From a virus (taxonomy: Duplodnaviria > Heunggongvirae > Uroviricota > Caudoviricetes): a DNA stretch of 64,000 nucleotides. The position numbers and the translations under genes are program-made. The stretch is taken from IMG/VR virus record IMGVR_UViG_3300044984_003074; one strand, given 5' to 3'. This document shows, in pieces, positions 1 through 64,000 of the stretch; within the stretch, counting starts at the first letter, position 1, and each line of letters starts with the position of its first letter. The notes beneath the pieces were generated by a model. The model saw only the letters and a list, made by a program, of their open reading frames with translations, had not been told where the DNA came from and did no database searches.

Positions 1-1669
1 TTGTTGGAGTTAATTGTAAAGGTACGTACGGTGCGTAGATGTAACCTGTGTCTAACAATGATGTTCCTTTGTGACCCAATAACACTTGGTTTGGTGGGAA
101 ATAAGGGTCTCTGTACACTTGGTAACGACCTGCTAAAGTACCTACTCTTTCAATACCCATGTTGTATTGGTCTTGCTCAGGAGAAGCGTTTGATACGTGG
201 AAGTATTCTAAATCGTCAAAGATAGCTGAGATTTCAGAAGAAACAACAATCCAGTTAGCTCCACCTCTTAATGTAGATTTGTGGATTTGAGCTGAGATTT
301 GGTTAATCGCTGTGATAAGCGTTTGGTTCCAGTCTTTTTGAGTATAAGGAACTGCAGAAGAACCTAAACGTTTCCAACCATTGTAATCCCAACGTAAGTT
401 CCATGCTGCACCTTTACGTAAATCTCTTAAGATTTCACGGTCGATTTCAGCTGCAACTTGTTCAGATAATAAAGCCGTTAATTCAGCTTCAGCATCAATG
501 TTGTGGAATGCCGCAACGTCTTGTGCCATTTCTGGAGACCATTGTGCTCTTAATTTTCTTTCTGTTACAGAAACTGTAACTGACATAAGGTCGAAAGATA
601 CCTCACCGATTCTATCTTCAAACTCTAAGTTTTTGTAGATTCTATATTTAGCAGTGAACGCACTATCTAAAGCTGTTGTAGATGAGAAAGTTGAACCTGT
701 ATAACCGTCCATTGAACCACCACAAGTGATACAAACCGGTACTTGTAAATCAACCTCTAAGTAAATTTTACCTTGAGCATCACATAAGTTGTCATATTGA
801 CCACCATCAGTTTTACTGTTAGGGAATACTAAAGTTGAGTTATTGTTACCATATTGAACAATACCTTTACCATATCTTTGAGTTACAACTCTAAATAAGT
901 AAGGGTTATTAACATTTGCTGCTGTTGTAGGGTTACCCGCAACACCATAAACTGTTAAATCAGATAAGAACGCTTCGTTATCCATCGGTTGACCGTCAGG
1001 ACCGATTAATTTACCTGCTCCATCAGATGCAAAACCTGACATTACAATAAGAACTTTTCTATAGTTATCTTCACTATAACCTGAAGGAACTAATTGGTCC
1101 GCTAACCATGATACAGTAGTAACCGTAGCTGTGATTGCAGAAAATTGTCCTTTTGAATAGTCAAATAAACCTGGTGGGTCTAAAGCTGGTTCATTACCTT
1201 CGTAGAATCTATCATAAAGGTCTTTAGTGTTGTTATAGTCATAACCACTGTTTGGTGTTTGTGCGTCAGACGCGTTTGGTGAACCATACGGTGCGTAGTG
1301 GATACCTGTGTTTGCGTTTGATTCATCAGTGTATGCTTGAATATTTGGTACGAAGTAGAATAATTTACCGATTGGTAAGTTCATAGCTTGTACTGAAACG
1401 ATGTCATTTGACAAAAGTTTAGAGAATACTCTTCTAACGATTGGGAAAACCACAGTTTCAAATGCACCTGTATCAGATGTAGATGATGCTTCGTTAATTA
1501 AATACGATGCTTGGTTTTCGTAAAGTTGTGCTACGTTTTCTCTCATGTGACCTTTAAGACCCTCTAAGAATCCTAATTTGTCCCATTTGTTGATTGTGTC
1601 TTCTTTGATAACTTTAAGGTGTTTTAACCCGATGTTACCAACTAGACCTGATTCTAATAATGCTCCCAT
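1..1669 (-). CDS. major capsid protein, T4 gp23-like (5' partial; ORF runs off left edge; not in ORF track)
   Basis: Manual translation from ATG (complement of 1667-1669) gives MGALLESGLVGNIGLKHL...TVSVTERKLRAQWSPEMAQDVAAFHNIDAEAELTA...RGGANWIVVSSEIS with no stop down to position 1; gene order after portal/protease/scaffold matches T4 20-21-22-23. Confidence 0.65.
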   Translation of the reverse strand, partial: MGALLESGLVGNIGLKHLKVIKEDTINKWDKLGFLEGLKGHMRENVAQLYENQASYLINEASSTSDTGAFETVVFPIVRRVFSKLLSNDIVSVQAMNLPIGKLFYFVPNIQAYTDESNANTGIHYAPYGSPNASDAQTPNSGYDYNNTKDLYDRFYEGNEPALDPPGLFDYSKGQFSAITATVTTVSWLADQLVPSGYSEDNYRKVLIVMSGFASDGAGKLIGPDGQPMDNEAFLSDLTVYGVAGNPTTAANVNNPYLFRVVTQRYGKGIVQYGNNNSTLVFPNSKTDGGQYDNLCDAQGKIYLEVDLQVPVCITCGGSMDGYTGSTFSSTTALDSAFTAKYRIYKNLEFEDRIGEVSFDLMSVTVSVTERKLRAQWSPEMAQDVAAFHNIDAEAELTALLSEQVAAEIDREILRDLRKGAAWNLRWDYNGWKRLGSSAVPYTQKDWNQTLITAINQISAQIHKSTLRGGANWIVVSSEISAIFDDLEYFHVSNASPEQDQYNMGIERVGTLAGRYQVYRDPYFPPNQVLLGHKGTSLLDTGYIYAPYVPLQLTPT

Positions 1670-1707
1670 TTTTTTGGTTTTTATTAATTTTATTTATTTT
1701 TATTTTT

Positions 1708-3312
1708 TTACCCTAATTTACTCATCAAATCCTTCATTCTCATGAATTGAGGATTTTCGTAAGTTTTAGATTCAATTAGTGTAGATGATGAACCTGAAGA
1801 AACTTGTTTTGTTAATCTTGTTTCTACTGATTCATTAATTGATTTTGTATCTGGTTTAGATAACTCACCTTTAATTGACTGATAAAGATTTTTAGATTCT
1901 TTTAAAGTTTCAACATCGTCAAATCTTCTTAAGATATTTATTTTCTCTTTTTTAGTAGTCGAATGTTCAGTGAACAATCTAGTCGCATACGCTAAGTTTG
2001 AATTGAAGATTGCAACTTCGTTAAGTTTTTCTCTGAAAATATTTAACGCTTTTCTGTATTCTTCATTTTTCTCTCTCAACATATTAACTTCTTGTTGAGT
2101 AGATTCTACTTTTACTCCACTATTACCATAAACATAATTTCTGTTATTAGTAATACCTTTTCTAAGTCCTCTACCTTCTTTGGAACCCATTCCATAAGTT
2201 CTAGCAGCTTCTTTAGTTTCTCTCTTTTCAAAACCTGCGTCATCTCTACGAGCTTTAGTCGTTTTAAGGTCTTTTGAAGCAATTTTACCATGTTTCATTG
2301 CTAACCTTTCATCTTCTTTGTCTTTGTATCCTTGACCTTCTTTTGTTTCTGCCTTAACAACTTTGGATTTTCCTTCCATATTTGCTCCCGCTTTGTATTC
2401 AAATTTTGCTTTACCAGTACCCACTGATTTAGGACCTTGTTTTTTGTCCTCTTTAAATCCACCCGCAGCTTTATCTTTGTAAGTGAATTTAGGTCCTGAG
2501 CCAATTCCAACACCTTTAGGTTTAATTGTTGATTTTGCTTCTCTAACAGTTTTTCTTCGGTTGTAAGATTCGCCCAAATCTTCGTCTTCGTCTTCTTCGT
2601 CTAACATATCGTCATCCTCTTCGTCTAACATATCGTCATCCTCTTCGTCTAACATATCGTCATCCTCTTCGTCTAACATATCGTCATCCTCTTCGTCTAA
2701 CATATCGTCATCCTCTTCAAATTCGATTTCGTACATAACTTCTTCGTCGTCTTGGTCTACTTCAATATCTGAAGCGTCACCGTCTTTAGAAAAGATTGCG
2801 TTAATTACATCTTCTGTATCAACATCGTGTTCTTCATCCATATCTCCATCCATATCTTCGTAATATTCTTCTTCAGATTCACCAAGCTTAACTAGATATT
2901 CTTCATCAGAGTCATTGTCAGTTAAGTGAATATCGTTACCATCTTTTTTTACTATGATGCCATCTTCTTCACCCATTGCTTTAAACACCTTAAGAATTTC
3001 TTCGTCAGAAGCGTCAGTTAAGTCTATCGGACTTTCTTCAGAATCAGTATCCATGTCAAAATCCATGTCTACGTCATCATCTTCATAATCAGTATCAATG
3101 TCAACGTCAACATCTTCCATGTCGTCGTCATCCATATCAACATCTAATTCAACCTCATCATCATCTTGTTCAGATAAAGATTCTTTTACTAACTGATTGA
3201 TTTCTTCCTTCATAGTTGAAGCAAGTATTCCTTTTGCATTTTCGGCTATCGCTTCTTCAACTTGTCTCATTTGAATAAGTGCCTCTTGTACTAATTTGTT
3301 ATTTTCTTGCAT
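1708..3312 (-). CDS. prohead scaffold/core protein (gp22-like), highly acidic with 6x DDDMLDEE tandem repeat
   Basis: 534 aa, >35% D/E, coiled-coil N-terminus, position between protease and capsid genes; repeat visible at nt ~2575-2715. Confidence 0.45.
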   Translation of the reverse strand: MQENNKLVQEALIQMRQVEEAIAENAKGILASTMKEEINQLVKESLSEQDDDEVELDVDMDDDDMEDVDVDIDTDYEDDDVDMDFDMDTDSEESPIDLTDASDEEILKVFKAMGEEDGIIVKKDGNDIHLTDNDSDEEYLVKLGESEEEYYEDMDGDMDEEHDVDTEDVINAIFSKDGDASDIEVDQDDEEVMYEIEFEEDDDMLDEEDDDMLDEEDDDMLDEEDDDMLDEEDDDMLDEEDEDEDLGESYNRRKTVREAKSTIKPKGVGIGSGPKFTYKDKAAGGFKEDKKQGPKSVGTGKAKFEYKAGANMEGKSKVVKAETKEGQGYKDKEDERLAMKHGKIASKDLKTTKARRDDAGFEKRETKEAARTYGMGSKEGRGLRKGITNNRNYVYGNSGVKVESTQQEVNMLREKNEEYRKALNIFREKLNEVAIFNSNLAYATRLFTEHSTTKKEKINILRRFDDVETLKESKNLYQSIKGELSKPDTKSINESVETRLTKQVSSGSSSTLIESKTYENPQFMRMKDLMSKLG

Positions 3313-3417
3313 GAAAAATTAATTATTTATAACTTATAAATAGTTCCAATATGATAAAAATTCAATTTGACCATATTGTAAACAAAGTTTATTTTATTAC
3401 ATAAATATTACCTAAAC

Positions 3418-3452
3418 AAAAAAAGTGGCCCTAAGACCACTTTTTTATTTTT
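3418..3452. terminator. bidirectional rho-independent terminator hairpin (AGTGGCCCTAAGACCACT) with T-runs on both strands
   Basis: stem 3424-3428/3437-3441, flanked by A-run and T-run. Confidence 0.5.
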
Positions 3453-3689
3453 TAAATTGTTAATTAATTACTCAATAACTTCGTCAATTTTACTTTCCGA
3501 TACTGCCGTTATTCTCCACTCATGAGTAAACCCCTCATATTTTTTTGTAACTTTTGCCTCAACATCTGTTACAGAATAACCTTTAACTAACTTCTCTTCT
3601 CTGATTTTTCTAATCTTACCTGTATTCTCATCAGGTAAATCATACTGAATTTTTGCAACAAAATACTTTTCTTCCATGTTTGTGTTTTT

Positions 3690-4406
3690 TTATTTTCCTA
3701 AAAAATCGTTTAATTTTCTCATTAAGTCAACTTCTTTTTCAACAACTCCATTATTTTGTTTGTATTTTTTTTCTTCGTCTAAATTTTCTTCGTACTTATC
3801 TCTATCTTCAGCATTTGAAAATAAGTAAGCTCCTGGTGTTGATGGAGATGACACTAAGTCAAAACAGATTAATTCAAAATCATCTTGTACTTCATTTCTT
3901 TCCCCAACTTTTTTAAGTGAACCAACCCCACGAGATGAAATCCCTAAAGTAACTCCTTGTCTCATTAAGTTTGCTGCTTGGTCTCCTTTAGTTGAAACAA
4001 TCCCTCTTTCGTGAAACCCTGGTGAAGTTAATAATTTTAACTTACCCATTAAAATATTTTTATCCCACCATATATCAGTAATGATGTGGGCTACTCTATC
4101 TAAATCAATAAGAGATGATTCAGGGTGATTTAATTCAGAAGTTGATAACCCTTTAGCAATTGTTTGTTTGTAGTTATCTGCTTCTCTTTTAAGGATTCTT
4201 TCAGGGTATGACCTACCATTTCTGTTTGGTGTATCATATTTTTGTAGTACTGCATAAAATTCAAATGGGTTTCTATAATCCATTTCTTTAGCTTCTTTCA
4301 AAACAATCTCATTGTGTTTCTCTTTAGGGGAAACCCAACCCGCATCTGTTTCAATTAAAATTCCGTGACCAGTCTCACTTGCCTCTAATATTCTTAACTT
4401 TTTCAT
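3690..4406 (-). CDS. prohead core protease (T4 gp21 / S77 family-like)
   Basis: 238 aa; motifs NRNGRSYP, SELNHP, GISSRGVGS typical of gp21-type prohead proteases; gene order. Confidence 0.6.
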   Translation of the reverse strand: MKKLRILEASETGHGILIETDAGWVSPKEKHNEIVLKEAKEMDYRNPFEFYAVLQKYDTPNRNGRSYPERILKREADNYKQTIAKGLSTSELNHPESSLIDLDRVAHIITDIWWDKNILMGKLKLLTSPGFHERGIVSTKGDQAANLMRQGVTLGISSRGVGSLKKVGERNEVQDDFELICFDLVSSPSTPGAYLFSNAEDRDKYEENLDEEKKYKQNNGVVEKEVDLMRKLNDFLGK

Positions 4407-4445
4407 TTAATCTTTTATGATAAATATGCGGTAATCAATAGTTTA

Positions 4446-4883
4446 TTATTCATTAGTTTTTTTTGATGTTGAAAAATCAAAATATTTGTTTTGTAGTATG
4501 TTGTTTCTGAATACTGATTTTACAATTATTTTAATTGAATCTTTAATTTCAATTGATTTAAAATCTAATTCAGAGTTTGTGTATAGGTTGATTTCTAAAT
4601 TAAAAAAAGATTTTTTTCCGTGAGATATTCCACTAGTTCTAAGGTCTAAATCCACAATACTTTTATCTTGAAATAATTTAGTGTTTATTGAGTCATAGAC
4701 AGAATGTTTTATTTCTCTTCCTAAATTAGAAACAATTCGGTTCCAATTATCATAATCTTCTTTTGGGGTTACCCATGATTGTATGTTTATGTAAACAGAT
4801 TTTAGATTTTTAGAATCTACTGTACCGTAGACGGATTTAATTGGATTGTATAAATTTAACTTTACACTTTTTCCCTTTTTCAT
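4446..4883 (-). CDS. hypothetical protein (position of gp68-like prohead core protein)
   Basis: ORF 145 aa between portal and protease. Confidence 0.3.
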   Translation of the reverse strand: MKKGKSVKLNLYNPIKSVYGTVDSKNLKSVYINIQSWVTPKEDYDNWNRIVSNLGREIKHSVYDSINTKLFQDKSIVDLDLRTSGISHGKKSFFNLEINLYTNSELDFKSIEIKDSIKIIVKSVFRNNILQNKYFDFSTSKKTNE

Positions 4884-5166
4884 TAATTTTCATTATTATA
4901 TGTGTTTATGTTCTACAAAAAAATAAGACATATATCTCAAATTGTCAAAATTTTTTTAAAACAACAAGATATTTGTATATTATATGATAATAGTAAAAAT
5001 TAATAGTGGGGATAATATTGAAAGAGCTTTAAAGACTCTTAAGTCCAAAGTCATTAAGACAAAACAAAACCAAAAATTAAATCTGAGAAAAGAGTATACA
5101 AAAAAATCTGTACTTAAAAGAGCACAGATTTTAAAGGCAAAATATATTCAAAGTAAAAAAGATAAT

Positions 5167-5880
5167 TTAGATTGATGATTCAAGATTTTTTAATCTTAAA
5201 AAATTCATTTGGTCAAACTTTTCGTCTTTTAATTTATTAATTGTTTCAGAAATTCTTGTTTTAATTTCATTTTCTTCTTCTTTTTCTAATAATGTTTGAA
5301 GTTTAGAAATCGCACTTTCACGAATAACTTCAAACTTATCTTCCAAAACTTTAGTGTCTTCAGAAACAAGTTGTATAAATTCTTTTTTAGAATTTTCATC
5401 TAAGTTATCCAAATAATTTCTTAATGTTTGGTTAGCGATACTAACCATAGATTTTATGGGAATATTAATGGATTCTTTAACCGTATTAGGTTTAGAGGTA
5501 AGGATAGAAACTATATTTTTTTTAGATTCAATTCTTTCTATTAAGTTTAACTTTTGAGTATAAACTAATGTATCAATATCGTTATAACGGTTTTTAACCG
5601 ATTCTGATATTGTTCTTGGTAATTTAATTGACGGTAAAACTTTTTGTAATAAAGAAATTCCTTCATCCAAAAATTCTTTGGCATCAGACTCACTTAACCC
5701 TTGAGGTGTACTCAATTGGTTGTATAGGTCATAAGCTTTTGACATAGATTTATTACTCAAAACATTATGTTTGAATTCTCTCAATGTCTTCTTGAAATCC
5801 TTCTCATTTTTGTAGGATTCTAGCAGATTATTCTCAATAAAGGATTTAATTTTTCCAAAAGTCATTTTACTCATTTTCAA
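5167..5880 (-). CDS. hypothetical protein (possible prohead core/scaffold accessory)
   Basis: ORF 237 aa, coiled-coil-rich, immediately downstream of portal. Confidence 0.3.
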   Translation of the reverse strand: MKMSKMTFGKIKSFIENNLLESYKNEKDFKKTLREFKHNVLSNKSMSKAYDLYNQLSTPQGLSESDAKEFLDEGISLLQKVLPSIKLPRTISESVKNRYNDIDTLVYTQKLNLIERIESKKNIVSILTSKPNTVKESINIPIKSMVSIANQTLRNYLDNLDENSKKEFIQLVSEDTKVLEDKFEVIRESAISKLQTLLEKEEENEIKTRISETINKLKDEKFDQMNFLRLKNLESSI

Positions 5881-5887
5881 ATAAATA

Positions 5888-7744
5888 TTACGAATTTAAT
5901 AACTTATCAAGTTCTTTTGAAATTTCTCCTAAAGAATCTTGTCCATGACCTAAGTTTATCATAGAAGACCCCTCAATTAAATTGTTTTCTATCAAAATAT
6001 TTAAGTCTTTTTTCTTAGATTCGGGAGCTAATTCAGGCTCCCCTCCCGGTGGAGCTTCTCCTGCCGGTGGTGCTTCAGCTCCAAGGTCAGGTAATTCCTC
6101 TCCTCCCCCAAATGATGGTGGTGAACTTAATTCTTCAGTTCCTCCTGGTGTTGTTTCTGCACCTACTGCTGGTGTTGCACCTGTTGCACTTCCGTATAAT
6201 TTGTCTATGTTATCAAATAATCCTGTTTTAGTAATAACTGTTGCAGTCGCTTTAAGTTCTTCCCCAACTGCTCTTTCAATTCTTTGTTGTTGTAAATCTA
6301 AACGAACTTCTTCATCTGACCATCCAAAAATATGTTTCTTAGCCCATGTAGATGAGGTTGCTTGAATACCATTTCCTGGGTCTGATACTAAGTCTTTGTA
6401 TAATAATACCTTTTCTTTCCAAACATCAATTTTTAATAAATCCGCTTGAGTAGATGGATTTGTAAGACCAATAGTAAAGTTTGAAAGTTCATCTTCAAAT
6501 CCTAATAGGAATAAATGAACAATAGCAATTTTATTTAACTCGGCTAACATACTCTTTTGGATTCTGTTAATTGTACGTGCGAATCTAATGTCTTGTAATG
6601 CCAAGTTTTTACCATCACCAACAACTTCTTCAAAACCTAAAAATGCTTTAGGTACACGAAGAGCGGTTAATAATTTCTTTTGGATATATTCAATATCAGC
6701 AATCTCTGATAAGTTAGTTGCACCAGGTAAAGTAGTAATTGGGTCAGGAGCTGATGGGTCTCTAACAGGGATAAAATAATCTTGGTCAACCGCCATTTGG
6801 TTAAACCTCATATCGACATTACCTGTATTTTTGTCAACAATTTGTTCTCTTTTAAATTTGTTTGCAACACGGTTTACGTATGCCTCAACATCATCATCAT
6901 TCATATTACCCACAAAGACTTTGAACATTCTTCTCTCAGGAGCTCTTGATGTACGATAAATTAACATCGCATCTTCTGATAGTAATAATTGTTTCCAAAT
7001 TCTTCTTGCTTTTTCTAACATTGAAGTTCCGTAAGGAAGTTTTCTATCGTCACCTAATAATCTAAAGTGAGCAATCTCCCATGATTGAAATTCCATATTT
7101 TTATTCTTCCAAGTAAAATGAAGGGATTTTTTGTCTTTCTCTAATTCTTGTGTTATATCAACTGATATTTTTGCACTAACCCCAACCTCATGTCTTTCAA
7201 TTTCTATTGTTGGTAGTTGTTGTACCCCAACAATACCTTTTTCAGGGTCTAATTTTAAGTAAACAAAGTTATCACCATACTTACAAGTGTTTCTTGTCCA
7301 CATTGGTAAGTTGGTATTAATATCTAAAGCATTGTTAAATAAATCGGCAAGTACTCCTTTAATTCTTTTTGATTCAGAATAAATTTGTAAGATGAATCCA
7401 TCTTCATTTGTTGTTGTAGATTCTTCGGCGTATATGTCTAAGGCTGCTGAAATCTCAGGAGTGTATTCCATTGATTCATAATCATATTGTGCAGACAGTC
7501 TTGATGGTTCATAATATATTGCTTGTGAGTAAAGGTTATTTTCAACCTTAGCCCATTGGTTTGTTAAGTAAAAAGTTTGTTGTGCTTGTAATTTTTCTTT
7601 CTCGTATTCTTCTCTACTTTTTGTGCGTAAAAGTTCCTTCTTATCAAATGTGAAAGTAGGGTAATCTTGTCCTAAAAGTGAATTAGGTCCAAATGTTTGT
7701 GATAGTCTTTGCCAAACCGTCAGATTATTATTGTTTTCTGCCAT
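5888..7744 (-). CDS. portal vertex protein (T4 gp20-like)
   Basis: 618 aa; conserved portal-like blocks (DIYAEE, MLEKARRIWKQL, AKKHIFGWSDEEV); follows terminase. Confidence 0.65.
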   Translation of the reverse strand: MAENNNNLTVWQRLSQTFGPNSLLGQDYPTFTFDKKELLRTKSREEYEKEKLQAQQTFYLTNQWAKVENNLYSQAIYYEPSRLSAQYDYESMEYTPEISAALDIYAEESTTTNEDGFILQIYSESKRIKGVLADLFNNALDINTNLPMWTRNTCKYGDNFVYLKLDPEKGIVGVQQLPTIEIERHEVGVSAKISVDITQELEKDKKSLHFTWKNKNMEFQSWEIAHFRLLGDDRKLPYGTSMLEKARRIWKQLLLSEDAMLIYRTSRAPERRMFKVFVGNMNDDDVEAYVNRVANKFKREQIVDKNTGNVDMRFNQMAVDQDYFIPVRDPSAPDPITTLPGATNLSEIADIEYIQKKLLTALRVPKAFLGFEEVVGDGKNLALQDIRFARTINRIQKSMLAELNKIAIVHLFLLGFEDELSNFTIGLTNPSTQADLLKIDVWKEKVLLYKDLVSDPGNGIQATSSTWAKKHIFGWSDEEVRLDLQQQRIERAVGEELKATATVITKTGLFDNIDKLYGSATGATPAVGAETTPGGTEELSSPPSFGGGEELPDLGAEAPPAGEAPPGGEPELAPESKKKDLNILIENNLIEGSSMINLGHGQDSLGEISKELDKLLNS

Positions 7745-7781
7745 AATGTAAATTTACTTATTACTCTGATAATATAAATAC

Positions 7782-9542
7782 TTATCGTGAATGAAATAAC
7801 CAAGAGTATTTTTCATAGTCGGCTCGGGATGGACCTTGATTTATTGGGAATTGTCTTCCCATTTGAGGAACAAGTGGATTAAAATATTCTGATGTGTTTT
7901 TATTCTCATTCATAACACTTGACCATGAATTTAACATCGCTTTGGTATGGTTCACAACCTTTTCTAAAGATTGGAAAGATTTCTCCGCAACGTATATTGC
8001 CATAGAAATACTCATGATACAATCATCATGATGATTTTTTTGGTGGTCAGGTCTACCATTAATGTAAACAAACGTATTCATCTCGTTATAAAGTCTACTT
8101 GAATAAATTCTAAATTTATGTCTCATAGATTCTTCAAACGATGCGATAATTTGAACCCTTTTATTGTTAAAGTTAATACCAGGTATCTTCTCATTCATCT
8201 TAGGGTCAAACTTCCATTTGTTTGTTGTATCGACGTTATCAACGTACATTCCTGCCTGATAACCCATCTCTTGCATTTTTCTAGCTGTTGCAACTCCCAT
8301 ACCTCCTGTTAAATCAACTACACAATAAGCATTGTACATTGTACCCCATTTATAAGCAATTTCCGCCAAAATATCTGGTGGTATTTTTCCAACATATTCT
8401 AAAACTTGTTCTCTTGCATCAAAATCAATAATTTGAATACAAGAAAAATCCTCAGAATCTCCACGAGATACATCAACACCCATAACATATTTATGACCAT
8501 TAACAGGTTCTTTCCAAATCCAAAGTCCACCACCCATCATTTTTGCAATTGGGTCTTTAACTTGGTTTTTAGATATGTCTGTCATCATTTCAGAATCAAA
8601 TACATTATCCCCTGAACCCAAAAAGTTACATTCTAACTCTTGAGCAACCTTACGTCTATCGTATTTTAATTTTTTAACCATTCCTTCAAACCAAGCAGAA
8701 CATGGTTTGTATCCTTGCTCAACATAATCGGTTACTATTGAATGGTCCCTCTCGTATGGATTACTCATTGATAAATCAATGATTACCTCATCAAGGTTAT
8801 ATTCTTCTCTATTCAATAAAAAATGGACTAAATCGTTTGTTTTGACCATATACAAATCTTTTGTATATCTTGGGTCACGGTACCAAAACATTTCAGTAAT
8901 TTTGAAATCATTCATTCCTCTCAATGATTGGTCATAGATTTCATAATAAATTGGGTCATATCCGTTTGGGGTGGATACTACAATTACCTTACCCCCTGTG
9001 GATAAGGATGCCATACAAGCCGCCCAAAAATCTCCGTCAGCTTCAATATACGCAGCCTCATCAAATATTAGAATGGTTGGGGTATAACCCCTCAAGGCAT
9101 CTCGGGATGTTGCAACGGCTTTAACCTCACAACCATTTGTTAATTTAAAATGTCGTTGAGCATTTTTTTCCTGAGAAAATCCAACTCCAACCCAAGCAGG
9201 CCATTGTTCAGTAAATCCTCTAACCTTATTTGCCATCTCCATAGCAGTATCTAATTTGTTGGCAATGATTAGAATTTTTTCAGGTTTGGTTTTTTTGGCA
9301 AAAGCTAGTTTTTTTGATGCCCAAGCGGCAGTAACTGTTGAAACCCCTGCCTGTCGGTACTTTAAGGCAACATTTTCATTGTGGTTATCGTAATCTTCTA
9401 TAAGGGTTACTTGGTCTGGAAATAAGTCTAACGGAACGTATTTGGATACGGTGTTATCGTAAGTCTGTAAATAAGTACGAAGTGCATAAGGAGTATTCCT
9501 CAAACACTTCGTTACTTCTATCATTAATTGTTCTTTAGTCAC
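7782..9542 (-). CDS. terminase large subunit (T4 gp17-like ATPase + nuclease)
   Basis: 586 aa; Walker A-like YRQAGVST, Walker B ILIFDEAAY, coupling VIVVSTPNG, RNaseH-like nuclease MGVDVSRGDSEDFS ... HQKNHHDDCIMS. Confidence 0.8.
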   Translation of the reverse strand: MTKEQLMIEVTKCLRNTPYALRTYLQTYDNTVSKYVPLDLFPDQVTLIEDYDNHNENVALKYRQAGVSTVTAAWASKKLAFAKKTKPEKILIIANKLDTAMEMANKVRGFTEQWPAWVGVGFSQEKNAQRHFKLTNGCEVKAVATSRDALRGYTPTILIFDEAAYIEADGDFWAACMASLSTGGKVIVVSTPNGYDPIYYEIYDQSLRGMNDFKITEMFWYRDPRYTKDLYMVKTNDLVHFLLNREEYNLDEVIIDLSMSNPYERDHSIVTDYVEQGYKPCSAWFEGMVKKLKYDRRKVAQELECNFLGSGDNVFDSEMMTDISKNQVKDPIAKMMGGGLWIWKEPVNGHKYVMGVDVSRGDSEDFSCIQIIDFDAREQVLEYVGKIPPDILAEIAYKWGTMYNAYCVVDLTGGMGVATARKMQEMGYQAGMYVDNVDTTNKWKFDPKMNEKIPGINFNNKRVQIIASFEESMRHKFRIYSSRLYNEMNTFVYINGRPDHQKNHHDDCIMSISMAIYVAEKSFQSLEKVVNHTKAMLNSWSSVMNENKNTSEYFNPLVPQMGRQFPINQGPSRADYEKYSWLFHSR

Positions 9543-9551
9543 AATGTGGTG

Positions 9552-10865
9552 TTATTTAGGCCTCGATATACCTAAACTACCCAAGAAATCATCTAAACCA
9601 TCTTCATCGTCATCGTCACCATAATCGTCTGAATCAGAACCTTCTTCTTCTTGATAATTTTCAAAGTCACTTTTTAATTGTTGTGCTTCTCTCATTATCT
9701 CTTTGAATTTTGATGTTGCTCTTTTAACTTTTGATTCGTCTTGAGAAATGGCGTTTCCAATAATTTCTAAAAATTCTTGTGCTGGTATTTGGTACAATAA
9801 TGTATGAAACCAGTTTATTAATCCTTTATTTGATTCATCGTACATTTCATCAGGTAATGCAAACCTAAGTTTTTCTACAATTTCAGGACCTATTCTAAGT
9901 TGCATTGGCTCGTTAGATAATGTATCTACCTGACCTTGAACTTTTTGTCTTAATGAAGGGTCTTTAGGTAAACCGTGTCTTCCTTTAGCTTCTTCAAGAC
10001 CTTTGATGATTTCATGACATAGGATTGGAAAAATCATACCTTCCGCAACAATTTTTGTGTCTGGTTTTTCTTCTTCACCTTCTTCTCCTTCATCGCCGTC
10101 TTCATCATCGTTATTTTTTAACTCAACTTTTCCCGCAACTCCTTGTCCTGTTTGACTCATCATTTCAATCATTTGTTCCATAGTAAAATATAGGAAATCA
10201 TTGATTGACATAATCCCCAAATAATCTCTGTAAAGAGATGGGTCAATTGCATCTAATCTTGCTTTAATATCAGGTTTTTGAAAAAGGTAATGCCCTTTTT
10301 TTGCTGCTCCCTGAATAATGGCATTAATAATATTTCTTTTGTGTTTTTCTAATTCAAGAAGTTCTTCGTCAGTTAAATCTTCAACATCAAATGATGGAAT
10401 TTCTGGTTTTTCGTCTTCTTCTTCTTCTTCGTCTTCTTCATCTTCAGGATTCATTCTAAAATTACCAGTATCAATAGGTTGTCTATTAAGTAACGCTTCA
10501 ATTTCATACCAATCAGCAGGAATTTCAGTTTCTTCTAAAGCGGCTTCTTTAGCCAACTCTTCTAACTCTTCTCTATGAGCCGCCTCAATTCTCATAATAC
10601 CAGGAAGTTTTCTCATCATTTCTTGATAAACCATTCCTTGAACTTGTTGAGAACTTAAATCATTTATTCCTGTAACCTCACTTAACTTTTCAGCAACTTT
10701 TTGAAATCTATTACTAATTAATCTTTGAACATCTTCCACACCTTTTTTCATGGCAGGATTTTGAGCGTATAAACTTTCAGGACTAGCCAATTTTCTTTCT
10801 AAGTTTGGGTCCATTCTTTCGGGTCTATCTCCGTATTCTATCTGTTCTTTAATCTTATTTGCCAT
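9552..10865 (-). CDS. hypothetical acidic protein upstream of terminase
   Basis: 437 aa, poly-E/D tracts; no recognisable small-terminase motif. Confidence 0.3.
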   Translation of the reverse strand: MANKIKEQIEYGDRPERMDPNLERKLASPESLYAQNPAMKKGVEDVQRLISNRFQKVAEKLSEVTGINDLSSQQVQGMVYQEMMRKLPGIMRIEAAHREELEELAKEAALEETEIPADWYEIEALLNRQPIDTGNFRMNPEDEEDEEEEEDEKPEIPSFDVEDLTDEELLELEKHKRNIINAIIQGAAKKGHYLFQKPDIKARLDAIDPSLYRDYLGIMSINDFLYFTMEQMIEMMSQTGQGVAGKVELKNNDDEDGDEGEEGEEEKPDTKIVAEGMIFPILCHEIIKGLEEAKGRHGLPKDPSLRQKVQGQVDTLSNEPMQLRIGPEIVEKLRFALPDEMYDESNKGLINWFHTLLYQIPAQEFLEIIGNAISQDESKVKRATSKFKEIMREAQQLKSDFENYQEEEGSDSDDYGDDDDEDGLDDFLGSLGISRPK

Positions 10866-10866
10866 T

Positions 10867-11871
10867 TTATTTTTGTAGGAGGTTTAATATTACATCAATT
10901 ACTTTATCTTTTGTTTCTTCTGCTGATGGTTTTTTTGCCTTAGGGGCAGGATTCTCACCAGGGTTAGGATTTTTTCCAGGGTGTGCAGGTCTTTGTGGTT
11001 TTGTACCAGGTTTTGTTGTTGGTTTTGTAGGTGCGGTTTTTGTATCCTCACCCACTTCATTTTTTTTCTTTTCCGCCTTTGGTGCAGGATTCTCACCAGG
11101 GTTAGGATTTTTTCCAGGGTGTGCAGGTTTTTGTGGTTTTGTACCAGGTTTTGTTGTTGGACTTGTTTTTGGTTTTGTAGGCGCGGTTTCAGTACCTGAA
11201 CTTTTACCAAACGATTGTAAATGTTTAGTTGCAAAATTTTCTCCTTCCGAAAGATATTTTACTAAATCTCCTTTTGTAATTCTTGGTGGTAAGTTTTTTT
11301 CTACTATTTTCATAATTTGATTTTCAATGAACAAAGATACAGGATTTTTTCCTTCTCCCAACTGTTTTTTTACAGATTGTACACATCTTTCAAATTTTCT
11401 TGTTCTTTTAGGACCAACTTGTGCGTGACATATAGCCCATGGGTTTGGTTGTCCTGGTTTAAGGTCTGCTTCACTTTCAAACATACCCATACCGTCATCT
11501 CCACCACCAAATCCATCATCACTAGATGGACCGTCGTCATTTCCAACACTATTACCTGCGTAAGGGTCAAAACCACTATCTTTTTCCGCAGAATCATCTA
11601 AATTGTCATCTTCCTCTAATTCAGACTCGTTTGGAGTTGCAACAACATCTCCTGTTGGAGTTTTCATTACATTATACCCTTTTGGTGATGGTGGTAAATT
11701 TCCACCGTCTTGTCCAACTTTATAACTTTTTTTAGTAGGTATTTCTTCAACTTGTTCCCCTAAAAATAATTTTTTATGCAGGATATTAATTTGAGATTCA
11801 TCTAATTTACTAACCGTTTTAGACGATAATCCTTTCTCAATAAGTTCTAATGCTTTTTTATTAATTTTCAT
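10867..11871 (-). CDS. hypothetical protein with 2x ~37-aa PTKPxTKPGTKPQxPAHPGKNPNPGENPAPKA repeat
   Basis: 334 aa; tandem repeat at nt ~10930-11200. Confidence 0.35.
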   Translation of the reverse strand: MKINKKALELIEKGLSSKTVSKLDESQINILHKKLFLGEQVEEIPTKKSYKVGQDGGNLPPSPKGYNVMKTPTGDVVATPNESELEEDDNLDDSAEKDSGFDPYAGNSVGNDDGPSSDDGFGGGDDGMGMFESEADLKPGQPNPWAICHAQVGPKRTRKFERCVQSVKKQLGEGKNPVSLFIENQIMKIVEKNLPPRITKGDLVKYLSEGENFATKHLQSFGKSSGTETAPTKPKTSPTTKPGTKPQKPAHPGKNPNPGENPAPKAEKKKNEVGEDTKTAPTKPTTKPGTKPQRPAHPGKNPNPGENPAPKAKKPSAEETKDKVIDVILNLLQK

Positions 11872-12259
11872 AAATTACTTTCTTTTCAAATTCTAAAATT
11901 AAATCTCTTTCATAGAGTTTATCTTTTATTTGTTGTTCGGTCATTCCGAATCTAAAAACCATACGATTTTGTCCGTTTTCTTCATCGGGCTCCCAGGCTA
12001 ATGCAACAACATCGTCAATTGCATCTATCATAGAAAAAAAATCGGAGTTCTGAATCAATTCCAATTTTATATCAGTATTTCTCAGAACTCCTACTTTATT
12101 AATATATTTTAATTCAGGTGGATTTGGATAACCATTAGATGGTTTACTTTCCCAAGATTCACCCCACACATCAAGACTATCTGAGAAAATGAATTCGTAA
12201 AGATTATCTCCCTTATAGTTAGGTCCTAATCCATTTACGTATATCAAATTACTCATAGA

Positions 12260-13498
12260 TTACAAAATTTGTCCTTTAGGTGTTATTCTTACTTGTTTTC
12301 CTTTATTTTCAAATACTAAATTATCTTTATTGGTTTTACCAACAATTTTTGCCAAAGAATTTTTTTCTAAAAATTTTTGAGAAGCCAATTCTTGTTCAAT
12401 AGTTTCAGTTAATTTAACAACCTCACCCATTTTTTTTCTAACTTCAGAAATTTTTGTTAAATTTTTATTAGCATTTTTTTCTCTATTTTCTAAAATTTCT
12501 TTTTTAGAAACTTCAAAATATTTTGACAACACTTTGTCAACTTTAGATTCTCCAAAAATATGGTCTAATATTGCACCATTTCCAAAATCATCTTCTTCAT
12601 CCACTTCACCTTCCATTGGAATGTCCATGTCAGATTGGATATCTTCAACTTCAGTATCATCGGTAAAATCTTCACCATCCATATCGTCTTCTTGACCAAA
12701 TTCATCAGTTTCATCTTCTTCAAATTTATCAATAATATCATCTTTATCTTCTTCACTTAAAGAACTTAACTCTAAAGATGAAATAACCATATTGATTACA
12801 TATTTGATATCTTCAGAAGTCATTCCTTCTTCGTTTTCTAATGTTCTAATTTTTTGAGTTAACTTACCTGTAAGTTTTTGAATTGTTTTAAAAGTAACAA
12901 CATCGTCATCCCCACTTGGTTCTTCAATGTCAATATCATCATTAACATCAACGTCTCCTTCAGGACCCATTTCTTCAGAATCAATATCCATGTTAAAATC
13001 ATCTTCTCCTCCTAAATCAGAAGTTGGAGATGCAGGTAATTCAGGTGCAGGAATTGCTGGTGGTGCCATTGGTGGAGCCATTGGTGGAGCCATTGGTGGA
13101 GCCATTGAAGGTGCAGGTTTTGGAGTTTTTAATGTGAATTTTTTTTGTTCACCAAACATTGAAACTTCAGTCTCATTTTCATTAATCCTATTTAATTCTC
13201 CGGCAACAAGATTTAATCTTTTTAACGCTTGAGAATACGATGAATAATATTTTCTATTTTTCATCGGTTCCATATAATCAGTTCCAGATTCAGTAATAGT
13301 TCTTTTAAGAATATATCCTTGTCTTTCTTTCACGATTTCATAGTTATTACCATCGGCTAAAGTTCTGTTATATTCAGTTTTCGCAGTTTCATTTATTCTA
13401 CTAGGAATTGTCTCGTTAAAACGAGCAATTTCCATTATTCTATTTAATTTATCTTGACCTTGAAGTTTTTCACTTCCAATTGGTTTTAAATCTGCCAT
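12260..13498 (-). CDS. hypothetical acidic protein with (APPM)x4 repeat
   Basis: 412 aa; internal-head-protein-like composition. Confidence 0.3.
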   Translation of the reverse strand: MADLKPIGSEKLQGQDKLNRIMEIARFNETIPSRINETAKTEYNRTLADGNNYEIVKERQGYILKRTITESGTDYMEPMKNRKYYSSYSQALKRLNLVAGELNRINENETEVSMFGEQKKFTLKTPKPAPSMAPPMAPPMAPPMAPPAIPAPELPASPTSDLGGEDDFNMDIDSEEMGPEGDVDVNDDIDIEEPSGDDDVVTFKTIQKLTGKLTQKIRTLENEEGMTSEDIKYVINMVISSLELSSLSEEDKDDIIDKFEEDETDEFGQEDDMDGEDFTDDTEVEDIQSDMDIPMEGEVDEEDDFGNGAILDHIFGESKVDKVLSKYFEVSKKEILENREKNANKNLTKISEVRKKMGEVVKLTETIEQELASQKFLEKNSLAKIVGKTNKDNLVFENKGKQVRITPKGQIL

Positions 13499-13525
13499 AT
13501 TATGATTTATTTATTATTTAATTAT

Positions 13526-14887
13526 TTAACTATTTAATCCTTGGAAACCTCCAATAGTGATTGCGTTTAATTGTGCTACAGGTATTCCCTCATTATTTGT
13601 AAATATCGGGTGAGGTGCAATTGCTCCTGCAGGCGCCGTTCCACCACTAAAATCACCTAAAATTTCAATAGTGTATGCGTATTGTTGGTCAGCCGAGAAT
13701 CCTGTAAACCAATATGTTGGTGTTGGTGAAGGAGTCACTGCAGGTGTATTTGCAGGTGTTCCTGTTGGTGTATTTGTTGGAGTTTTTGTTGGTGTTGCAG
13801 TATTAGTAGATGTTACATTAGGAGTACCGCTTTTTGTTGGTGTATTCGTTGGGGTCGTAGTTTGAGTTGGTGTATTTGTTGGAGTTTTAGTTTGAGTTGG
13901 TGTATTTGTCGGTGTTTTAGTTTGAGTTGGTGTATTTGTAGGTGTTTTAGTTTGAGTTTGTGTAGGTGTTTGAGTTTGAGTTTGAGTTTGAGTTTGCGTA
14001 GGTGTTTGAGTTTGCGTTTGAGTTTGAGTAGGCGTATTTGTAGGTGTTTTAGTTTGTGTTTGAGTAGGTGTTGAAGTTACTGTTGAAGTAACTGATGGTG
14101 TCGGTGTATTACTTGCAGTATTTGTTGGTGTTGCTGTTGGTGTTGGTGTCGGTAATGGACATGACCCTATTGAAACATAATAACCATCACCATTAATAAT
14201 TGTTATTTCTGTAGAACAAACCACCAATGTTTGATAAGCTTGTACTTGTACTGTATTTATAAATCCGTCACAGTCTTTATAAATAAAAGTTGTATTACCA
14301 GTTCCACCATATAAGTTATATGTTTTACAAACATTAGGAGTGTTACTTGGTGTTACCGATATAGTTGGTGTATTACTTGGTGTTGCAGTATTAGTTGCAG
14401 TGTTAGTTGGTGTTGCAGTATTAGTTGCAGTGTTAGTTGGAGTTGGTGTTTTAGTTTGTGTAGGAGTACTAGTTGATGTGTTAGTTGGTGTTTGAGTATT
14501 TGTTGGTGTTACTGTTGGTGTCGGAGTTGCGGTATTTGTTGTAGTATTTGTTGGAGTTGCAGTATTTGTTGTAGTATTTGTTGGAGTTGCAGTATTAGTA
14601 GTTGTAACAGTAGGCGTTGCAGTATTAGTAGTTGTAACGGTAGGTGTTGGTGTAACAACCGCTTGACAAGTCACACAATCACCATAATCAATTGATATAG
14701 TTAATACAGTGTCAGTACCTGTGTTAGGTTCTGCGTTGTCAATGATATCATAACATCCAGGTGTTGTACCACCAGTAAATGTTAAATAATAATTTCCATT
14801 AACTGCAGGTAACGATGAGCTATCAAAATCAATTAATTTTGCTGGTCCGCCTGTACAAGCGCCTATAAGATATGTAACTAAAGCCAT
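13526..14887 (-). CDS. PT-repeat (mucin-like) protein with two Cys-containing globular domains
   Basis: 453 aa; ~250 aa of TPTNTAT/TQTQTPT repeats separating N- and mid-domains with conserved Cys; possible capsid decoration/adhesin. Confidence 0.45.
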   Translation of the reverse strand: MALVTYLIGACTGGPAKLIDFDSSSLPAVNGNYYLTFTGGTTPGCYDIIDNAEPNTGTDTVLTISIDYGDCVTCQAVVTPTPTVTTTNTATPTVTTTNTATPTNTTTNTATPTNTTTNTATPTPTVTPTNTQTPTNTSTSTPTQTKTPTPTNTATNTATPTNTATNTATPSNTPTISVTPSNTPNVCKTYNLYGGTGNTTFIYKDCDGFINTVQVQAYQTLVVCSTEITIINGDGYYVSIGSCPLPTPTPTATPTNTASNTPTPSVTSTVTSTPTQTQTKTPTNTPTQTQTQTQTPTQTQTQTQTQTPTQTQTKTPTNTPTQTKTPTNTPTQTKTPTNTPTQTTTPTNTPTKSGTPNVTSTNTATPTKTPTNTPTGTPANTPAVTPSPTPTYWFTGFSADQQYAYTIEILGDFSGGTAPAGAIAPHPIFTNNEGIPVAQLNAITIGGFQGLNS

Positions 14888-14942
14888 TTAAGTTTTTTTC
14901 TTTATAAATATATGATTATTTACATTTAGTAAGTAATATTTA

Positions 14943-15674
14943 TTAGTCTTCCATTTTTCTCTCAATAGAAAGTTCTTTATCTACGACATTATTTGCCTTA
15001 TCAAATAGTTTTTGAATATGACCAGACCTTCGTAAAAATTTAAAAACTAAATTTTCATAAGACAATTCTCCTTCTTTTTCAAGACCCGATTGTCTATATT
15101 CTTTTAATTTGTTTTTAATATCATCTAAAGTTTTTTGTTCATCAGACTCAAGAGCTTTATCAATTTTTTCAGTCCAATTTTTAATTTTATTTGATAACAA
15201 ATCTTTATCTATCTCTATTTTAAATTGTTTTGGCTTGGTAACCCATTCATTATTCATTATTGAATAAACTCCTGACGCGTAGTGAGATTCTTCGGAATCT
15301 TGTGCGTATAATTCAACATCATACCCAAATATTTTAATGTTATGCTTATCGTTGAAAACTTGTTTTTTTAAATTAAATAATTCTTTGTATAATTCAGAAT
15401 CATCTTCGTATTGTTGTATGTCAACAATGATATGAAGGTCAAAGTCTGAAAATTCAGACCAATTAAAGTTCGCCAAAGAACCTGTAAGTACAACATCTTC
15501 AACAAATACGTCATCTCCAAGATATTCAATAAATTCATCGGCAATACGTTCAAGAGCCTTTCTAACCTTAGGAACCATAGTTGCTTTGTCAGGGTCATTG
15601 GAATTTTCCCAAACTTTTGGGTTTAAAGTCTTCTTAATTGAAAAACTATTAAGTATTTGTTGGAAGTTGCTCAT
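14943..15674 (-). CDS. Pol-beta superfamily nucleotidyltransferase
   Basis: 243 aa; LTGSLANFNWSEFSDFDLHIIV = hG[GS]x10DhD motif, downstream acidic DVE. Confidence 0.5.
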   Translation of the reverse strand: MSNFQQILNSFSIKKTLNPKVWENSNDPDKATMVPKVRKALERIADEFIEYLGDDVFVEDVVLTGSLANFNWSEFSDFDLHIIVDIQQYEDDSELYKELFNLKKQVFNDKHNIKIFGYDVELYAQDSEESHYASGVYSIMNNEWVTKPKQFKIEIDKDLLSNKIKNWTEKIDKALESDEQKTLDDIKNKLKEYRQSGLEKEGELSYENLVFKFLRRSGHIQKLFDKANNVVDKELSIERKMED

Positions 15675-15686
15675 CCTTTATAAATA

Positions 15687-15929
15687 CTACAGTTTCTTAT
15701 ACTTGTACTTTTTTGATATATCTGTTGTAAAATGTTTTCCTTGAGACTCGGATTTTCTAAATGCAGTGTAGACTTGATGTGGTACAGACTCATATTCATA
15801 TCTCAGCCCATTGTTAAATTCTACGATTAAACTACTTGTTTCAGTATCGTATTCTGTTTTTCTAATGTTTGACGATTTGATTTCATTAATAATCTTCGTC
15901 CCTTTGATTTCCTCTTTTGTAATTGCCAT
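15687..15929 (-). CDS. KTSC domain protein
   Basis: 80 aa; NGLRYEYESVPHQVYTAFRKSESQGKHFTTDI matches KTSC fold pattern. Confidence 0.45.
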   Translation of the reverse strand: MAITKEEIKGTKIINEIKSSNIRKTEYDTETSSLIVEFNNGLRYEYESVPHQVYTAFRKSESQGKHFTTDISKKYKYKKL

Positions 15930-16261
15930 TTTTTAGTGGTGTTATTTCATCTATTTTAGATAGTATTGGTTTTAAATATTCATTAAATTCTTCTCCATCT
16001 ATTTCTAAACCATAATCTTTTACTTGTTGAAGTAAATCTTTTAATTCATTACTAAAATTTTGATGAAGAGACATTAATTGAGGTGAATAATATGGAGGTT
16101 TTTCTAAATCCCTTTCACTCCATCCTTCCGATTGAAAATATCGTCTCATCTTAACATATATTTCAATTATTCGTTGTAGCCCTACACTACTATTTAAAAA
16201 ATTTTCAAATGGTTTCATTTTAATAAATATAAAACCCTCACCGTTTGGTGAGGGTTTAACA

Positions 16262-16648
16262 TTACTTTTTCAAGTTTTTCAACTTGTCCCTAAGTTCAAT
16301 TGACTTTTCAAAGTTTTGTTCTTTAATAGATTCTCTCAATTCTAACTCAAGTTTATCAATAACCTTCTTGTTTGATTCTAATTTTTTAATTGAATCTCTA
16401 AGTTTAACGGCAGATTCAAAATCTTCATTTTCAATTGCGACATTTAATTGAGATTGCAATTTCTCAAATTCATTTGATGGTCTTGATTCTTTAGGGTCAT
16501 TACTCCAATAATGCGTAGTGACTTTAATTGAACCGTCTTCGGATGTTCTGGTTTTTGTTTTCCATTCACCGGTGTTTAGGTTTAATTGTTCAAACATATC
16601 GTCAAATGATTTGAACAGGTCGTTAAAGTTTTTTCTGTTTCCAAACAT
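16262..16648 (-). CDS. small protein with two UVR (UvrB/UvrC-type) motifs; candidate Clp adaptor
   Basis: 128 aa; EDFESAVKLRDSIKKLE and NFEKSIELRDKLKNLKK; divergent from ClpC-like gene. Confidence 0.45.
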   Translation of the reverse strand: MFGNRKNFNDLFKSFDDMFEQLNLNTGEWKTKTRTSEDGSIKVTTHYWSNDPKESRPSNEFEKLQSQLNVAIENEDFESAVKLRDSIKKLESNKKVIDKLELELRESIKEQNFEKSIELRDKLKNLKK

Positions 16649-16816
16649 AATTTATTTTTTTTATTTAATTTTATTACTTACCTTTGTGGTATTCAAATAA
16701 TATACCAAATTAAATAATATGTCAATATGTCATACCAAAAATATTTATCTGACAATTTGACAATTAATTTGGATAAGTATAATATTTGTTATTACTTTGT
16801 AAAAAATTAGAAATAT

Positions 16817-18829
16817 ATGAACGACTTAATGGATGACGACGACAAAACAATGAGTAAAAAACAATCTCAATCAGAAAGCAGTACACCTGTTTTAGATAAC
16901 TTTAGTAGAGATTTGAATAGACTTGCTGAGGAAGGTAAATTAGACCCCGTAATTGGTCGTGACAAAGAGATTTTAAGAATTGCACAAATCTTATCTCGTA
17001 GAAAGAAAAATAACCCTATTATCATTGGAGAACCTGGTTGTGGTAAAACCGCTTTGGTTGAGGGATTGGCAATTAAAATTGTTACCGGAGAATGTCCGAG
17101 AAACTTGGTTGATAAAAGAATTGTAAACTTAGATTTAACTTCAGTTGTTGCAGGTACAAAGTATCGTGGTCAATTTGAAGAAAGAATGAAAGTGATTATT
17201 GAAGAACTTCGTGATAACCCAAACATTATTGTGTTTATTGATGAGATTCACACATTAGTAGGTTCTGGTAATTCTTCAGGGTCAATGGATGGTTCAAACA
17301 TTTTCAAACCCGCATTATCTCGTGGTGAACTTCAATGTATTGGTGCAACTACCCTTGATGAGTTCCGTAAGAATATTGAGAAAGACGGAGCATTGGAAAG
17401 AAGATTCCAAAAAGTAATTGTTGAACCATCATCTGTTGTTGAGACAATTGAAATCCTTAAAAATGTTCGTGACAAGTATGAGTCATTTCATAAAGTCATT
17501 TATAACGATGAGGTTATTGAAGCTTGTGTTAAATTGGCGGATAGATATATCACAGATAGAGAATTTCCTGATAAAGCATTTGATATCTTGGATGAGGTTG
17601 GTGCTCGTATGCAAACCGAGCTTAAGGTTCCTGAAATAATTGAGAAATTAAAAAAGGATGCTTCGGAGATTAAACAACAAAAAATTGATGTTGTTAAAAA
17701 ACAAAACTACGAACAGGCGGCCCAATTAAGGGACAAAGAGAAAAAAGTTTTGGCCAAATTGGAATCTGAAAAACTTAAGTTTGAAGAGTCTATGTCAGAA
17801 AATAAACAAAAAGTTAATTTGGAAGATGTTTATGATGTGGTTTCTAATATGGTTAAGATTCCTGTAAGCAAAATGAATGTTGATGATACTAAGGCTTTAT
17901 TAAACTTGGATAAAGAGTTGATAGGTAAAGTGATTGGTCAGGACGCAGCGGTTATTAAAATTGCAAAATCTATTAAAAGAAACCGTTTGGGTATCAAAGA
18001 CCCAAATCGTCCAATAGGTTCATTTGTGTTCTTAGGGTCAACAGGTGTTGGTAAAACTCACTTGGCCAAACAATTAGCTAAAGAAATGTTTGGCTCTGAG
18101 GATTCTCTTATTCGTGTGGATATGTCTGAGTACCAAGAGAAACACAGTATTTCTAAATTGGTTGGAGCACCTCCAGGATATGTTGGTTATGAAGAAGGTG
18201 GATTATTAACTGAAAAAGTTAAGAACAGACCTTACTCTGTTATCTTATTTGATGAGGTAGAAAAAGCACACAAAGATGTGTTTACAGTTTTACTTCAAAT
18301 CTTGGATGATGGTCATGTGACTGATAGTTTAGGTCGTAAGATTAATTTTAAAAATACTTTGATTATCCTAACTTCAAATTTGGGTGTTAAGAAATTACAA
18401 GATTTTGGTACAGGTATTGGATTTTCTAATAACCCTTATTCAAATGAAGAGGCAAAGAAACAAGTATTGATGAAAGAAATGAAAAACTTTTTCTCACCTG
18501 AATTTATTAACCGTATTGACGATACTATCGTATTTAACTCTTTGACTATTGATGATATCAAAAAAATCACAGAGATTGAGTTAAAAAAATTAACTGCTCG
18601 TCTTAGTGATATGAAGTACAAAGTAACTTATGATTCAACATTGGTTGATTACCTATCCAAAATTGGATTTGATGAATTATACGGGGCAAGACCTTTGAAA
18701 AGAGCAATTCAAGATAAGGTTGAGGATTTATTATCAGAAGAAGTTCTTCTTGGTAAAATGATTGAAGGTAAATCTTATGTTATCAAGGTAGATAATGATG
18801 AGGTTAAAATTCAGAAAAAAGGTAGATAA
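16817..18829 (+). CDS. ClpC/ClpE-type AAA+ unfoldase lacking N-domain, with UVR linker and ClpP-docking loop
   Basis: 670 aa; two Walker A (GEPGCGKT, GSTGVGKT), UVR motif YEQAAQLRDKEKKVLAKLE between D1 and D2, GTGIGF loop, sensor-2 GARPLKR. Confidence 0.8.
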   Translation: MNDLMDDDDKTMSKKQSQSESSTPVLDNFSRDLNRLAEEGKLDPVIGRDKEILRIAQILSRRKKNNPIIIGEPGCGKTALVEGLAIKIVTGECPRNLVDKRIVNLDLTSVVAGTKYRGQFEERMKVIIEELRDNPNIIVFIDEIHTLVGSGNSSGSMDGSNIFKPALSRGELQCIGATTLDEFRKNIEKDGALERRFQKVIVEPSSVVETIEILKNVRDKYESFHKVIYNDEVIEACVKLADRYITDREFPDKAFDILDEVGARMQTELKVPEIIEKLKKDASEIKQQKIDVVKKQNYEQAAQLRDKEKKVLAKLESEKLKFEESMSENKQKVNLEDVYDVVSNMVKIPVSKMNVDDTKALLNLDKELIGKVIGQDAAVIKIAKSIKRNRLGIKDPNRPIGSFVFLGSTGVGKTHLAKQLAKEMFGSEDSLIRVDMSEYQEKHSISKLVGAPPGYVGYEEGGLLTEKVKNRPYSVILFDEVEKAHKDVFTVLLQILDDGHVTDSLGRKINFKNTLIILTSNLGVKKLQDFGTGIGFSNNPYSNEEAKKQVLMKEMKNFFSPEFINRIDDTIVFNSLTIDDIKKITEIELKKLTARLSDMKYKVTYDSTLVDYLSKIGFDELYGARPLKRAIQDKVEDLLSEEVLLGKMIEGKSYVIKVDNDEVKIQKKGR

Positions 18830-18836
18830 TAAAAAA

Positions 18837-18863
18837 GGGGGAATTTAATTCCCCCTTTTTTTA
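18837..18863 (+). terminator. rho-independent terminator (GGGGGAATTTAATTCCCCC + T-run)
   Basis: perfect hairpin right after ClpC-like stop. Confidence 0.6.
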
Positions 18864-18874
18864 TATTTATAATA

Positions 18875-19543
18875 ATGAAAGATTTGATTAAAAAAATTAT
18901 TAAAGAAACATTTGAAAATAATGAGATAAAATCTCAATCAAATCTTGATAGATTAATGAATCATTTTAAATCCCAATTTCCTGACGATTTAAAATCTAAA
19001 GTACCAATAATTGGTAAATTCATTTCAGATTATATCCAAAAAAATAATATTAATGTTAAATTTCTTAATTCTTGTTCAACAGGGTTTTCAGGTGTTAGAA
19101 CTAAGGACCAAGTTATAATTTGTTCTCCAACACAAATGTCAACTATTGGGGATTTTCTTTACACAATTTTTCACGAAATTAGACATGAGCATCAAGTTCG
19201 TGATTTAAAAATGTTAAACCCATTAACTGAATTTGACTTGGAAGATTTTGAGAATCTTGCCGACCAATATTGGGAGATGGAATTAGATGCCGACCAATTT
19301 GCAAAAAATATGGTTGCAAAAATTGTGATTAAATTAGAAATTCCAATAGATATTGCAAAAAATTTATTTTCACTTTCCCTATTTATTGAAAAATATCCTT
19401 TAATGTCTAAAATGGTCAGAGGTCATTTACAACAAATTGTTAACGGAATTAAAGACATAAAAAAATCGGGAGGAGAATATGAAGATATTCAAGACCACCC
19501 GATGGTTAAACGATATATTGATAAGTTAGAAAATTTTATCTAA
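18875..19543 (+). CDS. hypothetical protein with HExxH (HEIRH) motif
   Basis: 222 aa; possible zinc metallopeptidase. Confidence 0.25.
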   Translation: MKDLIKKIIKETFENNEIKSQSNLDRLMNHFKSQFPDDLKSKVPIIGKFISDYIQKNNINVKFLNSCSTGFSGVRTKDQVIICSPTQMSTIGDFLYTIFHEIRHEHQVRDLKMLNPLTEFDLEDFENLADQYWEMELDADQFAKNMVAKIVIKLEIPIDIAKNLFSLSLFIEKYPLMSKMVRGHLQQIVNGIKDIKKSGGEYEDIQDHPMVKRYIDKLENFI

Positions 19544-20378
19544 CAAATCTACTCATTGGGTCATATTGAACTGACTTTTTATAGTGTAATCTATAACCTA
19601 ATCCCTCAATCATTTTTCTACCCATTTCAATTCCATTGAATACATCCTCAATAACAACATACTCGTTTGGTGTGTGGTAATTGTAATATCCAATTGAGAA
19701 GTTAATACAAGAAAAATCAAATTTGTTTCTCAAGGCATAAACATCGGTATATGGATGGACCATGTATTGCATGTCTTCTTTAACCATTCCCTCAGTTAAT
19801 ACTTGGTCAATTTTTTCAAAGAATTCTGTTTCTCTATCAAATAAAATTTGACCAAAACATTTTTCAGTAATCATCCAATTCTCAGGAGCGTCAAATTGAA
19901 TCCCATAACCAACATTGGTAAAGAACTCAGGGTCTGCTTTTTTAGAACCATGACAACCAGTTTCTTCAGATACAAAGAATGCCGCTTTCAAATACGGTAA
20001 TTCTTTAAGTAATGTTAAACAAGCAAAAACTCCGCATTTATCATCACCACCAATCCCTGTAGGAAGACCGTGTAGATTGTATGCTTTAAGTGAATCTTTA
20101 ACTTCACCTTGAGCATTTAATAATTGTTCTTCATGAACAATGATTGTATCTAAATCATGAACTGTGTCTGTGTGGGAAATCACGCATGGGAAAAAGAAAT
20201 CTTCAGGTAATTCCGAATTTTCTTTTTTTGTCGCATAAACATTTTTGTTTTCATCAACATAATGTTCAATATTGTTTTCAGTTAACCAATTAACCAAAAA
20301 TTCAACCATAAGGTCTTCTTTGTATGTTTTACTAGGAACGCTAAGTACTTCCTTTAGTAAGTCTATATTTTGTGTCAT
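19536..20378 (-). CDS. M20/M28/M42-like zinc peptidase family protein
   Basis: 280 aa; ISHTDTVH, GIGGDDKCGV, FFVSEETGCHGS co-catalytic metal motifs. Confidence 0.4.
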   Translation of the reverse strand: MTQNIDLLKEVLSVPSKTYKEDLMVEFLVNWLTENNIEHYVDENKNVYATKKENSELPEDFFFPCVISHTDTVHDLDTIIVHEEQLLNAQGEVKDSLKAYNLHGLPTGIGGDDKCGVFACLTLLKELPYLKAAFFVSEETGCHGSKKADPEFFTNVGYGIQFDAPENWMITEKCFGQILFDRETEFFEKIDQVLTEGMVKEDMQYMVHPYTDVYALRNKFDFSCINFSIGYYNYHTPNEYVVIEDVFNGIEMGRKMIEGLGYRLHYKKSVQYDPMSRFVR

Positions 20379-20398
20379 AGCACAAAGATAATAAAAAT

Positions 20399-21544
20399 TT
20401 AGATTTCTTCCAAATTAAATAATGAAGGTTGATATAATAAATGATTAAAATTTTCCTCACTTAATTTAACTTTTTTAAATCCAAGAGGTGTTTGTAATTC
20501 AACAATGATTTTCATATCATTTCTATCAAATTCTTTAATCTGAAATCTGTATTTTTTGTCTTTAGGTAAGTCGTACCAACTATTTAATTTGAATTTAGAA
20601 GTTATACGAGTTCTAAAATCTAAATATTCTTTTATTCCACCATTAATCTCATCACTGTTTGACTCCAAACTTTCTAACATTTCATCAAATTGTCTACCCA
20701 CATAGTTATTGAAAGATTTTGAATCAAAATACTCAGGGTCTTGATATTCATAACTGTTTTCATACCACCCACCAAATTGACCACCTCCACCGTTATTATC
20801 ACTAGCCCTTTTAAGTACACTAGCAACTAATTCTTTGGCATCACCATTGTATAAATTTGATTGTAAAGCAGCAGCATACAAATCCGACAATTTTATATCA
20901 ATCCTATCAAATCCACTATTAATGTTTGCTCCAACACTTAATAAAACATCATCAAATTCTTCTTTAATTACTTTATTGGCAACAGCATTCATTTCACTTT
21001 CTTTTTCCATTTCAAAATCACCAAGGATGTAGTCAATTTCTTTTGGAAACACATCTAATAAAATTTGAGATAATGCAATTTTAAAATCTTCATTAGTTAA
21101 ATCAAATTCTTTACCCGATAAAAGAATTGAAGAGAGGTCTTTAAGTTTATCTACATTTTCTTCATCTAACTCACCGTACACACCATACCCATCTTTAAAA
21201 TCTTGCTCTATTTGATATGAGTCCATAAAGTCATAACCGTCATATCCATTTAATGCTCTCATAAACCATATGTCATCATCACTCATCTCAAGTAAATTTA
21301 AAAGTTCTTCTTCATTTTTAAACTCTATAGTTAACATTGTTTGACCTAAAGGTGTTTTGGGTTCAATATAGTATATGGAATCATCAATGTCATATAAATC
21401 ATCTTTAGTGATTTTACCTTTAGCATAATTTCTTAAGGCAATAACAAAATTGTCGTTTGGTCCATTTGACTCATCATCAGATTCTTTAACAATTCTTTTA
21501 ATAACCTGAATTAATTCAGACTCACTTAATTTAATTTTACCCAT
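20399..21544 (-). CDS. hypothetical protein
   Basis: 381 aa ORF. Confidence 0.3.
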   Translation of the reverse strand: MGKIKLSESELIQVIKRIVKESDDESNGPNDNFVIALRNYAKGKITKDDLYDIDDSIYYIEPKTPLGQTMLTIEFKNEEELLNLLEMSDDDIWFMRALNGYDGYDFMDSYQIEQDFKDGYGVYGELDEENVDKLKDLSSILLSGKEFDLTNEDFKIALSQILLDVFPKEIDYILGDFEMEKESEMNAVANKVIKEEFDDVLLSVGANINSGFDRIDIKLSDLYAAALQSNLYNGDAKELVASVLKRASDNNGGGGQFGGWYENSYEYQDPEYFDSKSFNNYVGRQFDEMLESLESNSDEINGGIKEYLDFRTRITSKFKLNSWYDLPKDKKYRFQIKEFDRNDMKIIVELQTPLGFKKVKLSEENFNHLLYQPSLFNLEEI

Positions 21545-21622
21545 TAAAAACTATTTTTAATATAAATACCTTTTCTGTTTGGAATCTACATATTTATTTC
21601 TATCTTTGTAGTGTTAAAATAA

Positions 21623-22018
21623 GGGGATGAAATGGAATTGACTGGCATTACTACTTATTTGGGGCACGTAGTCAAACATCATCTATGACTTAAATCTGTG
21701 ATGGTAAAATTCAATTGGCAATACTTTTGCTAAGCTTTCTGCTTTAGGTTTGACTAGAGAAGAAGCTGTTGTTACTGCATAGTTCAGGGAACAACAAGGG
21801 GTCGGTTAGAACATTCAACCTAGCAACAGAAGTTCAGTATACGGGTGACAGGTTAGAGCTCGTTTAAAATAACTCTAAGACCAAGTTGTTTGCAGGTAGG
21901 TTTCTCACATACATCAGACCTGATATTTTGGAACATTGAGAACTAATGTTATCCTAAACGTGTAGTCCTGAACAATTAGGGTGAACAACACTCGGCTTCG
22001 AAGCCGACATCTCCACCA
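21623..22018 (+). ncRNA. ssrA: tmRNA-like (ssrA) gene with encoded CCA
   Basis: 5' GGGGAUGAAAUGGAAUUGACUGG resembles tmRNA 5' consensus; 3' ...UCGGCUUCGAAGCCGACAUCUCCACCA gives T-arm plus 7-bp acceptor pairing with 5' end incl. G3:U70 (Ala identity); ~396 nt; strong terminator follows. Confidence 0.55.
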
Positions 22019-22023
22019 AAAAG

Positions 22024-22050
22024 AAAACCCATCAATTGATGGGTTTTTTA
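22024..22050 (+). terminator. rho-independent terminator (AAACCCATCAATTGATGGGTTT + T-run)
   Basis: hairpin immediately 3' of tmRNA-like CCA; same hairpin core recurs at 25633-25660. Confidence 0.6.
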
Positions 22051-22357
22051 TTTTATTATACTTAACGATTAGATAACTTTCGAAAGTAGATATACAGTCC
22101 AAAAAATAATCCCGCAATACCATACAACACGAAGTTCGCTTTCCATAAACTTCCTGTCAGTAATATTAGGGAATATTGTACGGCATCGAAACCAAAAGGA
22201 TTGAAGAATAATGCGAGCATTAAAAATACCTGTGATAGGTTGTCTTGGAGGCTCCGTCTCCAAGTTTTCATTTTTTTCATCATCCTCCATTTACAGATAT
22301 TTAAAATTTATGTCGTAAGACTTTTTGTTTTTCTTATAAATATCGTATCTTTGTATT

Positions 22358-23059
22358 ATGTTGAAGTGTTATAAGCATATTGGGATAGATAATAATGATT
22401 GGTGCTGGGAATGCCAAGAATTAACTGACGCTATTAGATTTGAATCAATTAAATTATTAAATAAAATGAAAACAAATAAGGTAATATTTTTGGATAATGA
22501 CGGGGTAATCTGTCTCTCCAATAATTGGGGTGGTCGAGCCAAAAAATGGAAGAAGTATAAGAAACTTAATCCTGAAGCAACTAGCGACACTGTAGCACCC
22601 GTTGAAGTACGATTTGATGATTTTGATAAGAAAGCCGTTAAAGTATTAAATGATGTCTTAGAATTAACAGGTGCTGAACTTGTTGTTTCTTCTGATTGGA
22701 GATTACACGCAACATTGGAAGAAATTGGTGAATATTACCTGTCAAAAGGAATCTCAAAGGCACCAATAGCATTCACCAAACGATACATCGGTTGTGATAA
22801 ACCTGATGAGTTTGTATGGAGACGAAGTACAATGCATGAACAACAAAGATGTATTGAGGTTAGACAATATCTAACAGACCATCCCGAAATCACACATTGG
22901 GCTTGTATTGACGATTTACAGTTAGGAGGGAAAGATTCTTATGGTTATGAACAAGTATGGGGATTATCTAACTTTGTTCATACACCAAGAGAAAATGAAG
23001 GAATCAAACAATCTGGTGTTAAAGAAAAATTATTGGAATATTTAACTAATAATGATTGA
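22358..23059 (+). CDS. HAD-superfamily hydrolase
   Basis: 233 aa; motif I VIFLDNDGVI, motif IV WACIDDL. Confidence 0.45.
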   Translation: MLKCYKHIGIDNNDWCWECQELTDAIRFESIKLLNKMKTNKVIFLDNDGVICLSNNWGGRAKKWKKYKKLNPEATSDTVAPVEVRFDDFDKKAVKVLNDVLELTGAELVVSSDWRLHATLEEIGEYYLSKGISKAPIAFTKRYIGCDKPDEFVWRRSTMHEQQRCIEVRQYLTDHPEITHWACIDDLQLGGKDSYGYEQVWGLSNFVHTPRENEGIKQSGVKEKLLEYLTNND

Positions 23060-23438
23060 TATAAAAAAAATTATTGAGGAAAGAGGACCAATGGGTAAAT
23101 TAAAAGGTATTGCACCTGAAGGATTTCTATTGGTTCATGAAGATACTTTAACAGAATTAAAAGATTTTGAAGTTTGGAAAGAATGGAAAAATAATCAAAT
23201 TTCTATTGAGGAATTAAACAATAAACACTTTGATAAAATATAAACATTATTATCATTGTGTCATAATTAAAATCGTTGGGTTTATGAGCACTTGAATTGG
23301 GGTAGAACCTAACAAGGTAAATCATAACACTTCAACGTATGGTGGTCAAACTAGTGTAATTTGCTGCAGCGATGAACGGAAGTGCACTCTTAGGGTTAAT
23401 CCCACTAGTCCCTGACCACTTTTATATCAAAAAAAAAT

Positions 23439-23624
23439 ATGAAAAAATTATTTAGAAAAAGAAATTCAAAATTTGCAGGTATCTGTTCAGGTCTTGCAGA
23501 TTATTTAGGCATTGATGAAAGTGTGGTAAAAGTTATTTTTATAGTTGCAATTTTTACCCCAATCCCAATTATTTTTACTTATCTTGTACTTTGGATGGTA
23601 ATACCAAAAGAACCAAAAATTTAA
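23439..23624 (+). CDS. PspC-domain membrane protein
   Basis: 61 aa; RKRNSKFAGICSGLADYLGIDESVVKVIF then TM helix. Confidence 0.5.
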   Translation: MKKLFRKRNSKFAGICSGLADYLGIDESVVKVIFIVAIFTPIPIIFTYLVLWMVIPKEPKI

Positions 23625-23625
23625 T

Positions 23626-24021
23626 ATGAGTACGGTAATTAAAAATCCAACCCTTTTTGTTGATATTGATGGTACTTTAGTTAAGTACAGAAAATTCAGT
23701 GAACTTGCGGAGTCAGTATTAACTCCAATCCAAGATGTTATTGATTTTGTTAATGGTCATTTTAACTCAGGAGCTGTTATTATTATCACAACTGCTCGCC
23801 CTGAATCATATAGAGAATTTACAGAAAACGAACTAAACATCCTTGGGATTAAATTTAATCAAATAGTTATGAATTGTGGCCGAGGGACAAGAGTTGTTTT
23901 AAATGACGTTGACCCTGACAAACCAGAATTACCAAGAGCTATTGGTATAAACTTAAAAAGAGATGAAGGTTTGAAAGATATCCAAATACCATCTAATATT
24001 AGTCCTTATGAATCAAATTAA
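23626..24021 (+). CDS. small HAD-like phosphatase
   Basis: 131 aa; LFVDIDGTL motif I, IIITTARP motif II. Confidence 0.4.
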   Translation: MSTVIKNPTLFVDIDGTLVKYRKFSELAESVLTPIQDVIDFVNGHFNSGAVIIITTARPESYREFTENELNILGIKFNQIVMNCGRGTRVVLNDVDPDKPELPRAIGINLKRDEGLKDIQIPSNISPYESN

Positions 24022-24349
24022 AGTATCCGCTAAACGACATTTAGCAAAAACAATTAGTTATAGAATAATCAGTACCGCAGTTGGATTTTTAATCATGTGG
24101 TGGGCAACAGGTAATATAACATTTGGTGCCGCTTTTGGGGTTGCCGAATTATTGTACAAACCTATTCAATATTATATTCATGAAAGAGTTTGGTACCGTT
24201 TTATTAAGTTCGGTTTAGTTGAAGATAAGCCTATTAGAAAAATTAAATCTGAAAAAAAGACCCCGAAGGAATCTACGTTATTAACGGGATTACCTGAAAA
24301 AACTCAAGAAAAAATTAAAAGATTAACTTATTCTAAAAAGACCAATTAA
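24008..24349 (+). CDS. DUF2061-like membrane protein
   Basis: 113 aa; AKTISYRIISTAVGF...YYIHERVW signature. Confidence 0.4.
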   Translation: MNQIKVSAKRHLAKTISYRIISTAVGFLIMWWATGNITFGAAFGVAELLYKPIQYYIHERVWYRFIKFGLVEDKPIRKIKSEKKTPKESTLLTGLPEKTQEKIKRLTYSKKTN

Positions 24350-24389
24350 TAGTTGGTCTTTTTTTTATGTAATTAAGGTATTTATTATT

Positions 24390-25628
24390 ATGGGAAAAGA
24401 ATCAAAATTAGTCAATGAAATTTTATCATTGTATAAAACCATTTTAGAAAACAAAGAATTGGTTGAAGCTTCTGATGTATATGATAATGTAGATTTTAAA
24501 GATAATGTTGTTGGGAAAAGTACTCCTTCAAAAGATAATATTAACACCGCACTTTTACAAGATATACAAACAGCAGCAAAATCTGCAGGACTTAAAGTAG
24601 ATATTACAACTGCGGTTAGTGGTCATGATACAGGAACAAGACACGAATCGGGTAATGCTGTGGACATTGCAATGATTAATGGTAGGGCGGTAAGTACTTC
24701 TAACAGAGCCGACGCCGATAAGTTAGTTGGGGTATTAGTTCAAATGGGATACAAAAAAAATGTTGAGTCTGGTAACGAAAAAGCGGTTTTAACTTTTGGA
24801 TTTCCAGGACATAACAATCATGTACATGTTTCAAATAAAGGTGGTGCATCATCAGTAACACCATCAGGAGATACCGCATCAGATACAGCATATAAAGCGG
24901 CAACCAAACCTGAAGGAGTTAGTCAAGCAACATTTTCGGCATTTAATAACCCTAATGCGGCAACAGACACTCTTTTACTTGACCCTAGTTCACAAGTAAA
25001 ATCCCTAAAGAATTTAGCAAATGAAACTCGCCAAATTAAAGAAAATAAACATTTTGGTAACAACATATCAAATAGATATGGTAGATTAATTATCCCAAAA
25101 GATTCTAACCCAAAAATAAAAAGCCCAATTTCAGGTGAAATTATTAACAAATATTCACCAAGTTGTAAAAACCAAATTACAGTAAAAAGTAACGGTAAAA
25201 AAACAACTTACCTACAATTTTGTGGAATAAGTCACCCTTCTGTCAGAGTTGGACAATCAATATCAAATGGTGATATATTAGGTAAAACTGATACAGATGT
25301 TGAAGTAACAATGTATGATGATACTTGGAATACAATTAAAATTAGTGACAACTCAAACACTAAAGAATATGATGACGTTAAGAAAAAAGATAGAAATTCA
25401 GGACAGTCATTTTCTGACCCATTAACCGCTATGATGGCATCTGTACCTGGAAAAATTTTTAATAAAGTACTTGGAGACAAATACGATAAAAATGGTAATA
25501 GAACTCAAAAAAGGTGGGGCGGTGTTGCAGATAAAGAACCTGTTGACCCTTGGCTTTTAGATTTAGTTAAAAGTCCTTTTAAAAAGAAAGTTACTGAAAA
25601 TATAAAAAGAATTAAAAAATTATTATAA
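24390..25628 (+). CDS. M15-family zinc peptidase domain protein (putative peptidoglycan L-Ala-D-Glu/DD-peptidase; virion lysin or endolysin)
   Basis: 412 aa; SGHDTGTRHESGNAVDIA (H-x6-D) and HNNHVHVS (HxH) zinc ligands. Confidence 0.45.
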   Translation: MGKESKLVNEILSLYKTILENKELVEASDVYDNVDFKDNVVGKSTPSKDNINTALLQDIQTAAKSAGLKVDITTAVSGHDTGTRHESGNAVDIAMINGRAVSTSNRADADKLVGVLVQMGYKKNVESGNEKAVLTFGFPGHNNHVHVSNKGGASSVTPSGDTASDTAYKAATKPEGVSQATFSAFNNPNAATDTLLLDPSSQVKSLKNLANETRQIKENKHFGNNISNRYGRLIIPKDSNPKIKSPISGEIINKYSPSCKNQITVKSNGKKTTYLQFCGISHPSVRVGQSISNGDILGKTDTDVEVTMYDDTWNTIKISDNSNTKEYDDVKKKDRNSGQSFSDPLTAMMASVPGKIFNKVLGDKYDKNGNRTQKRWGGVADKEPVDPWLLDLVKSPFKKKVTENIKRIKKLL

Positions 25629-25632
25629 TAAA

Positions 25633-25660
25633 AAAACCCATCAATTGATGGGTTTTTTCT
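25633..25660 (+). terminator. rho-independent terminator (CCCATCAATTGATGGG core) duplicate of the post-tmRNA hairpin
   Basis: identical 16-nt palindromic core plus T-run. Confidence 0.55.
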
Positions 25661-25677
25661 TTCCTAATAGAATGTAA

Positions 25678-25917
25678 TTATTTTTTTACTTCTACGGCTG
25701 GTGTTTCAGCTTTTACTGAGTCCACAATTACTGATGTAGAATCCACTTTTACTGAGTCTACAGTTACTGTAGTTGAGTCTGTTAAGTCAGAGTTAGTTTC
25801 ACTTGATTTTTTGTTTCCACAAGAGGATAACGATACGATTGCAACAATTGCAAATAATGCTACGATTTTTTTCATAATTTTTTTTGTTTTATTTATTATT
25901 AGATTATAAATATACAA
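25678..25917 (-). CDS. small lipoprotein with VDSVKV repeats
   Basis: 79 aa; signal peptide + SSCG lipobox. Confidence 0.4.
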   Translation of the reverse strand: MYIYNLIINKTKKIMKKIVALFAIVAIVSLSSCGNKKSSETNSDLTDSTTVTVDSVKVDSTSVIVDSVKAETPAVEVKK

Positions 25918-25959
25918 GAACTATACTGATATGTCAATTTTTCTTACATATTTTTTCTG

Positions 25960-26044
25960 CGGAAAATGAGAGACTCGAACTCTCGCATCATTTTATCGAT
26001 GTACGGTTTAGCAAACCGCTGCATTACCACTCTGCCAACCTTCC
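25960..26044 (-). tRNA. tRNA-Ser (anticodon GCU), type II
   Basis: GGAAGGTTGGCAGAGTGG...loop TTGCTAA, long variable arm, T-arm GAGAGTTCGAGTCTCTC. Confidence 0.7.
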
Positions 26045-26049
26045 TTATA

Positions 26050-26394
26050 TTATATTAGGTGTAGTAAGATATATGACAATTTATATCCTGTAAAAGCGCC
26101 CAATGCGGATGGTATTGGGAATACAATTAATTTACCTAAATCAGTTACGTATTTTGGTCTATTTACAATTTTACCCATAAAAAAGTAATATATTAAATAA
26201 CCCATTAAAACCGCAATATCTGTACGTGTTGCAATAAAAACTACTAAAGTGGCCCCTAAGAACCCAAAAGTAAAATTATCCCTTACACCTTCCCAAACTT
26301 CTTTAGTTGATGCACTTTTATATTCTTTTACAATCTTTTTGAATTGGGCTTTATGCCCCTTTTTCTTTTTTTCTATTATTTCTGTTGTTTCCAT
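26050..26394 (-). CDS. hypothetical membrane protein
   Basis: 114 aa, two TM segments. Confidence 0.3.
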   Translation of the reverse strand: METTEIIEKKKKGHKAQFKKIVKEYKSASTKEVWEGVRDNFTFGFLGATLVVFIATRTDIAVLMGYLIYYFFMGKIVNRPKYVTDLGKLIVFPIPSALGAFTGYKLSYILLHLI

Positions 26395-26395
26395 G

Positions 26396-26470
26396 TTGGA
26401 ATAGATGGACTCGAACCATCGACTTTCACCGTATCAGGATGACACTCTAACCAACTGAGTTATATTCCAT
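26396..26470 (-). tRNA. tRNA-Ile (anticodon GAU)
   Basis: D-arm CTCAGTTGGTTAGAG, loop CTGATAC, T-arm GATGGTTCGAGTCCATC. Confidence 0.65.
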
Positions 26471-26561
26471 TATTATTTTTACAAAGATAGTTAATTTATC
26501 CCATAAAAAAAATCCCCCTGACTTTTAATCAGAGGGATTTAGTATTTAAATCTCTTCTATA

Positions 26562-27140
26562 TTAAAAGTATGTTTGTTCAAAGTATAATACTTGGAACTT
26601 ATCTTTACTATCAATTAAACTCAATGCATTAATTAAGTCGTTATACTCAACTACGGCACCTTTTTGAATTTTTCTAAATTTAGTTAAAACATCAAATGTT
26701 GTAATATCATCAGAAAATACTGTTTGTGAATCTTTGTTATATGCTTTCATTAATGCCAATTCCATTTCATAAGCTCCATTAATAATTTCTTCCAAACTAT
26801 TGAAAGTATGACTAATTTTTGCTGATGGGATTTCAGGGATAATATTGAAATCGGTCATATATTGTTGTAAAATCTCAGAATGACCTAATTCATCTTTTGC
26901 CTCATTTTCAAAAAACGCTGCCGCTTTTTTGTAGTTCATATCCGCACACCAGTTAGTTGCCGCTCTGTAATAATAATGTGCAGTATATTCGTCTTTGATT
27001 CTATCAGTTAAGATTTTAATTGTCTTATCTGATAACGAGTATAATTTAGGTGACTTTGTTAAACCTGGTTTGTTTTCCGCCTCATTCAAGTGCATCACTT
27101 TAAATAATTGTTCCTTTGTTAATGTTAATTTCTTTTCCAT
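26562..27140 (-). CDS. ferritin-like protein (start at internal Met; ORF-track N-terminus is read-through of tRNA-His)
   Basis: EYTAHYYYRAA ... NEAKDELGHSEIL ... ferritin ExxH/di-iron motifs; 5' part of listed ORF 26562..27287 overlaps tRNA gene. Confidence 0.5.
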   Translation of the reverse strand: MEKKLTLTKEQLFKVMHLNEAENKPGLTKSPKLYSLSDKTIKILTDRIKDEYTAHYYYRAATNWCADMNYKKAAAFFENEAKDELGHSEILQQYMTDFNIIPEIPSAKISHTFNSLEEIINGAYEMELALMKAYNKDSQTVFSDDITTFDVLTKFRKIQKGAVVEYNDLINALSLIDSKDKFQVLYFEQTYF

Positions 27141-27176
27141 ACTAATAAATAGTCGGTATAGATGAAAAATATTAGG

Positions 27177-27249
27177 GTGACTAACGGGAATCGAACCCGT
27201 GACAACTTGGACCACAACCAAGCGCTCTACCAACTGAGCTATAGCCACC
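27177..27249 (-). tRNA. tRNA-His (anticodon GUG)
   Basis: GGTGGCTATAGCTCAGTTGGTAGAGC, loop TTGTGGT, discriminator C. Confidence 0.75.
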
Positions 27250-27254
27250 ATATG

Positions 27255-27324
27255 TTGCGTGTTTGGGTTTCGAACCCAATTGACCATCCTTATGAGAGAT
27301 AGTTCTTTTCCTCTAAGTCACGCA
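27255..27324 (-). tRNA. tRNA with CAU anticodon (Met/fMet/Ile2), short atypical D-arm
   Basis: acceptor TGCGTGA/ACACGCA, AC stem TATCT/GGATG loop CTCATAA, T-arm TTGGGTTCGAAACCCAA. Confidence 0.45.
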
Positions 27325-27330
27325 GTTTAG

Positions 27331-27403
27331 AGGTTCTATTAGGATTCGAACCTAAACTCCGAATTCCGTAGATTCGTGTGCTAATCCGTTACACCATAAA
27401 ACC
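27331..27403 (-). tRNA. tRNA-Arg (anticodon ACG)
   Basis: AC stem CGAAT/ATTCG loop CTACGGA; T-arm TTAGGTTCGAATCCTAA. Confidence 0.7.
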
Positions 27404-27485
27404 CTAATTACCGATTATTGTCCCATTTAACAATTATCATCAAAACAATCCACAAAATTAAAAACCACATACTTTATTTATTTAG

Positions 27486-27556
27486 TTACCCGACCAAGAC
27501 TCGAACTTGGAACGACTGTACCAAAAACAGTTGTGTTACCATTACACCATCGGGCA
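27486..27556 (-). tRNA. tRNA-Gln (anticodon UUG)
   Basis: AC stem ACTGT/ACAGT loop TTTTGGT; T-arm CCAAGTTCGAGTCTTGG. Confidence 0.7.
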
Positions 27557-27562
27557 ATACTG

Positions 27563-27636
27563 TGGACCATCCAGGACTCGAACCTGGGACCTTCTCGTTA
27601 TGAGCGAGCTACTCTAACCGACTGAGTTAAAGGTCC
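27563..27636 (-). tRNA. tRNA-Met (anticodon CAU)
   Basis: D-arm CTCAGTCGGTTAGAG, loop CTCATAA, T-arm CCAGGTTCGAGTCCTGG. Confidence 0.65.
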
Positions 27637-27786
27637 AAAATTGACTACTACCTGACTCCTTTCGAACTTTGCAGGCTCGTATCATTCAATAATAGTAGTC
27701 CAAGGCGTTACGCACCCATCTGATAACTTTACTTCTCTTGAGTCCGGATAAGCGCTTACCAACTCAGGGGTTGTTTCCTTGTTTGT

Positions 27787-27866
27787 GGGAGTGGAGGGAT
27801 TCGAACCCCCAATGTCGTAGACCACAGATTTACAGTCTGCTAAGCGACCAATTGCTCAACACTCCC
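27787..27866 (-). tRNA. tRNA-Tyr (anticodon GUA), long variable arm
   Basis: GGGAGTGTTGAGCAATTGG..., loop CTGTAAA, T-arm TGGGGGTTCGAATCCCTCC. Confidence 0.7.
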
Positions 27867-28168
27867 AATTATAAAACAGACAATGAGGATTCTCCGATAT
27901 TTCAGTCTTAGGGGACTAGACGGGCATCATACCCGTGTTTACCCTCGGCGGTCTCTTGGTTTGGTTGATTACTCCGAACCTCACCCCTACACTACCACTG
28001 ACGTAAGTTATAGGTCTGTCTTAATTCTTTTAGGAAAACAGAAGATGGTTGCGTGGACATCTGTTTTTACGATTAGCGTTACTTAGGTGAATACCTCCCA
28101 ACTCCGATTGTACTAGCCGGCATTCACTCTCGAACTATTAGTACAATCATTCCCCAATCAACCTTTTG
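27867..28168 (-). ncRNA. GC-rich structured non-tRNA segment inside tRNA array (stable RNA or intron-like)
   Basis: ~300 nt at ~50% GC vs ~33% genome; multiple hairpins (CGGGCATCATACCCG; GTGAAT/ATTCAC); no convincing ORF (listed 67-aa ORF rejected). Confidence 0.35.
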
Positions 28169-28249
28169 CACGCTTGGAGGGATTCGAACCCCCACCAACG
28201 GTGTTGGAGACCGTGATGCTACCGTTGCACTACAAACGTATTTATTTAC
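28169..28249 (-). tRNA. tRNA-Trp (anticodon CCA)
   Basis: AC stem ACGGT/ACCGT loop CTCCAAC; T-arm GGGGGTTCGAATCCCTC. Confidence 0.7.
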
Positions 28250-28253
28250 TGCT

Positions 28254-28297
28254 CAAATTTAAGAGTATTTACTGCTCAAATTTAAGATTTTTGAGGT
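28254..28297. repeat. 2x tandem direct repeat of 21-23 bp (ATTTACTGCTCAAATTTAAGA) between tRNA-Trp and tRNA-Cys
   Basis: copies at 28254-28274 and 28277-28297. Confidence 0.8.
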
Positions 28298-28303
28298 CGG
28301 TAC

Positions 28304-28376
28304 AGGATTTGAACCTGTGTGAATAGTTTTGCAGACTACCGCCTAAGCCACTCGGCCAACCGACCCTATCTAATTT
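28304..28376 (-). tRNA. tRNA-Cys (anticodon GCA)
   Basis: GGTCGGTTGGCCGAGTGGCTTAGGC, loop CTGCAAA, T-arm ACAGGTTCAAATCCTGT. Confidence 0.7.
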
Positions 28377-28746
28377 AAAGAACTTCAGTTAGTATTCTCC
28401 ATTCTTTTAATGTGTTTCCTTCAAAGGTAACCTCAACCGGTTTCCCTTTTAATTTATCCACAGAGTCAACCTTAGCTTCCTTCAGTAAAGTCGAAACATA
28501 TCTCATAATCTCAGAATACCATCCATCCCTATCTTCTTCAGACCATTGGGTGTGTTCCGTCCATTTTATTTGTTCTGAATCCCAATTGGCTCTTGAATCA
28601 CCAACACCCCAACTTCCACCACTTAATGTGACGTGAAGACCTAACATTGCTCCTTGATATCCACCAAGACCAAAACTTACCGACTCAATTTTCCCTAATT
28701 TCTTTTCCATATTCTTTAATTTTAATATCCTTAAGGGCTTCCTCAA
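28375..28746 (-). CDS. hypothetical protein
   Basis: 123 aa ORF (start may be internal Met at ~28710). Confidence 0.3.
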   Translation of the reverse strand: MRKPLRILKLKNMEKKLGKIESVSFGLGGYQGAMLGLHVTLSGGSWGVGDSRANWDSEQIKWTEHTQWSEEDRDGWYSEIMRYVSTLLKEAKVDSVDKLKGKPVEVTFEGNTLKEWRILTEVL

Positions 28747-28845
28747 TTTGTTTTCCTAACCATTCTTTCCACTCGTCAAAGGTAAACTTTGAATTTGGAT
28801 TCTCCAAGAGAAAGTTTTTATATTGTGTTTCTAATGTTGCCATAA

Positions 28846-29445
28846 TTAATCTAAACTATTTGGGTAATATAATAATGTTGGGTTCTTCTTTTGGATATCA
28901 ATTTCAGGATATCTATCACTAAATGATTTGACATCAAATCGAGATGTAATTAAATGTCTACCATTTTTGGTAGGTATTACTTTTTCAACCTTAAATCCAA
29001 TTGGTCTAAGGTCTTTAATAAAATCGGCGACTTCATATAAAAAATCAGGGTCAGTAGTATCAATATCAACAATCCATCTTTTTTCTTTAGTCTTTATTTG
29101 ACCAACAACTGAATCAAATAACCCTTTTTGGTTTTGAACCCCATTCTTAATTCTTTCCGCCAAATTTGACAACATATCCAAAGAAACATCTTTATGATTT
29201 TGTTTTTGAATATGAATATAAGCTCTTGCTTTAAACATTTCACAAAGTTGTTTTACCTCATCGTACCTTCTTTCCAAATGGTCAATTGAATCAATACAAT
29301 ATGTTTTAATTGTTCTAACCGATTGATGATTATCTCTTTCATTTTCAGGTTGGTCTTTCTTACGTTTAAACACATACAACATATAGAAATCACCCTTTTC
29401 TTCAAAGTTTAACAACGGTTTTATTATCTCTAAATTATCTATCAT
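28846..29445 (-). CDS. hypothetical protein
   Basis: 199 aa ORF. Confidence 0.3.
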   Translation of the reverse strand: MIDNLEIIKPLLNFEEKGDFYMLYVFKRKKDQPENERDNHQSVRTIKTYCIDSIDHLERRYDEVKQLCEMFKARAYIHIQKQNHKDVSLDMLSNLAERIKNGVQNQKGLFDSVVGQIKTKEKRWIVDIDTTDPDFLYEVADFIKDLRPIGFKVEKVIPTKNGRHLITSRFDVKSFSDRYPEIDIQKKNPTLLYYPNSLD

Positions 29446-29998
29446 ATCTTTTTATTTTTTTATACTGTAAATTTGAAATAATTAGTTCCATCAAAATCAA
29501 ATTCCGCAATTACATCATTAGTTCCCCAAACAAACCTAATATAAGAACTAATGTTGGAATAAAGATTACCTGAATTTCCAGGAAATTGGATTATAATTTT
29601 TCTCAATTTTCCAACAACAATGTTATTAATTCCAGGTTCCCCATAAATGTTTTTAACTTCAGTGGTAATTCTAACCCCACTATAATAAATTGGGTTTTGA
29701 TGTTTTAATATTTTTCGGAAATAATCAATCTCTTTCATTTTAATATCCTATTTCTTTTTTAACTTCCCATTGTTTATCGATAGGAATTCTTTCAATTCTT
29801 TCAACAGGTACAAACCCGTCAAACCCTTTATCTTTAACATCCTCAAAATGTTCTATGGTATCCAATTGGAACCCGAACTTATATCGGATGTATTGGAACT
29901 TTTCTCCGTCCCAATATGCCATGTGGTTGTTCCTACAAAATCCATTGTACCAACCTTCAACCATTTCATTTTTTGGTATCATAATTTCTATTTTTTTG

Positions 29999-30072
29999 TG
30001 ACCCCTCCGAGACTCGAACTCGGGACTCCTTCATTAAAAGTGAAGTGCTCTAGCCAACTGAGCTAAGAGGTC
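29999..30072 (-). tRNA. tRNA-Lys (anticodon UUU)
   Basis: GACCTCTTAGCTCAGTTGGCTAGAGC, loop CTTTTAA, T-arm CCGAGTTCGAGTCTCGG. Confidence 0.75.
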
Positions 30073-30476
30073 TTTTTTTCGTTCAATCATTTCTGACTGT
30101 CCCCAATACCGAATTTCAGCGGCAACCCACTTACGTGAGGGGTTAGAACTTGTGTGTTAACTTACTCCTGTTAATGGTACACTAACCAACCGACTTAGAC
30201 TCAAGTAATCGGCTCAGGTCCCCATGGTTGTAAAACCACTTCTCATCGTTCGGGAGCAAACTAGTCGTATACTACTCGACTCGTGTAGTCGACACGGGAC
30301 TCGAACCCGCACAAGGCAACCTTACAACTCCATAGTCAACACAAGTGTCTGTGACTATTGGTCTTGGGGGTTTGGGACCTTCCCTCATTACACAGTCGAC
30401 TAACAACCCCACTTCACCAGGTTAATGGACTGGCTGCCATATGGGAGTGGGGGTTTCCCGTTAATTCGGGACTCCG
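30073..30476 (-). ncRNA. ~400-nt GC-rich structured segment including a 118-nt tRNA-like minihelix (8-bp acceptor around a GTCGAC palindrome + canonical T-arm, no canonical anticodon arm)
   Basis: minihelix approx 30286-30403: 5' TAGTCGAC ... GCGGGTTCGAGTCCCGT GTCGACTA 3'; remaining sequence forms many hairpins; no ORF support. Confidence 0.35.
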
Positions 30477-30549
30477 TGGTAACGGTCAGAATCGAACTGA
30501 CGACACCTTGTTCTTCAAACAAGTGCTCTACCGACTGAGCTACGTTACC
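30477..30549 (-). tRNA. tRNA-Phe (anticodon GAA)
   Basis: GGTAACGTAGCTCAGTCGGTAGAGC, loop TTGAAGA, T-arm GTCAGTTCGATTCTGAC. Confidence 0.75.
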
Positions 30550-30697
30550 AAATAAAGATAATGATGGAGTACCCGTCTCGCTCCAATCTTAACTGCTTTC
30601 CTGAGTTTTATGAGGCCTCGGCAGAAAGGGTGATGAACTATTGCTCCATTCGGAATTGTCGACATTCCATTGAATGGTTAGAACCATTATCTTAGTA

Positions 30698-30770
30698 GTT
30701 CCTGTAGGATTCGAACCTACGACTGCTTGCATGTAAGGCAAGAACTCTTCCACTGAGCTAAGGAACTGTA
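30698..30770 (-). tRNA. tRNA-Val (anticodon UAC)
   Basis: GTTCCTTAGCTCAGTGGAAGAGT, loop CTTACAT, T-arm GTAGGTTCGAATCCTAC. Confidence 0.7.
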
Positions 30771-30774
30771 TTGT

Positions 30775-30846
30775 AGCCCTGCCGGGAGTCGAACCCGACT
30801 TTCCAGGATGAAAACCTGGCGACCTAACCGATAGTCGACAGGGCCA
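30775..30846 (-). tRNA. tRNA-Glu (anticodon UUC)
   Basis: AC stem CCAGG/CCTGG loop TTTTCAT; T-arm TCGGGTTCGACTCCCGG. Confidence 0.65.
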
Positions 30847-30908
30847 TAAATAAATCTTTTACAAAGATACAATCAATATTTCAAAGAGCAAAAGATTATA
30901 GAATAAAA

Positions 30909-30940
30909 AAACCCCGAACCTTAATTAAAAGTTCGGGGTC
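30909..30940 (-). terminator. hairpin CCCCGAAC...GTTCGGGG with T-run on minus strand
   Basis: perfect 8-bp stem; T8 run on minus strand. Confidence 0.5.
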
Positions 30941-31130
30941 TGATATGATATAAATTTATATTATTATCCTACGATTACATCCGAACTACATAGCAGCATA
31001 CGCTCATACCAACAAACTATTTGTTGTTTACTAAAGACCATATGTTGTATTGTAGTTTTCATTGTTTCTATAATTATATCAAAGATAGTCAAAATCTTCA
31101 ATTTGTCAAATATTATTTTTTTTTGTACCC

Positions 31131-31203
31131 CAAGAGAGACTCGAACTCTCAAAATCTTGTATCTAAAACAAGCGTGTCTGCCATTCCACCATCGGGGCAT
31201 ATA
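31131..31203 (-). tRNA. tRNA with UAG anticodon (Leu-reading) but short type-I variable arm
   Basis: AC stem CTTGT/ACAAG loop TTTAGAT; T-arm GAGAGTTCGAGTCTCTC; D-stem weak. Confidence 0.45.
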
Positions 31204-31297
31204 TCACATCGTACAGGCATTCTGGTTCTCGCCAACAGAAATTCCATCTTACTTAGCCCACCCTGTGCGATAGGGGTACCTGAGGATATGATAATTG

Positions 31298-31371
31298 TGA
31301 TTCGGATAGGATTCGAACCTATGACCCCAAATTTAGAAGATTTGTGCTCTATCCAGCTGAGCTACCGAACC
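31298..31371 (-). tRNA. tRNA-Arg (anticodon UCU)
   Basis: GGTTCGGTAGCTCAGCTGGATAGAGC, loop CTTCTAA, T-arm ATAGGTTCGAATCCTAT. Confidence 0.75.
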
Positions 31372-31589
31372 ATTTTCCACCAATGAGATTATTTTGGTGT
31401 AGATATCTACAGTTTTCCTATTCAAAACCCATCGCGTCTTACCGCTTAAAAGTCAACCATATACTCGGAGGTCAAGATGGTTCTCTTGCCGTTTTTCCGA
31501 CGACTCCCTCTGTAAAACCGTTTGGAGTACCAGCTACATCATTGTTTAAGTAACGATGCCAAATCTATTGAGTATCTCTATCTCAATCG

Positions 31590-31669
31590 TAGTCAGGACA
31601 GGACTCGAACCTGTAATTCCGGTTAAACCCCTCAACGGGGCCGCGTCTATCCAATTCCGCCACCCGACT
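31590..31669 (-). tRNA. type-II (Leu/Ser-like) tRNA, anticodon arm non-canonical (reads UGA by alignment)
   Basis: D-arm TGGCGGAATTGGATAGACGC (Leu-like), T-arm ACAGGTTCGAGTCCTGT; anticodon region GCCCCGTTGAGGGG forms 5-nt loop. Confidence 0.45.
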
Positions 31670-31808
31670 ATTTTAAAATTCAATTGTGGACTTCCATTTC
31701 CACTCCGATAACTGTTGTCAATGTGATTTGTGCTATTGTACTTCTAGCTTAGACACATCGGGACGCACCATAAACATATGTCAGGGTCTTGTCTTTAATT
31801 GAATTTAG

Positions 31809-31908
31809 TAGTCAGGACAGGACTCGAACCTGTGAGGATATTTAAACTTCAGCAATGATAAAGTACCTTAAAGCGTCTACCAATTCCGCCACCTAACTAT
31901 TTTGAGGT
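31809..31908 (-). tRNA. paralogous type-II tRNA-like gene, 100 nt, aberrant/extended anticodon region (possible pseudo-tRNA or small intron)
   Basis: same acceptor/D/T arms as 31590-31669 but ~20 nt longer; no canonical 7-nt loop. Confidence 0.35.
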
Positions 31909-32253
31909 TGAGAACTCCTCGTGTTGTGCAAATATAGACATAAATCTTTTCAAAATTTATAATCTCACCCGACTATTTCATTCCTATCTCACAGGAACAA
32001 CACATTTTACTTCCACTGAGTTTTTCGGTTATACTTCCAAGTTTTATGTTCTCTGTATTTGTGAGAAAATTGTCCTTTTCTGTAATGAACACCCTCATCC
32101 CAATAAGAAGGGTATTCAAACTTTAACCAAATCAATCTGTAATCTTTTGAACAAGTTGCCTTCTTCAATTTCATTCTGTTTGTATTCACACTCATAATCT
32201 TGAGTCTGTTGTTTAGCAGACCTCAAAGATTATCAAATACCTTTTTCATAATT

Positions 32254-32334
32254 TTAAATTTTGTATCGAGAGAGGGAGTCGAACCCTCACGCCTTATGGC
32301 AAGGAGTCTTAAGCCCCTCGTGTCTACCATTTCA
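32254..32334 (-). tRNA. tRNA-Leu (anticodon UAA), type II
   Basis: AC stem AGGGG/CTCCT loop CTTAAGA, long variable arm, T-arm GAGGGTTCGACTCCCTC. Confidence 0.7.
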
Positions 32335-32534
32335 CCACCTCGATATTTCTTCTACAAAGATAGTAAAATCTTTGATATAACCATAAAAAAACCCCAAACT
32401 TTTCAGTTCAGGGTTAAGTCTCTATAAATAGAATGGCTCTGAACAAATTACCGCATAAGTCTTCTTAACAGACCTTGTCTATTAAGTAATAATGTATGTA
32501 ATAATATTGTTCTCATTGTTTTTATAAATATATC

Positions 32535-33251
32535 TTATTCTGTAAAACTTTCTTCATATAAAGTATTACTATCGTTTGATTCAATATTGTCAGTATGGTC
32601 TAATGTAACAATTTTATTATTAAAGTCAAATATAAATTGACCATCAGACCCTTCATTGTTTTCCCAACCACCAAAATTTGTTGAAAGTTGAGTGTAACAC
32701 CAATCTTCAATTCCCGCAGGTACCGCACTACCATTTTGGTCAAATCTATCTTCCAAATATCCTGAATCTCCAGACCCATTATATGTTACGGTTAAAATAC
32801 CATCATTTGGTATTTCAACATCGGAAAACTCGTTTCCTTCCCATCGTTTAAATTTTTCAATGTCTTCATCAGAATCGAACTCAATCGAACTTCCATCACC
32901 TCTTTCATAAAAAGACCACCATTTACTAAACACGATTTTTTTATCTTTTACATCAATATCAAACTCAACTCTTTGGTAATTAATCATATCCATATCAAGG
33001 TGCTCAAAATTGTTTTGATTATCAACATAGTTAACAATCTTTTGAAGTATTGGAATTAATCCTGATGGGATATCCGCTCTATAATTGTTTGAAAAATGGG
33101 TTATTTCATCCCAATCAATATCGTTGGGGTCAAATACTGAATAACTATCAATATCAAACTCAATATTACCATCATACATCCCTAATGAATTAAGATAATT
33201 GGTAACTCTTCGTAAATATTTTTTTTCTTCTGGTGTTAAAATTCCTTTCAT
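32535..33251 (-). CDS. hypothetical protein
   Basis: 238 aa ORF. Confidence 0.3.
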   Translation of the reverse strand: MKGILTPEEKKYLRRVTNYLNSLGMYDGNIEFDIDSYSVFDPNDIDWDEITHFSNNYRADIPSGLIPILQKIVNYVDNQNNFEHLDMDMINYQRVEFDIDVKDKKIVFSKWWSFYERGDGSSIEFDSDEDIEKFKRWEGNEFSDVEIPNDGILTVTYNGSGDSGYLEDRFDQNGSAVPAGIEDWCYTQLSTNFGGWENNEGSDGQFIFDFNNKIVTLDHTDNIESNDSNTLYEESFTE

Positions 33252-33267
33252 AAACTATAAATATCCT

Positions 33268-33615
33268 TTAATCATCTATTTTTAATGTTCTTAACATCCA
33301 TTGTGGTCGTTTATTCTCGGAAAGGTTATTAACCCACTCTTTGGCCGATGGGATATAGTTATTACAGTCTTCTTTTACATGTTGTTCACCAACATATCTT
33401 GTGTAAACTATTTTACCATCACTATTGGTGAATTCCGTACCAAATCTTTTTTCCATTTCAAAAATCCCTTCACTATGATGTCTAAACATTCTGTGGAGTG
33501 AGTCACCAAACCAAGATTTGGTTTCATCTAACCATTCGTGTAAATGGATATAATCTTCAGGTTTTCCACCAAATTTCTTAGCGGATGATTTTGCATGTAA
33601 ATTTGGATGTGCCAT
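33268..33615 (-). CDS. hypothetical protein
   Basis: 115 aa ORF. Confidence 0.3.
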   Translation of the reverse strand: MAHPNLHAKSSAKKFGGKPEDYIHLHEWLDETKSWFGDSLHRMFRHHSEGIFEMEKRFGTEFTNSDGKIVYTRYVGEQHVKEDCNNYIPSAKEWVNNLSENKRPQWMLRTLKIDD

Positions 33616-33628
33616 AGTTTTATTTTTG

Positions 33629-33703
33629 TGGAGCTAGTGAGAATCGAACTCACCTCAGAGACATTGCAAGTGTTTCTCGCCAAGCCTTGGAACATGTAAC
33701 CCC
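33629..33703 (-). tRNA. tRNA-Ala (anticodon UGC)
   Basis: acceptor GGGGTTA/TAGCTCC with G3:U70, loop CTTGCAA, T-arm GTGAGTTCGATTCTCAC. Confidence 0.55.
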
Positions 33704-33710
33704 TTATTTG

Positions 33711-33783
33711 AGCCTCCTGTCGGAATCGAACCAACGACATCAACATTACAAATGTTGCGCTCTACCTGCTGAGCTAAGGAGGC
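33711..33783 (-). tRNA. tRNA-Thr (anticodon UGU)
   Basis: GCCTCCTTAGCTCAGCAGGTAGAGC, loop TTTGTAA, T-arm GTTGGTTCGATTCCGAC. Confidence 0.75.
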
Positions 33784-33842
33784 GTTTGTGGGTATATGCT
33801 CATCACATATTCTTGGGTTCCCACACACCCCTTGAGCAGATA

Positions 33843-33914
33843 GACGGAATCGAACCGTCGTCTCCAGATTGGAAGTCTGGAGTAATAACCCCTATACGAT
33901 ATCTGCATTTGGCG
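33843..33914 (-). tRNA. tRNA-Gly (anticodon UCC)
   Basis: AC stem CCAGA/TCTGG loop CTTCCAA; T-arm GACGGTTCGATTCCGTC. Confidence 0.7.
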
Positions 33915-33917
33915 GTC

Positions 33918-33993
33918 CCGACGGGATTCGAACCCGTACCTCACACCGTGACAGGGTGGAATTGTAACCATTCAACCACGGGACCAAAATTTC
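33918..33993 (-). tRNA. tRNA-Asp (anticodon GUC), CCA encoded
   Basis: GGTCCCGTGGTTGAATGG, loop CTGTCAC, T-arm TACGGGTTCGAATCCCGT, 3' GCCA. Confidence 0.7.
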
Positions 33994-34107
33994 AATTCAA
34001 AGGTGACAATCCTATAACAATTGAATGAGAAAGAACCGTGTTTCTCGGGTAGTGACTTCCCGTATTCTGTCTTTCTGTTTTTTATGGGGAGTCTCAACCC
34101 AATCTTT

Positions 34108-34596
34108 TTAGTTAACTAATATGTCCTTATGTTCTTCGATTACTCGTTTTAAACTACTGACATATCTTTTGTCTTGTGCGTATATTTTACCAAGTAACGC
34201 AAGGTACTCTTTTTTTGTCAAATCATTCTTGTTTTTTAACATATAATTCTGCCATAAGGAGTAATCATACACACTAAACACCCAATCTTCATAACTTGAA
34301 TACCCACTTTTGGTTTGACCGTTTGCGGATGACTCTCGTTTTTTTGGTATTCTCATACCAAATAGATTGTTCGCTGATTTGAACAATTTGGAAGTAAATT
34401 GACCTGATTCTAATACCGCTTGTGCGAATACCACATCAGGAAATTTAATTCCGTGATTAATTATCTGCTCATACAAATTTTGTCTTGTGATACTATTTTC
34501 AATAGTTGTTTCACTTTGTAATTGCTTCTCTTGTGCTTTGATTGTTAATGTTCCTAACAATAACAATCCAGTCAATAAGAATGTTTTTAACTTCAT
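34108..34596 (-). CDS. secreted GH73-family N-acetylglucosaminidase (FlgJ-like) peptidoglycan hydrolase
   Basis: 162 aa; N-terminal signal peptide; VFAQAVLESGQFTSKLFKSANNLFGM GH73 motif. Confidence 0.6.
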   Translation of the reverse strand: MKLKTFLLTGLLLLGTLTIKAQEKQLQSETTIENSITRQNLYEQIINHGIKFPDVVFAQAVLESGQFTSKLFKSANNLFGMRIPKKRESSANGQTKSGYSSYEDWVFSVYDYSLWQNYMLKNKNDLTKKEYLALLGKIYAQDKRYVSSLKRVIEEHKDILVN

Positions 34597-34667
34597 TTCT
34601 TTCTTTTTGTCTGTTTATGCTTCAGGATTACTCCATCCACGATACCACAACATTGGAAATTTTCCAC

Positions 34668-35228
34668 CTACCCCACTTGTAATAATTCAACTAAACCGTC
34701 GTGTATTTCAGAATGACAATTAGAACATACTAATATACATTTGTCTACCTCGTCTTTTAGTTTTTCAAAACTAACACTTTTTCCTGAAATTGAAAAGTCT
34801 TTTTCTTCAGGATTGAGATGATGAAATTGTAAAGCTCTGTTACATTTTTTATATCCACATAATTCACATTCACCACCCTTATAGTCAATTAATTTTTGTT
34901 TTGTTCGTTTTCTCCATTCAATAACTGCTTCAGTTTTTGAAACTGTTTTATTTTTATTTGTTGTTACAACATATTTTAAAACAGTGTTAATTGCATGTCC
35001 TTTTAATTTTGCAATTTTTTTAACAGAACCAATTTCATCATAAAGTTTTTGTAATTCTAATTTTTGTTCATCTGTCAATCTATCACTATGACCACCCATT
35101 TTATTGAGTTTACAGTGATATGATACTGTTGAAATTGCACAATGTAATTCTTTACAAATTTCTTTATAGGTTTTACCCTGATTTCTTAATTCTATTATTT
35201 TTTCGAAGTATTTACTCATTATTAACAT
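34668..35228 (-). mobile_element. HNH homing endonuclease with N-terminal HTH domains
   Basis: 186 aa; C-terminal HHLNPEEKDF...CILVCSNCHSEIH HNH motif. Confidence 0.6.
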
Positions 35229-35269
35229 TATTAGTTAATAATAACTATCACAAATATTCGAAAAGTAAA

Positions 35270-35354
35270 GCTGACACGGTAGGATTCGAACCTACGTCGG
35301 ATTTTACTCACCAGATTAACAGTCTGGACCATTCGACCTCTATGGCAACATGTC
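35270..35354 (-). tRNA. tRNA-Asn-like (anticodon GUU) with unusually long variable region
   Basis: AC stem CCAGA/TCTGG loop CTGTTAA; T-arm GTAGGTTCGAATCCTAC; 15-nt variable. Confidence 0.5.
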
Positions 35355-35360
35355 AATAAT

Positions 35361-35433
35361 GTCGGGGTGGCAGAAATCGAATCTGCTCGATGTCCTGGTC
35401 CCAAACCAGGCGACTAACCTTTAGTCCACACCC
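35361..35433 (-). tRNA. tRNA-Pro (anticodon UGG)
   Basis: CGGGGTGTGGACTAAAGGTTAGTC, loop TTTGGGA, T-arm GCAGATTCGATTTCTGC. Confidence 0.75.
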
Positions 35434-35448
35434 CGTAATAAATAAAAA

Positions 35449-35475
35449 AAACCCTGAAGGATTAGTTCAGGGTTT
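35449..35475 (-). terminator. hairpin CCCTGAA...TTCAGGG with T8 run on minus strand, upstream of tRNA array
   Basis: 7-bp stem plus T-run. Confidence 0.5.
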
Positions 35476-36152
35476 TAAATTTTTGGCTAATATAATATTA
35501 CTCAAAAATTATGTCTGAACTCATACGAATAGTGCCCGCATCCCCATTAGGAGTTGTCGGTGTGTCAAGATTTGTATTTGTGTTCATCGTTTTCATAGTA
35601 CAATATTACAATAAATATATCAAAAATCCAATAATTATAAATATTTTTTAAAAATATTTTGAATTACCTGTTCATCCTCAGAACTTAAAGAGTAATATTT
35701 CTCTTTAAGTTTATCTAAATTTTCATTAAAATCAGTTTCATATCTTCCCAAATTTTCATTTGGATTTGTTCCAATTACGTTTTTAGGAAGATAACCATCC
35801 TCAACTAAACACTCTATTAATTCTTGTATTTCTCTTTTACTACAAGAAGATACAAATTCGTCAACATCTACATCAACATAAGATTCAAATTCTGGCATAA
35901 TAATTTGTTTTAATTTTTTACAAAAGTAATTAAATAATTTGACTTCCCAAACTTTTTTCAGATATTTATTAGTATGATAATAGACAAAATATAAGGTGTC
36001 TTTTGGGAACTAACCTATCATATGAGAACTTAGATGTTTTGGGGTTTGGAAAATTTCAATTCATAAAAAAATACTAATTATTAGTTTTATAAAAGGGTCA
36101 ATATTGACCCTTTTTTTGTTTTTATATTTTAAATCACTTATGTTTGTAAAAA

Positions 36153-36650
36153 TTGAAAGGAATGAGCACGGTATTGGTATTAAATTATGATTATACTCCT
36201 TTGAATGTCACAAGCATTAGGAGGGGATTTGTATTGGTAGATAAGGGTAAAGCTGAAATTATAAAATCAGATGAAAACCCAATTATCTCAGGATACAATG
36301 AATATGTACGCCCCGTTATTATCCGACTTTTAAAATACATAAAATACCACGCAAGAGGACTAAGACCAAATAGGTCAAGAATATACAGAAGAGATAATCA
36401 AGAATGTGTTTATTGTGGTTCAAAAAAAGATTTAACATTAGACCATGTATTACCTAAATCAAGAGGGGGAAAAAATGAATGGACAAACTTGGTAACATCT
36501 TGTTTTAAATGTAACCTTAAGAAAGGGAACAGAACTCCTGAGGAAGCAAAAATGAATTTAAAAACAAAACCTTTCGCTCCAACATTAATTAATGAAAACG
36601 CAGTACTTCATAAAATTTGGATTGATTACCAAAAATCATTTGTTTATTAA
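36153..36650 (+). mobile_element. HNH endonuclease
   Basis: 165 aa; CVYCGSKKDLTLDHVLPKSRGG...NLVTSCFKCNLKKG. Confidence 0.65.
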
Positions 36651-36682
36651 AAATCTTTATTAGATTTTAAAAAAAAATACAA

Positions 36683-37015
36683 ATGCAAGAAAATTACACA
36701 AATCCAGAAAAAGCAGGTCAAGGACAAGACCCTCAAGATTTATTAAATGCTTCATTAATCTTTGCAAGAGCATTAGGGTTAATCCTTAATGATGGTGAAG
36801 GTATTGTTGTTGATATCGTTGGAGATATGAATTTAGGTGAAGACATTAAGAAAGTTATTGTTTTTGAACATAATGACCAAGTTCACATTTATAAGTGTGA
36901 AGAAGACATTCCTGAAGGAAGCGCCGTTAATATGAAAAGTAACGAACAAACTGAAACAAACCCAGCAGAAGAAGGAGAATCTACAGGCGCTGACGTAACT
37001 GGCGAAGGATTTTAA
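36683..37015 (+). CDS. hypothetical acidic protein upstream of clpP
   Basis: 110 aa ORF. Confidence 0.3.
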   Translation: MQENYTNPEKAGQGQDPQDLLNASLIFARALGLILNDGEGIVVDIVGDMNLGEDIKKVIVFEHNDQVHIYKCEEDIPEGSAVNMKSNEQTETNPAEEGESTGADVTGEGF

Positions 37016-37068
37016 AAAAAATTAGGATAATTAATTATTTTTAAATACATTTGTCAAAAATATAAAAT

Positions 37069-37749
37069 ATGAATATAGGCGAAGATTTTAAAAATTATTA
37101 TGTAAAACATTTAGGTAAACCATCTTTGGATTTACATAATTTTAATTCTCAAATTGAGAATTCGATGACTCCATACATTTTGGAAGAAAGAGAAATGAGA
37201 GTAACTCAAATGGATATCTTTTCAAGATTAATGAGAGACCGAATTTTATGGGTTGCTGGACCTGTTAATGACCACATGTCAACAATAGTCCAAGCTCAGT
37301 TAATGTTCTTAGATTCATCAGATAAATTGGACATTACGATGCATATCGACTCTCCTGGTGGAAGTGTTAAGTCAGGACTTTCAATGGTAGATGTTATGGA
37401 TTACATTTCTTGTGATATTAGAACAATTAACACAGGTATGGCGGCATCTATGGGGTCCGTATTGCTGGGGGCTGGAACTAAAGGTAAAAGAAGTTCATTG
37501 AGATTCTCAAAAACCATGTTACACCAATCTTCAGGTGGTGCAGGAGGTAATATCCAAGATGCTCGTATCAATATGAGGGAATGGGAAAAAACAAATAAAA
37601 TTCTTTTTGATTTGTTAGGTTCTTATTGTGGTAAAACTGCGGAACAAGTTACTTTGGATGCTACTCGTGATTTGTGGTTAACTGCGGATGAAGCACTTGA
37701 ATACGGGATTATTGATGAAGTTGTTACAACAAAAAAGAAGGGTGTTTAA
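37069..37749 (+). CDS. clpP: ATP-dependent Clp protease proteolytic subunit ClpP
   Basis: 226 aa; HIDSPGGSV, catalytic Ser in TINTGMAASMGSVLL, His in MLHQSSGGAGG; terminator overlaps stop. Confidence 0.8.
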   Translation: MNIGEDFKNYYVKHLGKPSLDLHNFNSQIENSMTPYILEEREMRVTQMDIFSRLMRDRILWVAGPVNDHMSTIVQAQLMFLDSSDKLDITMHIDSPGGSVKSGLSMVDVMDYISCDIRTINTGMAASMGSVLLGAGTKGKRSSLRFSKTMLHQSSGGAGGNIQDARINMREWEKTNKILFDLLGSYCGKTAEQVTLDATRDLWLTADEALEYGIIDEVVTTKKKGV

Positions 37750-37851
37750 CCCTTCTTTTTTTTTAGACTTTAGAACACCCCCTTTATTTTTGTTCGTCAG
37801 TTTATAGAGACAACTTTTTACTTTCATCTCGGCTAAGAATAGAATTGTGTT

Positions 37852-38634
37852 CTATTCAGTTGCTCCTATTAGTCCACCTATTCCGGTGTCACTTGTAACA
37901 CTACTTTTTAATTTGTCATAAACTCCGGATGCTTTATCATTCATTTTTCCAAAAAGACTACATACTGTACTACTAAGTTGTTTTTCTAATGATTCAACAA
38001 ATTTATAGTCTTTAACCGCACCACCTAAGGCATTTCTAATAAAAGTGTATCCTTGTCCGGATAATCCTTTTTCTCTTTGTATCATCATAATAACAGCTTC
38101 AGTTAAAGATTCTGCTATTAATTTAGTTAATTCTTCACAACTCTTAAGAGCTTTTGCAAGTCTTAATGGGTTTGATGTAATAAACGACACTAAGAAATCT
38201 TTAAAATAACCTCCAAGTCCAATTGAACTTAATAAAGAATTAACTAATGGTTCAACAATAGTTTGTGCAACACCACCAACGGAATTTCCAAAAATTTTAC
38301 CTAAAAAATCCCAAACTTGTTCGGTCATTAAACCTTGTTCTTCAAGATAACCAATTTCTTCAAAAATAGAGTATGATATTTTAAATTGTTTTTCTTCTGA
38401 TAATAAATGAAAATTTTTCATATTACCTTCAGATTCAACAATCATCATGATTCTACTTTTAACCAATTTTTGCTCGATTAATTGTTTTTCTTTTCTTTCT
38501 TTAGTCTCTAATAACGACTTTTTTATATCTTTTTTTAACATAGTTTTTTTATTGAATTCTCCATTTTGAATCTGCACCATATGATGATGGTCCACCAACT
38601 TTATCTCCTCTAAGAATTGCAACATAATCGTCAA
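37852..38634 (-). CDS. hypothetical protein
   Basis: 260 aa. Confidence 0.3.
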   Translation of the reverse strand: MTIMLQFLEEIKLVDHHHMVQIQNGEFNKKTMLKKDIKKSLLETKERKEKQLIEQKLVKSRIMMIVESEGNMKNFHLLSEEKQFKISYSIFEEIGYLEEQGLMTEQVWDFLGKIFGNSVGGVAQTIVEPLVNSLLSSIGLGGYFKDFLVSFITSNPLRLAKALKSCEELTKLIAESLTEAVIMMIQREKGLSGQGYTFIRNALGGAVKDYKFVESLEKQLSSTVCSLFGKMNDKASGVYDKLKSSVTSDTGIGGLIGATE

Positions 38635-39535
38635 TATTACTTAAAATACCTCCCCATTTACCGTCAAATTCGTTAGCACATGCCTGAACTTTTTCTTTCA
38701 TTGGTTCAAAAGTGTTAGGTTCAATTCGTTTTTTAGTTTTAAACGCTTTGTAGTAAGCCTCAATAGTGTTTCTACAATCTTTCTTACTTGTCGGTGTTTG
38801 ATTTGTGATAGCCTTATTAAATTCGGCTTCAACATTACCTCCTTGTGTTCCTACAACATTTTCAGGTGGAAAAAACATAATTAAATCTTGGGAAAAATAT
38901 CCTTCGCTAGCAGGACTAACAACTCTTGAAGTCCAAGTTTTAGCCTCTTCAGGGTCTAAATCTTTTCTTAATTTAGCACCTTTACTATTCCATTTTTCAA
39001 TTATTTTTGTTTGGTCAGAAGTTAATCCTCCTGTAATTCCTTTTTCAGGAACACTTCTGTACAATGTAACTCCATTAACAACTTTCTTTTCAAACATTAA
39101 TGGGTTTTCTAAATTTTCACGAGTTGTTTTAATGTCTTTAGCTTCTTGCCACCCACCTTCTTGTTGTACTAAAGTAGTGTCTGCGGCAGCTGAAGCCGTT
39201 TGTTGCGCAGTTTGTGCCGCGGTCGCAGCCATTTGGGCAATTTTATCACATTTCCATTTACCTGTTTTAGAACCATCTCCAAAGGAATAATTCATATCCG
39301 CAGTGAAATCTACAGTTTTACCACTTTTAGTAGTTGCTCTGTAAACATATTTGGTTTGGTTGGCGTTTGTTAAAATTTTACCATTTTTTAAACATCCTGC
39401 ATCAATTGCTTTACGTAATTTTACTAAATCACTAGTAACATCTAAAGACAATTTTTTTTCATCTTGTTCTTTTAATGACTTGTGCATTGATAAAATTTCT
39501 TTTATTTCTAATTCGCTTATTAAATTCTTTTTCAT
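38549..39535 (-). CDS. hypothetical protein
   Basis: 328 aa. Confidence 0.3.
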   Translation of the reverse strand: MKKNLISELEIKEILSMHKSLKEQDEKKLSLDVTSDLVKLRKAIDAGCLKNGKILTNANQTKYVYRATTKSGKTVDFTADMNYSFGDGSKTGKWKCDKIAQMAATAAQTAQQTASAAADTTLVQQEGGWQEAKDIKTTRENLENPLMFEKKVVNGVTLYRSVPEKGITGGLTSDQTKIIEKWNSKGAKLRKDLDPEEAKTWTSRVVSPASEGYFSQDLIMFFPPENVVGTQGGNVEAEFNKAITNQTPTSKKDCRNTIEAYYKAFKTKKRIEPNTFEPMKEKVQACANEFDGKWGGILSNIDDYVAILRGDKVGGPSSYGADSKWRIQ

Positions 39536-39541
39536 ATTAAA

Positions 39542-40507
39542 TTACATGTTTAAAATATCCTCCACATTATCAGCATCAACTTGTGTAGTGAATTCATCTT
39601 TAGGTTTTTCTATTGTTGTTGTTGTTGTTGAACATATTTTTGGTATATCTTTATCTGTAAATGTTGTAAAACCTTTACCGCTCAAGGCAGCTTTAGTTTT
39701 TGGACCAAATTTACCGTCAGTTGTTAACCCTAAACATCCTTGTACTTCTGCAATTGCGTTAGCTTTACATCCGTAAGAATACGTACCAGAACATGATTTA
39801 TATTTACTGGTTTTTCCACTACTGTTACCACCTGTTTTAACACCAACTTTTTTCTGTTCTTGAGGTGTTAATACTACTTCAGTATCTTCAATCATTCCAG
39901 CTAAAGGTCTTGTAAACATTTTCCATTCGTCAGGACTTTCAGTTAAATTATCTAAAAATTCAAGAAGACCTCCTGTAACTTTCTTATCAACAGCACAAAG
40001 GTCCGCAATAGACTCAATTTTTTGTAATGCCGAAGCAATTGCATTTTCGTCATCATTCCACTGTCCTTTAGCATCTTCTATTGAATATGCAATAGCTCGT
40101 GTTTCACTTTTTGACATTTTTGGAACTAATTTAGACGCCCCTGATGATTTACAGGCACTCATTACTTGTTCAAATCCAGATTTTCCATAATCTTTATTAG
40201 AGTACCATTGCATTAACATACCAACTCCAACACCTGCTAAAGCGCCTATTGCTGTACCAACAACAGGAAACACACTACCCGCAGTAGCTCCTGCTGCGGT
40301 TGCTGCTGCAATACCACCACCCGCTAAAGTTGCTCCATACGCAGCACCTGTCGCACCATATCCTAAAGTTAATGGGTCTGCCACGTTACCTGCGGTTTGT
40401 TCTGATATCATTTCTTTATTCTCATCTAAAGTTTTAGATGAATCATATTCCATCATTAACTTTATTCTTTGTAACGCCTCTTCAGGGCGATATTTTGGTT
40501 GTACCAT
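39542..40507 (-). CDS. membrane-anchored protein with C-terminal peptidoglycan-binding (PG_binding_1-like) domain
   Basis: 321 aa; Gly/Ala-rich hydrophobic segment; GCLGLTTDGKFGPKTKAAL. Confidence 0.4.
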   Translation of the reverse strand: MVQPKYRPEEALQRIKLMMEYDSSKTLDENKEMISEQTAGNVADPLTLGYGATGAAYGATLAGGGIAAATAAGATAGSVFPVVGTAIGALAGVGVGMLMQWYSNKDYGKSGFEQVMSACKSSGASKLVPKMSKSETRAIAYSIEDAKGQWNDDENAIASALQKIESIADLCAVDKKVTGGLLEFLDNLTESPDEWKMFTRPLAGMIEDTEVVLTPQEQKKVGVKTGGNSSGKTSKYKSCSGTYSYGCKANAIAEVQGCLGLTTDGKFGPKTKAALSGKGFTTFTDKDIPKICSTTTTTIEKPKDEFTTQVDADNVEDILNM

Positions 40508-40862
40508 GTGAAAGTATTTTAATTATAAATATATTGTTATTACCAAATTTGATTTGCTGCTCCTCGTGTTATTCCTGTTTCCCATTTTTCTCCCGCAAGA
40601 CCTAACTTATTTGCTTTACCTCTTGTTAAGGTATATGTGTCGGCCCATTTAGGAACTGAACCTCCACCACCTCCTGTGGATGGCGCTGCCGATGCTGCTG
40701 CATCTTGTTCACCCATTTCTTCTTTGTTGTTGTCAGTGGTATGTTTGTTAAAAAACCCTATTAAAAAATCTACATCTAAATTCATTCTAATAAATATTTT
40801 AGATTTATTGAAAAAAAACATTATATTTGCCTTATTGAAATTAATAAACTAAATCTTACTTT

Positions 40863-41396
40863 ATGAAAAAACTATTTTTATTATTCATTGTTTTATTTTT
40901 GGTATCTTGTGAACAATATGTCACAGAAAAACCAACCCTTACTTTAAGTGGAAAATATGTCGTTTCTAAATTAGATATTACAAATGTTGACCAAAATCAA
41001 ACAAGAGATTCATTATATCTTGTTGGTACCTCATATAACAATAATTTATTACCAAAACCATTTGACGTAATTTCTATAAATCATTTTTATATCCATATTG
41101 ATTATTCAACGGTTAGAATGAAATTATTAGGTGTAACTCCTGCAGGACAAGACATATGGAGATATGGTACATCTCCTAATGAAATATTTTATAATACTTT
41201 TGGGGGTAACGCATATAATAATGGTTATATGCAATTTAATTATGTTACCGATGATGGTTCTTCAAGATTAGTCACCTTTTTGATTGAAGATGATGGGTTT
41301 GAGACCTTACAGTTGAAGAGTTCAGGTGCATGGTTTAATGGAAAATTTGGTCAAAAACAAGTTATGACATTATCATTAACAAGAGTGGGTCCTTAA
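40863..41396 (+). CDS. lipoprotein
   Basis: 177 aa; MKKLFLLFIVLFLVSC lipobox. Confidence 0.4.
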   Translation: MKKLFLLFIVLFLVSCEQYVTEKPTLTLSGKYVVSKLDITNVDQNQTRDSLYLVGTSYNNNLLPKPFDVISINHFYIHIDYSTVRMKLLGVTPAGQDIWRYGTSPNEIFYNTFGGNAYNNGYMQFNYVTDDGSSRLVTFLIEDDGFETLQLKSSGAWFNGKFGQKQVMTLSLTRVGP

Positions 41397-41802
41397 TAGA
41401 ACTCACTCTTTGGTAATGCATTAGGATTAACAGTGTAATATTCATTTAAAAATATTACTAATTCTTCTTCGTCCAATTCAATTTTTTCTTCTTCAAAGAT
41501 TTCATCATCTTCAAATTCTTCACCAAAAAAATCAAATGATTCTGACACAAGGTCAAATCCATAATCTTCAACATGAGTATAATCTATACTGTCAGTTCTT
41601 AAAACTTCTTCACTATCTTCAATTGTTCTAAACGAAACATCTAAAACATTTGTATCAGGATTTAAGAAGTATGATATAATTTCATTAATTTCCATAATAT
41701 GTTAATTTATAAAGAAATATATTTAAACATAGTAAAAGTCATTTTATTTCTTAAAATATTTTTTTAATAATAAAAAACCCCTCCGATTAGAGGGGTTTGA
41801 TA

Positions 41803-42942
41803 TTAATTGTATCTGTTAAATCTGTTAAACATTTCCATGATTTTATTTTTTTGATTTTTGAAGTCTTCTTGTAAATCATCGTCAATTTCTTCCCATTCAT
41901 CATCCATATCTTCCATATCTTCATCGTCCATATCGTTATGTGTTGTTCCATAAGAAAATTCTTGGTATGGACCACCTTTACCTGGTCCGTCACTATCAAA
42001 ATCAAATGCTGGGTCCATGTCTCCATAAATTCCTTGAGAACCTGAAATATCCACTTCTTCTAACTCATCATCAGCCCACGCAGATTCCATTGCTTCATAT
42101 TCTTTTACAGGATAAACATCTCCAGGTCCTTCTGATTCAAAATCGTAAGCTGGTTCAACAGAATCAGTATCCATATCATCAACATTTCCACCTTGTTCTC
42201 CAAGTTCTTCTCCTGCCTCTAAATCTTCAAATCCATCATTTTCATTATCAGGGTCTTCAAAGTTATCATCGTAATTTACAAATTCATCTGATTCATCTTC
42301 TTTATAAAGATTTTTGTGCATTCCTTCAAAAGTACCATAGTCATTTCCACCACCTTCAACATAGTCAAAATCTCCATGTTTTAAGTTTAAATCTCTAACA
42401 CTATAAATGTCATCTAAATGGCCTGTTTCTTCTTCCATTCCGTGTTTTGCAGAAATCTTATTTACTTTTTTAATTGCTTTGTCGGTTTTTGAACCTTTAG
42501 GTTTTACTCCTCTACCTTTCAAAATATCGGCATAAGTTACTTTACCATCACCCGTTAAATCAGGAAATTTTTTGCCTTCTCCCATTTCACCACCTCTGTA
42601 ACCACATTCCATACATTCTCCTTCACTCATTTGCATTGCACCACATTCATCACAAACTTCATTAGTTTCAACTTGTTCGTTGATTCCCATGTTTGTATAT
42701 CTTTTAACTTCGCCCTTATTATTAACGACTAAACCTTCTTTATCACCTGCAAAATCATACACAGTTAATGGTTGTGTGTTTGACACTTGTGGCTGCATAG
42801 TTTGGTAACCATTATAAACACTTTTATGTTGGTCTAAAATATCTGACTTCTCAGATGCTGATAATTGACCTAATCCAAAATATCCTCTCATAACTATTAT
42901 TTTAATATAAATAGTTTTTAATTTTGAATTTTCGTTTGACAT
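41803..42942 (-). CDS. acidic protein with CxxC...CxxC zinc-ribbon
   Basis: 379 aa; CDECGAMQMSEGECMECGY. Confidence 0.3.
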   Translation of the reverse strand: MSNENSKLKTIYIKIIVMRGYFGLGQLSASEKSDILDQHKSVYNGYQTMQPQVSNTQPLTVYDFAGDKEGLVVNNKGEVKRYTNMGINEQVETNEVCDECGAMQMSEGECMECGYRGGEMGEGKKFPDLTGDGKVTYADILKGRGVKPKGSKTDKAIKKVNKISAKHGMEEETGHLDDIYSVRDLNLKHGDFDYVEGGGNDYGTFEGMHKNLYKEDESDEFVNYDDNFEDPDNENDGFEDLEAGEELGEQGGNVDDMDTDSVEPAYDFESEGPGDVYPVKEYEAMESAWADDELEEVDISGSQGIYGDMDPAFDFDSDGPGKGGPYQEFSYGTTHNDMDDEDMEDMDDEWEEIDDDLQEDFKNQKNKIMEMFNRFNRYN

Positions 42943-44065
42943 ACCAAAATAGGTTATCTATCTTTAATTAAGACAAGTGATGTTTGACAATTCATCTGAT
43001 AGTATCTTGGTAATTTACCTATCGCCTAAATTATAAACTCACTTGTTTTTTTAATTTTACTACTATGATAATCAACAATTACGATATAGAATCTTACTGT
43101 GAAGGAGCTGTTATGTTAGACGGCCTTGATGAAGCAATTGTTGGTATTGTTGAGGATTTCCACGGTCCTCGTATACTTTACTCCCAAAGTAAAATTATTA
43201 ACATCCTACAAGAACGAGACCTTATGACTATGGGTGAGGCTGAAGAGTTTTATGACTACAACATTAAAGGTTTATATGCCGGTGAACAAAATCCTGTTTT
43301 TTTAATTACTATTTCAGAATAATTTTATTATCTTTGTCCCATAAAATTATTTAATTATGGAAAATATCTTTAAAGTTGCCAAATACGAAAAAACTGAAAC
43401 AGGATTTAATCGTAATGGATATGACGAATATGTTATTACCTATGGTAAGGCGAGAAAGGTTCATTTACTTAGATTGATTATCAACGGACAATACACAAAC
43501 CACACCATAAATTTAATTGATGGGTCTAGTGGATATAAGAAAACTATTCTTACCGCAATTAGTGATTACAAAAATGGTAGATTAAAAGGTGACCCAACTC
43601 AGATTGTAAAGAAAACAATAACCTTTAGTGAGATAGTCCAAATTTACAGTAAACCAATTGTTAGTAATGTTAAAAATTATTTATTGGGAATTAACAAAGA
43701 AGAAAGAAGAGACACATTAACAAAATTTGAATTGATATGAGCGGAGGAGCATTTGACTACAACCAATATAAAATTGGATACATCGCAGACCAAATAGAGG
43801 AGACAGTATTCAATAATGGTCGTGAAAAAACACGAGAAGAGATAAAAAACGACTGGCATAATGATGAATGGTATGAAAAATACCCTGAGGATAAATTCCA
43901 TTACAAATATTCGGATGAAATTATTGAGAAAATGAAAGACGCTGTTAAGGCTCTTAAGATTGCTCAAGTATATGCACAAAGGGTGGATTGGTTATTGTCA
44001 GGTGATGATGGTGAGGACTCATTCTTAAGTCGATTAGAAGACGAATTAAAAAAAATTGAATCGGT

Positions 44066-44719
44066 ATGATAAAAATAGATAAAGATAGAAAGGTATGGAT
44101 AATCTCCGATACGCACTATGGACATAAGAATATATGTCGTGGTGTGACTGCATGGAGATTACCTGACGGTAGTATCCCATTATCCCAAACCAGAGATTTC
44201 AAAACTATTGAACAAATGAACGAATCTATTGTAAACAATATTAATAGTGTTGTTGGTCAAGATGATGTTTTGATTCACTTGGGTGATTGGAGTTTTGGAG
44301 GGTTTGAAAATGTAAAAATTTTTAGAGATAGAATTGTATGTCAAGAGATACACCTTATATTAGGTAATCACGACCACCACATTGAAAATAACCGAGGGGA
44401 TTGTCAAGAATTGTTTGCAAGCGTTAATCACTACACAAAATTGATGTATAAGTTTGGAACTTTTGTTTTGATGCACTATCCGATGGCATCGTGGGATGGT
44501 TTAAATAAAGGACACGTACACCTTCACGGACACGTACACCTTCCAACAAATCTTAGATTTGGAAAAGGTAAAAAAATGGATGTTGGGATTGATGGTAATC
44601 CAAATTTTGGTGTTTATGACATGGACGATATTGTAAGAATGATAATCAAACGTGAAATTGTGTCGGATATGTTATTTGACCACCACACAGATGAAATAAT
44701 AAATAAAGACAATGGATAA
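44066..44719 (+). CDS. calcineurin-like metallophosphoesterase
   Basis: 217 aa; SDTHYG, GDWSFGG, GNHDHH, GHVHLHGHVH. Confidence 0.6.
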   Translation: MIKIDKDRKVWIISDTHYGHKNICRGVTAWRLPDGSIPLSQTRDFKTIEQMNESIVNNINSVVGQDDVLIHLGDWSFGGFENVKIFRDRIVCQEIHLILGNHDHHIENNRGDCQELFASVNHYTKLMYKFGTFVLMHYPMASWDGLNKGHVHLHGHVHLPTNLRFGKGKKMDVGIDGNPNFGVYDMDDIVRMIIKREIVSDMLFDHHTDEIINKDNG

Positions 44720-46034
44720 TACAAAATTATATTATACACCTGCAAGAGACACCACTTTCAATGAAGTTAAAGAAAAGGCAATTGAAATTTGGAAAACTTA
44801 TGATGATGAGTATGGATATGCAACCGAAAAAGTCAATGGTATTAAAGACCTTAAGAATGTTGGGGATAATCTTATGTTTATTGTATCACAATTTGACCAT
44901 TGGAATAAGATAAAACTATCAAAAATGTTATCTTTGGAGGCGTCAAATGACATTAGTATTAGAATGATTGCAGGTGGGTATTCGGAAGAATATGATTCGT
45001 TTAACATTTGGATGAGAAAGTAATGAGAACACCGGAAAAATTACAAGAAGGGTGGGTAAAATATTCACGATTTAATTGTACCGAAGGGTGTATTGATATT
45101 TGGAGTGGTGATTGTGCCGATAATCCAAACAGAGATATAAAATCCAATTGGAATCTAAACTCCTTTGCAACATTTATTAGATTAAATGGTAAGGGTGAAT
45201 GGTTCTCAACTAAAAATGGTGTTAAAGGATTCACCGGAGAAATGTGTGAAACAAAAACATCTCAAGAAATTTGGGATGAATTACCAAAAGATAATTATGA
45301 AGAGTGATGAAAAAAGAATATATTTTATGTGCTGCAATTTGGTATAAAGACATACCTCTGAAAAAGGTTATTAATGGTGTTCTCCCAAAAAATTGTGATA
45401 GGGGATTGGTGGTATTAGGGCATAGACACGGGCAGGCATTATGGACGATGGGTAGTTTGACAGGATTAAGAACTTGCACATTTGGTGAAGATTGTTCCGG
45501 AGAACACGAACAAGGATTCTTAACAAACACAAATAGATTTGTGGACAGAGAAGAAGGTGGGCAAATAGCATTTGATGCTGGTCAAACAGATGATTTAAGA
45601 ATAACATTATATTCGGAAGACCTATATTAAGATTATGTGTAAGAAACCTTGTAAAGAATGCCCTTGGACGATTAGAAATCATTTTAACGATATGATTATT
45701 AATCATTCCAAAAAACATAATAAACCTCACAATTGTCATATGATATCCCCTGATAAAAGAGGGGGGTTGTGGGAAATAAAAAAAGAAAAAAATATTTGTA
45801 ATGGCAGAAAAAAATTTGAAACGGAATACAAAAATAACAATTGAATTAAACGATAAACAACAAGAAATGTATGACGAGTGGATGTCACACGTTAAAGGAT
45901 TATATGGCAAATACGGAAAAATGACTTGGTCTGTATCAGATTGTGGTATTGGTCAAACAATATCTGTCTACAGTGAATTAGCTCAAGTAGACTTAGATTT
46001 AACCGATTCAGATTCATGGTAAAATAAAAATAAT

Positions 46035-46445
46035 ATGGAAAAAAAATTATACATAGTAAGAGGAGTTCCTGGTTCAGGTAAATCAACCTTTGCGAAATCA
46101 ATTGCCAAATCGTGGCAAATATTTGAGGCGGATGATTATTTTGTTAAAAATGGTAAATACGAATTCAACTTTAGTCATTTGAGAGACGCTCACAATTCTT
46201 GTAAAAGAAAAGTTCATAAATCAATGATACCAAGTTTGTTTAACTCAATATTTTATCGTAATATTGTAGTCTCAAATACATTTACCCAAGAATGGGAAAT
46301 GAAGTTTTATCAGACAATTGCAAAAAAATACGGATATACAGTTTATACCGTTATTGTTGAAAATCGTCATGGTGGCGTAAATAAACACGGAGTACCTGAA
46401 GATAAGGTAGATGTGATGAGAAAAAGAATGGAAATTAAATTATAA
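46035..46445 (+). CDS. P-loop kinase (AAA_33/polynucleotide-kinase-like)
   Basis: 136 aa; Walker A GVPGSGKST. Confidence 0.5.
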   Translation: MEKKLYIVRGVPGSGKSTFAKSIAKSWQIFEADDYFVKNGKYEFNFSHLRDAHNSCKRKVHKSMIPSLFNSIFYRNIVVSNTFTQEWEMKFYQTIAKKYGYTVYTVIVENRHGGVNKHGVPEDKVDVMRKRMEIKL

Positions 46446-46913
46446 AAACAAAAACAAAAAAAACATGCAAACACTATTATTTAACACAGCAACAAAAACA
46501 GCAAAACTTTATTTAAATAAAGCTCAAGATTCGGAAATTCTTTATGAATTTACTAATGTACCAACAGTAAAAGTAGAAGATGGTTTCTACCAAGTATTAC
46601 AATTGGATAACACCTCCACAGAAGAAAAAAGAGTTCCTGTTGCAAGATTCCCAATTGCCAACACAAACATGTTAATTGCAAAATAACATATGAAAAATTT
46701 TATCAAAAATTATGTTAATGTGCCCTTCCTAAAAGGTTCATTACTTACAATCTCGGTCATTCTTATTTTAATGTATGTTGTATTTCCGGGATTAACCGCG
46801 GCAAACATTGTATTAAATGTAATATCGGTATTGACATTAATATTAACAGGTATGTTTGTTGTAAAATACGTACAAAATCAATTATCAAAGAAAAATTAAA
46901 AAAAAAACAAATT

Positions 46914-47765
46914 ATGAAAAAAGTAGTATTAGGATTATTAGGGTTATTAATGTTGTCGGCAACATCTTGTACAACAGCAGATTCTTCAGAAGTCGCATTA
47001 GTTGTTGACCAAATAGGTAACGACAAAGGGGTTCCAAACATTGAGATGAAATCGGGATTTATTTTCTATTTCCCTCCAACTCAAGATGTATACATGTACC
47101 CAACATCAGTTCAACATAAAGTGTGGACTGCATCAGTAGATGAGGATTCTCCAACAGATGAACACATTGATGTAACATCAGGAGATGGTGCAACATTTGG
47201 TTTAGACGTAGCAATTAACTTACAATTAAAACGAGAAATGGCACCAACTTTATTTACAAAATATAGAGTAGAGATGGATGAGTTAATTAATACAAGAGTT
47301 CGTAATATTGTAAGAAAAGAGTTATTAGATAATGCTGTGTCATTCGCTTCTGATAGTTTATTACAACATAGAAATGTATATGAAGCAAATGTCACAAAAT
47401 CATTATCAACATCTTTAGATAAAGAAGGGTTTGTTCTGAATAATATTGCAATCTTAAAAATGGCGATTCCTGAATCATATAGAAAAGCTATTGAAAATAA
47501 AATTAAAGTTATTCAAGAAACTGCAACAATTAAATCTCAAACAATTCAAGCCGAGCAAACGGCTCAAAGAAAAGTTGCGGAGGCGAAAGGTAATTACGAG
47601 GCAGCCATTTACGATGCCAAAACAAAAGAAATTATGTCTCAACCAAAAATGTTGGAATTATACAGAGCAGAGACGGATAGAATATGGGCACAAAAAGGTA
47701 AATCTCCTTACGGACAAAACAATGTTTTTGGGACTACATCAGGATTATTAATTAATAGAAACTAA
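46914..47765 (+). CDS. SPFH/band-7 (prohibitin/HflK-like) lipoprotein
   Basis: 283 aa; lipobox; C-terminal AEQTAQRKVAEAKGNYEAAI coiled region typical of SPFH. Confidence 0.4.
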   Translation: MKKVVLGLLGLLMLSATSCTTADSSEVALVVDQIGNDKGVPNIEMKSGFIFYFPPTQDVYMYPTSVQHKVWTASVDEDSPTDEHIDVTSGDGATFGLDVAINLQLKREMAPTLFTKYRVEMDELINTRVRNIVRKELLDNAVSFASDSLLQHRNVYEANVTKSLSTSLDKEGFVLNNIAILKMAIPESYRKAIENKIKVIQETATIKSQTIQAEQTAQRKVAEAKGNYEAAIYDAKTKEIMSQPKMLELYRAETDRIWAQKGKSPYGQNNVFGTTSGLLINRN

Positions 47766-48326
47766 AAATATGTTAGTAAATCTTAGTAGAAGTTCTTGGC
47801 ACTCAAAGTATTATAATTTCGTTAAAGGATATTATCCTACTTACGAATTTAAAAGTTTATGTCCATATTTTTGGACAATAGTAACATTAATTTTGTTACT
47901 ACCTGTAATTTTGATTTGGAAAGGGTTTAAAACTTTAATAGTTTCTCCAACCAAAAAGATTGTGAAAATCACAAAAAAAGAACCAAAAAACAAACCATAT
48001 AAAGAACCAACTAAGTTCATAAAATGGTGTCAAAGAAATGATTCAAAAATAACAAAAGGGTTTCAATATTTGTATTTTGGACTTATGGGTGGATTATTAG
48101 TTCTTATGATTACCGCTGGTCTATATGATTTATTTTCAACTAAAGGGTTTTTAATGGGATTAATTTATATCTTTGCAGGGATTGGAGCATTAACCACATC
48201 AGTATTATCAATATGGGGTATTATCTCTTTTTTTGAAACTGATAGTTGGAAAATGATTAAAGGAATGTCATATTCAATAAAAAATAAAGTATGTCCCATG
48301 ATAACTTGGGAATAAAACAATAAAAA

Positions 48327-49409
48327 ATGACCGTAGATATAAACATATTAAACGATTACATAGAAAGAGGGTTGGTGGTTAAAAATGACCACCCAACCCT
48401 TCCTATTTCAATATACAATTATTCTCGTACTTGTCAGTATGAGAATAACTGGGATAGTGTTACTAAAATTTGCCGAGGGCTTATCTTGGATAATGAAGGT
48501 AATGTTGTTGCAAAATCATTTAATAAGTTTTTCAACTACGAAGAATTAACCTTTAAAGACATCCCCGAAGAAACTTTTGAAGTATATGAAAAATTAGATG
48601 GTTCTTTAGGTATTTTATTTTGGTTTAGAGGAAATTGGATTTTGGCAAGTAAAGGTTCGTTTATTTCTGACCAATCAATTAGAGGGACTAAGATATTAAA
48701 TGAAAAATACAATGTTGAAGTTTTACCAAAAGGTTATACTACCGTTGTAGAGATTATTTACCCTGAAAATCGTATTGTTTGTGATTATGGTGATGATGAA
48801 GAATTGGTTGTATTATGTATGATAAGTAATGTCTCAGGTAAAGAATTAGATTATACTTCAATGTTATCCATCAATGAAGTAAGTGGTTTACCAACCGTTA
48901 AAAAATACGATGATGTAACCGATTACGACATACTTAAATCTCAAATAACTCAAAACCGCGAAGGTTATGTTATTCGTTTTAGAAACGGATTTCGTATGAA
49001 AATAAAAGGGGAAGAATATGTTCGTTTACATAGAATCTTAACTGGATTCTCAAATGTTGACATATGGGAATATCTAAAAGATGGTAAAGATGTCTCTGAA
49101 CTATTAGATAAAGTCCCTGATGAATTTGATAAATGGGTTAAAAATACCATTAGAGATTTAAGATATGGGTTTTTTCAAATATCTGAAAGAGCTGGTAAAC
49201 TTCACGATGGATTCCGTTATGGAAAATATGGTGATGTGGACCCTGAACCAACAAAAAAAGAATTTGCGGAGTTTGTATTAAAACAACAAGAAGTATTACG
49301 ACCAATAATGTTTGCCATGTGGGATAAAAAACCATATGATGAGATTATTTGGAAATTGATTAAACCACAATATAGTAAACCGTTTTGGCAAAAAGAAATT
49401 GAACCATGA
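48327..49409 (+). CDS. ATP-dependent RNA ligase, T4 Rnl1-like
   Basis: 360 aa; motif I YEKLDGSL (KxDGSL), VVEIIYPEN, EGYVIRFRNGFRMKIKGEEY (motif IV/V KxK). Confidence 0.6.
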   Translation: MTVDINILNDYIERGLVVKNDHPTLPISIYNYSRTCQYENNWDSVTKICRGLILDNEGNVVAKSFNKFFNYEELTFKDIPEETFEVYEKLDGSLGILFWFRGNWILASKGSFISDQSIRGTKILNEKYNVEVLPKGYTTVVEIIYPENRIVCDYGDDEELVVLCMISNVSGKELDYTSMLSINEVSGLPTVKKYDDVTDYDILKSQITQNREGYVIRFRNGFRMKIKGEEYVRLHRILTGFSNVDIWEYLKDGKDVSELLDKVPDEFDKWVKNTIRDLRYGFFQISERAGKLHDGFRYGKYGDVDPEPTKKEFAEFVLKQQEVLRPIMFAMWDKKPYDEIIWKLIKPQYSKPFWQKEIEP

Positions 49410-49836
49410 AAAATAAATTAGAAGAAATTTACGAATCAAAAATCGTACATAATTCATTCTTAGATAAAGATTCTGTTATTGACGCAATGACAGAATCTTA
49501 TGTCTTTGGTATAAATGAATCCGAACAAAAATATAATAAACTTAAATTGGCGTTTGAGTCCCTATTGGATTATTGGGGCGACTACGGAAACTACAACGCG
49601 TCAAGAAACCATATGGAAGAAATGTGGAGAGAGGAGGCAGGAATACTATGACAAATGAAGAAAGAGTTGAGGAGCGTTTAGTACACGCCCATGAAAGAGG
49701 TTATTACAACAAAGTAATGACCCGAATGAAAGAAATGCAAATGAAATACCCAAAATTAGACAAATATGATTTATATGATATTGTTTGTGATGAGGTTAAA
49801 TCAGAATGGTTAAAAGAAATAACTAATAATAAATAA

Positions 49837-50268
49837 ATGGGTATGGAGTTATTAAATACACACCCGATTAAAAAATCGGATTTAGGATTTCATGGAAATT
49901 TGTTTGGTGGAAAACTACTCGCATGGATTGATGCCGCTGCTGCGGGGTATTCTATGCAATTATGTGATACACCAAGAATGGTTACAGTTTCAATAGATAA
50001 ATGTTATTTTGAAAAACCAGCTAAAGAAGGACAATTACTTAAAATATATGGTAGACCTTCTAAATTGGGTATCACCTCTGTAACATTATACATGGAGGCG
50101 AGAGCACATAATGTTTACACGAGTAATCAAGTAATTGTCTTAAAAACTAATATACGATTTGTTCGTATTGACGAAGAAGGAAATCCAATACCAATCAATG
50201 AAAAAGGTAGAAAAAAAATAGAATTATTAATTGAAGATTATTTGAAAACTAACGAAATACAAAATTAG
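49837..50268 (+). CDS. acyl-CoA thioesterase (hotdog fold)
   Basis: 143 aa; HGNLFGGKLLAWIDAAAA. Confidence 0.5.
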   Translation: MGMELLNTHPIKKSDLGFHGNLFGGKLLAWIDAAAAGYSMQLCDTPRMVTVSIDKCYFEKPAKEGQLLKIYGRPSKLGITSVTLYMEARAHNVYTSNQVIVLKTNIRFVRIDEEGNPIPINEKGRKKIELLIEDYLKTNEIQN

Positions 50269-50274
50269 GATAAG

Positions 50275-50676
50275 ATGAAAAAAAATACACGAATAGCGGT
50301 AATTGCTCACGACGGGAAAAAAGCGGATATGGTTGCCTTTATTATGAAGAGATTAGATTTCTTTAGAGAGGTTGATGTTATGGCGACAGGTACAACTGGA
50401 AAACATATTGAACACGCAGGACTTGATGTAAATTGTCTTAAATCAGGTCCTTTAGGTGGTGACGCACAAATTGCTTCGTTAATATCTGATGGTGAAATAG
50501 ACGCTGTTATATTTTTTATTGACCCACTAGGTCTTCATCCCCATCAGGTAGATGTGAATATGTTATTACGAATTTGTAATGTTTATAATATACCATTGGC
50601 AACAAATTATTCCACAGCGTCTTTATTAATAAGCGGACTAAAAAAAATTAAAACACATACAGATGACATACGATGA
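50275..50676 (+). CDS. mgsA: methylglyoxal synthase
   Basis: 133 aa; IAVIAHDGKK...ATGTTG...GPLGGDAQI...IFFIDPLGLHPHQVD. Confidence 0.65.
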   Translation: MKKNTRIAVIAHDGKKADMVAFIMKRLDFFREVDVMATGTTGKHIEHAGLDVNCLKSGPLGGDAQIASLISDGEIDAVIFFIDPLGLHPHQVDVNMLLRICNVYNIPLATNYSTASLLISGLKKIKTHTDDIR

Positions 50677-51244
50677 ATTAGAAATTTGGCAATCAGTCCA
50701 ATACAGAATGGATGAAGAAGGTTTTGACTACTGCTTTGAAAGTTATTCCAATTGGGATGAAATTGAAGATGAGGAATTTCACAGATTAAGATTAGGATTC
50801 TTACAATCTATGAAAGAACTTCGTGAATACATTGATAGTAAAGTTGAAGAAGGTGAAAATTTTGAATTAGATGGGGGGTTTGACGAAGAATAATGGGTGG
50901 ATTATATGAATTAATTGATTTGGGTATTGCTCAGGGATTGGGTGTCTCAGTAGAAACTTACATTGATATAATTGAAAAATGTACTGAAGAAGAAGCGGAA
51001 TTTATTATTAACACCATTTTTGATGAAGATGTTGAAAATTTAGATAAAGCAAAGGAAACATTTAACAAATATTTGAATGAGTAATCCACAAACCGACGAT
51101 GAATTGTGGGACTATTACAGTGGGTTACCAAATCCAATGTGGTATCAACATATTGAAGGAATAAAAGATGAGGAAGAAAATACAAGTGATAGTGATGATA
51201 CTGAAATTACTACTGAATAAAATAAAACGAAAAAGAAAAAGTAT

Positions 51245-52669
51245 TTGGGATTTATGAACAATATAGATAAAAAATATCAAGAGCTATTACAAGACATCTT
51301 GGATAATGGAACCCCTAAATCTGACCGTACTGGTACAGGAACAATCTCAGTATTCGGAAGACAAATCCGTCACAATATGAAAGATGGGTTTCCTTTACTC
51401 ACCACCAAAAAAATGCCGTGGAAAACAATCGTAACAGAATTACTTTGGTTCCTTAGAGGTGATACAAATATTAAGTATTTAATTGAAAATGGTTGTCATA
51501 TTTGGACAGGAGATGCTAAAAAAAGATATGATGAAAACTATTCAAAGTACTGGACTGCAGGAAACAATTCACCAAAGTTTGCTAATATTTCTACTAAAGA
51601 ATTTGAAAAACGAATTATAAATAGTGATGAGTTTGCTAACAAGTGGGGTGAATTAGGGCCAATTTATGGTAAGCAATGGAGAAATTGGGGTGGATGGACA
51701 GATACCAAACAAACGGGTTTTTTACACAAAACTGATAATGGTTGGACTATTAAGTGGAGTGATTTACATTCATTTGCTAATGGTACTGAGTGGTTAACAA
51801 CACCGATACAGGATTCTGACCAATCTCTTTACAGTGATGAAGATGAAGGTAAAAAAGTTTACTATAAAAACATAACACTTGGTTATAATGAATCTTTTTG
51901 CCCAGTTCAAGTTGCTAAAGTAATTGATGATAAATTTGACAAATATATTGGTGGGAAAGACCAAATCCAAAACCTAATCAACGACCTTAAAACAAATCCA
52001 GACTCAAGACGATTAATGGTTAATGCTTGGAATGTTGGAGAATTAGACCAAATGGTTCTTCCACCTTGTCATTATGGATTTCAAGTTTATACAAGAGAGT
52101 TGAGTTTAGAAGAAAGAAAAAAATTAGCTAATTATGATTCTGAATTTGTATCACCTATGACGGTTGAATCTTGGGATAGAAGTAACATCCCAACCAGAGC
52201 AATCTCGTTAATGTGGAATCAACGTTCAGTAGATACATTCTTAGGTTTACCATTCAACATTGCTTCATATGGTTTATTATTAGAAATAATTGCAAAAGAA
52301 GTTAATATGGTTCCTGAAGAGTTGATTGGAAATCTAGGAGATGTTCATTTATATTCAAATCATATTGAACAAGCAAAAGAACAGATTGGAAGAAAATACA
52401 CTCACGAAGAAAGAACAGAATTGTTAAAACAAGCGATGGGTGAAGAAAATTATAATAAAGCGGTTGATGAATTAATGCCGTTTGGTGGTGGATTAAGTGA
52501 ATATTATGATTCATATAAAATTCCTTATAAAACAAGAGAACCTTATCGATTACCAACATTAGTAATGGTTACTAACCCCGATTTAAAGTTTGATGAATAT
52601 GTTTATGATAATTTAAAACTTGTAAACTATCAATCACATCCAACAATTAAAGCACCTTTAAGCAATTAA
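51245..52669 (+). CDS. thyA: thymidylate synthase (ThyA) with large insertions
   Basis: 474 aa; SDRTGTGT, PLLTTKK, PPCHYGFQVY (catalytic Cys), NQRSVD, DVHLY; ~190 aa longer than canonical ThyA. Confidence 0.8.
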   Translation: MGFMNNIDKKYQELLQDILDNGTPKSDRTGTGTISVFGRQIRHNMKDGFPLLTTKKMPWKTIVTELLWFLRGDTNIKYLIENGCHIWTGDAKKRYDENYSKYWTAGNNSPKFANISTKEFEKRIINSDEFANKWGELGPIYGKQWRNWGGWTDTKQTGFLHKTDNGWTIKWSDLHSFANGTEWLTTPIQDSDQSLYSDEDEGKKVYYKNITLGYNESFCPVQVAKVIDDKFDKYIGGKDQIQNLINDLKTNPDSRRLMVNAWNVGELDQMVLPPCHYGFQVYTRELSLEERKKLANYDSEFVSPMTVESWDRSNIPTRAISLMWNQRSVDTFLGLPFNIASYGLLLEIIAKEVNMVPEELIGNLGDVHLYSNHIEQAKEQIGRKYTHEERTELLKQAMGEENYNKAVDELMPFGGGLSEYYDSYKIPYKTREPYRLPTLVMVTNPDLKFDEYVYDNLKLVNYQSHPTIKAPLSN

Positions 52670-53492
52670 AAATGTTAATTCATATTCAGACACGGGAATT
52701 GGAAAAAGAGTTTATAAATCCGGTTAAAAATGGGTTTGTGTCTCATCCGGCGATTGATTACCAAACAAATGCCATCCACGCACAATACGAAGGAAAAGAT
52801 GTAATAATCTTTAACTTCAAAAAGTATGGATGGTTAAACGATAACAGATTTAACACCTACAACCTATCATTAGGACCAGCAGGTATAACAATTGAAATAT
52901 TATTATGACTATAACACAAATAACGACACCTACTTTTGAATATGACGGTGAAAAATATAGTGTATTTATCCGAAGGTTTATAGATTTTAATGATTTTCAA
53001 AATTACTTGGAAAGAAAGGAAAAATTAGGTAAAACAAAATTATTCATTCATTCCATATTTACATTACCTGAACAAACAGAAATTTGGATTAAATATCAAA
53101 TACTATTATGATAGTTAACGAAAAGGTGGATGATAAAGGTAGAGTTGTTGAAAAGAAAATAACAGGTTCTTACTATAATTCCATTTGGAGTTATATCTAT
53201 GACGATAAAAATCAAACCGTAACCCAAAAAAGAAGTGACTCACCTTTTTATAAAATTATTACGGATTTAATAAGTAAAACAAGTAAAATCGTTTGGAACG
53301 ATGGTAAAGAAGAACAAATAATATGAAAACAGAAAAAGAAATAAGAGAGAAGTACGAAGAAATGTTGAAACATACCGAAGATTTAGATGATATGGTCAAA
53401 AATCCAAATACCTACAGTGGTATCACTGTTGAAAATATTCAAAATCATATCAGAATAAGAGAAGAACAATATCAAATGAATGCGTTAATTAA

Positions 53493-54038
53493 TTGGATAT
53501 TAAATTAGATATGAAAAGTCCATTAACCGGAAAAGAAATGAAACTAATGTCGGAACCATCCACATTAAATTACAGAGGAAAACAATACAATGTGAATCAT
53601 CACTTCTACCTATGTGAATTATCAAACGAACAATTCACGACAACAGAATTAGATGAACAAAATTTACAAGAACTTAACAAACAAGTTAAACTTGAGTTTA
53701 GTGATATTAGACCATGGGGATTTTACGAAATCTTATTAGACACCGATTATACTAAGGTAAAACAAATTACGGTAAATCCAGGTCAAAAATTATCATACCA
53801 ATATCATGAAAAAAGAAAAGAATATTGGACAATCGTTAAAGGTTCTGCAACAATAATTTTGAATGATGAAAAAGTGTTTAGAAATCAAGGAGAATCAATT
53901 CACATTCCTTTAGGTTCAAAACATAGAATAATTAACGAAAGTGATGAAATATTAATTTTTATCGAAGTTCAAACAGGAGAATCTTTTGACGAAGAAGATA
54001 TTATAAGACTTGAAGATGATTATGGTAGACAGGATTAA
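53493..54038 (+). CDS. cupin-domain protein, mannose-6-phosphate isomerase type II C-terminal-like, with N-terminal Cys/His cluster
   Basis: 181 aa; RPWGFYEIL...NPGQKLSYQYHEKRKEYWTIVKG...IPLGSKHRIIN...IEVQTG. Confidence 0.5.
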   Translation: MDIKLDMKSPLTGKEMKLMSEPSTLNYRGKQYNVNHHFYLCELSNEQFTTTELDEQNLQELNKQVKLEFSDIRPWGFYEILLDTDYTKVKQITVNPGQKLSYQYHEKRKEYWTIVKGSATIILNDEKVFRNQGESIHIPLGSKHRIINESDEILIFIEVQTGESFDEEDIIRLEDDYGRQD

Positions 54039-56025
54039 TGAAATGTCATGTATAATTGAACTATTTTTGTTGCCAATTTACCAATAGTTCTATTAACTTT
54101 ATCTAATTCAATCTCCATACCTTGAGATTCCATCCATTTAATGGTTCCCTGAACCATTTTATCTTTAGCCTCTTCAGCATTATTGAGAACATCTTGGAAG
54201 TCTTCATTGTCTTCCAAGTTTTCTCCGTAATATCGGTCAATCCATTGTTTACCTGAGTATAAAAATGGCCCTGATTGAAACATGTTAACGGGGCTCGCCT
54301 TTCTTACTTTATAAAGATAATCTCTTAAAAATTTCCAATCAAAATTTTCAAAAATTTCTGGATTATCCGCAAAAAAGTTATATTCGTTTGATAATGTATT
54401 CGTTTTAGCCTCCTCAATTTGTTTTTTTGATAATTTCCAAGCGTCCGTTACACTAACCAATGATAATCTACTATCATTATCCCAATCAACACTAATAATT
54501 AAATCATCCTCATTCGGTTCAAATGGGTCTTTTTGAACTTTAGTTACAGTTCCTTCAGTACCAGGAGGTACTCCAGTTTCTCCGTCCATATGGTAACAAA
54601 TCACTCTATCACCTACTTTTAATTTTGGATTTAATTCACTCTTCATAACAATAAATATAAGCAGTATATTTATTGTTATATGGATTTTTTAATTAACGAA
54701 TCTCAACTGAGAACAATTTTAACGGAACAAGATAAATCTAAGATGACAGATTATATGAAAGTACTATATTCTTTCACAAATAATCTTGTTGGTAGAGTAC
54801 TAAAAGTTTATGGGTTTAACTTAAAAATGTTATTAACTTGGGGTACCTCTGTTGGAGGTATGGTTATGCCATTAGACAACTTTATCAAAACAGGAAATTT
54901 TGATTTAACCGATGACCAACGATATTTAATTTTAGCGGGAGTCGCTTTCATTATATTTTTTGAAAGTAAAAAAGGACTTGTAAACATTTTAGAACAAATT
55001 AAAGAAGAGGGTCTTGAAGACACTTTTAGAATCGTTTTAGAAAAAGCTAAAGATTTAAAATCTTCATTTAAAGGATTTCTTAATTCGTTAAAAGTTACAT
55101 CAAGTAGTTTCATGGAAACCGTTGCTTATAGTTTCTTAATACCAATTATTTTAGATATCCAAACTATTGCTTATAACACCTCTGACCCAAAAGAGGCTGG
55201 AATACATATTGCAGAAAGACTTATTGCTTCAGGAGTTGTTGTTATTGGGTCACAAGTATTATCTCAAGTACTTAGAAAAATAATAGAAAGACTTAGGTAA
55301 ACATTTCATCATTAATATCAAAATGATTGGCTGTTGGGTGAACGTCTAAACCATCTATTGATTTAACATACCACAAGGGTTGTACGTATAAGTCATCAAT
55401 TTTTAATAAATTAATTTCATCTCGTAATGTACTATAAAGAATATTTTCTACCTCATCTTTAAATCTATCCGAATCATACATCATATCACTAACAACGCCC
55501 GCCAACTCATCTATCATGTCTAAATTAGGTGATACTGTTTTACCGTTTATTTTAAAATTTGATAATTTAAGGTAAAAATAAAAAGTAATATAATCCCCAT
55601 CAAAATTACTAAAATAACCATCAGATGGTTCCCAATGTATGTTAAATTTTAACCAATTTGTTTTATTTGTAATAAGTTCCGCAGTTTGAATTCGTTGTTG
55701 AATTTTTTTTAATACTTTTTGTTCCTTCTCAGGACTAATATAAACACCACCTTTAACAGGTTGTTTACCATTAACCAGTATGTGAGCATTTATTGATATT
55801 GTAGCATCAAGATACTTTGATATGTTATCAATAATATCATCTATATGACTTTCAAAAACTGGTATTGCATATGATTGATTTTTTTTAGGTAAAATAACAT
55901 TTATAGTGACATCATATATGGGTATAAACCCTGTCTCATCAAGTTTAATTTTAATAAAATGATATTCACATCCATCCTCTAAAAAAGGGTGGGACATTAA
56001 CATTTTTTTAAGAACATTAGATAAA

Positions 56026-57006
56026 TCAGACATTATTTAAAATTTTTGCAATGACTTTTTCTTTTTGAGTCGGATTCAATCTATGTTTATGAGGATTTTT
56101 TTCAAACCAATTCCTAACCAATGTTTCAAAATCTAATTTTGTTGTTTTAGATTTTCTATTAAATCCTGCTCTTTGTGCTTCTAACTCATGTTGTTGCGTG
56201 TAATAAATTTCAGGGTCTTCAGTTTCTTCCTCTGGTGTTTCAAACCCTTCATCATGTTGTTTAACATGTTCCAATTCATGACGAATAACCTCATTTAATT
56301 CGTGGCTTAATTCCTCTAAAATAGAATATCCCGCATTTGGATTTGAAATGATGGTAACAATCACATCATCATCGTCATATCGTAATTCAGCGTCTACATC
56401 TACAGTATCCACATCATCACTCAATTCTAAATTCAATTTAATAACAAATCCTTCAATTCCAGGGTAAGTATAAACCATCTCATCCCCATTAATATCTTCA
56501 GGTAAAGTGAACTCACCTTCTCTTTGATACTTGAAAAAATTTATAATGTCTTTTACCAATACTCTGGTTAATTTATCTAATTTTCCTTCAACAAGTATTG
56601 ATTCGTTCAATTTGTCCTCAGCAACTTCATTTATCACTCTAGTGCATATCGCCTTTTTTTCCACACCAAAATATTGTAAGAAATCAGTTAACTTCTCGTT
56701 CATTATCCATCTAATGTTTGCATATTGTTGGCTAGTGGTATTAATTGAAACTTTTTTACCATAGATATCACCATACAATTTACTCCACCTGTCTGAGGTT
56801 TCATTTGTAGGTAGGATATAGATAGTATATTCAACATGTGGTTTCTTATCGCCCACATGATAATAATCTTTCACACCTGTTAATTTTACTTTAACATTTG
56901 TTGGCACAGAATAGTCCTCATCATGTGTAGGTTGTAAATAAACCTCAAATGTATGGTTGGCAAAAAATTCGTTAATTCTTTCTATTGGAAAATCTATAAA
57001 ATTCAT
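56026..57006 (-). CDS. hypothetical protein with HELEH (HExxH) motif
   Basis: 326 aa. Confidence 0.25.
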   Translation of the reverse strand: MNFIDFPIERINEFFANHTFEVYLQPTHDEDYSVPTNVKVKLTGVKDYYHVGDKKPHVEYTIYILPTNETSDRWSKLYGDIYGKKVSINTTSQQYANIRWIMNEKLTDFLQYFGVEKKAICTRVINEVAEDKLNESILVEGKLDKLTRVLVKDIINFFKYQREGEFTLPEDINGDEMVYTYPGIEGFVIKLNLELSDDVDTVDVDAELRYDDDDVIVTIISNPNAGYSILEELSHELNEVIRHELEHVKQHDEGFETPEEETEDPEIYYTQQHELEAQRAGFNRKSKTTKLDFETLVRNWFEKNPHKHRLNPTQKEKVIAKILNNV

Positions 57007-57489
57007 TACCTATAAATACTACCGAATTGGGATTGATAACCCCACACCATAATTAATTCCATTCATATAGTTTACACCTAATGTAAAATCAGGTCCTTCT
57101 TTAACATCTAAGATGATTCTAAGTGGATAAATTTTAACCCAAACATCAGGTTTGAACTTAACTTCATCTAAGTAATTTTCAAGGAATACTCCACCCATGA
57201 CAGATACCTTATGATTGGTAAGACTTATACCAGCTCGGTTCATTCTTGATTGAGGAGTTGTGTAGATATATGGTTGTGGAAACGATGTGGTGATGTATCC
57301 ACCAACATAAAAACCAAGACCATTGTAATTATTATTGTATGTTACGACGGCACTTTTGTCGTTTGGCACATACATCACATCAGAGGTTTGTCCATTCACT
57401 AATGAACAAATAAAAAATAAAATAAGGGTAAGTGTTGTTTTCATAGTACAAATATATTACTTTTGTATCAGAATAACAAAAAAAATATT

Positions 57490-57577
57490 GGAAAGATGGC
57501 AGAGTTGGCCGATTGCGTCAGTCTTGAAAACTGAAGACCTCGTAAGGGGTCCGTGGGTTCGAATCCTACTCTTTCCG
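57490..57577 (+). tRNA. tRNA-Ser (anticodon UGA), type II, plus strand, isolated from main array
   Basis: GGAAAGATGGCAGAGTTGGCCGATTGCG, loop CTTGAAA, long variable arm, T-arm GTGGGTTCGAATCCTAC. Confidence 0.75.
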
Positions 57578-57730
57578 CAAAATCAATAGTGCTGTACGCG
57601 ACAGAGACAAAAGACAGGAGTGAAAGAGCTGTCCCTATTGATTTAAAACAAAAATACCTCATAGAAATATGGGGTATTTTTTTTGACTAATAATTTTATT
57701 TAAATTATATTTTTAAAAAAATTAAAACCT

Positions 57731-58753
57731 ATGTCTAGAATAGATGAATTAAAAAAACAGTTTCCTGAATTAAACATTACTATGTTTGATTTGTTCAAAA
57801 GGATTGACACTTCAAACACTTACAAATATTTCCCAATTTTATGTAAAATTTTAGGGGTAAGATTTAATATAAAACATAATTACGGAACTAACAGACAAAG
57901 ACTTGATGAAGCAAAATTAGATTTACATTCAAGTTTATTGGATAGGGGTATTTCTACGGATAATCTTACCGATAACGAATTATTTGCACTTTACAATCTT
58001 ACGGATTATCTTGTTACTGACCATCTTACAACAATAAAAGATTTTATCAGATACATGGATAAAAATCTAATTGAAAATAAAGATGTTACTTCTTATTCAA
58101 CAATAGATGATTTAAGAGCTGGGATAACATTAGCATCAATGAAAGAATTTAATAAAGACCTTGAAGGTCAAGTAATTAAAGAGTTTGAAGATGAAAAATG
58201 GTTAGTAGTTAGACCATTAACTTTTCAAGCGTCTTCCAAATATGGTGCAACAACCAGATGGTGTACAACATATAAAAGAGACAAACATTATTTTAAAAAA
58301 TATTGGGAAAAAGGTATTTTAGTTTATTTCATTAATAAACAAAGTGGGTATAAATTTGCCGGATATAAAGGATTAAAGAACGATGATGATTTTAGTTTTT
58401 GGAATTCTGAAGATAGTAGAGTTGATTATTTAAATGTTGAGGCTGACGATTATTTATATTCTATTGTTAAACAAATATTTAAATCTGACAAAACAAATAA
58501 AGATTTATGTAGTGAAGAAGTATCAAACCAAGTTATCAAAGAATGTAATGATGATGTTAAACGTTTGTACTCGGAACCTCAGGTTGAAGAAATAGAAGTT
58601 AATGCTCCACGATACATGGGTGAAGCTATGATGGGTATGGACGAACAAATACGAGAAGAAATTGACCGTGATGTTGTAAGACAATTAAGGGAGGTTGCAA
58701 GAGAACATTATCCAGAGGATTCAATCTCAGAATTAATACCAATGAGAGCGTAA
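57731..58753 (+). CDS. hypothetical protein
   Basis: 340 aa; followed by strong terminator 58759-58790. Confidence 0.3.
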   Translation: MSRIDELKKQFPELNITMFDLFKRIDTSNTYKYFPILCKILGVRFNIKHNYGTNRQRLDEAKLDLHSSLLDRGISTDNLTDNELFALYNLTDYLVTDHLTTIKDFIRYMDKNLIENKDVTSYSTIDDLRAGITLASMKEFNKDLEGQVIKEFEDEKWLVVRPLTFQASSKYGATTRWCTTYKRDKHYFKKYWEKGILVYFINKQSGYKFAGYKGLKNDDDFSFWNSEDSRVDYLNVEADDYLYSIVKQIFKSDKTNKDLCSEEVSNQVIKECNDDVKRLYSEPQVEEIEVNAPRYMGEAMMGMDEQIREEIDRDVVRQLREVAREHYPEDSISELIPMRA

Positions 58754-59800
58754 AATAAAAAACCCACTATAAAGTGGGTTTTTTATTTTTATAAAGGTCT
58801 TTGGTTCCAATAAATGTGTAAACTGTTATCAAGACCTAACATTTTAAAAAAATTTTTAATATCTGTGTTGATTTTATAAGTATAACTACCTTTTGTCCAA
58901 TCAGGGTCCATATCTAAGAAAAAATTTATTCTATTAGGATTTGCAATTCCATAAGTTATTTTATGAACACTAAGTTTGATTGGCTCATCGTCTTCACCAA
59001 CTAATTCGTTGTTAATTTCAGGTGTTAAGACATCGTCAAGATAAACTTGCAAATATTTTTCAATTTTATCTATTTCCATTATTAAGAATTTGAAGAAGAT
59101 AATCCCAATTGTTTAGCGTAACGACCAACATTACAAGACCAATATCCTGCAGTTGTTTTATCTGTTTTTTGAGAACATTTATTAAGAGTTCTAAATGATT
59201 TTGTGTCTTTTTTGTTTGTGGTTTTATTTTTTAAGTTAGAGTCTCCAAATGTTACTTTTTTAACACCATCTGTTTTACTTTTAACATAAACCGCAAATTT
59301 CTTAGGACCACCTGGTGTTCTATGTGGTTTATTTAATTCAACATTTTTACCGTGAAGTTTTGCTTCTCTTAAAATATCTTCTTCCGTTTCTGTTTCATAA
59401 ATGTATGGGGCATCAAGGTAAATAAGTCTTTTACCTATTTTAACTTTTTTACCTAAATCAGACTCAACCATTAAAGTATCATCTTCATTTAAGTCAATTT
59501 TACCTTCATTCCAAAGTTCTCTAACTTCATTAACCAAATTAAAATATGATTCAGAATAAACTCTAAATACATTATTAGTTAATGTCATGTTATTATCAAT
59601 ATGATATTTTAACTCATCAGACACTTCAACATTTTCTTTCAAAATCAAAGATTTGTCAAAATGTGACTCTAAAGACTCTTTTATTAATTCTCGTAAACTA
59701 TCCATTTTATATTTGATTGGTATTTTAATTGTGTATTTATAATAAATAGTCAATAACTATAAGTTTATAAACTATTTATTGGTTATAAACCCAAATTACT

Positions 59801-60622
59801 ATGTTATTAAAAATTAACTCAAAAGGAGAAGAAGTAAAAAAACTTCAATCAAAATTAGGAACAACACCTGATGGTACTTTCGGCCCTGGAACTGAAAAAT
59901 TGGTTAAAGAATGGCAAACCAAAAATGGTTTAACCCCTGACGGAATTGTCGGTGACGGAACTTGGAACAAAATGTTTCCTGTCAAAATAATTAAAGAAGA
60001 TGTTGTCATTCCAAAAGATAGTCCATTCAATTTAGAAAAATTAAAAGGTCATATTCCTGAATCAGTAATTGCTCAGATTCCTGAAACTGCGGTAAAATTC
60101 AATATCACTAGCCCATTAAGATTGGCTCACTTTTTGGCCCAATGTGGTCATGAATCGGGAGGTTTTAAAGCGGTATCAGAAAATGTTAACTATTCTGTTG
60201 ATGGTCTTAAAAAGATATTTCCAAAATACTTTCCTGGTAACTTAGCAGAATCTTACGCAAGAAACCCTGAAAAAATTGCATCAAAAGTGTATGGTGGAAG
60301 AATGGGTAATGGAGACGAATCAACAAAAGAGGGATTTAAATTTCGTGGAAGAGGATATATCCAATTAACTGGTAAAGACAACTATAAAAACTTTGCGAAG
60401 TTCATTGGTGAGGACACTGTGTCAAATCCTGATTTAGTTGCTACCAAATATCCGTTAGCGTCTGCAGCATTTTTCTTTGATTCAAATAAATTATGGTCTA
60501 TTTGTGATAAAGGGGCTGACGCCATTACTGTAACTGCCGTTACGAAAAGAGTTAATGGTGGAATTATTGGACTTGTAGATAGAATAAAACATTTCAAGGA
60601 ATATTATAATTTATTAAAATAA
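59801..60622 (+). CDS. endolysin: N-terminal peptidoglycan-binding domain + GH19 lysozyme/chitinase-like catalytic domain
   Basis: 273 aa; LQSKLGTTPDGTFGPGTEKLVKEWQ; AHFLAQCGHESGGF GH19 signature. Confidence 0.7.
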   Translation: MLLKINSKGEEVKKLQSKLGTTPDGTFGPGTEKLVKEWQTKNGLTPDGIVGDGTWNKMFPVKIIKEDVVIPKDSPFNLEKLKGHIPESVIAQIPETAVKFNITSPLRLAHFLAQCGHESGGFKAVSENVNYSVDGLKKIFPKYFPGNLAESYARNPEKIASKVYGGRMGNGDESTKEGFKFRGRGYIQLTGKDNYKNFAKFIGEDTVSNPDLVATKYPLASAAFFFDSNKLWSICDKGADAITVTAVTKRVNGGIIGLVDRIKHFKEYYNLLK

Positions 60623-60623
60623 T

Positions 60624-61031
60624 TTGGAACCTTTAATTTTTAATAGCGAATTTTTACCTGACGTACAAATCGCAGTTGTTCTATCAGAGCATCCTCAATA
60701 CGAAGACCTTAAACCAATTTTTGATGAATATGGTTATGGTTTTATGGTGCCTGGTAAAAATCTAATAATTATAGATGGAGAACAATTCATTAATAACTTT
60801 AATGCTGATGTTCTTAAGTTTATAGAAGCCCATGAAGTATCTCATATTATTTTAGGACATGATGGACCAAGAAACGACAATGAAGAAATGGACGCCGATT
60901 TAGGTGCATATTTATTACTTAAGAAAATAGATAGATTAGGTTCTATTAAAACTCTTTTAAAACATTTTAAAGAGCGTCATGGTGTTGAATTTGATGAAAA
61001 ATTATTGGATAGAGTAAAAAATTCATTCTAA
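60624..61031 (+). CDS. ImmA/IrrE (DUF955)-like HExxH metallopeptidase
   Basis: 135 aa; EAHEVSHIILGHDG. Confidence 0.4.
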   Translation: MEPLIFNSEFLPDVQIAVVLSEHPQYEDLKPIFDEYGYGFMVPGKNLIIIDGEQFINNFNADVLKFIEAHEVSHIILGHDGPRNDNEEMDADLGAYLLLKKIDRLGSIKTLLKHFKERHGVEFDEKLLDRVKNSF

Positions 61032-62055
61032 CGCTAGTTAAAAGTGGACTTTTTTAAATAATTTTCATATTTATTTGTTACACATCGCTCCACAAGGAGT
61101 GTTCTCATATATCTTTCCAAAAGACCCGTGAATTTAGTTTGACGGGTCTTATTTTTTTACTATCTTTGTAAAAAATAATTATGGAACCAGAAAAAGATAT
61201 ATTTGACCAATGGGCTGAGAAGCGTGAAAAAGAATCTTGGATTATAAGAAAATTAAAATTTATTCCATCGTGGTGGAATCACGATGGTAGATATTACCAC
61301 AAATACATTAAGGAAGGAGTAAAAAACCTAATTTATTGGATTCCAATCATATGGAAAGACCGAAATTGGGATAGTCATTACATCTTTGATATAATGAAAC
61401 ACAAATTATCCGCTCAAGCCGATTATATTGGTCGTAGAGATTTACACACTCGTGCTCAACAAGATGCTCGTAGAATGAGACTTTGTGTAAAATTAATGGG
61501 ATTGGTTCAAGAAGAGTTTTATTCCTCAGAATACTCCGATTTTCATAAAACTAAACATTGGTTTGAACCGGTTCCGGGTGACGAAAGATTATCATCTTGG
61601 GAGTCACGATTATTAGAAGAAAATTTTGATGATTACTTCAAAAAATACCCACTTATTTACAAAAGAGTAATCAATGGTGAGGGTGTTTTTGGTAGAGAAG
61701 GTCGTAAAGACGATAAACAAATCATTGCAATGAATATTGGACACATAAATCACGATAGAGCAAGAAAATTGTTATTCAATATTATGAGTGACAATATTGA
61801 GGGTTGGTGGGATTAAATTAAAAAAAAATAAGTTATGATAGGAGTTTATGTAATTATGTTTTTTGTTGTTTTAGGTATCTCAGCCCTTTGGGTTAAAGGT
61901 ATCACCGATATGCACGAAAAACATCCCGATTATAGAGGTGAAGATTTATTTGGGGACGGATTTAATTTTGATGACAAAAAAGAAGACGAAGAAGATAGAA
62001 AAGATTATGACGAAGATTAAACTATTTTTACTATCTTTGTAAAAAAATAGAAATT

Positions 62056-62748
62056 ATGAAAATAACAATGTTGAGTGATACTCATAATAAACACAAACAA
62101 GTTACATTAGATTTACCTGGTGGAGACTTGTTGGTACATAGTGGTGATATCTCTTCAATGGGTTACGAACATGAAATCAGAGAGTTCTGTAAATGGTTTA
62201 ATGGTATTGAGGGTTATACTCACAAAGTATTCATTGCGGGAAATCACGATTGGGGCTTTCAAGATAATGTTGACAAAGTAAAAGAAATATTAGATTTCTA
62301 CACTGGAATAACTTATCTTCAAGATAGTGAATTGGTAATCAAAGTTGGTGATGAAAGAGAAGTAAAAATTTATGGTAGTCCTTGGCAACCTTGGTTTTAC
62401 GATTGGGCTTTTAATCTTCAAAAAAATGGTATTGGATTGGCATCTAGATGGGAAGCAATCCCTGATGATACTGATATCTTATTAACTCATGGACCTGCAT
62501 TTGGTATATTAGATACCGTTGAAGGTAGAAGACACGATAATTTGGGTTGTGAGTTATTAGCAGAAAGATTAGAAAGATTGAATGTTAAACTTCATAATGT
62601 TGGTCATATCCACACAGGTTATGGTTATGTTAGAAAAGGAGATACACATCACTTCAATACTGCGGTTTTAGATGAAAGATACACTTATACTCAAAAACCA
62701 ATAACTATTGATTGGAACCCTGAAACAAACGAGGTTACTTATGATTAA
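62056..62748 (+). CDS. calcineurin-like metallophosphoesterase (second copy)
   Basis: 230 aa; LSDTHNKH, VHSGDISSMG, IAGNHDW, LTHGP, GHIHTGYG. Confidence 0.55.
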   Translation: MKITMLSDTHNKHKQVTLDLPGGDLLVHSGDISSMGYEHEIREFCKWFNGIEGYTHKVFIAGNHDWGFQDNVDKVKEILDFYTGITYLQDSELVIKVGDEREVKIYGSPWQPWFYDWAFNLQKNGIGLASRWEAIPDDTDILLTHGPAFGILDTVEGRRHDNLGCELLAERLERLNVKLHNVGHIHTGYGYVRKGDTHHFNTAVLDERYTYTQKPITIDWNPETNEVTYD

Positions 62749-63064
62749 AGAACTATGTGAATGTGGTAAAGTTGCTGTATGGTGTTACATGCCAGGATAT
62801 TCTTCTGGCAGTAGCCCATACTTTTGTGACGAATGTGTCCATCGTGGATGTGACTGTCATTATAGACATATTGATGTTAATACATATCATCCTCCATTAT
62901 ACGAGCAAGAATCACCTGAAGGGATAGAAAGTGTTGATTGGAAATGGGTGGAAGACAACAAAGTTTGGACACCCATTGATGATAAAGGTCGGGAATGGCC
63001 CTGTTCCGAATATGACCAAGAATTAGAAGGGTATGAAAGAGAAATTAATCCACATATAATATGA
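62708..63064 (+). CDS. Cys/His-rich putative zinc-binding protein
   Basis: 118 aa; CECGK...CDECVHRGCDCH. Confidence 0.3.
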   Translation: MIGTLKQTRLLMIKELCECGKVAVWCYMPGYSSGSSPYFCDECVHRGCDCHYRHIDVNTYHPPLYEQESPEGIESVDWKWVEDNKVWTPIDDKGREWPCSEYDQELEGYEREINPHII

Positions 63065-63373
63065 AACAAGATAACGATAAAGAGATTTTACTTTGTAACT
63101 GTCATTCAACTGACCATCAATTAGTAATACTCTACAGTGAAGATGAATTAGACAATGGTAGTAAATACCCAATGGTATATGCACACATACATTTAAACAA
63201 ATTGCCATTTTGGGAGAGATTAAAATATGGTTTAAAATATATTTTTGGTCATAAATGTAGATATGGTGCGTTTGATGAGTTTATTTTTAATCCTGAGGAT
63301 GCAACCAAATTAAAAGAAGTGGTAAAATACTTAAAAAAAGAAAAAACTAAAAAAACTAAAAAACTAAAAAAAA

Positions 63374-63778
63374 ATGGTTAAAATTTATTTAGATGATGTT
63401 AGAACACCTGTTGATAAAGATTGGACCGTAGTTAGAAACTACGAACAATTTGTTGACACAGTTACTTACATCGGATTGGAAAACATTGAGTTAATCTCTT
63501 TGGACCATGATTTGGGAGATACTGCAATGGCTGAATGGCATAAAAATGTTTATCACAACTATACTTTAAATTATGATAACATTTTAGAAAAAACTGGGAT
63601 GGATTGTGTGAAATGGTTAATCAATCAATGGTTAGATGGACAACCTGTAGTTGAAGTGGTAGTACACTCTGCAAATGCCGTTGGTAGTGCGAATATGATG
63701 GGATACATAAACAACTACAGACACATTCACAGATTACCTCAGAATTGTGTTAGAGTTCAAATTGAACATACAGTATAA
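63374..63778 (+). CDS. hypothetical protein (possible cyclic-phosphate-processing receiver-like domain)
   Basis: 134 aa; MVKIYLDDVRTP...SLDHDLGD acidic motifs. Confidence 0.25.
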   Translation: MVKIYLDDVRTPVDKDWTVVRNYEQFVDTVTYIGLENIELISLDHDLGDTAMAEWHKNVYHNYTLNYDNILEKTGMDCVKWLINQWLDGQPVVEVVVHSANAVGSANMMGYINNYRHIHRLPQNCVRVQIEHTV

Positions 63779-64000
63779 AAAGGCGGAGAAATCCACCTTT
63801 TTTGATATTTATTAATATGGCAGACCAAAGTAACTTTTCAAGATTCCCAAAAAAACAATTAGTTTTTATTGCAAGTAAAATTGTTGATGATGGATTTGAT
63901 TGGCAATCATTAGATAATGATTACGAAAATGAATATGAAGATTGTGAAAAAACACTTAAAAATGTCTCCTCATACTTTAATGAACCAGTTGTTGAAGAAG

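Follow-up and report, generated by a model that had tools for sequence, protein, structure and literature searches.

Methylglyoxal synthase (MgsA) is the entry point of a glycolytic bypass that releases inorganic phosphate; a function in phosphate deficiency has been assigned to the enzyme, phosphate inhibits it allosterically, and the purpose of the bypass is still not well understood (PMC4133812). In the E. coli protein, His19, Asp20 and Lys23 make substrate O3 and phosphate contacts, residues T45-G49 form the phosphate-binding loop, and D71 is the catalytic base (PMC7843640). Residues P92, R107 and V111 constitute a second allosteric path in the same enzyme (PMC4133812).

It is a surprising enzyme for a virus to encode: methylglyoxal is a broadly toxic electrophile, and the pathway wastes ATP. 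Phage auxiliary metabolic genes (AMGs) that redirect central carbon and phosphate metabolism include talC, cp12, pstS and phoA/phoH of cyanophages. In general terms these resemble the gene described here, as host-derived, single-enzyme genes that purifying selection maintains in large T4-like aquatic phages and that plausibly tune the host toward nucleotide synthesis under nutrient limitation, but the enzyme and reaction are different, the product is a toxic electrophile, and the hosts are apparently Bacteroidota rather than cyanobacteria. Automated viral AMG surveys that list mgsA comprise a Lake Baikal virome (PMC8066274), a brine-pool preprint (10.1101/2024.01.25.577265) and plastisphere viromes (PMC12397222); the entries are KEGG calls on viral contigs, filed under propanoate or methane metabolism. 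In the Baikal study, a 120-kb T4-like scaffold bearing mgsA was dominant in the oligotrophic sample V1, at up to 8.8% of reads (PMC8066274), and by its description (T4-like, freshwater) it fits the phage group seen here. Earlier knowledge of viral mgsA amounts to its listing in a few virome surveys, which offer no active-site, phylogenetic, selection or context analysis and no functional proposal. Here, we add active-site, clade, selection and context analyses of a methylglyoxal synthase (MGS) gene in a 64,000-nucleotide stretch of Caudoviricetes DNA (IMG/VR record IMGVR_UViG_3300044984_003074), the whole of which we refer to as the window.

The nearest cultured relative of the window phage that we found is Flavobacterium phage vB_FspM_immuto (Immutovirus), and the relationship is distant. 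Shared features are a large genome with tRNAs, a long ThyA (51% amino acid identity), a thioesterase (68%; immuto26A_50, 'hydrolase/thioesterase'), several further genes at 40-65% and a T4-type terminase at 29%. Immuto differs in having no MGS (no Flavobacterium phage was among the INPHARED tblastn matches), in the position of its thioesterase, which lies 300 bp after ThyA with nothing MGS-like between them, and in carrying 7-deazaguanine DNA-modification genes. We sought immuto-like genes of the latter kind in the window, as possible protection of phage DNA, and did not find them.

Identity and active site of the phage enzyme

The MGS gene occupies positions 50275..50676 (+) of the window as an intact open reading frame (ORF) with an ATG start, encoding 133 aa. 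An earlier, sequence-only reading had called it a full-length MgsA-like ORF, and searches against profiles and against the sequences of solved structures agree. The protein matches Pfam MGS (PF02142; E=1.7e-15) and exceeds the curated cut-offs of two NCBIfam equivalog models, scoring 168.7 bits against NF003559 (cut-off 84) and 155.7 bits against TIGR00160 (cut-off 146.9). Eleven distinct solved MgsA sequences in the PDB match residues 5-125 with E values of 1e-28 to 1e-32, and pairwise alignment to E. coli MgsA gives 47% identity across 113 aligned residues. Like its solved bacterial counterparts (E. coli 1B93/1EGH/1IK4; Thermus 2X8W/2XW6/1WO8; 6F2C), with which it aligns end to end, the protein is a single MGS-fold domain of normal MgsA length. 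All four motifs cited in the sequence-only reading are present: ATGTTG at residues 37-42, GPLGGD at 58-63, FFIDPL at 80-85 and PHQVD at 89-93. An identical protein (P0001) is encoded on 49 metagenome contigs. Judged by its sequence, the ORF is a phage-encoded methylglyoxal synthase, MgsA (EC 4.2.3.3), and family membership further suggests that it assembles as a hexamer.

Pairwise mapping onto the E. coli enzyme places each functional element of the active site. His12-Asp13-Gly14-Lys15-Lys16 (codons 50308..50322, +) contains the equivalents of His19, Asp20 and Lys23; Thr38-Gly-Thr-Thr-Gly42 (50386..50400, +) corresponds to the phosphate-binding loop T45-G49; Ser57-Gly58-Pro59-Leu-Gly-Gly-Asp63 (50443..50463, +) corresponds to S65-G66-P67 ... 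D71, with the GAC at 50461-50463 encoding Asp63, the counterpart of the catalytic base Asp71; and His90-Gln91-Val92-Asp93 (50542..50553, +) spans His98 ... Asp101. The catalytic Asp, both His residues, the TGTTG loop, the SGP segment and the DPL...PH..D signature are identical in the phage and bacterial proteins. All catalytic and phosphate-binding residues (His12, Asp13, Lys16, TGTTG 38-42, Ser57-Gly58-Pro59, Asp63, His90 and Asp93) are therefore kept, and they are invariant in 19/19 diverse viral copies in our alignment. The sequence-only reading had proposed this comparison with bacterial MgsA, with substitution of the catalytic Asp or His as the sign of a non-catalytic homolog; Asp63, His90, His12 and Asp93 are all retained. 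Based on its family, the phage enzyme is very probably active on dihydroxyacetone phosphate (DHAP).

Outside these positions the phage proteins have characters of their own. Invariant replacements in the phage clade include M24-K25-R26 in helix 1, H47 and Y112, and further changes surround the active-site loop: R->I82, K->V/L87, E->Q91, P->V92 and D->N102. Gln91 and Val92 are specific to the phage clade, bacterial enzymes having Glu/Asp and Pro there. With R->I82 and E->Q91 a conserved Arg/Glu pair is gone, along with further charged residues near the loop; this pair has been discussed as a stability salt bridge rather than a catalytic element (PMC7843640). P84, R99 and V103 are the retained counterparts of P92, R107 and V111, which belong to the second allosteric path of E. 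coli MgsA. The C-terminal Arg150 helix, which in long-form E. coli-type allostery provides an inter-subunit salt bridge to Asp20, is absent from the phage MGS, which ends ~8 residues past the last aligned core position. The characterised Thermus MgsA also lacks this helix (PMC4133812), and the short form is likewise found in Bacteroidota MgsA; the helix does not define the MgsA family.

Genomic setting of the gene

The window encodes a T4-type portal (5888-7744; Portal_T4), a large terminase (7782-9542; Terminase_6N), an RnlA-like RNA ligase, ThyA and 23 tRNAs, and a GH19 endolysin lies downstream of MGS. Phage genes on the same strand and of the same GC extend for tens of kb on both sides of MGS. 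Between ~43.3 and 54.0 kb the genes are co-directional and tightly packed, with a gap of 6 nt upstream of MGS and an overlap of 14 nt after it. The sequence-only reading took this stretch for an early-gene operon, an assignment that we treat as putative. When 42.5-55 kb was scanned for sigma-70 promoters and for terminators, with a model that does not extend to Bacteroidota-type promoters, promoter-like sites were not enriched (68 against 69.7 expected from shuffles). The source is probably a large uncultured freshwater phage with a Bacteroidota host.

Immediately upstream of MGS lies a hotdog-fold (4HBT) thioesterase gene (49837..50268, +; 143 aa). Its product scores 56.1 bits against PF03061 (gathering threshold 20.6) and matches phrog_18230 at 4.7e-23, and among proteins of solved structure acyl-CoA hydrolases are closest to it (1vpm, 4.6e-14; ACOT12). 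The adjacent acyl-CoA thioesterase of the sequence-only reading thus stands as a hotdog gene 6 nt upstream, but 'acyl-CoA' holds at the superfamily level only, because the protein scores far under the cut-off of the YciA equivalog NF007970 (32.5 bits against 162).

On the other side, a 76-aa ORF (50663..50893, +; phrog_17752 at 1.4e-11) overlaps the MGS stop by 14 nt. Its family (cluster c19) occurs in 16 loci, in some lineages only, and is among the more frequent direct neighbours of MGS. It is followed by a thymidylate synthase, ThyA, with large insertions (51245..52669, +; 474 aa; PF00303, 289 bits); in about 20 related loci, too, ThyA (cluster 10) is found no more than a few kb from MGS. 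Neither phoH nor pstS was seen in the ~54 kb of the window with Pfam hits from identical contigs, and nothing near MGS was recognised as a glyoxalase or as another detoxification gene. PADLOC defence families matched neither MGS nor its neighbours, which gives no link to a defence system.

Distribution, selection and origin

Relatives of the gene occur in 166 viral stretches of IMG/VR. We compared 86 viral loci, made up of 80 of these stretches, whose copies are 60-97% identical, and six close relatives of the window (L081-L086). The ORF is intact in 86/86 copies, and GC content ranges from 29 to 37% across the loci (32% in the window). Metagenome contigs assembled independently, of which at least two come from freshwater samples, carry an identical MGS gene beside the same phage neighbours, and several of the low-GC phages that carry MGS come from freshwater samples. 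Local gene contexts are of at least 12 different kinds. A universally conserved neighbour was sought across the 86 loci and none was found, which shows MGS to be a stand-alone function without an obligate partner gene. One lineage (L043-L078) has MGS alone on its strand within the structural module, ~2 kb from the major head protein and prohead protease.

Among cultured phages the picture is different. PHROGs has no MGS family, and the 22 matches in INPHARED are at most 53% identical, none on an annotated phage genome. We rejected the longest, MT835478.1, as a phage carrier: its mgsA lies within mreB-mreC-PBP2-minCD-rodA, a bacterial chromosome arrangement. The other 21 are unannotated records, mostly short fragments; we assume host DNA for the short fragments labelled as Listeria or Enterococcus 'phage'. 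PHROGs and INPHARED hold no verified isolated phage with MGS. The sequence-only reading had suggested a survey of related phages and had called the gene an unusual AMG; the survey shows that this description fits cultured phages and fails for uncultured low-GC phages, in which the gene is common.

The viral MGS genes are under purifying selection, with dN/dS at a median of 0.12 and never above 0.29 (synonymous sites are saturated in 121/231 pairs). Odd as the enzyme may be for a virus, strong purifying selection has nonetheless preserved its gene in intact form across many large uncultured phages, of which several come from freshwater samples. In a neighbor-joining (NJ) tree, the only tree method used, the phage core clade is monophyletic (96/100 bootstraps), a separate phage-only group with its own invariant substitutions that nests among Bacteroidota MgsA. 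The closest bacterial MgsA among the matches listed, from Bacteroidota, is about 66% identical; the bacterial comparison set was picked via two peptide patterns, so a closer donor could lie outside those matches. L094, a 'bacterial' MAG contig, falls inside the phage clade. The gene has the marks of a phage AMG, in that it sits on a real phage genome, recurs under purifying selection and has cellular homologues as an outgroup. The core of the sequence-only reading, a full-length and by its residues catalytically intact MgsA that a phage encodes as an AMG, is borne out.

Possible roles during infection

The explanation that we find best overall, and to which we give a little under an even chance, is that of a competent MgsA, acquired once by an ancestor and serving as a stand-alone AMG, preferably in a phosphate bypass. 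A phage ancestor would have gained MGS from a Bacteroidota-like host and kept it since. During infection, the enzyme would convert host DHAP irreversibly to methylglyoxal and inorganic phosphate. Phage DNA synthesis may deplete free phosphate, upon which GAPDH would stall and triose phosphates would accumulate; the phage MGS could then free phosphate from these for nucleotide synthesis, and carbon flow would be sustained from methylglyoxal through D-lactate to pyruvate in a phosphate-poor environment. The toxicity of methylglyoxal may be tolerable, even useful, in a doomed cell. Taken by itself, the phosphate-bypass role, which we derive from established MgsA physiology alone, is possible but somewhat doubtful.

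Consistent with a bypass, the window MGS sits among nucleotide-metabolism genes such as ThyA. Several carriers are from freshwater, and a T4-like scaffold with mgsA dominated the oligotrophic Baikal sample. Weighing against it, a genome of 130-270 kb requires an amount of phosphate beside which the triose-phosphate pool is small, so that any benefit must come via flux rather than pool size, and methylglyoxal harms guanine and proteins and would strike phage DNA as well. Other observations on this side are the missing phoH and pstS in the ~54 kb covered, the lack of a nearby glyoxalase or detoxification gene, the location of MGS in L043-L078 away from DNA-synthesis genes, in a module that is structural and presumably late, and the loss in the phage clade of the Arg/Glu pair and other charged residues by the active-site loop.

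These last changes permit a variant that we regard as unlikely. The lost charges around the loop, together with the remodelled helix 1, may have altered regulation, and a deregulated, phage-specific MgsA clade, spread through many large freshwater Bacteroidota phage lineages, would strip phosphate from triose phosphates, possibly also from phospholipid-derived glycerol-3-phosphate, and flood the cell with methylglyoxal. If so, such an enzyme would tie the shutdown of the host to the provision of phosphate for phage DNA, and infected cells would add methylglyoxal or D-lactate to lake water. More generally, if the enzyme is active, these phages would have direct control of the point at which the phosphate-releasing bypass diverges from energy-yielding glycolysis. 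Viruses would thereby have a new means of reshaping the flow of carbon and phosphorus where lakes are phosphorus-limited. At 133 aa and amenable to standard assays, the phage MGS would make a simple test system that could bear on the purpose of the methylglyoxal bypass.

Host shutoff could instead be the purpose of an active enzyme, with methylglyoxal itself arresting the host, depleting low-molecular-weight thiols, damaging DNA and proteins, or poisoning superinfecting phages or neighbouring competitors. The sequence-only reading had likewise suggested macromolecule damage or an influence on superinfection as effects that a phage copy could have, next to a rewired host triose-phosphate overflow. 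The sequence evidence for activity applies equally to such a weapon, and millimolar methylglyoxal is mutagenic and disturbs cellular processes (PMC7843640). The lone, oppositely oriented MGS in the structural module of one lineage has the look of a moron with its own expression, and the charged residues lost around the active-site loop could mean altered regulation. Methylglyoxal is, however, non-selective and would hit phage DNA and proteins in the same cytoplasm, no protective or detoxifying partner is linked to MGS, and PADLOC returned no defence family. In the window lineage the gene lies beside nucleotide-synthesis genes, which require a functioning cell, and with the residues of one allosteric pathway retained there is no positive sign of deregulation. 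We therefore judge a primary role as a toxic weapon to be improbable.

We consider it very unlikely that the protein is a diverged, non-catalytic relative that has kept the fold but turned it to a different reaction, or to binding or regulation, as in the MGS-like domains of carbamoyl-phosphate synthetase and PurH. The invariant replacements in helix 1, at H47 and Y112 and in the active-site loop would suit such a protein, and the Pfam entry covers 'MGS-like' domains in general. However, the equivalog scores exceed curated cut-offs, the catalytic and phosphate-binding residues are all invariant, there is only one domain, with the usual length of MgsA, and the lost Arg/Glu pair is a stability feature in the literature (PMC7843640).

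A joint function of MGS and the hotdog thioesterase is slightly harder still to credit. Such a pair might carry out a glyoxalase-II-like hydrolysis of S-lactoyl thioesters, or divert phospholipid precursors (acyl-CoA/ACP, glycerol-3-phosphate/DHAP) to phosphate and CoA. In the window only 6 nt separate the two genes, which are read in the same direction; they remain together in all close relatives (L081-L086), and L007 and L012 have them the other way round, as ThyA-MGS-4HBT. The closest solved relatives of the thioesterase are acyl-CoA hydrolases. Yet a thioesterase lies within 8-10 kb of MGS in only 7/86 viral loci, from two small sub-lineages; L001 and L002 lack it despite a 97% identical MGS; and immuto has its 68%-identical thioesterase by ThyA with no MGS. 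This rarity and the immuto arrangement make the adjacency look like regional synteny, and they led us to demote the coupling, including the glyoxalase-II-like idea. The thioesterase is real but is not an obligate partner of MGS.

That the gene is bacterial, on a mis-assembled or mis-classified contig or in host DNA flanking a prophage, as the chromosomal MT835478.1 and the unannotated INPHARED fragments might suggest, is effectively refuted by the tens of kb of same-strand, same-GC phage genes on both sides, the identical arrangement assembled independently in several samples, and a distinct phage clade at most about 66% identical to genome copies among the matches listed. The misassignment represented by L094, a nominally bacterial contig that nests among the phage sequences, runs in the opposite direction.

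Identity and active site of the MGS protein

Nucleotides 50275–50676 (+) of the window form an intact ORF with an ATG start, an AGGA a few bases 5' of it and a product of 133 amino acids (ORF listing). The motifs noted in the sequence-only reading are present in this product (ATGTTG at residues 37–42, GPLGGD at 58–63, FFIDPL at 80–85 and PHQVD at 89–93), and its identification as a full-length methylglyoxal synthase (MGS, MgsA) was borne out by both NCBIfam methylglyoxal-synthase equivalogs (NF003559, 168.7 bits against a curated cut-off of 84; TIGR00160, 155.7 bits against 146.9) and by 11 distinct solved MgsA sequences, which align to residues 5–125 with E = 1e-28 to 1e-32. Pfam likewise returned the MGS-like domain (E = 1.7e-15). 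This likeness is evidently not due to chance, and the protein belongs with MgsA by every membership criterion that can be checked from sequence; it adds a new, uncharacterised phage protein to a well-known enzyme family.

Pairwise mapping gave 47% identity over 113 aligned residues to what we take to be the E. coli MgsA sequence, whose register matches the PDB 1b93 alignment. All E. coli residues with an assigned role (PMC7843640) have a counterpart in the phage protein: His19 corresponds to His12, Asp20 to Asp13, Lys23 to Lys16, Thr45-Gly49 to Thr38-Gly42, Ser65-Gly66-Pro67 to Ser57-Gly58-Pro59, the catalytic base Asp71 to Asp63, Asp91-Pro92 to Asp83-Pro84, His98 to His90 and Asp101 to Asp93. 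The catalytic Asp and His, whose substitution had been proposed as the mark of a non-catalytic homolog, are therefore unchanged. Divergence into a non-catalytic protein seems quite improbable, and, going by its family, the phage enzyme very probably forms the usual MgsA oligomer and turns DHAP irreversibly into methylglyoxal and Pi. It is a short form; like the characterised enzyme of Thermus (PMC4133812), it lacks the C-terminal Arg150 helix of E. coli MgsA. Residues of a second proposed allosteric path (E. coli Pro92, Arg107 and Val111) are kept as Pro84, Arg99 and Val103.

Compared with a bacterial set gathered through two peptide patterns, a choice that inflates shared conservation at residues 12–20, the phage clade carries invariant or near-invariant replacements. 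They comprise M24-K25-R26 where helix 1 ends, the single residues H47, I70 and Y112, and five changes surrounding the active-site loop (Ile82 for Arg, Val/Leu87 for Lys, Gln91 for Glu/Asp, Val92 for Pro and Asn102 for Asp); the clade-specific codons lie at 50344–50352, 50518–50520, 50545–50550 and 50578–50580, among others. Positions 82 and 91 are the Arg/Glu pair discussed as a stabilising salt bridge in O. profundus (R81-E90) and C. difficile (R79-E88) (PMC7843640), and in this clade both partners are gone together.

Possible roles during infection

MgsA is the entry to a Pi-releasing glycolytic bypass; it has been given a role in phosphate deficiency, and Pi inhibits it allosterically (PMC4133812). 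From this established physiology, we tentatively consider that the phage enzyme may act as a phosphate bypass, a reading we hold as possible rather than probable. In phosphate-poor water, replication of a large phage would drain Pi into nucleotides; the phage's MgsA would set free the Pi locked in triose phosphates and lift the block at GAPDH, and carbon would keep flowing to pyruvate via host detoxification enzymes. In favor of this role, the window lineage has MGS in the company of ThyA-type nucleotide genes, and a T4-like scaffold of 120 kb that bears mgsA is dominant in a virome sample from oligotrophic Lake Baikal. Against it, triose phosphates make up a small pool, no pho-type genes were seen where the window was annotated, no detoxification partner is linked to MGS, and in another lineage (IMG/VR loci L043–L078) the gene lies within the structural module. 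The main rival, in which the phage benefits from methylglyoxal as such, by host shutoff, depletion of thiols or competitor exclusion, appears unlikely, as the product is unselective and the idea draws no support from PADLOC.

In previous work, mgsA on viral contigs appears as entries in three survey papers, under 'propanoate' or 'methane' metabolism and without further analysis; our literature search found no study of a phage MgsA. As an enzyme, MgsA is ordinary, and it bears on no long-standing question. Its toxic product is notable, as is how broad and well conserved the phage clade is, and a test of the hypothesis would be simple.

The phage genome and the neighbors of MGS

The window encodes a T4-type portal (5888–7744) and large terminase (7782–9542; at most 30% identical to those of cultured phages), a two-domain, 670-aa ClpA/ClpB-like AAA+ unfoldase (16817–18829, +; phrog_4871, 792 bits) followed by a 222-aa ORF with no Pfam match (18875–19543, +), a T4 RnlA-like RNA ligase, an SPFH protein, a GH19 endolysin, ThyA, a cupin and 23 tRNA genes. 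Of these tRNA genes, 22 form a bank at 25959–35435 (−) that serves most amino acids and has small ORFs between its members, and a tRNA-Ser lies apart at 57490–57578 (+); Gln-ttg occurs twice, one copy being 81 nt long. A precomputed Pfam match on an identical contig places a ferritin/rubrerythrin-family gene within this region (~26562–27140, −).

MGS lies inside a co-directional, tightly packed run of genes (~43.3–54.0 kb), 6 nt from the gene before it and overlapping the next by 14 nt; a scan for sigma-70-type promoters around it found no excess over shuffled sequence. The identical protein occurs on 49 contigs, and the six places examined, at least two from freshwater samples, all have the same phage neighbors. 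The gene is, on this evidence, phage-borne and qualifies at the sequence level as a phage auxiliary metabolic gene (AMG); the chance that it is a bacterial gene present by artefact is very small.

Directly upstream lies a hotdog 4HBT protein (49837–50268). Its description as an acyl-CoA thioesterase holds insofar as its nearest solved relatives are acyl-CoA hydrolases, but it falls far under the YciA equivalog cut-off. The pair is retained in the closest relatives (L081–L086), and L007 and L012 have it with the gene order reversed; other loci lack it, among them L001 and L002 with their 97%-identical MGS. Flavobacterium phage vB_FspM_immuto, the nearest cultured relative found, has 40–68% identical counterparts in the window for 7 of its 23 tested genes, among them a thioesterase (68% identical) that follows its ThyA after 300 bp; immuto has no MGS. 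Regional synteny is the best explanation for this adjacency, and a functional pairing is improbable.

ThyA (51245–52669, +) is 474 aa long with large insertions, canonical ThyA being ~265–280 aa, and is only 51% identical to the immuto protein. Within it, at the active-site PPCH region (51958–52130), a 146-nt stretch has 96.6% DNA identity to immuto, and 90–94% of identical residues there share a codon, as against 40–70% elsewhere, which suggests nucleotide-level constraint or local recombination. Three kilobases downstream of MGS, a cupin/mannose-6-phosphate-isomerase-C-terminal-like protein (53493–54038, +) recurs near MGS in L003–L006 (80–84% identity) and L079 (~10013–10360, 52%).

Distribution and evolution of phage MGS

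IMG/VR holds 166 stretches encoding MGS relatives; the best 80 of these are 60–97% identical and lie on contigs of up to 299 kb. All viral loci have 29–37% GC, and their MGS copies are intact (123–146 aa), except one cut at a contig end. The gene's description as an unusual AMG stands for cultured phages, from which mgsA is essentially absent and for which PHROGs v4 has no matching family, but not for uncultured ones. INPHARED gave 22 matches, all in unannotated records and mostly fragments. The one examined, MT835478.1 (102 kb, 'UNVERIFIED: Bacteriophage sp.'), was rejected, since 77173–95541 is a bacterial chromosome segment with the order mreB-mreC-PBP2-minC-minD-rodA-mgsA and a D-Ala-D-Ala carboxypeptidase; such matches should not be trusted at face value.

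ThyA lies near MGS in ~20 loci and a ClpP-like gene in 17; in L074 (5992–9043), MGS sits directly between a Clp ATPase (ClpA/ClpB-like) and a bona fide ClpP. In ~32 loci (L043–L078) it stands alone on the plus strand among structural genes of the minus strand (e.g., L057, 8001–8384), with the major head protein (phrog_138) ~2 kb away and a prohead protease nearby, a moron-like arrangement that implies probable separate expression. Across the compared loci, MGS occurs in at least 12 local settings, none of its neighbors being universal, which argues for a stand-alone function.

Among the matches listed from GTDB species representatives, Bacteroidota come first (Cryomorphaceae, Saprospiraceae, Lewinellaceae, Cyclobacteriaceae and Sphingobacterium), none above 64% identity to the MGS of the window, and a closer donor may lie beyond these. 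A neighbor-joining tree groups the phage copies in one clade, its core monophyletic in 96 of 100 bootstraps and, when widened by L074, L079 and the MAG contig L094, in 82 of 100. Pairwise Nei-Gojobori dN/dS is low (median 0.12, maximum 0.29), and in 121 of 231 pairs synonymous changes have reached saturation while proteins are still 60–80% identical; these values indicate long-term purifying selection, as opposed to recent spread.

L094 is NZWA01000013.1, a 22-kb contig of the MAG 'Flavobacteriales bacterium NAT55' (1–9258) with short ORFs, whose MGS nests within the phage clade beside that of L079. Its 31% GC and the ATP-dependent DNA ligase adjoining MGS make phage origin probable, with the contig misplaced in a bacterial MAG during binning. 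In L079, a CHU_C type-IX-secretion domain protein points to Bacteroidota.
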